Part shown: positions 1 through 34,558 of the stretch, one piece after another
Layout of the letters: every line of letters begins with the position of its first letter
How positions within the stretch are numbered: the stretch's first letter is position 1
From: Myxococcales bacterium
Lineage (GTDB): Bacteria; Myxococcota_A; UBA9042; JABWCM01; BTVJ01
Direction: 5' to 3'
NCBI GenBank assembly: GCA_045863395.1
Contig: BTVJ01000078.1
Location: forward strand, 1-34,558
Length of the DNA stretch: 34,558 nt
Program-made: the position numbers and the translations under genes
The notes under the pieces: generated by a model
The model's database searches: none
Seen by the model: only the letters and a program-made list of their open reading frames with translations
What the model was told of the DNA's origin: nothing

Positions 1-54
1 GCAGCCTGCACCACTATGCGCGACTCGGACAGACGGGGTACGGCGAGGACTTAC
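1..54 (-). mobile_element. Putative IS66-family element end; the element continues off the left edge of the window
   Basis: The minus strand from 54 reads GTAAGTCCTCGCCGTACCCCGTCT, resembling IS66 terminal inverted repeats (GTAAG start). It falls where the small ORF starting at 163 loses its tnpA-like resemblance. Confidence 0.4.
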
Positions 55-314
55 GTTCCTCCGGCATCGGCCCCAGCCTCTCCCGCTCCTGCCTCCACCT
101 CGCGATGCGCCAGCGCACCGCCTCCACCGCCCCCTCGCCTGTCCCTGCTCCGCTGTCGCCCATGTGCCGTCCTCCATGATGGTGGTCACGGCCTCCGATG
201 CTACGAGGGGGTTCGGCGCGGCGTCACGCATGCCCACCGAAAAGACACCCTCCTTTGCGCAGGGGCCGCCTCTCCCAACCGGACACCTGGAGGGGGGGGC
301 TGAACGACAACTAC
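55..314 (-). mobile_element. Putative IS66-family left end with a truncated tnpA-like accessory ORF (ATG at 163)
   Basis: The minus strand from 314 starts GTAGTTGTCGTTCAGCCCC (GTA-type end). A GGAGG RBS precedes the ATG at 163, which gives MGDSGAGTGEGAVEAVRWRIARWRQERERLGPMPEE, resembling the N-terminus of IS66 accessory proteins. Confidence 0.35.
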
Positions 315-365
315 GTCGCCTCACCGACGACAACCACATCGCCCCACTTGTGGCGTGAGAAGGTG

Positions 366-1595
366 CTACCGCAAGAAGCCGAACAGCCACAGCGGGACCC
401 GCCCGCCAGCGCCGGTCTCGATGTCGTCGACGGCAAGGACGGCGTGGTGATCGGCCGCAATCTGTCGTCGCGTCTTGCTCCGACCACCGACCTCGACGCG
501 GAGGTGACCATCGACGAGGAAGTCGCCCTGCCCTGGGGCGACGACGCGGTGCACAGGCAGCAAGGACTGGAGGAAGAAGGTCTCACGGACCGTCCCACGC
601 TCCGCGCGGTCCCCGGCAGCAGCGAAGAGCTGAACCGTGTCGCCGAGATAGATCCGGTCGGGCTTCTCCAAGCCGGCGAGCTTGCGGTCCGAGGGCATCA
701 GCAGCAGCAGGACGCCGGCCTCGGCGAGGTACTCGAGGTAGGTCTTGAGCGTCCGCTCGTCGCCGATACCCAGGATTCCCTTGAGCTTCCGCAGATCAGG
801 CGTGAAGGGGACGGACGCTGACAGAAACGACAGCAGCTTCTGCATCGCCCGCACCGACGCTCCTGACAGTTGGGGGTGGGCAGCCAGCAGATCGACGTCG
901 ATGGCGGTCCGCACCGTCTGCGCCACGGCTCGGTAGAACAGCTCCCGGTCCTGGAACTCACGATGGAAGGGATAGGCGCCTACCCGCACGAACTCGTCGA
1001 AGCAAGCCAGCACCTTCAGCCCCTTGGCGCCGAGGCCGTCGACGACAGCTCGCGCACGTGCGGCTGGGTCGGATGTCACGTCCTCCAGTGTCATCGGCTC
1101 CAGGGTGCACCCATGGCAGAGCTCGAGGTGCTCGCGAAACGAGAGCTCCGGGAGGCGATGCACCAGGAGCCTGCGCGAGAGGTCGCGTCCCGCAGCCTCG
1201 AGGCGGATGGCAGAGCTCCCGGACGCAACGAGCCGCAACGACGGGAACGAGTCATGGATGCTCTTGAGCTGGGCCGCCCAGTCGGGTGCGGTGTGTGTCT
1301 CGTCCACGCAGAGCAGCTCGCCCCCCCTCCCCACGAACCACTCGGCCACGTCGTACATGGAGACCCCGCGAAGCCGCACGTGGTCCATCGGCAGGTAGAG
1401 GGCCCCCGGCACGCCTCCCGCCCGTGCCGCCTGCTCGACGCAGAGCTGCACGAGGCACGTCGTCTTCCCCACTCCCCGCTTCCCGGTCACCAGGGTGAAC
1501 CGGCTGGCGGCGCGAAGCTCGGCCATGAACCGCCGGTGGTAGGGCCTCCAGAGCCCCCTCGTGAGGCTGTCGCTGAGTTCGACGATCTGTTCCAT
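366..1595 (-). CDS. AAA-family ATPase (AAA_14/DUF4143-type) with a C-terminal nuclease-like motif
   Basis: Walker A GKRGVGKTT, Walker B LCVDETH, SGSS motif, LSFREHL, GAYP and C-terminal DFLVDGHLRVEVGG. GGAGG RBS upstream. Confidence 0.85.
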   Translation of the reverse strand: MEQIVELSDSLTRGLWRPYHRRFMAELRAASRFTLVTGKRGVGKTTCLVQLCVEQAARAGGVPGALYLPMDHVRLRGVSMYDVAEWFVGRGGELLCVDETHTAPDWAAQLKSIHDSFPSLRLVASGSSAIRLEAAGRDLSRRLLVHRLPELSFREHLELCHGCTLEPMTLEDVTSDPAARARAVVDGLGAKGLKVLACFDEFVRVGAYPFHREFQDRELFYRAVAQTVRTAIDVDLLAAHPQLSGASVRAMQKLLSFLSASVPFTPDLRKLKGILGIGDERTLKTYLEYLAEAGVLLLLMPSDRKLAGLEKPDRIYLGDTVQLFAAAGDRAERGTVRETFFLQSLLPVHRVVAPGQGDFLVDGHLRVEVGGRSKTRRQIAADHHAVLAVDDIETGAGGRVPLWLFGFLR

Positions 1596-1764
1596 GAGCG
1601 CCTCCCGTTAGGATCGCGCTCCCAACATAAGGCCCCCATGTGCGGAGTTCAATACGAACGCTCCGGTGGACTCGTGGTTCGTGGCTCAGTTCGAGACCCC
1701 GACGGTCCGAAGGTGGCGCCAGCGCGTCCACCCCGCGGGGGGCGAGGGAGCTGGGACCCGCGTC

Positions 1765-2808
1765 CTACGGCTTCGGAGGGTCGAGCTCCGCGGCTTTGAG
1801 GAGCTCGGGCGCCCACGCCCGCGGCTTCTTCGTGATCCAGGCCAGGTCCAGCTTCTCCACGATGGCACGGGCGATCTCGACTCGTTCCTGCCCCGTCAGC
1901 CCCTCGAGAAGCCCCACAGCCTGCTCTGCCTCGTTGCGGGTGAGGCGCTCGATGCGCGCCCGCAACATCTGGCGCTCCAGGTCGGACCTCGCGGGTGGTT
2001 CCGGCGAGCCTGGAACGGTGATGCGCTGCGGCAAGCGCAGCCGCCCGTACCCCGCGTTGGTCTTCGCTCCAGCGCCCAGGTGCTCGAAGCCGAGCCGGAG
2101 GAGCTCCAAGGCGGCCTCGCGCCATCCCTCGTCCTCCGCTTCCAGCACGATGAGGTACGCTCCGCTCACAGAGGCGAAGGGGATTGGGGTGGGGCTGTCC
2201 GTGTCCGACGGGGCAGGGGGCGCGGAGGCGCTCTCGTAGTACCGCTTGTGGTGGACCGTCATCACGTCAAGGTGGATGGGCACCTTGCCCTTCGGGACCC
2301 ACCACGCGTCGTGGAAGGCGACCGCCCCCTCCTCGTCGTTGGTGCCGAAGAGGGCGTCGTAGGCCGTCTTGGGGGTCCGCGGTGAATCGCTGAGGTTCTT
2401 GCGCCACGCATCATCGTCCGCCAGCAGGTGGGCGGCCGCCGCTGCGATGCCCTTGAGCGCCGAGCCGGGGACGATCGGGACTCCCCAGGTGTGGTCGAGG
2501 CGGAGCCCCGCCTCGAGCGCACCCTTGGCGCCAAGACCCACGACCATCCGACCCAGGACCTCCGCCTCGACCACGAGCGCTCGCGGACAGTTTCTCCAGA
2601 GCGCCCTCCAGCGCTCGAAGGAAGACTTGTAGCCGTCGGGAGCGGTGCGCTCCTGTACTTTCTTGATGTGCTGAGCCTTGACGCCTTCGTCACCCTGACC
2701 CGACGCGTCGTCGTCCTTCACCGCTGGCAGGAACTTGTCCAGCCAGAGACCGGAGTGGGTCGTCGTTTGAAAGGACGTGCCCCTCAAGCAGCTCCGGAGC
2801 GCGTCCAT
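1765..2808 (-). CDS. cmr6: Type III-B RAMP protein Cmr6
   Basis: GRMVVGLG, WGVPIVPGSALKG, FHDAW, DVMTVHH..YY, PTPIPF and G-loop GAGAKTNAGYG. Last gene of the cmr operon; the ATG overlaps the cmr5 stop. Confidence 0.95.
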   Translation of the reverse strand: MDALRSCLRGTSFQTTTHSGLWLDKFLPAVKDDDASGQGDEGVKAQHIKKVQERTAPDGYKSSFERWRALWRNCPRALVVEAEVLGRMVVGLGAKGALEAGLRLDHTWGVPIVPGSALKGIAAAAAHLLADDDAWRKNLSDSPRTPKTAYDALFGTNDEEGAVAFHDAWWVPKGKVPIHLDVMTVHHKRYYESASAPPAPSDTDSPTPIPFASVSGAYLIVLEAEDEGWREAALELLRLGFEHLGAGAKTNAGYGRLRLPQRITVPGSPEPPARSDLERQMLRARIERLTRNEAEQAVGLLEGLTGQERVEIARAIVEKLDLAWITKKPRAWAPELLKAAELDPPKP

Positions 2809-3158
2809 CAGGCCTCCTCGTCGCCCAGCTCAATCTGCGCAAACCGACGGAACCAGACCGCGACGTCGATCAGGTCCCGCGACAGGGCGAGGTAATCCGC
2901 CAGCTCTGCGTCCTGAGCGCGCTTGAGGAGCGCGTCTTCGCCGGCCGCACCGTAGGTCTTGGCGAGGTCCCCCACGAAGCCCTTGCCCACGTCTCCACCG
3001 CGAGCGAGCACGAACACCAGCGCCTGCACGAGCCCTCCCTGCTGGATGATCGACGGCATCTTCCGGCAGAAGGTGTTGTACTTGGCCTTGGCGCCGTCCT
3101 CCTTCTTCGCGAGCACGTACTTGTGCGCTTCGACGGACCACTTCTGCTGCCTCGTCAT
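2808..3158 (-). CDS. cmr5: Type III-B small subunit Cmr5 (Cas11)
   Basis: About 116 aa and helical, with KMPSIIQQGGLVQALVF and WFRRFAQ. Lies between cmr4 and cmr6; the ATG at 3158 overlaps the cmr4 stop. Confidence 0.92.
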   Translation of the reverse strand: MTRQQKWSVEAHKYVLAKKEDGAKAKYNTFCRKMPSIIQQGGLVQALVFVLARGGDVGKGFVGDLAKTYGAAGEDALLKRAQDAELADYLALSRDLIDVAVWFRRFAQIELGDEEA

Positions 3159-4039
3159 GCCGCACCTCCCGAGAGGACCAAGCGGCACCGCCCGCGTCCG
3201 ACCGTGGACTTTCCGCCGAGCTGGACGCTGCTCTCCAGGAGCGGGCGCAGCGCGTCGAGGAGCCGCGGCCCGTCAAGACCCTTGGAGCCAGCGTTGGGTC
3301 GCGCTGCCACGAGCGCCACGAGGACCGTCTCCACGGGGAGGCTCTCCTCCGTCCAGAGCTGGCCCTTCTTCACGGTCTTCTTGGCGGGATCAAGCGCCAC
3401 CCGCGTGACGACGTCGGTGCCGTGACGCCCGAGGAAGGTCATCACGTCGTCCGCCACGATGCACAGGCGCTGAACGAGCTGCTTCTGCCACTCCGGGTCA
3501 TTGGGGAACAGCGCGCCCCCGAGGTGCTTCGCCCAGGCATCGGCGGTGACCGTGGACGCGGCGTCGGGCGTGAAGTCGAGGTCCTCGAAGATGACCTTGG
3601 CGCCGACCTTCAGCGCGCTGGTCGCGGTGATGGCACAGCCCCCCAGAGCGCCGTTTGCCGGAACGGCCGGAACATCCGTCACGCCGGCCTCGCGGGCGTC
3701 CCGCGCATACCTGGAGAGCAGGAACGGCGACGTCGCCCAGGAGAAGGTGCCCGCGACGGACCGTACCGGAAGGAGCAGCAGGTTCGCATCACCGAAGGCG
3801 AGCGCGCCTGCATGGTCCGAGGCGTTCTCCGTGGGGGGGCCGAACAGGGCCTGCGTGTGCTCGCGGTGCTGGCCGCTGTCGCACACGTCCCGCAGCGCCC
3901 CCTTGAGCGAGCTGCCCGGCAGGTACGGGTGATCGGTGGCCCGATCCCGCGCGATGGCGAGATCGACGGCCCCGATGGACTGGCCCGTACCCGCGTGGAG
4001 CGGGGAGAGGGCGTGGACGAAGAGGAGTCGGGTGTGCAT
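3155..4039 (-). CDS. cmr4: Type III-B backbone RNase Cmr4 (Cas7)
   Basis: SPLHAGTGQSIGAVDLAIARD (catalytic Asp present), PYLPGSSLKGALR, LLLPVRS, LWTEESLP and QLGGKSTVGRG. ATG at 4039 follows GGAGG. Confidence 0.96.
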   Translation of the reverse strand: MHTRLLFVHALSPLHAGTGQSIGAVDLAIARDRATDHPYLPGSSLKGALRDVCDSGQHREHTQALFGPPTENASDHAGALAFGDANLLLLPVRSVAGTFSWATSPFLLSRYARDAREAGVTDVPAVPANGALGGCAITATSALKVGAKVIFEDLDFTPDAASTVTADAWAKHLGGALFPNDPEWQKQLVQRLCIVADDVMTFLGRHGTDVVTRVALDPAKKTVKKGQLWTEESLPVETVLVALVAARPNAGSKGLDGPRLLDALRPLLESSVQLGGKSTVGRGRCRLVLSGGAA

Positions 4040-4064
4040 CTTCAAACCTCCGCGCTAGTTTCCT

Positions 4065-5342
4065 TCAGCTGGCAGAATCGACGAGCGCAAACTGCGCCTT
4101 CTGGAGAGCAGCAGTGAGCTTGCTCCGCGCTGCCGACCAGGGACCGAGGCTGAGCGTCCAATCGCCGTGGTCCTTCACCACCACAGTCCCACGGATTCTC
4201 GACTCAGATACAAGCACAAGGGGAGTGTAGCCTCCGTCCAGCGCAGCAACGCATAGCATCACTGGGCTTGCGTATCGCTCCACCCTTGTCGGATCCTGAC
4301 GAAGGACGATCTCTACCTTTGCGGGATCCGACTGGATGAGTTTGCCCCTCACTGAATGACGTGCTCCCTTCGAGTCGTCCTTGAACTTGAGCGTGATCGG
4401 GAGTCCCAGATGTGCTCGCGGTGCAGTGCGGGTCGTTCCCTTGGGCGGCGCGTGTGTAGTACCGTCTTCCCACCGCGCAAACATCCCGGACAAAAGACGG
4501 ACAGCGTCAGCCTCGCTCCACCTCGAGCGGCCCCAACCGTTCGGGCCCCTCCAGCTTGTCGGATGTGGCCGATCCTGGCGAAACTCCCTCCACATCTCCA
4601 GTAACTCAGCCTGAGCATCCTGTCCCCGCTTGTGTACTTTGCTGCCCAAGTACACCATTGCACCTGCAAGAGAGAACCAGTCGGGCGTTTGTTGCGCCAC
4701 CTTGGCCAAACCCGCCCACCAGGATTTGAACGCGCTTCTCGTTGTCGGAGGCTGTAGGCCCCGGCCCTCCCTCCAGACCAGAGCTCCCGCGGCCCTCCTG
4801 GTACGGGCGCCAGCGCCGCCGAAGACACAGAAGGCGGAAAACGCAGTCAAGACCTCGTCCCATTGGGCCCCGGTCAGGCCAGGGTGCTGGCTCGATATCG
4901 TGACGGTCGCGCCCACTCCAGCGTCACTTGGGTTGAATAGCTTTACAGACTCCTGTCCGAGGTCGCTTGCAGGAAAATAGGCCAAGTTCAGCGCCGTGCC
5001 GGGGCCCGGCGGATCGATCTCTTCCCCCGCGGTGGTGCAGCAGTCAACTCTAACAACGACGGCCCCAGGGCCATGTCGTCCATCACTCGCGGCAGACCCA
5101 AAGATTACGTCTTCCGCATCCCGCATGCTCTTACAATCACGGAAGGTGTGGCCGTAGACTGCCCGCCACCAGAAGCGGAGCGCCCCTCGCACTGAAGCAG
5201 GACGCAGCCAGGACTCTCTGTCTACACGACGCGCGACGGCGCTTCCACCGAATAACGGCGTTACCAGGCCCACCACCGCCTTGGCCTCTCGCACCCCCGC
5301 CCGCAACTTCACCTCCGGAACCTTCATCGTCTCTCGTCTCAT
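4065..5342 (-). CDS. cmr1: Type III-B RAMP protein Cmr1
   Basis: VTPLFGG, RPASVRGALRFWWRA, EDVIFGS, FGGAGARTRR, PRAHLGLPI and RYASP. The ATG at 5342 is coupled to the cmr3 stop (TGATG). Confidence 0.92.
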   Translation of the reverse strand: MRRETMKVPEVKLRAGVREAKAVVGLVTPLFGGSAVARRVDRESWLRPASVRGALRFWWRAVYGHTFRDCKSMRDAEDVIFGSAASDGRHGPGAVVVRVDCCTTAGEEIDPPGPGTALNLAYFPASDLGQESVKLFNPSDAGVGATVTISSQHPGLTGAQWDEVLTAFSAFCVFGGAGARTRRAAGALVWREGRGLQPPTTRSAFKSWWAGLAKVAQQTPDWFSLAGAMVYLGSKVHKRGQDAQAELLEMWREFRQDRPHPTSWRGPNGWGRSRWSEADAVRLLSGMFARWEDGTTHAPPKGTTRTAPRAHLGLPITLKFKDDSKGARHSVRGKLIQSDPAKVEIVLRQDPTRVERYASPVMLCVAALDGGYTPLVLVSESRIRGTVVVKDHGDWTLSLGPWSAARSKLTAALQKAQFALVDSAS

Positions 5343-6466
5343 CACGCCACTCCCACGGCACAGAGTCCAAACCCGTCGCGCCGGTCCTGCTCGTCGTCGC
5401 AGATGCTGCGCAGCCATCGCTCCGCCGCCCACGTCGAGACGTCGGTGCCCTCAGGCAGCTCCACCCAGTAGACGCTACCGGCAGGGGCCATGCGGCGCAC
5501 CGGCTTCGGGCCCGGCTTGCGGCCAGCCTCGGTCTCGAAGCTCCAGCCCGAGATGACCTGCGGGCGGCCGACCGCCGCAGCAACGATGCGTCCGCCGCCA
5601 AGGTCTCCTGGGCACCACCCATCGGCGAAGATGCCTGGGGTCAGCAGCACGAGGCGCACGGTGCGCGGGGCCCCGAACCTGACTGTCATCGACGGCCACC
5701 AGCGGGGCTCTCCGGCCGCCAGCCTGCTCAGCCGCTGCTCCCCTCCGAGGGTCACGGTGCCGTTCTTCGCGCACTTTGCACGCAGCGGCTCCGCCCACGG
5801 CGACTCGCAGCGAAACAGCAGCCCGAGGCGCTCGTTTCGTCCACCGAACCGCAGCCCCTCCGTCGAGAAGAGCATCCCCTCTGCGGCGGTCCCGGTCGTC
5901 GGGTCGATGCTGACGTGCGTCCTCTGCTCGACGGTCAAGGCTTCTCGACCAACCTTGCTCCGCTCCAGGACCTCCCTGCCCGATGGAGGCTCACGCAGCC
6001 AGACCTCGAGGTCACTCCAGGACCACAGGGCAGGGGCTGGCGCAGCCTTGCTCTTGGGCATCCCGCCGTCGACGGCGCGAAGGAGCCGCAGATCGGACGC
6101 GCCGGAGAGGTCCGTGCGGAAGTCTGCGCCAAGGTCGTCCGGGACGAGGCGCCTGCGCTCGACCAGGGATCCCCCTACACCGTCAGCCGGCCAGTTCCAG
6201 AGGCAGTCTGCCGGCGGCGGAACGAAGACCTCCCCGTCGTCAAGGCGGTAGAGCAGGGGGCCCCGCACAACAATCTCCTTGGCCTGAGCCACCGTCAGAC
6301 CGAAGCGACCTGTGTCATCGAGGCCAAGATGTGTGCGGACGCAGCCGGCCACGCTCGACGGCCAGGGAAATGGGAGCGTGCGCATGGGCTCTCCCTCCAG
6401 AGAGGGTCGACCATCGCGCAAGACCAGGGTGTCGCGCGGCTCGATGGTGAAGACGCCCTCGGTCAT
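5342..6466 (-). CDS. cmr3: Type III-B Cas5-like subunit Cmr3
   Basis: IEPRDTLVLRDGRP, PWPSSVAG, LGGEQR, LLTPGIF, ISGW, PAGSVYW and C-terminal GFGL. Confidence 0.95.
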   Translation of the reverse strand: MTEGVFTIEPRDTLVLRDGRPSLEGEPMRTLPFPWPSSVAGCVRTHLGLDDTGRFGLTVAQAKEIVVRGPLLYRLDDGEVFVPPPADCLWNWPADGVGGSLVERRRLVPDDLGADFRTDLSGASDLRLLRAVDGGMPKSKAAPAPALWSWSDLEVWLREPPSGREVLERSKVGREALTVEQRTHVSIDPTTGTAAEGMLFSTEGLRFGGRNERLGLLFRCESPWAEPLRAKCAKNGTVTLGGEQRLSRLAAGEPRWWPSMTVRFGAPRTVRLVLLTPGIFADGWCPGDLGGGRIVAAAVGRPQVISGWSFETEAGRKPGPKPVRRMAPAGSVYWVELPEGTDVSTWAAERWLRSICDDEQDRRDGFGLCAVGVA

Positions 6467-8565
6467 GGTGCGACCTCCGCTGTCTTGGGCCCACCGCCCC
6501 AGGCAATGTCCCAGGCGCGGAGGAACTCTCGCGCGAGCTGCAGCTCCTCGCCAAGGCCCGTCAACGCCTCCTTGGTTCGCTTCGCAATGTCGTGACGCCC
6601 GAGTTCTCCCGCTGCCGCGCTCCCGCCTGTGCCGGGAGCGCCGGTCAACGCACGGTCTATCACGGTATCGAGGTCCTTGAGTCTGGCCTCCAGGCGCTCT
6701 CTGGGCTCCCTGGCGAGGTCGCGCTCCCCGCGATGGCCGCGGCGACGACCCAGCGCCCCGCGGGCCAGGGCAACCATCGCCCGCGCCACCTGGGCCGACT
6801 CCTGCAGGCTCTGCGGGCTCTCACCCGCAGCGCGCGCGGCGACTGGCTCGAAAGTGCGAAGCGCCTCCTCGAACTCGAACGCCACCCGATCAGGGAGCTC
6901 CTCCGCCCGGAGGAGCAGCGCCCAATCCTCGAGCCGCCTGTCCAGGGCCTGGTCGTCGTCTCGCCAGGCTCCGCAGACGGTCAACGTGCCGCCGCTCCGC
7001 TTGTCCATCACGATGGCCAGGCTGTTGCGGCCCCCCTCCTTGGCCAGCGTCTCCGCGCGCTTCGCGAGCTTCCTGGCGTCGGACATGAGACTCAGGTGGT
7101 GCGCGATGCCGAGGCCGACGGACAGAGTCGGACGGTCGGCCTCCTCCTCGGACCACGCTGGAGACGTCCGCAGCTTCCGCGCAAAATCGTCGCGCAGCGC
7201 GCGGGCGCACTGGAGGGCCGTGTGCAGCGGCAGGAGCGCCAGCACGTCATCGCCACCCGAGTAGATCAGGCTCCCGGCGTGCCGCTCGACGATTCCGGCG
7301 CATGCGCTTGCGAATGCCTCGAGCTGCCTGCTGACCGCCCGGTGCTCGTCGGGAGTCTCGAGGCGGTCGAGTGCCGCCCCCATGCGATCCCCGTCCGCCA
7401 GGAGGAAGGCGTAATAGGCGGGTGGCTCGGACAGATCGAGCCGCCGCAGCAACCTCCTGAGCTCCTGGGATGCCTCTTGGGCACGACGCTTCAGCGCCCT
7501 CCGTCTCTCCTCCCCTGCACCGAGATCGGTGCATGCCTCGTCGAGGATCGCGGAGAGCTGGCCCTCGTAGAGGAGGCTCCCGTCGTAGCCCGGACCGTTC
7601 GGGCGCTGTCCGAGGACACGCGGGACCCTGATCGCCGCGCCATCTCCCAGAGGGCTCACGAGCGGGGCCTGCTTGTGGGTCTGACCGGGCCGGATGCGAT
7701 ATCGCTCCAGGTGGACGGATGCGCTTCTAGCGAGCCATCGCAGGTAGACCTCGACGTCGTCGTCGGCCTTCAGGCGCGCGATCCGTGCGAAGAGGGGCGC
7801 GGCCGCCACATGCGACGTGGAGTGGAAGACCGGCGGGCCGCTTGCGCGCCCCGGAGGCTTGGAAGCTCCCTCCCACTCCTCGTTCTCGACCGAGGCCAGC
7901 TCACACCCGATCCGCTTGAGCAGCCCAACACCGCACAGCCGCTCCTGCTGACCGACGAAGTATCTCCTGCGCCGCTCCTCTGGCTTCGCTCGCAGGGCGT
8001 GGTACATCGCCTCGTCGATCACCGACTCCCGCGCCCCGTCGAGAGAGGACTTGGGCACCCCGGGGCCCTGCGTCCAGGTGGGCTGACCCCACAGCTTGGA
8101 GAGCTTGCGGCGCGCGAGCAGCGCTTCGGCTGCTTCGCGTGCGCTCTTGTAGCCGCCAGGAGCCACTGGCACCGACACCCACATCCACTCGACGAGGTCC
8201 TTGAGCTGCTCCGTCGCAGTGGACCGGTGAAACCAACCATCGGGATCGTCGATGCGACCGAAGGCAGCCTCCGCATGCTCTGACAGGCGCCTGTCGACCG
8301 CGGATCGGGCCCTGGCCACGGCGTCGGAGATGCTCCGCCGAGGAACTCGCGCGAGGATCTTGTTCGCCACGGCCTTGTCGGGATCGATGTCCGCAGGGAA
8401 GACCAGCAGGTCCTCGGCGTCGGTCGCCAGCACCGCCTTGGCGGCCTCGCGAGACAAGTCGCTCAAGAGGAATGAGCCGAACCAGAGGTCCTGGCATCGC
8501 CGGGCCGTGGCAATGAAGTCCTGAACCGGACCCAGGCTGATCAGCAGCAGGTCATGCTCACTCAC
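6463..8565 (-). CDS. cas10: Cas10/Cmr2 large subunit, no HD domain, intact cyclase (Palm) motif
   Basis: Begins directly with LISLGPVQDFIATARRCQDLWFGSFLLS. Contains YYAFLLADGDRMG and IYSGGDDVLAL (GGDD at about 7246-7257). GTG at 8565 follows AGGAG. Confidence 0.96.
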   Translation of the reverse strand: MSEHDLLLISLGPVQDFIATARRCQDLWFGSFLLSDLSREAAKAVLATDAEDLLVFPADIDPDKAVANKILARVPRRSISDAVARARSAVDRRLSEHAEAAFGRIDDPDGWFHRSTATEQLKDLVEWMWVSVPVAPGGYKSAREAAEALLARRKLSKLWGQPTWTQGPGVPKSSLDGARESVIDEAMYHALRAKPEERRRRYFVGQQERLCGVGLLKRIGCELASVENEEWEGASKPPGRASGPPVFHSTSHVAAAPLFARIARLKADDDVEVYLRWLARSASVHLERYRIRPGQTHKQAPLVSPLGDGAAIRVPRVLGQRPNGPGYDGSLLYEGQLSAILDEACTDLGAGEERRRALKRRAQEASQELRRLLRRLDLSEPPAYYAFLLADGDRMGAALDRLETPDEHRAVSRQLEAFASACAGIVERHAGSLIYSGGDDVLALLPLHTALQCARALRDDFARKLRTSPAWSEEEADRPTLSVGLGIAHHLSLMSDARKLAKRAETLAKEGGRNSLAIVMDKRSGGTLTVCGAWRDDDQALDRRLEDWALLLRAEELPDRVAFEFEEALRTFEPVAARAAGESPQSLQESAQVARAMVALARGALGRRRGHRGERDLAREPRERLEARLKDLDTVIDRALTGAPGTGGSAAAGELGRHDIAKRTKEALTGLGEELQLAREFLRAWDIAWGGGPKTAEVAP

Positions 8566-8825
8566 GGTCGCTGCTCCTGGTTTGTACCACCCACTGCTTG
8601 GGTCTACCGGCGAACCACTGACGCTCAATTCCCTTCAAGGCGCTACGTTCCAGCCACTTGGCCATGTGCGTCTCCCCTACGGGGCACACCGCTCCCGACG
8701 GGCAACTTGTCCCCGGGGCGCTCCCCGCACGATCTCCCCTGAGCAGAACGTCCACGGAGAAGCTTCTGACGAAGGGGACTCCCCGAAGCCGGCCCCGCGA
8801 GAGAAGCACGACGGCTCCGGGTCTG

Positions 8826-9734
8826 TCAACCCAACTTCGCTCGCCCCGCCATCTCGACCCCCACCCGCCCGAGCCCGAATGACGTCTGCTTGCCCAGGTG
8901 GACCTGCTCCGCCGCTCGCAGCCACGGCGCGAAGGGCCCCACCGCTCCCTCGAACGTGGCCGTGCCGCCGAGGCCCTGCATGGGGTGGCGCTCATCGCGT
9001 GTGGTCGCCCGCCGTTCCCATCCGTGCGTAGCAAAGTCCGTGGCCACGAGCCGGACCTCCGCGGCGATCCGGCGCAGCTCCTGGAATCTGGCCTCGTCCT
9101 CCTCCCCGATCTGGCCGTAGAGCGCCGCCAGGGTCGCCAGACGGCGGTGAATCAGGGAGAACAGCCCGACGAACGTGGGGCACGTGACCGGCTCCTTGCG
9201 GACCTCCCACGCAAGCGGCGTGCGGCACCGCACGACGACAGTCCCGTCTCCCTCCGCCCCTCTCCCCAGGTCGAGGGCCCGCTCCCGGGCGCCCAGCCTT
9301 CGGACGCCCTGCAGCTCCACGCGCCCCTCGTCCGAGCCCAGGGGGAAGCGCTCGATGCCCTCCAGCATGGCGAGGAGGCGGCTCGCGTCCTCGTCGAGTG
9401 ACCCGAACACCTGCAAGCCCAGGAAGAGGCTGTGGCCCACTCCCAATTGCCGCTGTCCCGGCGTCGGGATGACGGGCACCCAGCGAGCCGGCGGCGTGCG
9501 CTGACCCACGAGCAAGGGGTGCGGCGCCGCCTCCAGGGCGGGCTCGAAGAGGCGCTGATACGCACACGCGCCAGGCTCTCCGCAGTCTCGCTCGCACCGG
9601 GGCGTCCGTGCGCAGGCCAGGGCGTGGAGACTCCTGCCGAGCACTCCGCGGAAGAGGCTGCCGGAGTGCTCCGGCAGAGCGAAGGGGCGCGTCACCCGGT
9701 AGGTGGCGCGCAGCGACGTGACCTTGAGCTCCAT
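8826..9734 (-). CDS. cas6: Cas6 crRNA-processing endoribonuclease (copy 1, Cys-cluster type)
   Basis: GSLFRGVLG, C..C..C..CAY cluster and C-terminal HLGKQTSFGLG G-loop. ATG at 9734 follows GAGGAG. Confidence 0.92.
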   Translation of the reverse strand: MELKVTSLRATYRVTRPFALPEHSGSLFRGVLGRSLHALACARTPRCERDCGEPGACAYQRLFEPALEAAPHPLLVGQRTPPARWVPVIPTPGQRQLGVGHSLFLGLQVFGSLDEDASRLLAMLEGIERFPLGSDEGRVELQGVRRLGARERALDLGRGAEGDGTVVVRCRTPLAWEVRKEPVTCPTFVGLFSLIHRRLATLAALYGQIGEEDEARFQELRRIAAEVRLVATDFATHGWERRATTRDERHPMQGLGGTATFEGAVGPFAPWLRAAEQVHLGKQTSFGLGRVGVEMAGRAKLG

Positions 9735-9765
9735 GTACCGCTCCTCACCGCTTCGTCCCCGTACT

Positions 9766-12066
9766 CTACTCCCCCAGAGTCTCCACCGTCCCGTCCTCAC
9801 GAATGACGACCCTGCCCGCCGCCACTCCCTTCGCGGTGACCACTGTCCCGCTGGCGGGGAAGTGGGCCTCCAGGTCTGCCGTCGCCTCTCCGCCGAGGCC
9901 CACGTGCAGCCACGGAGAGTCCTGGACGCCCGTCCCGTGGGCGCCGAAGCGCTCCCGCAGCACCTTGCTCTCGCCCACCGTCGCGATCACCCGCGCCCCT
10001 ACTCCGTCCCGGTTGGTCTTGCCCGCGCCGCTCCCCTCGAGGCGCACGAAGATCGCCTCCCCCCCCGCCTTGTTCCGATTCCTGAACGCACCCCGGCTCG
10101 CGACGAGGTCCAGGTCTCCGTCGCCGTCGATGTCTCCCACCACGGAGCCCCACCCGTCGTACACGGCGAGCCCGGACTGCCAGGTGACCTCCGTCCAGAG
10201 CGGGTGTCCGTCGTTGCGGTACATCTGGCTAGTGCGATCCGGGTAGATGCACGTGTAGAAGAGGTCGAGGTCTCCGTCGTTGTCCCAGTCCCACAGGTTG
10301 GGGTTCGAGGGAGTCTCCAGGTAGCGGATCCCGATCAGCTCCGTCACGTCCTGGAACACCGCGCCCGCTCCGCCCGGGTTCTCGTAGAGCGTCGCCTGCT
10401 GGCTGAACGTGATGAAGCGGGGATGCGCCAGGGCCGCGACGAACACGTCGAGATCCAGATCCCCGTCCACATCGCCCCAGGCGGCGCCGATGCTGTGCCC
10501 GAAGTAGATTGCCCCCATGGCGAAGGTGCCGACTCCGGTGAGCTTGTTGGCGTCTCCCGTCATCTCCACCTTGCCGCCGCCTTTGTTCTGGAAGAAGAAG
10601 TCCTTGTGGAGTCGGTAGTTGGTGACCAGGATGTCGACCAGGCCGTCGCCGTCCGCGTCCGCCGGCGCCACCCCACGCCCGGCCAGTCCCCCGATCTGGC
10701 CCTTCCAGGCGCCCGACGGCTGGGTGATGTCCGTGAAGGTGCCGTCGCCGTTGTTTCTCCAGAGCAGGTCCAGGGCTCCTTGCGCGGGCGGGTCCCAGCA
10801 GATGAAGTTGGCCTGGTAGAGATCCAGCCAGCCGTCATTGTCCACGTCGAGCCACGCGGCGGCCTCCGTCGGGACCGGCTGGTCCTTGTCGTCGCCGTTG
10901 CAGTTGAACTTCATGGTGTCGTCGATGCCAGACTCCGTGGTCACATCCGTGAAGCCCCCGCCGTCGTTGCGCAACAGGCGGTCCTGCGGGTTCTGGAAGC
11001 CCGTGGCGAAGTAGTCCGGGTCGCCGTCGTTGTCGTAGTCGCCGAAGACCCCGCCGTTGTGGCCCGTGATTCCTGGGAGCCAGGCCTCCGTCACGTCCGT
11101 GTACTTGCCGCCATCATTGAGGAACAGGCGCGGACCATCGAGCATGGCGTCCAGGTCTCCGTCTCCGTCGACGTCCGCCAGCGCGATGCGGGAGAAGCCC
11201 GGGAGCCCGAGGTCCTCCAACGAGACCGGCTCGAAGTCCTTGTCCTCGGGCTTCATCGGGTCGAGCAGCTCCACCTCGGCCTGCAGCAGGAAGTCGCCGG
11301 GGGACGCGGCGATGGCGGGGAAGCCCCCGGAGTCGGGGGGCTCAGCGGCGAACCACACCAGCGAGTGGGGCTGCTTCCCCTCCGGCGTCTCCGACGCTGC
11401 ATCGACGCTGAGCTGAGCCCCGCCCTCGTCCACGACGACGCCCGCGTAGAACATGCGGCCCGGCACCAGGTCCACCGGCCACGCCAGCGGGAACTCCACC
11501 CACGCCCCCTCGTCCGCCGGCGTCACCTCCCGCGTGACCGCCGCCAGGGGCGCCTCCACGTCGAAGTTGAAGAAGTTGCCGCCGAAGTCATCCCAGAGCA
11601 CCACCGTCGCCTCGCCCGCCGCCGGCACCCGGAGCTGCGCCCGCAGGCCCCAGATGCGCACCGGCTGCTCCATCTCGAAGCGCACGTACTCGTGGACCTG
11701 CTCCGGGGCCTTCTGGTACTGGAGCGCGCCGCTGGCGGTCCCGTCGTCGTAGGCGAGCCACTCGGTCGCGCCCTTGGGCGGCGGCGGTCCCGCGTCCTCG
11801 GCGTCCGCTCCCGCGGCGTCGCCATCGCCCGCGCCACCATCGCTGTGCCCGGCGTCCCCGGCGGCGTCGTCCATGGAGTCCCCGACGTCGCCGCCCGCGT
11901 CGCCCAGGGCAACCCCGTCCCCGCCGCCATCGAGCGCCGCATCCACGACACCGCCCGAATCCGAGACCTGCGCTACGTCCTCGGGCGTCTCTGGCTGCTC
12001 TCCATCGGATCCCGAGCCACAAGCGCCGAGCACTGCCAGGAACAGCACGGAACGGGACAAACGCAT
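9766..12066 (-). CDS. FG-GAP/VCBS-repeat lipoprotein with a C-terminal ASPIC/UnbV-like domain (CRTAC1-like)
   Basis: Lipobox LGAC, an Asp-Ala-Gly-rich linker, about seven D-x-D-x-D-G-x-x-D repeats and C-terminal NRDGVGARV...QDSPWLHVGLG. GGAGG precedes the ATG at 12066. Confidence 0.85.
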   Translation of the reverse strand: MRLSRSVLFLAVLGACGSGSDGEQPETPEDVAQVSDSGGVVDAALDGGGDGVALGDAGGDVGDSMDDAAGDAGHSDGGAGDGDAAGADAEDAGPPPPKGATEWLAYDDGTASGALQYQKAPEQVHEYVRFEMEQPVRIWGLRAQLRVPAAGEATVVLWDDFGGNFFNFDVEAPLAAVTREVTPADEGAWVEFPLAWPVDLVPGRMFYAGVVVDEGGAQLSVDAASETPEGKQPHSLVWFAAEPPDSGGFPAIAASPGDFLLQAEVELLDPMKPEDKDFEPVSLEDLGLPGFSRIALADVDGDGDLDAMLDGPRLFLNDGGKYTDVTEAWLPGITGHNGGVFGDYDNDGDPDYFATGFQNPQDRLLRNDGGGFTDVTTESGIDDTMKFNCNGDDKDQPVPTEAAAWLDVDNDGWLDLYQANFICWDPPAQGALDLLWRNNGDGTFTDITQPSGAWKGQIGGLAGRGVAPADADGDGLVDILVTNYRLHKDFFFQNKGGGKVEMTGDANKLTGVGTFAMGAIYFGHSIGAAWGDVDGDLDLDVFVAALAHPRFITFSQQATLYENPGGAGAVFQDVTELIGIRYLETPSNPNLWDWDNDGDLDLFYTCIYPDRTSQMYRNDGHPLWTEVTWQSGLAVYDGWGSVVGDIDGDGDLDLVASRGAFRNRNKAGGEAIFVRLEGSGAGKTNRDGVGARVIATVGESKVLRERFGAHGTGVQDSPWLHVGLGGEATADLEAHFPASGTVVTAKGVAAGRVVIREDGTVETLGE

Positions 12067-12141
12067 GAGGGCCTCCATGGGGGTGCAGTCGGCGCGCCGA
12101 CGGAGTAGGATAGGGGCCCCGACGCGGAGGCGGCAAGGCGC

Positions 12142-12624
12142 ATGACGAAGTGGATGCTGGTGCTGGTGGTTCTCTTGGCCGGGTGCAGGTCGTCCGAGCA
12201 GAAGGCGCTCGACGGGTACGTCGCGAAGGTGCGGTCCGCGCAGGTGCACGCGACCCGCTACACCGAGGCCCGCGCAAAGCTCCAGAGCTGGCTCGACAGC
12301 CCCGGGGAGGCGGCGCCCCCCGTGGACGTCGTGCGCGCCGAGCTGCTGCCCGCGCAGAAGGCCTACGTGGAGGCGCTGGAGGCCATCGCGCCCGACGACC
12401 CCGCCATCGACGGAGCACACAAGGCGCTCCAGCGAGCTGAGAGGCGGCGGCTCAACGGCGTCTTCGAGGTGGACGGCTCGCTCCTGCCGGACATCGACGC
12501 GGCCCGCTTCCGGCGCAACGTCGCCATGCTGGTCGTCAGCGAGGCGGAGGCGGACGCCGAACGAAAGACCTGGGAGGCTGCGTTGGGGACGCTGTGCGCG
12601 GACAGGAAGACCGTGTGCCCGTAG
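12142..12624 (+). CDS. Hypothetical helical lipoprotein
   Basis: Signal peptide with lipobox LAGC, GGAGG RBS and GC3-rich codons. Confidence 0.75.
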   Translation: MTKWMLVLVVLLAGCRSSEQKALDGYVAKVRSAQVHATRYTEARAKLQSWLDSPGEAAPPVDVVRAELLPAQKAYVEALEAIAPDDPAIDGAHKALQRAERRRLNGVFEVDGSLLPDIDAARFRRNVAMLVVSEAEADAERKTWEAALGTLCADRKTVCP

Positions 12625-12639
12625 CCCCCGAGAGCCGGG

Positions 12640-13473
12640 CTACTTCAGGTCCTGAGCGCACCGGAACCCGAAGTGGTGGAACGGCCGGTTCGTCGCCACG
12701 TGAGGCCGCCGCCAGATACCCGTCGCATAGGAAGCCGGCCAGAACCACGACCCCCCACGCACCAGCTTCTGCCGGTTGCCGGGGCACTTCTCCGCGCCCC
12801 CACAGGGACCTTTGGGGTTCCGCCCCGCGCACGCCTCCCCGCACGCCGCGTAGCTCGGTGCGTACCAGTCCGCCACCCACTCCCAGCTATTTCCAAGGAT
12901 GTCGTACATACCCCACGGGTCCACGGGCCGCGATCCGACCACAAGAGGGCGCCCCTTCTCGGGGCTCCCGCCCTTCTTCGGCGTCCCGCACCCCCGCCCG
13001 GTCTTGTCCATGATGACCGCTCGCTCGCAGGTGGCCGGCTCGTCTCCCCACCAGTGGAGCTTGTTGTCGGGCCCGCGCGCAGCCCGCTCCCACTCCGCTT
13101 CGGTCGGGAGGCGCTTGCCGTGGGCCTTGCAGAACGTGTCCGCGTCGTACCAGGAGATGCCCGTGATCGGCTGGCGCGGGCGGTTGAAGTCCTGGTACTG
13201 CGGCCCCGCCTTCTCGCACTTCTTCAGGCTCACGCAGTCGCTGTACTCCTTGAAGGTGGCCTCATAGACGTCCATGTAGAAGGTGTCCACCCACACCTTC
13301 ATGGCCGGGCGCGCGTTGTCGGGGCCCGTGTCGCTGCCGCGCTCGTACCACCCGCCCGGGATGCACACCATGCCCTCCGGCGGCGTGCCACAGGGGGCGG
13401 GAGTGTCCTGCGCCAAGGCCGCCGTCCACTGCGCCACTCCGATCACCAGGACTCCGATCCACGCTGCTCTCAT
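12640..13473 (-). CDS. Secreted formylglycine-generating-enzyme (FGE-sulfatase/SUMF1) domain protein
   Basis: MVCIPGG, FYMDVYE, RLPTEAEWERAARG, GMYDILGNSWEWVADWY, RGGSW and GFRCA. Signal peptide and GGAG RBS. Confidence 0.9.
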   Translation of the reverse strand: MRAAWIGVLVIGVAQWTAALAQDTPAPCGTPPEGMVCIPGGWYERGSDTGPDNARPAMKVWVDTFYMDVYEATFKEYSDCVSLKKCEKAGPQYQDFNRPRQPITGISWYDADTFCKAHGKRLPTEAEWERAARGPDNKLHWWGDEPATCERAVIMDKTGRGCGTPKKGGSPEKGRPLVVGSRPVDPWGMYDILGNSWEWVADWYAPSYAACGEACAGRNPKGPCGGAEKCPGNRQKLVRGGSWFWPASYATGIWRRPHVATNRPFHHFGFRCAQDLK

Positions 13474-13595
13474 CTGCTCCTCCGTGTTGCGCGGCGCAGG
13501 CTACTCCACATCGGGGCACCGCTCAACGTTGACTCTGGTGCCCAGGGAGCTAGGCTTGGCCCCGGGCCCCCCGGTGGCCCTCACGCGAGGAGCCG

Positions 13596-14048
13596 ATGCG
13601 CAACAAGGTGATCGTGGTAGCGTTTGCAGCCATCTGCGTGGGTCTGGCCCTGTGGCTGGTCCTCACGGCCCGCAGCAACTGGGACCGTGCCCAGCAGAGC
13701 GGCCTCCCCCCGGACTGCCGGGCCACCTTCGGTTGGCTCGACAAGGACCACCCGACCCCTGCGGCGGACGGGTCGCTGGAGATGCCCTCCCGGCTCGGAG
13801 ACGTGGCCGCCGACGACAAGGCGTGGCTTCTGGAGGGGGCGAGCGGCCGCTGCTTGCTCCTCAAACGCGAGCTCCGGCCCAAGGACAACTTCGCCGGGGA
13901 CCTCTGCTGCGAGCGGGACCTCCCTGCGGCGCACGACACCGCCGGACGCCCCCTGCTGTCCCTCGGGCCGCGCCCTCCCTTCGAGGAGCTGTACCAGGCG
14001 AGCCGCGAGACCAGTCGCTGGGCCAAGGTGGTGTTCGACCTGAACTGA
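13596..14048 (+). CDS. Hypothetical membrane-anchored or secreted protein
   Basis: GAGGAG RBS, N-terminal hydrophobic helix and GC3-rich codons. Ends 26 bp before cas6 copy 2. Confidence 0.65.
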   Translation: MRNKVIVVAFAAICVGLALWLVLTARSNWDRAQQSGLPPDCRATFGWLDKDHPTPAADGSLEMPSRLGDVAADDKAWLLEGASGRCLLLKRELRPKDNFAGDLCCERDLPAAHDTAGRPLLSLGPRPPFEELYQASRETSRWAKVVFDLN

Positions 14049-14074
14049 CGCCCCCGCCACCCGGGAGACACCCG

Positions 14075-15091
14075 ATGACCGAGCCCATGGACGAGTCACT
14101 GCGCGACGACGACGAGGGGCGGACCGCAGGCGCCGTTCTGCCCGTGGTCCGCATGATGACCGTGGAGCTGTCCCTCGTCGCCGACGAGACTGGCGCCCTC
14201 CCCGCCTGGCCGACCACGACCTTCCGCGGCGCCCTGGGCACCGCCCTGCGCCGTCGCGTCTGTGTGACCGGCTACGAGACCTGCGGCGGGTGTCCCCAGA
14301 TTCTGCACTGCTCCTACGGGCTGCTCTGGCACCCGCCCATGCCCGCCGACGTGCGGATTCCCCGCCGCGCCGAGTCTCCGCCCAAGCCTTACGTCATCGA
14401 AGCCGCCGGGGCTGGCCGCCCCCGGTCCGTCGCGAGAGGAGACCGCCTCGCACTGAGGCTCAAGCTCTTCGGGGACGTCAGAAACCACGTCCCGCACTTC
14501 ATCATGGCCGCCCGCGACGCCGCCGCCGGCGGGCTCGGCGCGCGCCTCCTGCGCTTCGCGCTCGTCGCGGCATCCAGCGTCGACAGAGACGGCCACGCAG
14601 TCCGACTGTGGACCGAGCGAGACGGCTTTCACCGCTACAACGAGCTCCAGCAGATCCTGGTGGCACAGTGGCCTCACGTTCCCGGGCGCAACCGGGTCCG
14701 CCTCTCCCTGGAGACTCCCCTCGCCATCAAGCGTGAGGGCGTGATCGCCTCCCGATTCCATCCAGACGTATTCACCGCGCGGCTCGGCGAACGCCTCGAT
14801 CTCCTGTCACTCTACTTCGAGGGTCGTGAGACTGACTGGGACTTCATGGCCCTCCGAGCGCTCTCCCGCGAGGCCCGGGTCATTCACCACGACGTCCGAC
14901 CCGACTCATTCATGCGAGACGCCGCGCGCCAGAGTCGGCGCGTCCCCATGGAGGGGCTGGTCGGGGAGCTGGTCCTGGAGGGCGTCCATCCACGGGTCCT
15001 GTCGCTGTGGAGGTGCGCGGAGCACATCCACGTGGGCAAGAACGCCGCGTTCGGGTTCGGCAAGGTGCGCGTCGAGGTCCTTTACCCGTGA
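14075..15091 (+). CDS. cas6: Cas6 endoribonuclease (copy 2, Cys-cluster type)
   Basis: TTFRGALG, CVTGYETCGGCPQILHCSY, PKPYVI and C-terminal HVGKNAAFGFG. The start is placed at ATG 14075 rather than the ORF-track start at 13283. Confidence 0.92.
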   Translation: MTEPMDESLRDDDEGRTAGAVLPVVRMMTVELSLVADETGALPAWPTTTFRGALGTALRRRVCVTGYETCGGCPQILHCSYGLLWHPPMPADVRIPRRAESPPKPYVIEAAGAGRPRSVARGDRLALRLKLFGDVRNHVPHFIMAARDAAAGGLGARLLRFALVAASSVDRDGHAVRLWTERDGFHRYNELQQILVAQWPHVPGRNRVRLSLETPLAIKREGVIASRFHPDVFTARLGERLDLLSLYFEGRETDWDFMALRALSREARVIHHDVRPDSFMRDAARQSRRVPMEGLVGELVLEGVHPRVLSLWRCAEHIHVGKNAAFGFGKVRVEVLYP

Positions 15092-15169
15092 CGGGCTGGC
15101 GAGATTTGTCGCGCGCGCCGAAACGTGGCACAACTGCGAGGAGCCTTGGGACCTTGGCCAGGAGGGGTC

Positions 15170-16972
15170 ATGGACATCGAGAGCATCCGCGCGCTCGCCC
15201 GCGCGGGGAGTCACGACGAAGCCGCCGGCGCGCTGGCGACGGCGCTGGCGGCCCCTGAGCCCCGCGACCACGTGGAGTGGGGCCGCCTGGCGGCCGAGCT
15301 GGGCGACGTCCATGGCGCAATCCGAGAGCTTCAGCTCGCGGTGCGGGACGCGCCGGCCAACCCGGACATCCTCGGAGAGCTGGCGGAGCTGTATCGCGAT
15401 CTCGGGGACGTGCGCCGGGAGGCCGCCCTGAGAGAGCGCCTCGCTGCGCTGGAAGGACGCGAGTGCGCCGCCGACGAGCGCCTGATCCTGCTCCGGGGTC
15501 TCTCCCCGGACGAGCCGCGCGCCAAGCCCCCCGTAGCCCCTCTCGCCGAGGAATCCGATGCGGACCGGGTGCGCTTCGTGCACCTGTTCGGCGGCCGCGA
15601 GGACGTCTACGCCCGCATGTGGTCGGACCCTCGAAAGGGCGTCGGCTACAGCCCCATCGAGCGCCCGCTGACCCCGGACGTGGTCCGGGCCCACCTGGCG
15701 GGAAGCGCCACGGTCGGCTCGTACGTGGTGCGCCTCGACGGGACGGTCACCTTCTTGGTGGTGGACCTGGACATCACGCGCCGCGCAGTCGAGCGGGCGC
15801 GCGGCGACCGGGACGAGACGCGCCGCCTCCGCAGGCTCGTCCACACCGAGGGGCTGCGCCTTCGGAGCGCACTCGAGGAGCGGGGCCTGCCGGCCTTCCT
15901 CGAGGACTCCGGGTACAAGGGTCGCCACCTGTGGTGTTTTCTGCGGGAGCCTCTGCCCGCCGACCTGGCCCACCGGCTCGGGGTCGCACTGACCCGTGCC
16001 CTGGCGCCCCAATCTCGGGATCTCGCGCTGGAGGCGTTCCCCAAGCAAGGGACGGTCAAGGCTGGCGGCCTTGGAAACCTCGTGAAGCTCCCTTTGGGCA
16101 TCCACCTGCGGTCCGGTCGGCGTGCCATGCTCCTCGACGAGGCTGGGGGTGTGGTCCACGACCCGTGGCCTCTCTTGCGCGAGGCGCCACGGCTGGAACG
16201 GGACACTGTGTTGAAGGCAATGGAGACGCTCCGGGCCGCACCGGTCTCCGTGGCCGCCGTGGGGGCCCGAGATGAGGAGGACACCGAGCCGCTCCCCCCG
16301 GTTCAGCGCCCCCTGACCCCGGCCCCCTTCACGGAGGCCGACTTCACGGCGCGCGCCGAGGTGGCGGTCATGCTCCGCGGGTGCCCGGTGCTGGCGTCGC
16401 TGGTCGACCGGGGGCTGACCCACCGCCGCCTGACCCACGACGAGCGGGTCGTGCTGCGGCACTCTCTGGGGCACACCCCGGCGGGCCTCCTCGCCGTGAA
16501 CTACCTCTTCGAGCGCTGCCCGGAGGTGCCGCCGCAGGACTTCCTGAAGACCCGCCTGTCCGGGAACCCCATCTCCTGCGCCGCGGTGCGCCGGCGCGTG
16601 CCCCACGTCTCCTCCCAGGTCGCGTGCCACTGCGAGTTCGCCAGCGCGGGCGACCAGTATCCGTCACCGCTCCTGCACCTGGAGGAGGCACGGGCGCTGG
16701 GGACGCTTGCTCCCCGAACGGTCGCGCCGGAGACTGCGCCCGAGGCCCCTGACGCGCCGGACGCTCAGGAGCTCGCCCGCGCCTACGCCCTGCTCATGGA
16801 GCGGCAGCGCGCCGTCGAAGCGGAGCTCCAGGCGACCCGCGCGGCGCTGCTGGAGCGTGCGACGGCGAAGCCCGACCGCCGGCTGCCCGTGGCGGGTGGC
16901 GCGTGGACCGTGAAGGACGACGAGGGTATGCCCGTGCTCTGCTGGGAGCCAGACCAGGCGCCGGGGGCCTGA
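15170..16972 (+). CDS. CRISPR-associated primase-polymerase (CAPP): TPR - AEP - PriCT-like Cys domain - coiled coil
   Basis: N-terminal TPR-like helices. FGGREDVYARMW, AEP motif I VVDLD (15764-15772), motif II SGYKGRHLW, LEAFPKQ and GNLVKLPLG. Four Cys in GCPVL, ISCAA and CHC. AGGAGG RBS; immediately upstream of cas1. Confidence 0.88.
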   Translation: MDIESIRALARAGSHDEAAGALATALAAPEPRDHVEWGRLAAELGDVHGAIRELQLAVRDAPANPDILGELAELYRDLGDVRREAALRERLAALEGRECAADERLILLRGLSPDEPRAKPPVAPLAEESDADRVRFVHLFGGREDVYARMWSDPRKGVGYSPIERPLTPDVVRAHLAGSATVGSYVVRLDGTVTFLVVDLDITRRAVERARGDRDETRRLRRLVHTEGLRLRSALEERGLPAFLEDSGYKGRHLWCFLREPLPADLAHRLGVALTRALAPQSRDLALEAFPKQGTVKAGGLGNLVKLPLGIHLRSGRRAMLLDEAGGVVHDPWPLLREAPRLERDTVLKAMETLRAAPVSVAAVGARDEEDTEPLPPVQRPLTPAPFTEADFTARAEVAVMLRGCPVLASLVDRGLTHRRLTHDERVVLRHSLGHTPAGLLAVNYLFERCPEVPPQDFLKTRLSGNPISCAAVRRRVPHVSSQVACHCEFASAGDQYPSPLLHLEEARALGTLAPRTVAPETAPEAPDAPDAQELARAYALLMERQRAVEAELQATRAALLERATAKPDRRLPVAGGAWTVKDDEGMPVLCWEPDQAPGA

Positions 16973-16974
16973 CC

Positions 16975-18024
16975 GTGGCCCTGTTGGCGCTGACGGACCC
17001 AGGGGCTCGGCTGACCGTGCGCGCCGGCGCGCTGCTGGTCGAGAAGGCGGGCGCGGTCCTCCACGAGGTGCGCCCCGACGACGTGGACGAGGTGCACGTC
17101 TACGGCGGCGCCGACCTGACCCCCGCGGCGCGCAACCTCCTGCTGCGCCAGGGCACCGACACCCTGTTCTTCACGGCGGACGGCCGGTGGCTCGGGCGCC
17201 TGCTGTCCACGGATAGCCGGAACCCGGTTCGGAAGCTGGCCCAGCTCCGCGTGCTCACCGACCCGACCCTCGCCCTCGCCTTCGCGCGCAGCGTCGTGGC
17301 CGGCAAGCTCATGAATCAGCGACACGTCCTGCTGCGCGTCGCCCGGGACCGGCCGAGCGACACCCTGGCCGGGGCCGTCGCGTCGCTGCGCCAGCTCGCT
17401 CGCCAGGCGCCGGACGCTCAGTCCATGGAAGCCCTTCGAGGGGTCGAGGGCTACGGCGCCGTGGTCTACTTCAAGGGGTTCGCGGAGGCGATCACCCACC
17501 CGGTCTTGCGGTTTGCCGGGCGCAACCGCCGCCCTCCCCGAGACCCGGTCAACGCCTGTCTCTCCTTCGGATACACCCTGCTGCTCGCGCGGGCGGACTC
17601 TGCCCTGCGGCGGGCCGGGCTCGACCCGTCCATCGGCGCCCTTCATGTGCCAGAGCCCGGGAAGCCGGCGCTGGGGCTCGACCTCATCGAGGAGCTGCGA
17701 CCCCTCGTGGTGGACCGCCTGGTCCTGCGCCTGATCAACCGCTCCCAGCTCGCGCCGGACGACTTCGAGGAGCCGGGCATTGCTAGCGAGACCATCGCGA
17801 CCCCGGAGGACCCGCAGGATCCCCCCGTGCGCGCCGTCTGGCTCGGACCGGTCGGGCGCGCGGTGTTCCTGCGAGAGATCGGTCAGCTCTGGCGCACCCC
17901 CTGGGTCGGGCTCGACGGCAAGCGCTGGGCGGCGTCGGCGATCCTGGACCAGCAGGCCCAGGCCATCGCCCGCTTTGTCGAGTCTCCCGACGTGGGATAC
18001 TCTCCCTACCACCCGCCCGCGTGA
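16975..18024 (+). CDS. cas1: Cas1 integrase
   Basis: LRGVEG, RNRRPPRDPVNACLSFGY, GLDPSIGALH and LGLDLIEELRPLVVD. GTG lies 2 bp after the CAPP stop. Confidence 0.96.
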   Translation: MALLALTDPGARLTVRAGALLVEKAGAVLHEVRPDDVDEVHVYGGADLTPAARNLLLRQGTDTLFFTADGRWLGRLLSTDSRNPVRKLAQLRVLTDPTLALAFARSVVAGKLMNQRHVLLRVARDRPSDTLAGAVASLRQLARQAPDAQSMEALRGVEGYGAVVYFKGFAEAITHPVLRFAGRNRRPPRDPVNACLSFGYTLLLARADSALRRAGLDPSIGALHVPEPGKPALGLDLIEELRPLVVDRLVLRLINRSQLAPDDFEEPGIASETIATPEDPQDPPVRAVWLGPVGRAVFLREIGQLWRTPWVGLDGKRWAASAILDQQAQAIARFVESPDVGYSPYHPPA

Positions 18025-18308
18025 CCGCCATGCACCTCGTGGTCTGCTACGACATCATCGACGACCGCCGCCGGACGCGGCTGTTCAAGAGACTCAAGGG
18101 CTTCCTTGTGCCTGTCCAGAAGAGCGTGTTCGAGGGGGTGCTCCCCGACCGGCGCTATCCGGCACTTGTGCGCACCATCCGGTCCAACGTCGACGAGGCC
18201 ATCGACACGGTGCGCATCTACCACCTCTGCAAGGGCTGCGGCGGCCTCACCGAGCTCATCGGCGTGAGCGTCCCGGTCGCGGACGGACCCCAGGACATCG
18301 TGGTGTAG
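18021..18308 (+). CDS. cas2: Cas2
   Basis: VVCYDIIDDRRR, VQKSVFEG, DTVRIYHLC. Start is GTG 18021 or ATG 18030. Confidence 0.96.
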   Translation: MTAMHLVVCYDIIDDRRRTRLFKRLKGFLVPVQKSVFEGVLPDRRYPALVRTIRSNVDEAIDTVRIYHLCKGCGGLTELIGVSVPVADGPQDIVV

Positions 18309-18310
18309 CC

Positions 18311-21274
18311 ATGGCGCAGACCGGATACGTCCCATCCTTCGAGCGGGCCACGTCCGAGACTGCCCTCGCGCGCGCGTGGGCGCACGTCCGGGCAAAGCGG
18401 TCCGCGGCGGGCGTCGACCGGGTGACGGTGGATCAGTTCGCCGAGGGCGTACAGGCCCGACTCGGCGAGCTGTCCGCGGCGCTGCGCAGCGACTCCTGGC
18501 AGCCGCTGCCGGGGCTGCGGCTCGCGTGTCCCGCTCGCCCTGGGCGCGAGCTGGTGATCCCCGCCGTAGCTGACCGGGTGGTCCAGCGCGCGATTGCGGG
18601 AGAGCTGACCCCCTTCTACGACCCGCGCCTGAGCCAGAGCGCCTGGGCGTATCGGCCCGGCCGCTCCGTGGGGCAGGCAGTCGCCAAGGTGGAGCGCATG
18701 GTCCGCGGGGGCATGGGGTGGTACGCCCGGACCGACATCGAGAAGTTCTTTGACCGGATTGATCGGCCTCGGCTGCTGGCGACGCTAGCCGACGAGCTGG
18801 AGCCCCGCATCGTGGAGCTGGTGGGACGACTGCTCACCGCGGGCGCCCTGGAGGGGGCCGTGGTCTTCGATCCCGGCCTGGGAGTCCCCCAAGGGAGCGC
18901 CCTGTCTCCGCTGCTCTCCAACGTGTATCTACGGCCTGTAGATGCGGCCATGGAGGCTGCGGGCTTCGCCACCATCCGGTACGCCGACGACATCCTGATG
19001 CTCGGGGCCACGGAGACCGAGTCTGCCGACGCCCTCGCCTGTCTCGGCGACGCGGTGGAGCGGCTTGACCTGAGACTGTCTGCCCGCAAGACCGCCCGGG
19101 GACACGCCGGCGGCGGCTTCGTCTATCTCGGGGTGCGCTTCGACGCGGGCGGGCGGGCTCCGACCGCGGAGGCGCTGGACGCCCTCGACCGTCGCTGCGC
19201 GGAGAGCGGAGACACCGCGGTTGGGACGCTCGTGCGGGAGTGGGAGCGGTGGTACGGACCGGTCCCCGTGCGCCGCGTGCGATCTCTCGCGTTGCTGGCG
19301 GCCCTGGTGGAGCAAGCGGTCCCAGAGTCTCCACTGGCCTCCGCTCTCGCACGCAGGCGCATGGAGCTCGGCGACGTGCGCGCACACGCAGGAGTCCACG
19401 AGCGCCTCGCCGGGCTGTGGTCCTGCGCTCCTGCCCACCAGGAGTTCCTGTGCGCACTCCTCCTCGATGCGGCGGCCGTGGCGCGGAGCGGCGACTCCGA
19501 ACGCGTGGCGCGGGCGGCGCGGTTCGCCGGGGTGCCCTTGTCGGTCATGCCCGCGCTCGCGAAGGGGATGGACCGCGCACGGGGCGCCCTCGGGGCCTGC
19601 GGGCGGGTGTCTCTGGCCCAGGCAGCGCGGGCGCTCCTCGAGCGAGGGCGGTGGGCTCCGCTGTCCGGGGAAGGCGCACCCGAGGAGGTCGCGGCGGCGG
19701 TGCAGGCGCGAGAGCTGGACGTGTGGGTGCGCCGCCTCGACGGGCGCGAAGGGGTGCACGCCGAGGAGGAGGTCGACGGACGGGGACACCGGCAGCTCAA
19801 CCTGGTGAGGGGACCGCTCACCGCCGACCACCTGCGACGGCACCTGGCCGGAAGGGCGCGAGTCGGGGTCTACCCGGTGCGCTCGGACCAGACGGTGAGG
19901 TTCGCGGTGTTCAGCGTCACCGTGAAGCGGGAGGCGATGCTCCCTCCCTGGGCGGCCGCCGCGGGTGCAGTCCGCCCAGACGACGCGCGGGACCGCTGGC
20001 AGGCGCTTGTCGGGCGGGCCCACGACCACGCCGTGACGGTGGGGCGCGCCATGCACCGGCTGGGGCTCGACCCGCTGCTGGAGGACACGGGCACGACCGG
20101 GCGCCGCGTCTGGGTCCTGTTCGCGGACCCGGTGGAGCTCCGGCACGTACACGCGCTGCTCGGGAGAGTCGAGGAGGCGGTGGGGGAGACGCCACCCGAA
20201 CTGCACCGGGAGCGCGTTCCCGCGCTGGACCGCGTCCTGAACGCGCCCGGGCCTGCCGTGCTGCTCCCCCTGGGGATTGACCCCCGGAGCCGTCGCCGGA
20301 GCGCCTTCGTCGACGTGGGCGGAGCGCCCTTCGAGGACCTGCTGAGCCCGCTCCTCGAGCTGACTGGGGCAGCGCCCTCGGCCATTCGCGGGCTGGTCGT
20401 GCGGGGAGGGCAGCGGACGGAGGACGGCCCGCGCAGCTCAGCAGCCCTGAGGCTCGTGACGCCCTATCCGCGGGCCTTGCGAGTGCTGGCAGGGTGTGCC
20501 GTGCTGCGCGCCCTCGGGGACAAGTTCGCGACCCTGGACCACCTGGAGCGGGAGGAGCGAGCGTCTCTCATCGAGGCGCTGTCGGTCCTGCCGGACCCCG
20601 ATGGATCAGGGGCGCTGGGGGCGCTGCTCCGGGCCACGGAGGGGACGGCGGCGGCGGATCTGCGCTACCGACTGCGTCGTCGGCCGGACCATCCGGTGAG
20701 CTGCGCCAGGCTGCGCCAGCGGCACCCGAAGGCGGCCGCGGCGGGGTGTACGTGTACCTTTCATGGGCTGCACGGAGGAGCGTACCCGACGCCGGCGCTA
20801 CACACGCTGCGGCCGGGGGAGATCCCGGCCTTCCGGGCGCGCATGGAGGAGCGGCGGGCGCGGCGGGGTGGAGCGGGCGGCGCGGGCGGAGCGAGAGGCG
20901 TGATGCCCATCGGCCCGGCGCCTCGGTTGGAGCGGTCGGACGACGGGCGCGGCGGGGTGGCGAGCGGCCCCGTCGAGACGCAGGCGCCCACGAAGCCGCT
21001 CCATGTGGCGACGGAGGCAGGCACCGGCGCCGAGGACGACGGCGCCCGTCCCCTCGACCAGGCCGAGCTGGTCCGCCGCGTCGAGCTGTGGCTGACCAAG
21101 CTCCAGAATCTGCGGACAGCCGCGGAGAACACGGCGCGGGGAATCGCGCGCGCCGAGGAGAGCCTCGCGAGGCTGCTGTCGTCGGCGGGTCTTGACCGAG
21201 TCAAGGTATCACAGGGCTCACTGGTGCTCGTCCCGGGCAGTCCACCTCGCTTCAAGCTGGAGAGAGACCTCTAG
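18311..21274 (+). CDS. CRISPR-associated reverse transcriptase fused to a degenerate CAPP (AEP + PriCT-like) module
   Basis: RT motifs AAGVD, IPAVADRVVQ, AYRPGRS, DIEKFFDRI, PQGSALSPLLSNVYL and RYADD (YADD at 18980-18991). The C-terminal half aligns by eye with the upstream CAPP. The ATG is 2 bp after the cas2 stop; 987 aa. Confidence 0.9.
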   Translation: MAQTGYVPSFERATSETALARAWAHVRAKRSAAGVDRVTVDQFAEGVQARLGELSAALRSDSWQPLPGLRLACPARPGRELVIPAVADRVVQRAIAGELTPFYDPRLSQSAWAYRPGRSVGQAVAKVERMVRGGMGWYARTDIEKFFDRIDRPRLLATLADELEPRIVELVGRLLTAGALEGAVVFDPGLGVPQGSALSPLLSNVYLRPVDAAMEAAGFATIRYADDILMLGATETESADALACLGDAVERLDLRLSARKTARGHAGGGFVYLGVRFDAGGRAPTAEALDALDRRCAESGDTAVGTLVREWERWYGPVPVRRVRSLALLAALVEQAVPESPLASALARRRMELGDVRAHAGVHERLAGLWSCAPAHQEFLCALLLDAAAVARSGDSERVARAARFAGVPLSVMPALAKGMDRARGALGACGRVSLAQAARALLERGRWAPLSGEGAPEEVAAAVQARELDVWVRRLDGREGVHAEEEVDGRGHRQLNLVRGPLTADHLRRHLAGRARVGVYPVRSDQTVRFAVFSVTVKREAMLPPWAAAAGAVRPDDARDRWQALVGRAHDHAVTVGRAMHRLGLDPLLEDTGTTGRRVWVLFADPVELRHVHALLGRVEEAVGETPPELHRERVPALDRVLNAPGPAVLLPLGIDPRSRRRSAFVDVGGAPFEDLLSPLLELTGAAPSAIRGLVVRGGQRTEDGPRSSAALRLVTPYPRALRVLAGCAVLRALGDKFATLDHLEREERASLIEALSVLPDPDGSGALGALLRATEGTAAADLRYRLRRRPDHPVSCARLRQRHPKAAAAGCTCTFHGLHGGAYPTPALHTLRPGEIPAFRARMEERRARRGGAGGAGGARGVMPIGPAPRLERSDDGRGGVASGPVETQAPTKPLHVATEAGTGAEDDGARPLDQAELVRRVELWLTKLQNLRTAAENTARGIARAEESLARLLSSAGLDRVKVSQGSLVLVPGSPPRFKLERDL

Positions 21275-21276
21275 GA

Positions 21277-23472
21277 TCACCACAGGTTGTGGCGGATTCC
21301 CCCAAGGACCGCGCGCCCGCGCTCGGGCCAGGTCGCGGCTTGATCGAGGCACCCGAAGTGGCCAGCCGATGACGGAGGGGCCGTCTCGTCCCAGGCGCTG
21401 GTGCCGGCGTGGGCGATGACGGCCGCCTGGAGCTCGCGGAAGGCCGAGGCGATCTGCGGGGTGCAGTCCCGGGCGTGGTCGCTCAGCGCGAGAGCTCCCC
21501 GGAGCGCGGCGGCGCGGCCGAGGACACGGAGGACTCCCTCGCCGCGGAGGTGCGTCGCTGCATCCGAGTAGGCCGCTGCGGCTCGCTCGGCGCCGGCGCG
21601 GTCCGTGGCGACCCGCTCCTCGAGGAGCCCGACCGCCTGCCGGATGAGGCCGAAGGGGTGCTGCGCCCTCTCGCCCTCGGGCCAGGCGTCGAGGGGAGAC
21701 TCCGCGTGCCACCGGGAGAGGACCTCGCGAACAGAGTCGAGTGGCGAGAACACCGCATGGCCCTTGAGCTGCAACGCCAGCACGAACTGCTGCCCTCTCT
21801 GGCGGATGGGAGACAGTGACGCGACGGCGAGGTGCTCGCAGACCTCTCGCCAGAGAGGGGCGCCGCTGGCGCCACGGTCGCACGCCAGGTGCCCGAGGTA
21901 GACCCACTGTCGCTCAATGTCTCTCGGGTCATCCATGTGATCGAGCGCGACTCGAAACGCCACCTCGGCAGTGTCCGTGTGTCCCGCCATGGCCTCCACC
22001 TGCCCCAGGGTCCCGTAGCAGGCCCCGACCGAGCGGGACCGAGGAGTCTGGCCGATCACACTCGCGAGGCGCCCGATGGACGACTCCTGCAGGTGGATGA
22101 CCTCCTCGAGAGTCCTGCGCGCCTCGTCGAGATTCAGCCGGTCGAGGAGGCTCACTGCGCGCCGGTTGCGCACGTCCGCGACGGTGTCGATTCCCGAAGC
22201 GCCCCGAGCGGCCAGCGCCGGCTCGTCCCGGAGATACTCCGCCCACAACGCCTCGGCCTGCGCCGAGTCTGCCATGTGGTTGGCGGCGGACAGACGCGCC
22301 CGCGTCCACTGCACCCGGATCCTCACGTCGGCCGCGTCGCCCAGGTCGAGGAGGCGGTAGCACCTCTCTGCGCGGATCAGGCCAGCCTCGAGCCCACCCG
22401 GCGCGTCGATCTCGTCGCACGCCGCGTCGAAGGCAGCCCTCAGCAGGGGAGACTCAGCGGCCAACAGGGGCGCGGCCTCGGCGTCCAGCGCCTGGATCAG
22501 AGCGGAGTAGCGCAGGCGCTCGGTCTTTGGGGCGGTGTCCAGGTCGCGCCTCCGGGCCAGGAAGCGGTCCAGAGAACGCTGCTCGATGGCCTCGCGCAGA
22601 TCCGCCAGCGCAGAGAGCCACGGCCCATAGGAGACTCGCGCGAGGATTGGGACCAGGGGCTCGGTCATGGTGGTCGCGCCCCTGGCAAGCCGCAGCTCAC
22701 GCTCGCGCTCTCGTCCGAGTGCCAGGTCTGCCAGGTAGAGGGCAGCAGGGCTTCGCCCGCCGGCGTAGTCGATGGGCTCGACGCTCACACCGGTCAGGTT
22801 CAAGCCGGTCCGGGCCCATCGGTCCTGGCCGGCGGCCCACACGAGCGCGCGGAGCTCCCGCTCGCTCACGATGCCGTGTATGGCGAGAGCCGAGTGGCCG
22901 CGGCGCCTCATCTCACGCACCTTGTAGCCCAGCGCCTCCAGCGCCTCCCGGTCCGCCGCAGTCCCCGCAAACACCCAGCTCCGCTCCGCGACGTGCAGGT
23001 GCAGCTCCCATGAGGGAGACGTGAACGCGCGAAGCAGAGTCGGGTCGGTGAAGACCAGGTGCTCCAGCAGCCCGAACAGCATGGCCACGTAGCGATTGTC
23101 CCGCTCCCTCTCCCTGACGAAGCGTGGGCCTTCGGTCACGCTGTCTTGCCTGTGCATGACGGTCACGCCACGGACGCGTCCATCGGGATCGACCTGCGAG
23201 ATCGCAGCCTGGAGGGCCGTGGCCAGCGCCTCCCGCTGCTCAGGCCCAAGCGCACAGTCGCCCCCATGAAGATCGCGGGGCATCTGGCCGCCGACGCTCT
23301 CCACGGCGGTCCGGAGCGCCTCCCGCAACCGTGCGTCGAGCCCGTCGTCGTAGGGGCCGAGTACGCACACCCCGCCGACGAGTCTCACGTCTCCGGCCTC
23401 GTTTCTGTCGATTCTGCCGCTCTCGTCGATGAAAATGTGTACATCGTTGAACGGTGCTCGCAGATTCTCCAT
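21277..23472 (-). CDS. Hypothetical protein: N-terminal RNase H-like (DUF3800-like) domain plus C-terminal TPR-like helical region
   Basis: HIFIDESG...LVGGVCV and LYLADL resemble DUF3800 motifs. A TPR-like segment reads GACYGTLGQVEAMAGHTDTAEVAFRVAL. GGAGG precedes the ATG at 23472; 731 aa. Confidence 0.7.
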   Translation of the reverse strand: MENLRAPFNDVHIFIDESGRIDRNEAGDVRLVGGVCVLGPYDDGLDARLREALRTAVESVGGQMPRDLHGGDCALGPEQREALATALQAAISQVDPDGRVRGVTVMHRQDSVTEGPRFVRERERDNRYVAMLFGLLEHLVFTDPTLLRAFTSPSWELHLHVAERSWVFAGTAADREALEALGYKVREMRRRGHSALAIHGIVSERELRALVWAAGQDRWARTGLNLTGVSVEPIDYAGGRSPAALYLADLALGRERERELRLARGATTMTEPLVPILARVSYGPWLSALADLREAIEQRSLDRFLARRRDLDTAPKTERLRYSALIQALDAEAAPLLAAESPLLRAAFDAACDEIDAPGGLEAGLIRAERCYRLLDLGDAADVRIRVQWTRARLSAANHMADSAQAEALWAEYLRDEPALAARGASGIDTVADVRNRRAVSLLDRLNLDEARRTLEEVIHLQESSIGRLASVIGQTPRSRSVGACYGTLGQVEAMAGHTDTAEVAFRVALDHMDDPRDIERQWVYLGHLACDRGASGAPLWREVCEHLAVASLSPIRQRGQQFVLALQLKGHAVFSPLDSVREVLSRWHAESPLDAWPEGERAQHPFGLIRQAVGLLEERVATDRAGAERAAAAYSDAATHLRGEGVLRVLGRAAALRGALALSDHARDCTPQIASAFRELQAAVIAHAGTSAWDETAPPSSAGHFGCLDQAATWPERGRAVLGGIRHNLW

Positions 23473-23605
23473 GTCGTACCCTCCCGTGAGTTGGACTGTG
23501 AGCTCGCCCGTTGTCGTCTGCGCCGCGGAACCATACCACAGTCGAATTCCTTTGACACCGGGGGGACAGGTAGGCGACCTTCGCGGGTCTACGGCGAGGG
23601 AGATG

Positions 23606-24337
23606 ATGGACACGTTCATTTGCACGGTTGGCACGTCGGCGCTCACCAACACGCCGCCCCCCGGGTCCCGCCGGGCGGCGCTCGGTCTCAGCTTCGAGGC
23701 TCGGTCTACGCTGGGTAAGCCGGGGACTTTCGGGAATCAGCAGCCCTTCCGCGAGGCTGCCGTTACCGACTACGTGGAGGTGCTCGGCCGGGCGGCGGTG
23801 GCTGCCAATCGGGGTGACGAGGCCGTGGTGCGGGACCTTCTCAGGCAGGTGTCCGCCGAGCTGAGCTCCCTCGCCCTGCTGCGCTTCATGAGGGTCAGGC
23901 GCGGCCTCGGACGCGTCGTGCTCGTCTCGTCAGACACGGGACCAGGGAGCATCGCCGCGACCATCGTGGGTGAGGCGATTGAGAAGTGCTGGCCGGTGGA
24001 GGAGCTGCACACCGAGCTGTGCGCAGGGCTCGATCCCGAGGATCAGGGCCGGTTTCTGGGCACTGGTCTCCAGAACCTCCAGGAGCTTGTAAAACGCAAC
24101 GTCGAGACGTGGCGGGACGGAACCGTCCATCTGAACATCACGGGCGGCCTGAAAGGGGGGATTCCGTTCTTGACTGCCATCGGCATGAAGCACGGCTTGC
24201 CCATCGTGTATCTCTTCGACCAAGGGCTGGGAGTGAGCTGGATCGACGGCCGGGTCCTGGCCTTGCAGGTCCAGGGCGGCGGAGACTGGGGCTCCGCGGC
24301 AAAGAGCACCTCATTTGCGGACATGCCCCTGGGATGA
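23606..24337 (+). CDS. Stand-alone CARF-domain protein, APE2256/Crn1-like (putative ring nuclease)
   Basis: FICTVGTSALTN, SAELSSL, SSDTGPG, FLGTGLQNL, LNITGGLKG and IVYLFD are hallmark motifs of this family. No fused nuclease domain. Confidence 0.82.
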   Translation: MDTFICTVGTSALTNTPPPGSRRAALGLSFEARSTLGKPGTFGNQQPFREAAVTDYVEVLGRAAVAANRGDEAVVRDLLRQVSAELSSLALLRFMRVRRGLGRVVLVSSDTGPGSIAATIVGEAIEKCWPVEELHTELCAGLDPEDQGRFLGTGLQNLQELVKRNVETWRDGTVHLNITGGLKGGIPFLTAIGMKHGLPIVYLFDQGLGVSWIDGRVLALQVQGGGDWGSAAKSTSFADMPLG

Positions 24338-25566
24338 GCACAGTCGGCGAGGTGACCACAGCGACGCCGGGCGAGTTCTGGCACCGGCTACGCAGCGATG
24401 ACGCGGGGAGGAGGATCAGGCCCCCCGCTGGGCATCAGCCGACCACGTGGCTGCTGGACCTTCCGCAGGACGATCCGATCGACACCCTCCGCCAGATCCC
24501 GATGCGAGCGTGGCTGCCGCAGGACCTGCGAATCCTCTTCGACGGACTGGCGGGCCCCATGCAGTCCCGCGTCGCTGACATGGAGCGGGCGCGGGTGCGG
24601 CTGTGGCTGCTCGACCAGCCGGGCCTGACGGAGATCGGGCTCTCGGCGACACCAGGGGCACTGCGCGACGTCCGACGCTGGCTCTATGATGCCACGGAGT
24701 CGCCCGCATCGACCGAGGCGCGTGTCCATCGGATGCTCTCGCCCTACGACGTGGAGGAAGAGATCGCCCGCGTCGGACGCATCGCCGACCGCGAGGCCGG
24801 GCGCGTCGGCGGCATCCGCCGGGACCGCATCATCACCCGTCCGCTCGCGGAGGCGGCCCGCGCCAGTCTCCGGAGGCGCTATGCCTTTGGCGTCTGGAGC
24901 CCCGGCGACCCGGGCCCGTCGGGCTTGACCCGCTTTGCGACTCACCCGGGCACGTGGTCTGTGCCTGCGCTGCTGCTTGCGGTGCTGAGCTGCTCGGGGC
25001 ACCTGCCGTGGTGGGCGCCTACGGCTTGGATGACGGTGGCGCTCGTCGTTGCGTGGGGGCTTGCCCGCTCCCGGATTCCGCTGGTGGCGATGCCTCGCCT
25101 GGCGGCCGCCATCGGCGTCGGCATGCTCATCATCGCGCTGACCGACGAGGTGTGGCGGCTGTCCATGGGGCCGTGGTCCTCGCGTTCCCTGTGGCTCTCG
25201 AGCGCCCTCATCGCCATCACCTTCGGATACATGGTCATGGAGGTCGCAAATCGCGGCGTTCGGCTGTTCGCCGCGCTGAGCCGCGCCCTCTGGCTGACCG
25301 TGGCTGGTGCCGCCCACGCGGCGGCGATTGCGACCCTCGGGCTGGCGGCGCTGGGGGAGGGGTTTCGCGGAACCGTGGAGGCGCTCTGGCTCGGCCTGCC
25401 CGGCAGTGGTGGCCCCGTGCTCGGTCTCTCCGTTCCCGTTGTCGATGGCCATCCTCCGCTGGTCCTGCCGGCTGCCGGAGTACTGCTCCTTGGCTCGATG
25501 GCGCTGTTCGTCGGGGTCTTCGTCCAGCTCCTCTGGGAGGAGCAGGCCCTGACAGAACGGGTGTGA
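24334..25566 (+). CDS. Hypothetical multi-pass membrane protein with an N-terminal soluble domain of about 200 aa
   Basis: The ATG overlaps the CARF gene stop (ATGA). About six hydrophobic segments in the C-terminal half; ends FVGVFVQLLWEEQALTERV; 410 aa. Confidence 0.75.
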   Translation: MSTVGEVTTATPGEFWHRLRSDDAGRRIRPPAGHQPTTWLLDLPQDDPIDTLRQIPMRAWLPQDLRILFDGLAGPMQSRVADMERARVRLWLLDQPGLTEIGLSATPGALRDVRRWLYDATESPASTEARVHRMLSPYDVEEEIARVGRIADREAGRVGGIRRDRIITRPLAEAARASLRRRYAFGVWSPGDPGPSGLTRFATHPGTWSVPALLLAVLSCSGHLPWWAPTAWMTVALVVAWGLARSRIPLVAMPRLAAAIGVGMLIIALTDEVWRLSMGPWSSRSLWLSSALIAITFGYMVMEVANRGVRLFAALSRALWLTVAGAAHAAAIATLGLAALGEGFRGTVEALWLGLPGSGGPVLGLSVPVVDGHPPLVLPAAGVLLLGSMALFVGVFVQLLWEEQALTERV

Positions 25567-26514
25567 GAGCTGGCCGCGTGGCTCGGTGAGGCGAGCGACG
25601 GTCGTGGAGGGGCGTACCGAGACCGGAACTCTTGACACTCCACTCCGTTTCGGACACAAGATCATCCGACCCTCAACGTGGGTGCCGCCTGTGCTGACCA
25701 CGCTCAAAAACGTGACGTCCGACCATGCTACGGCAGGTGCGCCCTCATCAGGCCCCGCAGCGAAGCGTGTCAGTGCGACGTCCCGCGAGCGTGGGTCCTA
25801 CGAGCACGTTGCATCGTCGCTGGCTGCGGGCTCATGTGGCCCTGCCACACCGAGTGGCCAGCATGTGGCAGGGGCGCGCATCGTTGATCGGCATGGTCGA
25901 GGGGAGGTCCCGAACGTCCCCCCGTCAGAAGCTCTATATATAATGATACGACGAGCAGCCGACGAGGCCCGACGCGTGTACCGCGAGGACGGGGCAGAGC
26001 CTCTGGCACGGCAGGGGAAGGGCCCAGGCCCCAGGCACCGTCCCGGTGAGCAGCACTCCTCGCCTGCGTGCCGTCGGGAGGCTCGTCGCGAACGCCACCT
26101 CCCCCGCGGCCACAACCCGGCGCACCTCCTGGCTGCCAGGAACGCGCTCACCTGGTCCGCACAGCGCCCGGGCGCCGGACGCACCGTCGCGCCAGGTGGC
26201 GAGTGCCGACGGTCCGCCGGCAACACCGCCAGCCGTTGCGCTATGCCAAACCTGGTCCCGGGCGCCGAGCACCGGTGCTCCGATATGGAACCGCCCTGCT
26301 GCGTGTCACTCCATCGCGGCCGGATCGACGCGACCCACTCATCGCACCCTACGGAGGGCTCGACCTTTGGCCGCGCACGTCGCGACCTTTTCGACGCCTG
26401 CTCCAGCGAAGGGCCGCGCCTGCGGCCCTCGGCCCAATGCCCAGCAGCATCCCAGGCTTGCTGTTCAAACAGGACCCCGAGCAAACTACAGGGCGGTTCG
26501 CAAGGTTCGCGGGA

Positions 26515-26551
26515 GGCACTCCTCCTGGCTGCGTCAGGAGTGCCATTTTTT
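26515..26551 (+). terminator. Putative intrinsic terminator
   Basis: GGCACTCCT (26515-26523) pairs with AGGAGTGCC (26536-26544) and is followed by ATTTTTT. Confidence 0.55.
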
Positions 26552-26699
26552 GTCACCGCCTCCCCTCCCGCAGAGCCCCCGTCACAACGCCGACGTGAGT
26601 GCTCCAAGCTCTATGAAAACAGCGCATTACGCTCTCGTGCCTCACTCTTCATCAGCTCGCGAGGTGACTTCGCTATGACGTCCATGTCACACCCCAAGC

Positions 26700-26918
26700 C
26701 CTCCGCCCGCGAACCTCCCCACGCACGCGTAAGTCCGCGAATCCTCGTGGAGGTTCGCGGAAAAGGACGGCTCCATGAAAACTAATGATTTCCGAACGTT
26801 GCGCTGCAACGGGTACGCCAGACCCCAGGCCAGGGGGGAGGGTCAATGTTTTGCCCCCCCGAGGTTCGCGGATCGGCCACCGCAGGGCCAGCAACGGCGC
26901 CGTGTGCTGAGCTGAGGG
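26700..26918 (+). promoter_or_regulatory. CRISPR leader
   Basis: Lies directly 5' of the first repeat. Contains a 12-bp inverted repeat CCGCGAACCTCC/GGAGGTTCGCGG (26707-26718, 26749-26760), a further GAGGTTCGCGG at 26861-26871, and an AT-rich IHF-like patch at about 26778-26791. The degenerate repeat is at the far end of the array. Confidence 0.75.
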
Positions 26919-29900
26919 GTGCCGACCCCTTCCCCGACTACGAGGGGATTGAGACTTTCCTCCCGCCTCGTAGGCCAATTCCCTACCAGAAGGCAGTGCC
27001 GACCCCTTCCCCGACTACGAGGGGATTGAGACACGGCCTACACGCACCCCCCAGACTTGACGGACGACCTTCTGTGCCGACCCCTTCCCCGACTACGAGG
27101 GGATTGAGACTTTCGACGGTTATGATCCTGGTCGAGATGGTGCAGAATGGCGTGCCGACCCCTTCCCCGACTACGAGGGGATTGAGACTGCAACGCCTTG
27201 TCGAGCCCGTCGAGCCTGCCGCGGTTGGTGCCGACCCCTTCCCCGACTACGAGGGGATTGAGACCGGTCGCGGGCTTGACGTTGATCGACAGGTGGACCC
27301 GTCGGTGCCGACCCCTTCCCCGACTACGAGGGGATTGAGACTTCTCTGCCGCTTCCCGGAAGCTGTCAATTGCATTGTCCGTGCCGACCCCTTCCCCGAC
27401 TACGAGGGGATTGAGACGAGGATGAGGGCCAGGACGGCCAGGGTGAGGTGCAGTCGGGTGCCGACCCCTTCCCCGACTACGAGGGGATTGAGACGGGCGG
27501 GGTCGTGTCGGGCTGGGACGTGTCGGCGCTGGGTGCCGACCCCTTCCCCGACTACGAGGGGATTGAGACGTGCGTGCAGTACCCGTCCCCGTCCGCGTCC
27601 ACGCAGGGCGTGCCGACCCCTTCCCCGACTACGAGGGGATTGAGACTGTCCGATACTATTCGCGTCGGACCCACGCGCCGGAGTTGTGTGCCGACCCCTT
27701 CCCCGACTACGAGGGGATTGAGACCTTCAGGCTCGTGTACCGAAGGTCCGCGCCCGTCAGGTTGTGCCGACCCCTTCCCCGACTACGAGGGGATTGAGAC
27801 GTCCGCGTCCTTCAGGCTCGTGTACCGAAGGTCCGCGCCCGTGCCGACCCCTTCCCCGACTACGAGGGGATTGAGACGGCCAAGTATGCCGCTTTGGTCG
27901 CTGCCCGGAAATCGTCGTGCCGACCCCTTCCCCGACTACGAGGGGATTGAGACAATGAAGACGGCCGGCCCACCTTGACTCCCCAGACTTGAGTGCCGAC
28001 CCCTTCCCCGACTACGAGGGGATTGAGACCCCTGGAGGTCCGCGCCCGACAGGTTTGCACCCGTCAGGGTGCCGACCCCTTCCCCGACTACGAGGGGATT
28101 GAGACCTCAGAGTGCCCAACTCAATAAGCGCGCCGCCGAGCGTTGGAGTGCCGACCCCTTCCCCGACTACGAGGGGATTGAGACTGGTGACCGTCGTCGT
28201 CGCCGGGGTGGTGACCGCCGTCGTGTGCCGACCCCTTCCCCGACTACGAGGGGATTGAGACTGTGACCACGAGGTCACTCATGTTCGCTCGTAGCCACGG
28301 CGTGCCGACCCCTTCCCCGACTACGAGGGGATTGAGACCTCGCCACAGCTTTGCAAACCCCGCTCGCCGGAACCGTTCCCGTGCCGACCCCTTCCCCGAC
28401 TACGAGGGGATTGAGACTTCCACCGCTGCCCGGAAGCTGTCAATTGCATTGTCCTGAATGTGCCGACCCCTTCCCCGACTACGAGGGGATTGAGACACTC
28501 GCCAGCCGCCGCGGCCGCACGAATCTCGTTGCCCAGTGCCGACCCCTTCCCCGACTACGAGGGGATTGAGACGAACGAAAACCGACACTCCCGGCGCGAC
28601 GGTACCGTCCTGTGCCGACCCCTTCCCCGACTACGAGGGGATTGAGACACTATACCGCCCGCGACCCCCCCAAAAATCACAAACGGGATCGGTGCCGACC
28701 CCTTCCCCGACTACGAGGGGATTGAGACTGCCCGTGGCAAATAAAGGTGTCGGAGGTTCGCGCCCTGGGTGCCGACCCCTTCCCCGACTACGAGGGGATT
28801 GAGACAACAAGGTCATCCATGTTCGCGCGCAACCAAGGCCAGAAGGTGCCGACCCCTTCCCCGACTACGAGGGGATTGAGACTGTCCGTCGGGTCCTGTC
28901 ACAACCCAATTGTGGTTTGGTGCCGACCCCTTCCCCGACTACGAGGGGATTGAGACGATGATTTTCTCAACATCTTCCCTTGCGATACCGGCCGAGTGTG
29001 CCGACCCCTTCCCCGACTACGAGGGGATTGAGACCAGTAGCATATGCCGCTTCGGCCGCTGCCCGGAAGTTGTCAGTGCCGACCCCTTCCCCGACTACGA
29101 GGGGATTGAGACTGTGGAACCTCACCCAAGGCCAGAAATTGGCCTCGGTGAAGTGCCGACCCCTTCCCCGACTACGAGGGGATTGAGACTAGCATATCCT
29201 CCCGTGTCCACGTCAACAGACCCTGAGGGGTGCCGACCCCTTCCCCGACTACGAGGGGATTGAGACTACCGACCTTGACTCCCCAAACAGAGCGAATGAC
29301 CTTTTCGAGTGCCGACCCCTTCCCCGACTACGAGGGGATTGAGACAGGTCCACACGCGCCATGGACCACTGGGGCAGAAGGGCTTGTGCCGACCCCTTCC
29401 CCGACTACGAGGGGATTGAGACTCCTATCGTTGTCACACAAGGAATGCAGCCTAGCAACCGGTGCCGACCCCTTCCCCGACTACGAGGGGATTGAGACTA
29501 CATGGCCCTTTGATAGCCTCCAGCTGGTCCACCTTGGACGTGCCGACCCCTTCCCCGACTACGAGGGGATTGAGACCCCAGCCGATAAAGGGCCTACATG
29601 GCCCTTTGATAGCCTGTGCCGACCCCTTCCCCGACTACGAGGGGATTGAGACCGCGACCACGGCGCTCCCGGCGCCGAATGCGGCGCCGGCAGGTGCCGA
29701 CCCCTTCCCCGACTACGAGGGGATTGAGACGCAGCATGGCGCCGCTCCCCTCGTACACGGGGGTGGCGTCCCCGTGCCGACCCCTTCCCCGACTACGAGG
29801 GGATTGAGACTTCTCCTCGAAGCGGGCGTCCTCGATGACAAGGTCGTTGAAGTGCCGACCCCTTCCCCGACTACGAGGGGATTGAGACTTGTTCGACTGC

Positions 29901-32900
29901 CCAGCCGATAAAGGGCCTACATGGCCCTGTGCCGACCCCTTCCCCGACTACGAGGGGATTGAGACTTGCACCTTGCATCTGCGCGCCTGCAAGGATTGCA
30001 GTGCCGACCCCTTCCCCGACTACGAGGGGATTGAGACTCACCGATCGTGAGGTTGATCGGCATCTCCACGTCCTGGTGCCGACCCCTTCCCCGACTACGA
30101 GGGGATTGAGACCAGCGCCCGACCGTCTCCGGCTCCCAGCCAAAGTTGTTGAGTGCCGACCCCTTCCCCGACTACGAGGGGATTGAGACTTCAGCGGCGC
30201 GAAGCCTACCTGTACTTCCCCGAAAACCAGTGTGCCGACCCCTTCCCCGACTACGAGGGGATTGAGACGTCCTTCACGCAGAGGCAGTCCTCGTCCACCT
30301 CTTCGTTGGTGCCGACCCCTTCCCCGACTACGAGGGGATTGAGACGTCCTCCTCGTACCGCCGGCGCCGGGGGGCGTGGCGATGTGCCGACCCCTTCCCC
30401 GACTACGAGGGGATTGAGACTACCCGCGTCCTTCGCGGTCTTTGCCGCTGCCTCGAAATCTGTGCCGACCCCTTCCCCGACTACGAGGGGATTGAGACCG
30501 TTGCCGCAGAGTCCGGGGGTCGTACCGCCGTCGCCGTGTGCCGACCCCTTCCCCGACTACGAGGGGATTGAGACACTTCGAGAACCTGCCTCTTCATCTG
30601 TTGCCTCCGTTGTGTGCCGACCCCTTCCCCGACTACGAGGGGATTGAGACCTTCGCCTTCTTGGCCTCCGCCTTCGCGGCGGCCTCGGCGGCGGGTGCCG
30701 ACCCCTTCCCCGACTACGAGGGGATTGAGACTGACAGCGTCGTCCTCGTCCAGGGTCTCGGCCAGTCGGATCGTGCCGACCCCTTCCCCGACTACGAGGG
30801 GATTGAGACGATCTGGTGCTTGCGCTCCTCCCCGACCGACATACGGCCCAGTGCCGACCCCTTCCCCGACTACGAGGGGATTGAGACTTGCTCGTGTCCG
30901 ACGGGCAGCGCCGGCACTCAGCGAAGTGCCGACCCCTTCCCCGACTACGAGGGGATTGAGACAGCCGGCCTCTGGTCGCGCGACCGGCATGTGCCCGGCG
31001 TGCCGACCCCTTCCCCGACTACGAGGGGATTGAGACGGTGGCCTCTTCGCCGGGCTGGAAAAACGCCCGCAGAGCCCCGTGCCGACCCCTTCCCCGACTA
31101 CGAGGGGATTGAGACTGCCGTCTTGGTGAACCCGGGCGGCGCGGGCTTGAGAGAGGGTGCCGACCCCTTCCCCGACTACGAGGGGATTGAGACTGGCGGC
31201 CGGGGGCGGGCAGGCCTTGGGCAGGGCGGCGATGTGCCGACCCCTTCCCCGACTACGAGGGGATTGAGACTTCCCTGCGGTGTCCATGGTGCGCGGGCCG
31301 GCGTTCCTCCGTGCCGACCCCTTCCCCGACTACGAGGGGATTGAGACGTTGACAAATAATAGGTCCCAACGAGAAGTTACTGCATTGAGTGCCGACCCCT
31401 TCCCCGACTACGAGGGGATTGAGACAACTGCGGCATGAGGGTCGCGGCGACGACGATGGCCAGGCCGTGCCGACCCCTTCCCCGACTACGAGGGGATTGA
31501 GACGAAGGCTCCGAGGGAACGGGCAGGGCTCATCAGGCAGGGGTGCCGACCCCTTCCCCGACTACGAGGGGATTGAGACTTTTGACCAACCCCCGCACAG
31601 CTGGGTCGACCTTTGGTGCCGACCCCTTCCCCGACTACGAGGGGATTGAGACCGGGGTGGCACCGACCGCCGGCGGGACCGCCGGGATCATACGGTGCCG
31701 ACCCCTTCCCCGACTACGAGGGGATTGAGACTAAGTTTCATGGTTTTTCCTCTTTGTCCGCACTCCGTTTTGGTGCCGACCCCTTCCCCGACTACGAGGG
31801 GATTGAGACACGGGAGGGCGGAAGGCACCGCGCGGATTGTTGCAGGAGCGGGTGCCGACCCCTTCCCCGACTACGAGGGGATTGAGACAGGCCGCCTCCG
31901 CCGCCGCCCACCGGGCGGCCTTGATCTCGGTGCCGACCCCTTCCCCGACTACGAGGGGATTGAGACTGTTCGCCCGTCATCGCGTCGCATTTATCCCCGG
32001 CCCAAGTGCCGACCCCTTCCCCGACTACGAGGGGATTGAGACCGTGATGGCCGTCCGTCTGGCCACAGCCCCGCGATCCGCAACGGTGCCGACCCCTTCC
32101 CCGACTACGAGGGGATTGAGACCGTTGCCGCTGGCATGGCCCCCACGGGCAGAGCCAGGAACTGTGCCGACCCCTTCCCCGACTACGAGGGGATTGAGAC
32201 TTCGCCTCGGCCGCCTCGCGCGCGAGCTTGTCGGCCTGGGCCTGGTGCCGACCCCTTCCCCGACTACGAGGGGATTGAGACTCGGCCGCGGGGGCCTTGG
32301 ACGCCCGGCGCTCGGCGCGCTTGTGCCGACCCCTTCCCCGACTACGAGGGGATTGAGACATCAGCGGGAGGCGGTGGCACCGAAGCACCGCCACCACGTG
32401 CCGACCCCTTCCCCGACTACGAGGGGATTGAGACTGGCCGAACGTCTCCGTGAGCATCTTATTGTAGTACCCGAGTGCCGACCCCTTCCCCGACTACGAG
32501 GGGATTGAGACTGCGACGCCTGCTCCAGCGGGAGCCCTCGGTAGGTGACCAGTGCCGACCCCTTCCCCGACTACGAGGGGATTGAGACATACGGCTGTTG
32601 TCGGGTACGCACCAGCCGTCGTGGTCGGTGCCGACCCCTTCCCCGACTACGAGGGGATTGAGACTTGGCAACGGGCGCCTTGACCTCGATCGGGGCAGGG
32701 GGTGCCGACCCCTTCCCCGACTACGAGGGGATTGAGACTTATGGGAACCGCGCCACCCACCGGACCACTACTGCAGGGCGGTGCCGACCCCTTCCCCGAC
32801 TACGAGGGGATTGAGACCTTGCCGTCGCATGCCTCCTTGGTGAGCGCGGCCTCCGTGGGTGCCGACCCCTTCCCCGACTACGAGGGGATTGAGACTAGAT

Positions 32901-34511
32901 GTAGACGCGGACGCCCCAGGGAACACCGTTGACGTAGTGCCGACCCCTTCCCCGACTACGAGGGGATTGAGACGCCCGGCGATTCTCCGGCCATGCGACC
33001 GAGCCGTTGTAGCCAAGTGCCGACCCCTTCCCCGACTACGAGGGGATTGAGACGACTCTGGCCCCTTCCAGGGGCCGACCTCATCGTGGCGGCGTGCCGA
33101 CCCCTTCCCCGACTACGAGGGGATTGAGACGCCAGGAACTCTTTGACCAGCGCCAGCACAGCGCGGTCGAGTGCCGACCCCTTCCCCGACTACGAGGGGA
33201 TTGAGACGTTGACACACTCCGTCCTGCCTCGGGCCGTCGCCAGCAAGTGCCGACCCCTTCCCCGACTACGAGGGGATTGAGACGGGGAACCCGCCCCCCC
33301 TGAGCCAGTCCCGAAGGGCCGTCGTGCCGACCCCTTCCCCGACTACGAGGGGATTGAGACGTGCAGGCCTCCTGCGTGACCGCCGCGGCCTTGGCCTCCT
33401 GTGCCGACCCCTTCCCCGACTACGAGGGGATTGAGACCTGCCCGTTGACGCAGGACTCGAGGCCGTCGCACAGATCCGTGCCGACCCCTTCCCCGACTAC
33501 GAGGGGATTGAGACTCGACGAGTTGTAGGGGGTGAGCGAGCTGAGTCGGGAAGTGCCGACCCCTTCCCCGACTACGAGGGGATTGAGACAGGGGAGCGAG
33601 CCGCGTGTGGGCTCGGGTTGTTGCTTTCCGGTGCCGACCCCTTCCCCGACTACGAGGGGATTGAGACTCGAGGATGTTGCCGATCGCGTTGCGCGCCCAG
33701 CCGATGGAGTGCCGACCCCTTCCCCGACTACGAGGGGATTGAGACAACACGGACGCGAGGGCCTGCGTCAGCGAGAAGGGCTTGTGCCGACCCCTTCCCC
33801 GACTACGAGGGGATTGAGACTACGCCGCCCTCTCGTCGTCGCGCTGCTTGGCCCGGCACAGTGCCGACCCCTTCCCCGACTACGAGGGGATTGAGACGAA
33901 CGCCTCGCGGCGTACCGCCTCGACCAGAAGCGCATGGTGCCGACCCCTTCCCCGACTACGAGGGGATTGAGACATGCCCAGCCATGGCCTCAGGATGAAC
34001 TGGTGAGTCGAGTCGTGCCGACCCCTTCCCCGACTACGAGGGGATTGAGACCCGGACTCGATGACGCCGAGGTCACCACCGCCGGTTCCCCCGTGTGCCG
34101 ACCCCTTCCCCGACTACGAGGGGATTGAGACTGAGCTTCTTGGGCGGGATCTGGACGGTGGCGACCGGCAGCGTGCCGACCCCTTCCCCGACTACGAGGG
34201 GATTGAGACTCGATGATAGACTCTTCGTCCATCTTCCCAGACTCGTGTGCCGACCCCTTCCCCGACTACGAGGGGATTGAGACCAGTGCAGCGGGGAGAG
34301 GGCCACGTTGAAGTGCCAGGAGTGCCGACCCCTTCCCCGACTACGAGGGGATTGAGACCGCTCGTGAGGAGCGGGAGGAGGGAGGTAACCAACTGAGTGC
34401 CGACCCCTTCCCCGACTACGAGGGGATTGAGACCGGCGCTGGGGCCGGCGTCGTCCTCGGGCCAGTCGGCGTCCGTGCCGACCCCTTCCCCGACTACGAG
34501 GGGATTGACAG
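26919..34511 (+). CRISPR. CRISPR array, 37-bp repeat GTGCCGACCCCTTCCCCGACTACGAGGGGATTGAGAC, 99 repeats / 98 spacers of about 35-44 bp (manual count)
   Basis: Repeats appear invariant, with a period of about 77 bp. Hairpin TCCCC/GGGGA; 3' 8-mer ATTGAGAC is the crRNA 5' tag. The last copy (34475) ends in ATTGACAG, marking the trailer end and the + orientation. Confidence 0.99.
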
Positions 34512-34558
34512 GGTCGCGTAGAATAAGCAGGAGGTGGGGAGCCCCCACCGTGGAAGGG

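Follow-up and report, generated by a model that had tools for sequence, protein, structure and literature searches.

CRISPR-associated primase-polymerases and RT fusions

CRISPR-associated primase-polymerases (CAPPs) are described in the text of Zabrady et al. as DNA-dependent primase-polymerases with strand displacement, which bind Cas1 and self-associate via their C-terminal domains (CTDs) (Zabrady et al., 2021, PMC8211822). The TPR-type CAPPs (CAPP_A) include MpCAPP of Marinitoga piezophila and MsCAPP of Marinitoga sp. 1137 (PDB 7nqd, 7p9j). The locus described here resembles them, as far as that text presents them, in a gene upstream of cas1 that has the AEP-CTD layout behind a putative TPR region, the DxD, His, and Glu residues, the CAPP-cas1-cas2 order, and a type III-B setting; the gene after cas2 encodes an RT-fused CAPP paralogue here, whereas M. 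piezophila is described as having Ago in this place.

The CART-CAPPs are the second closest group, known from Caloramator australicus (CaCART-CAPP) and Geobacillus lituanicus (GlCART-CAPP), which have a group II intron-like RT with YxDD, a Prim-Pol domain, and a C-terminal domain, encoded beside cas1-cas2, as does the fusion of the present locus (PMC10415136). According to the published text, RNA and DNA both serve CART RT domains as templates for priming, and the Prim-Pol domain of two CART-CAPPs was inactive by assay, which was proposed as a common feature since the RT itself primes (Zabrady, 2023, PMC10415136). That the primase domain of RT-CAPP fusions can be inactive is thus already known biochemically, and why such fusions keep it is posed as an open question in the same text. 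Compared with that text, the Prim-Pol domain here is predicted to be inactive from the loss of catalytic residues, a loss shared by its whole clade, and the operon also holds an intact standalone CAPP, which the text of PMC10415136 does not mention for the Caloramator and Geobacillus systems. Unlike CaCART-CAPP, which is 713 aa long, the fusion has 987 aa, and its RT is remotely similar (8bgj, E 3.4e-6). The biochemistry of CaCART-CAPP is therefore carried over to this RT by extrapolation.

The RT-Cas1 and Cas6-RT-Cas1 proteins (Marinomonas mediterranea, PDB 7kft) similarly place a group II intron-like RT in type III adaptation, where the RT takes spacers from RNA. The RT of the present locus is related to theirs (E 2.8e-28), but it is fused to a pseudo-primase, with Cas1 and Cas2 encoded by separate genes. 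The RT-PrimPol defence proteins (DRT7/PPRT) also carry RT and Prim-Pol on one polypeptide, a likeness drawn from their description; they differ in not being CRISPR-associated, in the reversed domain order of PPRT, and in that both domains are reported to contribute activities. In addition, a review quotes Toro 2019 (RNA Biol) for RTs "adjacent or fused" to AEP (PMC8632793). For the route from RNA to integration-ready double-stranded prespacers in type III systems, the present locus offers a natural experiment, with a sequence-dead primase domain on an RT beside an intact primase-polymerase, while other lineages have the opposite or neither arrangement.

Organization of the adaptation operon

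The window is the whole stretch of 34,558 nucleotides analyzed from a Myxococcales bacterium (contig BTVJ01000078.1). Positions 14075-21274 of its plus strand hold, in this order, cas6, TPR-CAPP, cas1, cas2, and RT-CAPP, and a type III-B Cmr module and an array of 99 repeats lie beside the operon. The cas6-like gene (14075..15091, +; Pfam CRISPR_Cas6 PF10040, E 1.2e-10) has an uncertain start, with candidates at 14075, 14087, and 14153. The standalone TPR-CAPP of 600 aa follows (15170..16972, +), its ATG preceded by the RBS AGGAGG. The cas1 gene (16975..18024, +; Pfam Cas_Cas1, E 2.5e-81; TIGR00287, 224 bits) begins with GTG at 16975, 2 nt past the CAPP stop, an alternative upstream GTG start at 16903 being possible. 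The GTG start of cas2 (18021..18308, +; Pfam CRISPR_Cas2, E 1.1e-18) overlaps the cas1 stop (GTGA), and the ATG of the 987-aa RT-CAPP fusion of CART-CAPP type (18311..21274, +; RVT_1 and AEP-TOTE) lies 2 nt past the cas2 stop, so that the fusion adjoins cas1-cas2. Cas1 is a separate gene upstream of RT-CAPP, and the RT and Cas1 are not one polypeptide.

The minus strand carries the type III-B effector genes cmr6, cmr5, cmr4, cmr1, cmr3, and cas10/cmr2 together with a second cas6-like gene (1768..9986, -; NCBIfam and Pfam). The CRISPR array (26919..34511, +) consists of 98 spacers (35-44 nt) between 99 repeats of 37 nt, which end in ATTGAGAC; the final repeat has two mismatches. The standalone CAPP is thus encoded beside cas1-cas2 in a type III locus, with cmr1-6 and the array in the window.

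The standalone CAPP

The upstream gene matches AEP-TOTE in Pfam (PF22548, E 1e-38), with the AEP at aa 128-340, and NF040561, "CRISPR-associated primase-polymerase type A1," in NCBIfam at 275.2 bits over aa 30-552. The latter is an equivalog built on the Marinitoga TPR-type CAPP, and the score lies above its curated cut-off of 200 bits. The TPR region at approximately aa 23-81 is weak (TPR_19, E 0.003; TPR_9, E 0.0085; both below the Pfam cut-offs), and the NF040561 alignment begins at aa 30. The protein also matches solved MsCAPP (7nqd, E 1.7e-24).

The preliminary description had called the AEP motifs of this gene intact, and they are. Motif I, TFLVVDLDIT (15749-15778, +), holds D-L-D at aa 199-201 (15764..15772, +), motif II is EDSGYKGRHLW (15902-15934, +), and motif III is LEAFPKQ (16028-16048, +); D199/D201, H253, and E288 align with the DID, His, and Glu of MsCAPP and are invariant or nearly so among 32 relatives. 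The C-terminal domain has four conserved cysteines (C405/C470/C486/C488), followed by the terminal helix. The protein is a CAPP of type A1 by sequence with all catalytic residues kept, for which primase-polymerase activity is predicted.

The RT-CAPP fusion and its pseudo-AEP

The fusion joins an N-terminal RT and a C-terminal CAPP-type Prim-Pol with a CTD in a single polypeptide, for which the AlphaFold2 model has a mean pLDDT of 84.8. The RT domain at aa 81-276 (18551..19138, +; RVT_1, E 3.7e-23) is group II intron-like (TIGR04416, 196 bits), and its closest solved relative is the GsI-IIC RT (6ar1, E 3.4e-38). The YADD motif, earlier said to be intact, is present at 18980-18991 (+), and Y..DD is at least 90% conserved in a 36-row alignment of dead-AEP relatives.

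In Pfam, AEP-TOTE matches aa 502-684 of the fusion (E 2.5e-14), and the AlphaFold2 model, Foldseek, and motif alignments place the pseudo-AEP at aa 460-699 (19688..20407, +), with pLDDT mostly above 93. The best Foldseek match of the predicted domain is MsCAPP (7nqe; target TM 0.87, rmsd 2.3 Å, E 6.9e-16). Behind it lie a CAPP-type C-terminal domain with four conserved cysteines, C729, C798, C813, and C815 (20435..20887, +), which is helical in the model, and a terminal 42-residue predicted helix with three strands (21059..21262, +) whose homology to the standalone CAPP's tail is shown by profile-profile comparison. Conservation among 36 relatives extends to the RT motifs, the four cysteines, and the tail. 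The fused part, which reaches 128.5 bits with NF040561, under the cut-off of 200, is a near-complete CAPP paralogue that keeps the fold, the 4-Cys domain, and the tail, and is confidently predicted to fold like MsCAPP.

The catalytic motifs have changed within this fold. Motif I reads RFAVFSVTVK (19898-19927, +), with S535-V-T537 at 19913-19921 in place of DxD; motif II reads EDTGTTGRRVW (20081-20113, +), with R599 at the His position; and motif III reads RERVPAL (20207-20227, +), with the Glu retained as E634. YDIDIKK, GYHIW, and VEIFP of MsCAPP align with FSVTVKR, GRRVW, and RERVP, and E634 pairs with E288 of the standalone CAPP and with the MsCAPP Glu. All three motifs had been described as lost; this stands for DxD to SVT and for His to Arg, but motifs I and II alone are affected. 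Canonical two-metal catalysis by the fused AEP is very unlikely on these residues, because both motif I Asp are lost and the motif II His is Arg.

The two paralogues share 30% identity over 387 aa (BLASTP, E 6e-27). The CAPP profile aligns to aa 426-960 of RT-CAPP, and the profile-profile comparison (probability 100%, E 1.3e-70) extends from the AEP through the 4-Cys C-terminal domain to the terminal helix and beta tail. The suggestion that both flankers of cas1-cas2 share an AEP, 4-Cys, and coiled-coil module is therefore borne out for the AEP, the cysteines, and a homologous tail, the "coiled coil" being the 42-residue predicted helix followed by three strands. The two AEPs are homologous by sequence and profile comparison, and the fused one lacks the motif I and II residues but keeps the AEP fold in its predicted structure. 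A recent duplication was rejected as the origin of the pair, because the tree places the standalone CAPPs in a TPR-CAPP clade (48 rows, support 98) that is well separated from the dead fusions, and the identity is only 30%.

Loss of catalytic residues among relatives

The comparison covered 164 distinct AEP-CTD domains, namely the best 150 of 743 matches plus the loci. Among these, 42 RT-fused domains were degenerate and 53 intact, and the unfused domains comprised 5 degenerate and 64 intact. The clade of the window's type was recovered with 21 of 68 rows (SH-aLRT 98) and, in FastTree, with 40 of 164 rows (support 98). None of its 41 distinct domains keeps both motif I acids, and the two sites are freely variable (R, E, T, H, S, D, V, and others). 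Arg takes the place of the motif II His in 35 of the domains, and 11 still have the motif III Glu. The clade has full-length ORFs across several phyla. A second, independent AEP loss was found in the NLN clade (L011/L015; SH-aLRT 99), again with a standalone CAPP.

Wherever the RT motif of a dead-AEP fusion could be read, it is xxDD. YSDN, a variant of this RT motif, was seen in 9 of 55 fusions with an intact AEP and in none of 50 with a dead one, and no fusion in the sample has lost both the RT and the AEP active sites. The mean pairwise identities in the dead clade are 0.464 for RT, 0.310 for AEP, and 0.416 for CTD, and those of intact fusions are 0.367, 0.344, and 0.399, respectively, giving an AEP/RT ratio of 0.67 vs. 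0.94. By these values, the AEP of the dead clade is relaxed but retained, with a conserved CTD. The clade-wide loss of catalytic residues in an RT-fused AEP and, in this sample, the confinement of YSDN to fusions with an intact AEP both look new.

Such a pattern could mean that the RT-CAPP gene has lost its function and is decaying, and that the operon is in effect an ordinary CAPP-cas1-cas2 module, as might be read from the faster evolution of the AEP relative to the RT. That the ORF is intact over 987 aa and tightly coupled to cas2, that the 36 relatives conserve the parts outside the AEP, that the predicted model is confident, and that the clade runs through several phyla at full length make this highly improbable. 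The opposite reading, that the fused AEP is not dead and that E634, E591/D592, or a conserved Arg pair gives it a non-canonical activity (nucleotide binding, terminal transfer, or a nuclease-like reaction), draws on the motif III Glu kept in the window and in 11 of 41 clade members, on the conserved GRRxW, a sign that the former active site may be under selection for some function, and on the confidently kept fold. We consider it improbable nonetheless, given that no clade member keeps both motif I acids in the aligned columns, that the AxA mutant of MpCAPP is reported as inactive (PMC8211822), and that two other fusions likewise have Prim-Pol domains reported as inactive (PMC10415136).

Co-occurrence of degenerate fusions and intact standalone CAPPs

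Of 16 genomes with a degenerate fusion, 13 also encode an intact standalone CAPP, against 1 of 12 with an intact fusion; the Fisher p of 3e-4 for this pairing is uncorrected for kinship and overstated, since the association amounts to two to three independent evolutionary events. The sole intact-fusion genome with a standalone CAPP is the window's own, in which the intact fusion lies at a different locus. In the window's subclade, 11 of 12 genomes have a standalone CAPP; L002, of the window's type, is without one and comes from a 2.9 Mb bin with the contig cut inside cas1. The order cas6-CAPP-cas1-cas2-RT-ψCAPP is common to five further loci (L001, L004, L005, L145, and L114+L035), while L006 and L007 have the two genes apart from each other. 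TOTE-type matches scoring above 300 bits, which are not CAPPs, were excluded as partners. Five candidates of a phylum-wide PF22548 search (L147, L149, L150, L152, and L154) proved to be unrelated AEPs without RT and were dropped, as was L153 from the same search, which gave no match.

One dead-AEP subclade is without a standalone CAPP, as found for L025 and L148 in a whole-genome search and for L106, L107, L108, and L110 in the flanks of these metagenome loci; a metagenome scan with a 5-row alignment gave five loci, of which four were informative, all of the L025 type. The pseudo-domain thus persists partnerless, and AEP loss needs no partner. These loci contradict the proposal that loss of DxD is confined to operons with a second CAPP. 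Furthermore, no co-phylogeny of co-resident CAPPs and RT-ψCAPPs was found in a Mantel test of eight pairs, which had low power with identities flat at 0.29-0.46 (r = -0.29, p = 0.89). The co-resident CAPPs are drawn from two CAPP subclades, and a 401-genome phylum sample has many standalone CAPP operons that lack an RT fusion.

The two-paralogue pairing is real, recurrent across phyla, and apparently undescribed. What looks new is that an intact standalone CAPP accompanies the degenerate fusion, often in the order given above. The preliminary description did not know the arrangement as characterized, and our literature search, in which Toro 2019 was not covered, found no paper on it.

Possible division of labour and contact between the paralogues

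The pairing hints that the work of converting RNA into spacers is shared out between the two proteins. We somewhat favour a composite type III-B adaptation operon, in which the RT copies, the ψCAPP docks or holds, and the standalone CAPP makes the second strand or fills gaps. It would have arisen when a Marinitoga-type CAPP-cas1-cas2 module was joined to an RT-CAPP gene whose primase domain turned into a pseudo-enzyme. By analogy with other CRISPR-associated RTs, for which priming and copying are demonstrated, the RT domain would prime and copy RNA or ssDNA into cDNA. Published CAPPs are poor on RNA templates. The pseudo-CAPP part may serve as a docking or nucleic-acid-holding module towards Cas1-Cas2 or the active CAPP via the homologous C-terminal domains, and the standalone CAPP would provide DNA-templated primase-polymerase activity and strand displacement for the second strand or for post-integration gap filling. 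We infer a scaffold or clamp function and a pipeline from RNA to dsDNA, as the preliminary description did; its suggestion that the separate CAPP may do the priming is not required where the RT primes by itself, as reported for CART-CAPPs (PMC10415136).

Cooperation between CAPP and RT-ψCAPP is likewise something we infer, with weak in silico binding support. The predicted contact between the two C-terminal domains has an ipSAE of 0.48 (median of three runs) against 0.02 for the best of three controls, with at least 54% of contacts agreeing and a partner pLDDT of at least 64, and was graded as weak support. Among solved complexes, 116 of 157 reach the ipSAE mark, as do 2 of 215 mismatched pairs, counts that hold roughly here as custom alignments were used; at values up to 0.60, it was reached by just 18 of the 157 solved complexes and by both passing mismatches. 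The pass may reflect likeness rather than binding because the chains are paralogues and MpCAPP self-associates.

The co-occurrence could also stem from operon-fusion history, with two parallel, uncoupled routes feeding one integrase. RT-ψCAPP alone would then make prespacers from RNA, the RT priming and making both strands, the CAPP would serve DNA-derived acquisition or post-integration repair, and the dead AEP would be a relic of RT takeover, in line with the redundancy idea of Zabrady, kept only as a dock of the RT to Cas1-Cas2. Dead fusions without any CAPP, the Mantel result on eight pairs, the separated genes of L006 and L007, and the common CAPP operons without an RT fusion all argue for this, as does the published report that CART-CAPP RT domains prime and extend on RNA and DNA templates (PMC10415136). 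The nearly constant CAPP in the window's subclade, the tight gene order in five further loci, the second, independent loss in the NLN clade again with a CAPP, and, weakly and subject to paralogue likeness, the C-terminal contact score speak against it, and we regard uncoupled routes as possible but on the unlikely side. Cooperation between the two proteins, if true, would account for the retention of the pseudo-domain and would define a three-enzyme adaptation complex; if there is no cooperation, the pattern still documents the pruning of redundant polymerase active sites.

Published RT domains can make both strands unaided, so the CAPP need not act on RT products. A stronger form of the division of labour, which we hold to be speculative and unlikely, would make the pseudo-CAPP half an obligate adaptor that forms a C-terminal heterodimer with the active TPR-CAPP on Cas1-Cas2 and hands the cDNA directly to the CAPP for the second strand. 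Such an RNA-to-dsDNA prespacer machine would have arisen at least twice, in the window's clade and in the NLN clade, and the RT-YSDN fusions with an active AEP would be its mirror solution. One RT-YSDN fusion with an intact AEP is present in the window's own genome.

Organization of the locus and its two CAPP paralogues

The DNA, with a G+C content of approximately 70%, carries a type III-B CRISPR locus with an adaptation operon of its own. The operon consists of five closely spaced genes on the + strand (14075-21274), namely, a cas6-like gene at its head (Pfam CRISPR_Cas6, E 1.2e-10); a gene for a standalone CRISPR-associated primase-polymerase (CAPP) of 600 aa (15170-16972); cas1, probably starting at a GTG at 16975, 2 nt past the CAPP stop; cas2 (18021-18308), with a start overlapping the stop of cas1; and a gene for a reverse transcriptase (RT)-CAPP fusion of 987 aa (18311-21274), with its ATG 2 nt past the cas2 stop. 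The genes cmr6, cmr5, cmr4, cmr1, cmr3, and cas10/cmr2 and a second cas6-like gene lie on the minus strand. Downstream of the adaptation operon lies an unbroken array (26919-34511) with 98 spacers between 99 repeats, the repeats ending in ATTGAGAC and the final one being degenerate.

The protein encoded upstream of cas1 is a genuine CAPP of the TPR type. It scores 275.2 bits against NCBIfam NF040561 ("CRISPR-associated primase-polymerase type A1"; cut-off 200), contains Pfam AEP-TOTE (E 1e-38), and aligns with the solved Prim-Pol domain of MsCAPP from Marinitoga sp. 1137 (E 1.7e-24), an alignment in which DxD, His, and Glu all match. In the RT-CAPP, an RVT_1 domain that carries YADD is joined to a second AEP domain (E 2.5e-14); the protein's NF040561 score of 128.5 bits is under the cut-off. 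The two proteins are 30% identical over 387 aligned residues (E 6e-27), and in profile-profile comparison, CAPP columns 106-608 match RT-CAPP residues 426-960 (E 1.3e-70); the fused part is therefore a nearly complete CAPP, which includes the last portion of the TPR region as well as the AEP, the 4-Cys domain, and a terminal helix with a beta tail. These homologies bear out the preliminary description, in which cas1-cas2 was flanked by an intact CAPP and an RT-fused paralogue. The motif alignments likewise agree with it that the fused AEP has S-V-T in motif I (19913-19921) where the standalone CAPP has D-L-D, and Arg in place of the motif II His, the RT YADD being intact. Its claim that motif III was also lost is not upheld, since the Glu of RERVP pairs with the Glu of LEAFP in the standalone CAPP and of VEIFP in MsCAPP, and motif III is thus kept.

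An AlphaFold2 model of RT-CAPP residues 460-987, built with 36 aligned relatives, has a mean pLDDT of 84.8, mostly >93 in the AEP part. Past the AEP, it shows a helical domain that bears the Cys residues, then a stretch of disorder, and finally a helix of 42 residues with three strands. Its top Foldseek matches are MsCAPP Prim-Pol structures (7nqe, E 6.9e-16, target TM 0.87, rmsd 2.3 Å).

Spread of the degenerate AEP state

A full HMMER search with RT-CAPP residues 460-987 found 743 representatives at E ≤ 0.001, and the best 150 of these 743 were aligned with proteins taken from the loci, giving 164 distinct AEP-CTD domains. In this sample, which is biased towards relatives of the query, 53 RT-fused domains are intact (DxD/His/acid) and 42 degenerate, and 64 unfused domains are intact and five degenerate; the last five may be gene fragments. 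In a FastTree phylogeny of the 164 rows, 39 of the 42 degenerate fused domains and four unfused degenerate ones form one 43-row clade (support 99), within which a 40-row subclade holding the window protein (support 98) lies beside a three-row branch of the L025 type, dead fusions without a partner CAPP. IQ-TREE with a mixture model, on a hand-chosen subsample of 68 rows, recovered the window subclade (21 rows, SH-aLRT 98), joined it to the L025 branch with a support of only 50, and set apart a third group (L011/L015/P0052, the NLN clade) that reads N-L-N, keeps the His, and is nested among intact fusions (support 99).

None of the 41 distinct window-type domains keeps both motif I acids, and these positions drift (R, E, T, H, S, and D, among other residues). 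Arg replaces the motif II His in 35 of the domains, and 11 have an acidic residue in motif III. Conservation of the AEP is lower in dead fusions, whose AEP/RT identity ratio is 0.67 versus 0.94 in intact ones, while the ratio of the C-terminal domain to the RT (0.90 versus 1.10) has no comparable drop.

Pairing with an intact standalone CAPP

A scan at one genome per species gave 80 loci, 22 of them with an RT-AEP fusion. The window and two fusion loci out of a phylum sample of 401 genomes were added to these, and genomes that carry the loci were searched throughout for PF22548. An intact standalone CAPP was found in 13 of 16 genomes with a degenerate fusion. It is in the same locus in the window, L001, L004, L005, L009 (divergent orientation), L011, and L145. 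In L007, it lies approximately 12.7 kb upstream on the same contig, and in L003, L006, L008, L015, and L035, on a separate contig of a fragmented assembly. The L035 operon is almost certainly continuous because contig L114 stops inside the RT N-terminus and L035 opens at RT residue 162. The order CAPP-cas1-cas2-RT-ψCAPP, where ψCAPP is the CAPP part without catalytic residues, is repeated in L001, L004, L005, L145, and L114+L035, with cas6 ahead where the sequence reaches. In L005, otherwise colinear, the standalone CAPP match (7309-8421) holds one in-frame stop, which could be a sequencing error or mark a recently broken gene.

Genome-wide, no second CAPP was found in 11 genomes with an intact fusion (L014, L017, L018, L019, L052, L064, L077, L146, L151, L155, and L156; the intact-fusion loci L010 and L013 lay outside this search), and the twelfth case, the window's own genome, has one. 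The difference between 13/16 and 1/12 gives a Fisher p of 3e-4 for cases that are kin, and the signal amounts to two concordant events (window and NLN clades) versus one discordant (L025 type). Degenerate fusions without a partner occur in L002 (a 2.9 Mb bin, with the contig cut inside cas1), L025, and L148. The L025 type has the order cas2-RT-ψCAPP-cas1, and no CAPP was seen in the flanks of its metagenome loci L106, L107, L108, and L110. Active-site loss therefore needs no partner CAPP, and the proposal that DxD is lost only when a second CAPP is in the operon is contradicted by L025, L148, and these four loci.

Reciprocal state of the RT motif

YSDN replaces YxDD as the RT motif in nine of 55 readable fusions with an intact AEP versus none of 50 with a degenerate AEP; L151 has YCDN. 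Not one of the sampled fusions has lost both sites. The window's genome has a second adaptation operon in the reciprocal state on another contig (C64, L105:8040-14664, minus strand), in which ThiF-like (E1) and JAB-like genes precede an 842-aa RT-CAPP with RT YSDN and an intact AEP (DID, His, and Glu), followed by cas1 and cas2. Another locus, L156 (G041:C129:1-14000, ~3086-5745, minus strand), has a 1304-aa frame of an RT (YADD) and a TPR-CAPP with intact DLD/His/Glu, then cas1-cas2; its match begins at CAPP residue 31, and so the whole TPR region is retained.

Published background and possible roles

CAPPs have been shown to be DNA-dependent primase-polymerases with strand displacement that are poor on RNA templates, and MpCAPP from Marinitoga piezophila to bind Cas1 and self-associate (Zabrady et al., PMC8211822). 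According to a review (PMC8632793), Toro et al. 2019 reported an AEP domain with RTs "adjacent or fused" to it. For the Caloramator and Geobacillus RT-CAPP fusions, named CART-CAPPs, Zabrady et al. 2023 (PMC10415136) showed that the RT domain alone accounts for the priming and polymerase activity, so that RT-CAPPs with a dead primase domain were known before. The interpretation first proposed, a division of labor between the two paralogues, is supported in part. In the literature searched, no description of a second, standalone CAPP in an RT-CAPP operon was found, although one may have appeared earlier. The recurrent pairing of a dead fusion with an intact CAPP, the clade of pseudo-primases recognized by sequence with its conserved His-to-Arg change, and the never-both-dead motif pattern appear to be new; all three are testable, their support being comparative.

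From the biochemistry of distant relatives, the RT domain would prime and copy RNA or ssDNA, the standalone CAPP, as a DNA-dependent and strand-displacing enzyme, would make the second strand or fill gaps, and the pseudo-CAPP part may retain the surfaces used by CAPPs for binding Cas1 and one another. On balance, we lean towards RT-ψCAPP and CAPP cooperating in one adaptation complex. When the C-terminal domains of CAPP (aa 390-600) and RT-ψCAPP (aa 709-987) were folded together in silico with our own alignments, the contact had an ipSAE of 0.48 versus 0.02 for the best control, a weakly supportive result; at least 54% of contacts agreed among runs, with a partner pLDDT of at least 64. Of 157 solved complexes, 116 reach the ipSAE mark, as do two of 215 mismatches; values that reach the mark but are ≤0.60 come from only 18 of the 157 and from both passing mismatches. 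Because these chains are both paralogous to a self-associating protein, the pass may show no more than likeness.

Cooperation is opposed by the lack of co-phylogeny between co-resident CAPPs and RT-ψCAPPs (Mantel, n=8), the origin of these CAPPs from two subclades, the non-adjacent genes in L006 and L007, the partner-less L025 lineage, and the RT domains described as self-sufficient (PMC10415136). The two proteins might instead serve two parallel routes, with the pseudo-CAPP as a relic adaptor domain, a possible but rather doubtful reading. Little weight is given to residual catalysis by the fused AEP, which keeps the motif III Glu and has lost both motif I acids; the AxA mutant of a CAPP is reported inactive (PMC8211822). 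Decay of the RT-CAPP gene, whose YADD is intact, is also given little.

Other features of the locus

An AAA_14 ATPase gene (369-1607, minus strand) adjoins cmr6 and may be accessory to the Cmr module. Between the effector and adaptation cas6 genes, the CRISPR locus is interrupted by genes for an FG-GAP/ASPIC repeat protein and an FGE-sulfatase-like protein (9766-13500, both minus strand). Convergent with RT-CAPP is a 791-aa ORF (21277-23652, minus strand) that matches no family in Pfam or NCBIfam at the thresholds applied. Past the adaptation operon and ahead of the array leader, the + strand (23354-26785) holds a Cas_APE2256/CARF-like gene (E 9.5e-16) and then two ORFs without family matches (23986-25566 and 25586-26785); one gene call is doubtful because the ORFs at 21277-23652 and from 23354 overlap by approximately 300 nt on opposite strands or the first two + strand ORFs by approximately 350 nt in different frames.

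Of the array's spacers, 97 have no full-length match in the same assembly. Spacer 73 (32512-32551) matches its own genome perfectly (40/40; C136:11235-11274) inside a + strand 467-aa ORF, which from its translation looks like an SMC/SbcC-type ATPase; judged from the match orientation, the crRNA would be antisense to its mRNA.

Follow-up and report, generated by a model that had tools for sequence, protein, structure and literature searches.

Introduction

The natural targets of reverse transcriptase (RT)-linked type III CRISPR arrays are mostly unknown. In Roseiflexus sp. RS-1's RT-Cas1 type III-B array, spacers were described against the genPartiti.0019 RNA viruses and viroid-like cccRNAs (bioRxiv 10.1101/2022.02.15.480533; 10.1101/2022.07.19.500677). 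The second of these accounts also has a 606-nt cccRNA from sludge with 57 spacer matches. RTs of the CART-CAPP type were reported to prime and copy RNA in vitro (PMC10415136), and in RT-free Thermus a strand bias among spacers was found to arise by selection alone (PMC7515739). Obelisks are circular RNAs of about 0.7-1.4 kb that are absent from DNA and pair with themselves into a rod along the whole genome, the ORF included. They have sludge among their habitats, and type III spacer matches to them have been reported (bioRxiv 10.1101/2024.01.20.576352; PMC13096302). Their Oblin-1 ORF is described as self-paired (bioRxiv 10.1101/2024.01.20.576352), and several Oblin clades are without the GYxDxG motif. 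The portion of a 2025 review drawn on here gives natural type III defence against RNA as unreported (PMC12014289). Our literature search found no paper that pairs Obelisks with Myxococcota and no paper on overlapping type III hotspot spacers.

In this study, we analysed an entire contig (C78, BTVJ01000078.1; 34,558 nt, hereafter the window) from a host genome of 8.77 Mb with 70.9% GC and 97% completeness. We describe a spacer array next to an RT, in which eight spacers fall on one short protein-coding segment.

Results

Host genome and CRISPR-Cas locus

Among the matches listed, the host RpoB showed at most 71% identity to named relatives, mostly Myxococcales and other deltaproteobacteria, indicating that the host belongs to a deep Myxococcota-like lineage. 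The leader of the array was found with 0-1 changes in 4/4 runs examined (sludge and bioreactor samples from 3 studies), and accordingly the host was present in these samples.

The features of the window are collected in Table 1. All of cmr1-cmr6 are present, and Cas10 has the palm GGDD; the Cmr3 match lies under the NCBIfam cut-off and over the Pfam cut-off. The window encodes two Cas6 proteins, and the RT adjoining the array looks intact. As read from its sequence, the locus falls within the CART-CAPP type III-B systems already described. The stretch 15125-21274 forms one adaptation operon with two primase-polymerase genes, the stand-alone CAPP scoring above the family cut-off and the RT-fused copy below it. 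The CARF gene overlaps the gene of the six-TM protein (Mem_01), and together they likely form a two-part signalling effector. Between the RT and the CARF gene, on the minus strand at 21277-23652, there is a 791-aa ORF with no match in NCBIfam, Pfam or PADLOC, possibly a type III accessory protein of a new type.

The array consists of 98 exact repeat copies with 97 spacers between them (99 copies at ≤3 mismatches), and one further spacer precedes the degenerate last repeat. We infer its orientation from this degenerate right-hand repeat and from the 74/97 spacers that read as coding on the reverse strand. Over 26919-34396, 41/97 spacers begin with T on the crRNA strand, a possible end preference of acquisition. 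No further array with this repeat was found in 60 relatives or in the genomes, metagenomes and viral contigs searched, collections from which near-identical records may be missing, and the 150 listed of the 198 Rfam matches on 25500-34558 were all weak CRISPR-repeat matches. In run X4, an RNA-library contig carrying the joint 27269-28918 contains a repeat-flanked spacer that is absent from this array, indicating that the population holds more spacers. The host genome holds three more arrays, on contigs C64, C99 and C126; C64 has its own Cas1 and RT, and C126 has Cas1 with no RT match.

Table 1. Features of the analysed contig; tile positions count from the first nucleotide of the 131-nt tile
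Feature	Position	Strand	Remark
Type III-B module: cmr6, cmr5, cmr4, cmr1, cmr3, cas10/cmr2, cas6	1765..9800	-	
CRISPR-associated primase-polymerase (CAPP) 15125-16972, cas1 16903-18024, cas2 18021-18308	15125..18308	+	
Reverse transcriptase fused to primase-polymerase-like domain	18308..21274	+	CART-CAPP type, YADD present
CARF protein and six-TM membrane protein (PADLOC Mem_01)	23429..25566	+	putative signalling role
CRISPR array, 37-nt repeat	26919..34511	+	leader on left; crRNA read on +
Spacer 2	27033..27073	+	tile nt 79-119; 16/39 nt unlike spacer 31
Spacer 6	27342..27380	+	tile nt 5-43; 33/37 nt same as spacer 20
Spacer 13	27878..27916	+	tile nt 18-56
Spacer 14	27954..27992	+	tile nt 92-130
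Spacer 20	28418..28459	+	tile nt 0-41
Spacer 27	28957..28997	+	tile nt 49-89; joins the two halves
Spacer 28	29035..29075	+	tile nt 17-57
Spacer 31	29267..29308	+	tile nt 76-117
Spacer 46	30421..30461	+	possible ninth, older, more distant member across the junction (weak)
Second variant cluster, spacers 18/25/29	28806..28845 (spacer 25), 28262-28301, 29113-29152	+	putative link to the tile, by pairing only
Third low-GC cluster, spacers 34, 35, 39	29499..29928	+	identical where overlapping

Eight spacers tile one coding segment in divergent variants

The initial annotation had claimed that eight spacers tile one protein segment of an invader in several divergent variants. Its coordinates are the exact bounds of spacers 2, 6, 13, 14, 20, 27, 28 and 31, counted from the leader, and its translations agree with our array analysis, as does the 26-nt identical run that it had noted between spacers 6 and 20. 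Together, the eight spacers tile 131 nt (43 codons) on one strand. When all 97 spacers were compared, same-strand overlaps at a score of ≥12 were present in 15/4656 pairs, five of them among the eight; overlaps on opposite strands were present in 0/4656 pairs, and each of 3 shuffles gave 0. Only 1/6 reading frames is without a stop in all eight spacers. The variable columns fall on codon position 3 in 19/33 cases and on positions 1-2 in 18/64 cases (Fisher p=0.005). Considering the third-position variation together with the one open frame, the spacers are pieces of a conserved protein-coding gene rather than escape mutants of one sequence. The overlap, open-frame and third-position statistics thus bear out the claim of a tiled protein segment.

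The overlapping spacers are variants and not copies. All 13/13 overlapping tile pairs differ, by up to 16/39 nt, and four tile spacers are mutually incompatible, so that at least four variants are represented. Young and old spacers can be near kin (6 and 20), which suggests that the lineages coexist and do not replace one another. The differences had been called synonymous or conservative; this description holds mainly through the conservative changes, since non-synonymous codon changes outnumber synonymous ones in the pairwise comparison (50 vs 27, with the ninth spacer counted in).

All eight spacers fall within the newest 31 of the 97. Their GC content is 0.56 vs 0.66 in the other 89 spacers (p=0.003), and the GC3 of the tile is 0.59 vs 0.82-0.89 in four host genes. 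The target strands are rich in G+U, at 0.54 vs 0.47 in the other low-GC spacers (p=0.002). Among the 108 spacers of the other three arrays there was no tile member, and C64, the second RT-linked array, showed 0/24 related spacers.

The same observations bear on the explanation that the spacers are self-derived, arose by mutated spacer duplication or from a diversity-generating retroelement, or reflect misassembly. RT systems can take up host transcripts, which would provide a route for self-derived spacers; nevertheless, BLAST and profile searches found no host homologue of the tile (best non-array E 0.17), the spacers start at different offsets, the changes follow codons and the repeats are exact. 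The changes are also not adenine-specific, as those of the variable region of a diversity-generating retroelement would be, with 16/37 variable columns lacking A and 21/37 lacking T. We consider this group of explanations very improbable and already largely refuted.

Junction between the two halves of the tile

The initial annotation had joined the two halves of its composite peptide by an inferred junction between AAY and AGI. The end of spacer 13 matches the start of spacer 27 at 7/8 nt and in frame. An equally good end overlap was observed in 41/38,612 ordered pairs of non-members (0.1% by chance), and 0/197 other spacers tested against spacers 13 and 28 gave one as good. At its other end, spacer 27 overlaps spacer 31 at 9/14 nt and spacer 2 at 8/11 nt. 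In the junction register, spacer 28 matches spacer 27 at only 4/9 nt. Spacer 46, matching spacer 13 at 22/37 nt and spacer 27 at 7/12 nt in the same register, was the best non-member among 999 frames scored, by a narrow margin (27 vs 24). The proposed junction is thus retained on the in-frame overlap and, weakly, on spacer 46, in a corrected form: the register leaves one residue between Tyr and Ala-Gly where the composite had two, so that the latter was one codon too long. Judging from these alignments, both halves likely belong to one ORF.

Further spacer clusters and the size of the target

The low-GC set on the leader side comprises 26 spacers, namely the tile, two further clusters and 12 singles. 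The members of the second cluster (18/25/29) are all different from each other, with 8-9 changes per pair. The 17 overlaps among the 26 spacers imply a target of about 1.1 kb, and the cluster members alone 0.3 kb, an estimate that holds if sampling was uniform and the low-GC singles came from one source. Under such sampling, the probability of finding 8 spacers within 131 nt falls from 0.68 for a target of 0.6 kb through 0.10 (1 kb) and 0.011 (1.5 kb) to 0.0002 (3 kb). The overlap density therefore indicates either a tiny target or a larger genome that has a very narrow hotspot. The initial annotation had proposed that a diverse family is hit repeatedly in a hotspot; a protein-coding segment from outside the host, the divergent variants and the adjacent RT agree with this, while a very small target explains the pile-up with no hotspot at all.

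A small target may also be DNA. A satellite, an inovirus-like or microvirus-like genome, or a small plasmid with one dominant transcript would fit the size estimate as well as a small RNA would. However, plasmid and phage records gave no match, and uniform sampling becomes unlikely at ≥3 kb. We regard a small DNA element as quite improbable.

Other spacers of the array overlap as well. Among the older GC-rich spacers, overlaps were found between 31580-31615 and 33131-33170 and among 31116-31156, 32818-32858 and 33361-33400 (24/30, 24/34, 21/29 nt), indicating that the stacking of variants is not confined to the low-GC target. Five spacers (27725-27763, 27801-27840, 28030-28068, 28729-28768, 29966-30000) encode pentapeptide repeats, and a spacer of C126 (14480-14516) resembles them; it seems from this likeness that two CRISPR types target the repeat gene of one DNA invader. 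Between the C64 and C99 arrays, the spacers 39630-39669 and 23906-23943, respectively, share a 26-nt identical overlap. Spacer 73 (32512-32551) is identical over 40/40 nt to 11235-11274 of host contig C136, and one C126 spacer matches at 36/38. With its recombinase-, integrase- and terminase-like ORFs, C136 resembles a fragment of a prophage. In run X1, a 4.3-kb contig begins with spacer 73 and continues beyond it. The identity of spacer 73 indicates that the array also takes up spacers from DNA elements or their transcripts.

As the pentapeptide cluster demonstrates, overlapping variants of this kind also come from a repeated gene. Accordingly, the eight spacers could each record a different copy within one DNA invader, a large phage or plasmid with tandem short paralogues or a repeated domain. 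Such copies would explain the absence of identical overlaps, and the effect itself is seen in this array. However, the 43-codon tile is without an internal repeat, and the second cluster is equally all-different, so that two multi-copy families, or one diverse small genome, would be needed. Among 1.84 billion representative proteins, no multi-copy relative was found. We consider a set of paralogues in one invader distinctly unlikely.

Searches for the target

The initial annotation had named searches of the tBLASTn type as a check for the target, and these found no source. A 38-residue frame gave no tblastn match against phages and plasmids, and blastn of 26919-30000 against phage records gave 9 weak chance pieces. 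In viral contigs, an exact 32-nt piece of the tile, the second cluster and the third cluster each gave 0 matches. Degenerate motifs retrieved 30 stretches in one viral search, all unrelated on translation, 0 in another viral search and 0 in metagenomes; further searches gave 4 matches in genomes and 4 in viral contigs, all unrelated. Only chance frames were found in 401 genomes of the phylum and 107 of the class, and none of the contigs of the 4 leader-bearing runs matched the eight spacers. Considering that contigs drop rare variants, this blank does not show absence from those samples.

At the protein level, word-indexed searches gave no match at E ≤10 among 948, 7 and 2329 candidates, and the 4 matches of HMMER over the 1.84 billion representatives were all unrelated repeat proteins. 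The PDB gave nothing under E 0.2, and the ESM Atlas no usable match. In Pfam and PHROGs, 0/13 short frames matched a family, and no RdRP or capsid homology to levi-, cysto- or partiti-like RNA phages was seen, in a search for which 13-residue pieces have little power. In local controls an exact target would score 40-80 bits, indicating that close relatives are within reach of the protein searches and distant ones are not. In a check for RdRP among the 97 spacers, GDD was present only in two GC-rich spacers outside the clusters. Because the collections are mostly DNA-derived and the queries short, the blank is compatible with an RNA element and is no proof of one.

Pairing between target strands

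The target strands of spacers 31 and 25 are predicted to pair in a duplex of 31 bp, interrupted by small bulges (24 Watson-Crick and 7 G-U pairs). It was the joint best of 20,910 pairs from the four arrays. For that pair alone, comparison with dinucleotide shuffles gave p=0.0015 and with synonymous re-coding p=0.0036; the family-wise value over 300 low-GC pairs was p=0.024, and the opposite polarity gave p=0.05. Variant 18 retains 25/28 of the pairs, and variant 2 retains 25/31. Covariation was neutral, with 9/28 variant changes preserving pairing. Strong pairs were not in excess (3 seen vs 2.6 expected; 19/1035 vs 12/1275 at z below -3), and fixed-diagonal averages over the variants did not single out the 31/25 register. 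We therefore treat the duplex as a lead and not as a result. If it is real, the second cluster lies upstream of the tile, on the opposite arm of one self-paired ORF.

The pairings 20/22, 13/39 and 1/39 were set aside, as their registers conflict, and the hairpin likeness of spacer 26 to a C64 spacer was not significant. The target of spacer 35 (29577-29615) contains a perfect 8-bp hairpin, with a self-fold z of -3.3. Spacers 10 and 11 of C64 and spacer 16 of C99 fold as strong hairpins and look non-coding.

Discussion

Alongside the tiling in one frame and on one strand, the number of variants, the adjacent RT, the low GC content and the lack of a host copy, we set the reading that we tentatively prefer, at somewhat less than an even chance: the source would be a family of small, low-GC, protein-coding invaders, probably RNA replicons, that was repeatedly sampled. 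The low-GC clusters would then share a common source. The invader may be a virus segment of short length, or else a viroid-like coding RNA no longer than about 1 kb. The RT would copy pieces of the abundant invader RNA, and Cas1/Cas2 would insert the copied pieces at the leader. The Cmr complex requires a crRNA that is antisense to RNA. Antisense spacers would be kept because Cmr needs an RNA target, and cleavage by Cmr, together with Cas10 signals that reach the CARF or membrane effector, would let the cells that carry them survive. With a tiny target, new spacers would fall on this conserved stretch of 131 nt again and again, and with a highly diverse family, nearly each acquisition would record another variant.

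The initial annotation had also considered the pile-up to fit RT-driven acquisition from RNA or strong selection for early-gene targeting. An intact-looking RT does adjoin the array. However, coding on the reverse strand reads best not only in 74/97 spacers here but also in 47/68 of the C126 array, on a contig with no RT, and the strand bias accordingly cannot separate acquisition from RNA from selection.

The main rival is a short early gene, or a set of paralogues, of a DNA phage, which we hold to be a substantial possibility, if a tentative one. In its single-gene form, related DNA phages share one short, very early or abundant transcript, and survivor selection or RT sampling piles the spacers there. 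Lytic phages are commonly below their host in GC, which counts for this form, and this array does target DNA elements. In RT-free Thermus, moreover, selection alone yields both a strand bias and a hot early region (PMC7515739). However, the terminal repeat that makes up that hot region measures 6.6 kb, contains ten genes and exceeds the width of the tile about fiftyfold, and the present case would require that each of at least four lineages, diverging by up to 40%, was hit in the same 131 nt within 30 acquisitions. In addition, IMG/VR, phage records and protein sets yielded no relative. We consider the shared phage transcript rather unlikely.

A more specific form of the RNA reading, which we regard as unlikely, is that the low-GC spacers on the leader side stem from an unsequenced family of circular, rod-shaped RNA replicons that encode protein and infect a deep-branching myxobacterium, either a new Obelisk clade or a parallel class. 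In that case, the tile and the second cluster would form opposite arms of the rod, as parts of one ORF.

With 43 codons tiled in at least four variants, this single array provides a precise probe, available at once, for an unsequenced element, and it ties this element to a host. Should the element be an RNA replicon, the hosts of such agents would extend to a further phylum, and type III defence against RNA would have a natural example. If it is a gene of a DNA phage, it would be an unusually narrow weak spot for type III immunity. If the rod-like RNA reading is true, the element's host, part of its genome and the immune response to it would all be read from one array. The approach of tiling and pairing is applicable to any RT-linked array.

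The following comparisons refer to the portions of the published accounts drawn on here. Type III spacers of Thermus against phiFa (PMC7515739) have strand bias and clustering in common with this array, but in that system there is no RT, one phage, a 6.6-kb hot region and no divergent variants. The RT-CRISPR repertoires of Arthrospira (PMC5513706) likewise consist of spacers in RT-linked arrays for which neither DNA nor RNA viromes gave a source; those spacers are hyperdiverse and mostly seen once, whereas here they are stacked on one coding segment.

The target resembles Obelisks in its implied size near 1 kb, and, as in these, its coding strand may pair with a second coding region (bioRxiv 10.1101/2024.01.20.576352; PMC13096302). 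By eye, the helix-loop-helix-strand of the tile, with Arg-Pro at its end, is reminiscent of the region that precedes domain A in Oblin clades O10 and C3 (PMC13096302). Unlike Obelisks, the target shows no circle, full rod, domain-A motif or statistical Oblin match in these data. The GYxDxG motif of Oblin domain A was present in no frame of the 97 spacers, which cover only part of the target, and the part of the gapped Oblin alignments that was compared contained none of six 4-residue words taken from the spacers.

The locus resembles the described CART-CAPP modules (PMC10415136) in its N-terminal RT with YADD, its C-terminal primase-polymerase-like domain, cas1/cas2 and the type III setting. 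It differs from them in the second, stand-alone CAPP upstream, and the module described here is known from sequence alone. Like the Roseiflexus array, it is an RT-linked III-B array in which many spacers are directed against variant-rich and, here, putatively small targets. It departs from Roseiflexus in its host, which is of a deep Myxococcota-like lineage, in the fusion of the RT to a primase and in a target known from the spacers alone. In Roseiflexus, the targets were sequenced and the spacers were pooled from many metagenomes, whereas here eight variants are held in one array.

What the first reader, a model, noticed from the sequence alone, without database searches (positions are those of the whole stretch)
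29499..29928. Three overlapping spacers rebuild a 70-nt protospacer centred on a hairpin
Seen: spacers 29889-29928, 29577-29615 and 29499-29539 overlap with perfect identity to give TTGTTCGACTGCCCAGCCGATAAAGGGCCTACATGGCCCTTTGATAGCCTCCAGCTGGTCCACCTTGGAC. This contains the stem AAAGGGCC-TACAT-GGCCCTTT. All three are on the same strand, and the antisense strand has an open frame (SKVDQLEAIKGPCRPFIGWAVEQ). Inference: three independent captures from one structured site suggest structure-directed acquisition (RT or primase start/stop at a hairpin) or a very small genome such as an RNA or ssDNA virus.
Basis: partly seen in the sequence, partly recalled or inferred. Interest (0 to 1): 0.72.

Follow-up and report, generated by a model that had tools for sequence, protein, structure and literature searches.

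The report
Spacer hot spot in RT-primase CRISPR
A bacterium's RNA-targeting CRISPR memory holds three overlapping snippets from one hairpin-forming site of an unidentified invader; such pile-ups are known for this CRISPR class, and the hairpin may help capture but is not required.

Summary
Spacers 39, 35 and 34 overlap exactly (29, 21, 11 nt) over 70 nt with a perfect 8-bp stem. They lie in a 98-spacer array of a type III-B locus with a CART-CAPP adaptation module.

One strand is what type III interference selects. An open frame occurs in 85% of shuffles.

The triple is one of six same-strand clusters (18 of 98 spacers). Only it has a perfect stem of 8 bp or more, two clusters are unstructured, and the three spacers share no end, so RT start/stop at the hairpin is unsupported.

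A weaker hairpin bias has support. Nine CART-CAPP arrays show 34 stems of 6 bp or more against 11.5 expected; type I-G arrays show 9 against 8.1. In a second genome, 6 of 14 clusters sit on stems of 8 bp or more.

No target was found. Best reading: transcript-linked hot spots on a recurring, variable invader, with hairpins favoured. An RNA virus stays open (about 0.25). The scan's earlier notes held no match on other DNA.

The parts
29499..29539 (+). Spacer 34 (newest of the triple); covers 30-70 of the 70-nt site, begins at the first loop base
29577..29615 (+). Spacer 35; covers 12-50 and holds the whole hairpin
29587..29607 (.). Perfect 8-bp stem with 5-nt loop; not called as an intrinsic terminator on either strand
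29889..29928 (+). Spacer 39 (oldest of the triple); covers 1-40, ends 2 nt short of the stem's end
26919..34511 (+). CRISPR array, 99 repeats of 37 nt, 98 spacers of 35-44 nt; last repeat degenerate, so the leader is on the low-coordinate side (inferred)
27342..29075 (+). Cluster A: spacers 6, 13, 20, 28 (27342-27380, 27878-27916, 28418-28459, 29035-29075); diverged variants of one site, unstructured
27725..28068 (+). Cluster B: spacers 11, 12, 15; antisense reads as pentapeptide repeats (by eye), as do spacers 24 and 40 and one type I-G spacer (C126_21)
27033..29308 (+). Cluster C: spacers 2, 14, 31; variants with 11 of 17 variable columns at one codon position, unstructured
28262..29152 (+). 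Cluster D: spacers 18, 25, 29; variants; 18 and 29 fold into long imperfect hairpins, 25 does not
32512..32551 (+). Spacer 73: 40/40 match to G000:C136:11235-11274, antisense to a Rad50/SMC-like ORF in a prophage-like stretch; fixes the array's orientation
1765..8628 (-). Type III-B effector operon: Cmr2/Cas10 (GGDD present, no N-terminal HD domain), Cmr3, Cmr5 and three RAMPs (Cmr1, Cmr4, Cmr6 by position)
8826..9800 (-). Cas6
14093..15091 (+). Second Cas6 (start approximate)
15170..16972 (+). CAPP primase-polymerase (NF040561, 275 bits over cut-off 200), DxD motif intact
16903..18024 (+). Cas1
18030..18308 (+). Cas2
18311..21274 (+). [quoted passage not shown]
23429..24337 (+). Cas_APE2256-family (putative CRISPR accessory) gene

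Best explanation
The triple is a type III spacer hot spot. Over one stretch of its history (spacers 2-39) the host met a recurring, variable invader. The CAPP-Cas1-Cas2-CART module repeatedly captured pieces from a few short, transcribed sites of it, most likely the strongly or early expressed genes of a phage family. Only spacers antisense to the transcript guide Cmr, so only those were kept. A hairpin raises the odds of capture at a site (exposed stem-loops in nascent RNA or in the displaced DNA strand) but is not needed and does not set the spacer ends. Shown: overlaps, clustering, strand, locus type, stem excess across CART-CAPP arrays. Inferred: the target's nature, early expression, and that the stem excess arises at capture rather than from the target or from which overlaps can be detected.
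For: Six same-strand clusters, 16 of the first 39 spacers against 2 of the other 59 (p=3e-6). No pairs but four or more clusters of three or more is not fitted by uniform sampling of 2 kb or more (p<=0.003; criterion set after seeing the data). Antisense coding bias in 71 of 98 spacers (p=5e-6), and the one full genomic match is antisense to a prophage-like ORF. Pentapeptide-repeat targets are shared in kind with the DNA-targeting I-G array. Length-matched and one spacer per cluster: stems of 6 bp or more 34 of 330 vs 11.5 expected in 9 CART-CAPP arrays, 9 of 219 vs 8.1 in 5 I-G arrays (Fisher p=0.005; array level p=0.04; without G212 p=0.03). In G212, 6 of 14 clusters vs 1 of 56 singletons have a stem of 8 bp or more, above the 3-6% of 60-nt windows in ssRNA phages. 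Precedent: PMC8860593 (hairpins), PMC13575424 and PMC7515739 (early genes, strand selection).
Against: No target was identified, so early phage genes are an inference. In this array only 1 of 6 clusters has such a stem (p=0.2-0.5) and mean folding z is -0.04. The free-energy version of the enrichment (63 of 361 vs 20 of 223, p=0.003) fell to non-significance after length matching and collapsing clusters (36 of 330 vs 19 of 219, p=0.24). The G212 cluster effect weakens at a 7-bp threshold (p=0.046; pooled over 3 arrays p=0.065). One I-G array (L038) shows the same stem excess (ratio 3.4). The 3-fold stem excess equals that of RNA phage genomes (2.4-3.9), so no capture bias is needed if targets are RNA viruses. 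The host's own I-G array also shows an antisense bias (48 of 71). There is no adequate control of type III arrays from RT-free genomes.
Confidence: 0.5

Rival explanations
1. The target is a small, structured RNA genome (RNA phage or other RNA replicon) with many strains. The RT copies it into spacers roughly at random, and pile-ups and hairpins follow from small size and RNA structure.
For: Intact RT and a Cas10 without HD domain. The G212 array fits 50-90 spacers from 3-10 kb, best 60 from 4 kb. CART-CAPP stem excess (3.0) matches MS2, Qbeta, PP7 and phi6 (2.4-3.9), not Mx8, phiX174, the host or its prophage-like contig (0.8-1.2). One G212 cluster keeps all 27 of 27 pair cells with 2 double changes. 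0 of 37 I-G spacers of G212 convincingly overlap its 93 CART-CAPP spacers. Precedent: Roseiflexus RT III-B array against partiti-like phages (10.1101/2022.02.15.480533).
Against: This array's cluster sizes do not fit uniform sampling above about 1 kb. Pentapeptide-repeat genes are a DNA-phage or cellular feature (my knowledge). Across G212 clusters, variant bases break target-strand pairs 14 times against 6 kept; the result is reached by 63 of 500 shuffles. Target-strand folding is only marginally better than spacer-strand (35 of 63, p=0.06). I recognised no clear RdRp motif in the translations (by eye).
Confidence: 0.25
2. Ordinary selection on a large DNA phage: spacers are taken at random, survivors target a few protective sites, and the hairpin is incidental.
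For: One triple among 98 spacers from a single 40-kb genome has probability 0.36. A stem of 8 bp or more in one of six clusters has probability 0.02-0.04. Position and strand bias by selection alone was shown in Thermus (PMC7515739). This array's stem excess is borderline.
Against: Four or more triples from 40 kb has probability 0.0008. It does not explain the stem excess in CART-CAPP versus I-G arrays or 6 of 14 hairpin clusters in G212. Self-folding guides and folded targets should be selected against, not for (inference).
Confidence: 0.17
3. Strict structure-directed mechanism: the RT or primase starts or stops at the hairpin and so defines the prespacer.
For: Spacer 34 begins at the first loop base and spacer 39 ends within the 3' arm. 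Stems abut a spacer end in 21 of 59 CART-CAPP cases (7 at 5', 14 at 3').
Against: No shared end among the three; a stop at the stem would end cDNA near position 21, and none does. End-abutting stems are expected from truncation of longer hairpins (my estimate, not simulated). Clusters A and C lack structure. CART primes at template CC in vitro (PMC10415136; PMC11014452), yet GG starts are 4 of 98. The fused Prim-Pol lacks its DxD motif.
Confidence: 0.08

Closest known systems
Type III-A hairpin-biased adaptation in Streptococcus thermophilus (PMC8860593)
   Same: RNA-targeting system; spacer hot spots overlap inverted repeats and hairpins.
   Different: That system is III-A with plain Cas1-Cas2 and no RT, measured on new spacers. 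Here it is III-B with CAPP and CART-CAPP, natural spacers, and hairpins that seem to lie in coding sequence.
Early-gene hot spots of type III spacers (PMC13575424; PMC7515739)
   Same: Spacers pile up in a narrow region and are antisense to transcripts.
   Different: Target and promoter are unknown here, so early expression cannot be shown; the system has an RT.
CART-CAPP adaptation modules (PMC10415136; CAPP: PMC8211822, listing only)
   Same: [quoted passage not shown]
   Different: This locus also has a stand-alone CAPP with intact DxD. The passages I saw give biochemistry, not natural spacer content.
Roseiflexus RS-1 RT-Cas1 type III-B array against partiti-like RNA phages (10.1101/2022.02.15.480533)
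   Same: RT-bearing III-B array that may tile small, variable genomes.
   Different: There the RNA virus was found; here no target was found, and the RT is fused to Prim-Pol rather than Cas1.

Membership tests
Type III-B CRISPR-Cas | Cas10/Cmr2 with GGDD palm plus Cmr1, 3, 4, 5, 6 | tested here: met
   TIGR02577 178 bits over cut-off 79; Cmr3, Cmr5 and three RAMPs; GGDD. Cmr1, 4, 6 named by position.
Type III-B CRISPR-Cas | Spacers antisense to target transcripts | tested here: met
   71 of 98 by codon model; spacer 73 antisense to an ORF. The I-G array also leans antisense (48 of 71), so the codon test is not specific.
CART-CAPP adaptation module | RT fused to Prim-Pol, beside Cas1 and Cas2 | tested here: met
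   RVT_1 plus AEP-TOTE in one 987-aa protein; Cas1 and Cas2 adjacent.
CART-CAPP adaptation module | Active RT, inactive fused Prim-Pol | tested here: inconclusive
   Motifs agree (YADD present, DxD lost); activity not assayed.
Hairpin-biased type III adaptation | Spacer sources enriched for hairpins over a DNA-targeting system | tested here: inconclusive
   Perfect-stem measure met across arrays (p=0.005); free-energy measure not met after matching (p=0.24); this array borderline.
Hairpin-biased type III adaptation | Bias arises at capture, independent of interference | not testable with these tools
   Needs newly acquired spacers in an interference-dead strain.
RT start/stop at a hairpin | Spacer ends coincide with one stem boundary or a priming motif | tested here: not met
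   Ends at 1/12/30 and 40/50/70 against a stem at 22-42; GG starts 4 of 98.
Early-gene hot spot | Protospacers lie just downstream of an early phage promoter | not testable with these tools
   Target not found.
RNA-virus target | Protospacers in an RdRp-encoding or circular RNA absent from DNA | tested here: inconclusive
   No match in the collections searched, which are mostly DNA; indirect signs mixed.
Intrinsic terminator | GC-rich stem followed by a U-rich tract | tested here: not met
   Not among the 3 sites called in 26600-30100 (2.1 expected).

The most novel reading that the evidence does not exclude
CART-CAPP arrays of Myxococcota record an uncatalogued group of small, highly structured, fast-varying RNA viruses or replicons, captured by reverse transcription with a preference for stem-loops. 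Arrays such as this one and that of G212 are partial tilings from which those genomes could be found.
Probability: 0.25. Interest if true: 0.75.

Novelty: new member of a known kind. Interest (0 to 1): 0.42.

Why it matters
Where RT-linked arrays get their spacers is an open question: most have no known source (PMC5513706), and how CART-CAPP works in cells is untested (PMC10415136). The triple alone is ordinary. The comparison it led to gives a testable lead: a 3-fold excess of perfect stems in CART-CAPP arrays, and dense same-strand tiling of variable targets in 2 of 9 arrays. It either extends hairpin-biased capture to RT-primase systems or points to unknown RNA viruses of myxobacteria.

Tried and rejected
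Target searches, all without a match: viral contigs, 8 of 8 scans (exact stretches of clusters E, A, B and of a G212 cluster; degenerate codon motifs for clusters D, C, E, A). Metagenome contigs, 2 of 2 scans (hairpin core; the repeat). blastn of the first 40 spacers against phages and plasmids, and of the G212 array against phages: only hits at E 0.07-0.8. Spacer 35 with up to 3 mismatches in 401 genomes: only the array itself. 40 relatives: no convincing shared spacer. Own genome: no protospacer for the triple. Sequencing runs: none was listed, so no reads were laid. A peptide-level locus search could not be run on a single spacer, which leaves distant relatives of the target untested.

Rejected: array duplication or assembly artefact (offsets differ, flanks unique); terminator; open frame as evidence; conserved RNA structure across variants as a general rule.

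Arrays left out of the comparison: L020, L023, L028 (partial repeats or contig ends), L029, L032, L046 (3-4 spacers), L002, L005, L007 (duplicates); L049 dropped out of the 33-nt test. Type I-G was confirmed by gene content only for the own genome; the other four were assigned by repeat type and the long Cas1 frame. L052 and L045 were assigned to the CART-CAPP group by repeat type and an RT locus elsewhere in the genome.
Full report
Observation. The window is contig C78 of its genome. From 26919 to its end it holds 99 copies of a 37-nt repeat and 98 spacers. Spacers 34, 35 and 39 overlap exactly by 21, 29 and 11 nt on one strand. Overlaid they give 70 nt with no conflict in 39 overlapped columns and a perfect 8-bp stem at 22-42. 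The overlaps are far beyond chance. The stem is uncommon (0.3-0.6% of shuffles), but the 70-mer as a whole folds only moderately (z about -2.2). The open antisense frame means little: 4 of 6 frames are open and 85% of shuffles have one. The stem is not called as a terminator.

Locus. [quoted passage not shown] The RT has YADD; the fused Prim-Pol has lost the DxD that the stand-alone CAPP keeps, as reported for CART-CAPP fusions (PMC10415136, passages). A Myxococcota record holds a 51%-identical homologue. The genome has a second RT-Prim-Pol locus on C64, a third similar array on C99 and a type I-G system on C126. Spacer 73 matches a prophage-like ORF on C136 40/40, antisense, and 71 of 98 spacers read better as antisense to coding sequence. 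The shared strand of the triple is therefore what RNA-targeting interference selects, as shown in Thermus (PMC7515739, passages).

The triple is not alone. A nucleotide threshold finds 14 of 98 spacers in five clusters, 11 of 11 edges on one strand; codon-level comparison extends this to 18 spacers in six clusters. Sixteen lie among spacers 1-39 (p=3e-6). Clusters A, C and D are diverged variants of one site each; C and D vary mostly at one codon position, A does not. Cluster B reads as pentapeptide repeats, as does one I-G spacer at about 80% identity. One triple among 98 spacers from a 40-kb phage is not rare (0.36), but four are (0.0008). No pairs with four or more larger clusters is not fitted by uniform sampling of 2 kb or more (p<=0.003) and barely by 1 kb (up to 0.05). 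These are hot spots.

Start/stop model. A cDNA made on the target RNA would run from position 1 to 70 and meet the stem at 22. The three spacers end at 40, 50 and 70 and start at 1, 12 and 30. None starts with GG, the product of priming at template CC (PMC10415136; PMC11014452, passages), and only 4 of 98 spacers do. The model is not supported, though trimming by Cas1 could blur ends.

Comparison with other arrays. I searched 301 genomes of the phylum with the RT, fetched loci for the best hits and for other Cas1 genes, and parsed 21 arrays. Raw folding scores favoured CART-CAPP arrays (63 of 361 vs 20 of 223 below z -2, p=0.003), but this fell to 36 of 330 vs 19 of 219 (p=0.24) after trimming to 33 nt and keeping one spacer per cluster. 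The count of perfect stems of 6 bp or more survived: 34 vs 11.5 expected, against 9 vs 8.1 in I-G arrays (p=0.005; array level 0.04; without G212 0.03). This array alone gives 7 vs 3.3 (p=0.05), and one I-G array shows a similar excess. RT-Cas1 arrays gave 6 vs 2.2.

Six of 14 clusters but 1 of 56 singletons carry a stem of 8 bp or more (p<1e-4; p=0.046 at 7 bp; the threshold came from the finding). Six of the nine CART-CAPP arrays had no cluster, and L026 had two pairs without stems.

DNA or RNA target. RNA phage genomes have a 2.4-3.9-fold stem excess; Mx8, phiX174, the host and its prophage-like contig have 0.8-1.2. The CART-CAPP excess is thus what RNA viruses would give without any capture bias, and the G212 array fits 60 spacers from about 4 kb. 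But stems of 8 bp or more occur in only 3-6% of 60-nt windows of ssRNA phages, well below 6 of 14, so some preference for hairpins, or better conservation and hence detection of overlaps there, is still needed. Compensatory change was seen in one cluster only and breaks outnumber kept pairs 14 to 6. All searches for a target failed, so the question stays open.

Verdict. The site is a real spacer hot spot of a known CRISPR type. Hot spots at hairpins (PMC8860593, passages) and at early genes (PMC13575424, abstract and first part of the Discussion) are described for type III-A without RT, and an RT-bearing III-B array that targets RNA phages is known (10.1101/2022.02.15.480533, passages). Most RT-linked spacers have no known source (PMC5513706, passages). 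PMC13739734 (passages) added nothing. Seven literature searches listed no paper on the natural spacer content of CART-CAPP arrays; the library lacks most subscription papers, and I read no supplements, which may hold spacer-target tables. The triple is a new member of a known kind. The cross-array stem excess and the tiling in G212 are the leads worth following.

Noticed in passing
L022:12996-19958 (G212:C65): CART-CAPP array with 34 of 90 spacers in 14 same-strand clusters of variants, many on perfect 8-11-bp hairpins in apparent coding sequence; fits a 3-10 kb target. A better object than the window's array for finding the invader.
   Followed up: partly
window 26956-34474: 41 of 98 spacers begin with T against 19% background (p=1e-7); weaker in L022 (29 of 90), absent in I-G arrays. 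Unexplained.
   Followed up: partly
window 32512-32551: Spacer 73 matches the host's own contig C136 perfectly; I-G spacer C126_49 also matches C136 (36 of 38). A prophage-like element is targeted by both systems.
   Followed up: partly
L051 spacer 4 and L052 spacer 5 (G000:C64:39631-39669, C99:23907-23943): Two other arrays of the genome share a 26-nt exact same-strand overlap.
   Followed up: no
window 29587-29607 and L022:17414-17453: The window's hairpin shares 12 nt (5' arm, loop, start of the 3' arm) with a G212 cluster hairpin, but in opposite orientation relative to the crRNA; probably chance (seen by eye).
   Followed up: no
L022 spacer 9: One antisense frame holds a GDD with hydrophobic flanks, like an RdRp motif C (recalled); one such among 90 spacers is within chance.
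   Followed up: no
window 21277-23652 (-) and 23986-25566 (+): Two long ORFs between the RT and the array match no Pfam or NCBIfam family; possible accessory effectors of the type III system.
   Followed up: no
window 9766-14048: An FG-GAP/ASPIC protein, an FGE-sulfatase protein and small membrane or lipoproteins interrupt the locus between the Cmr operon and the adaptation module.
   Followed up: no
L038 (G212:C81): Type I-G-like array with low-GC spacers (44%) and an excess of structured spacers (9 of 37), unlike the other four I-G arrays.
   Followed up: no
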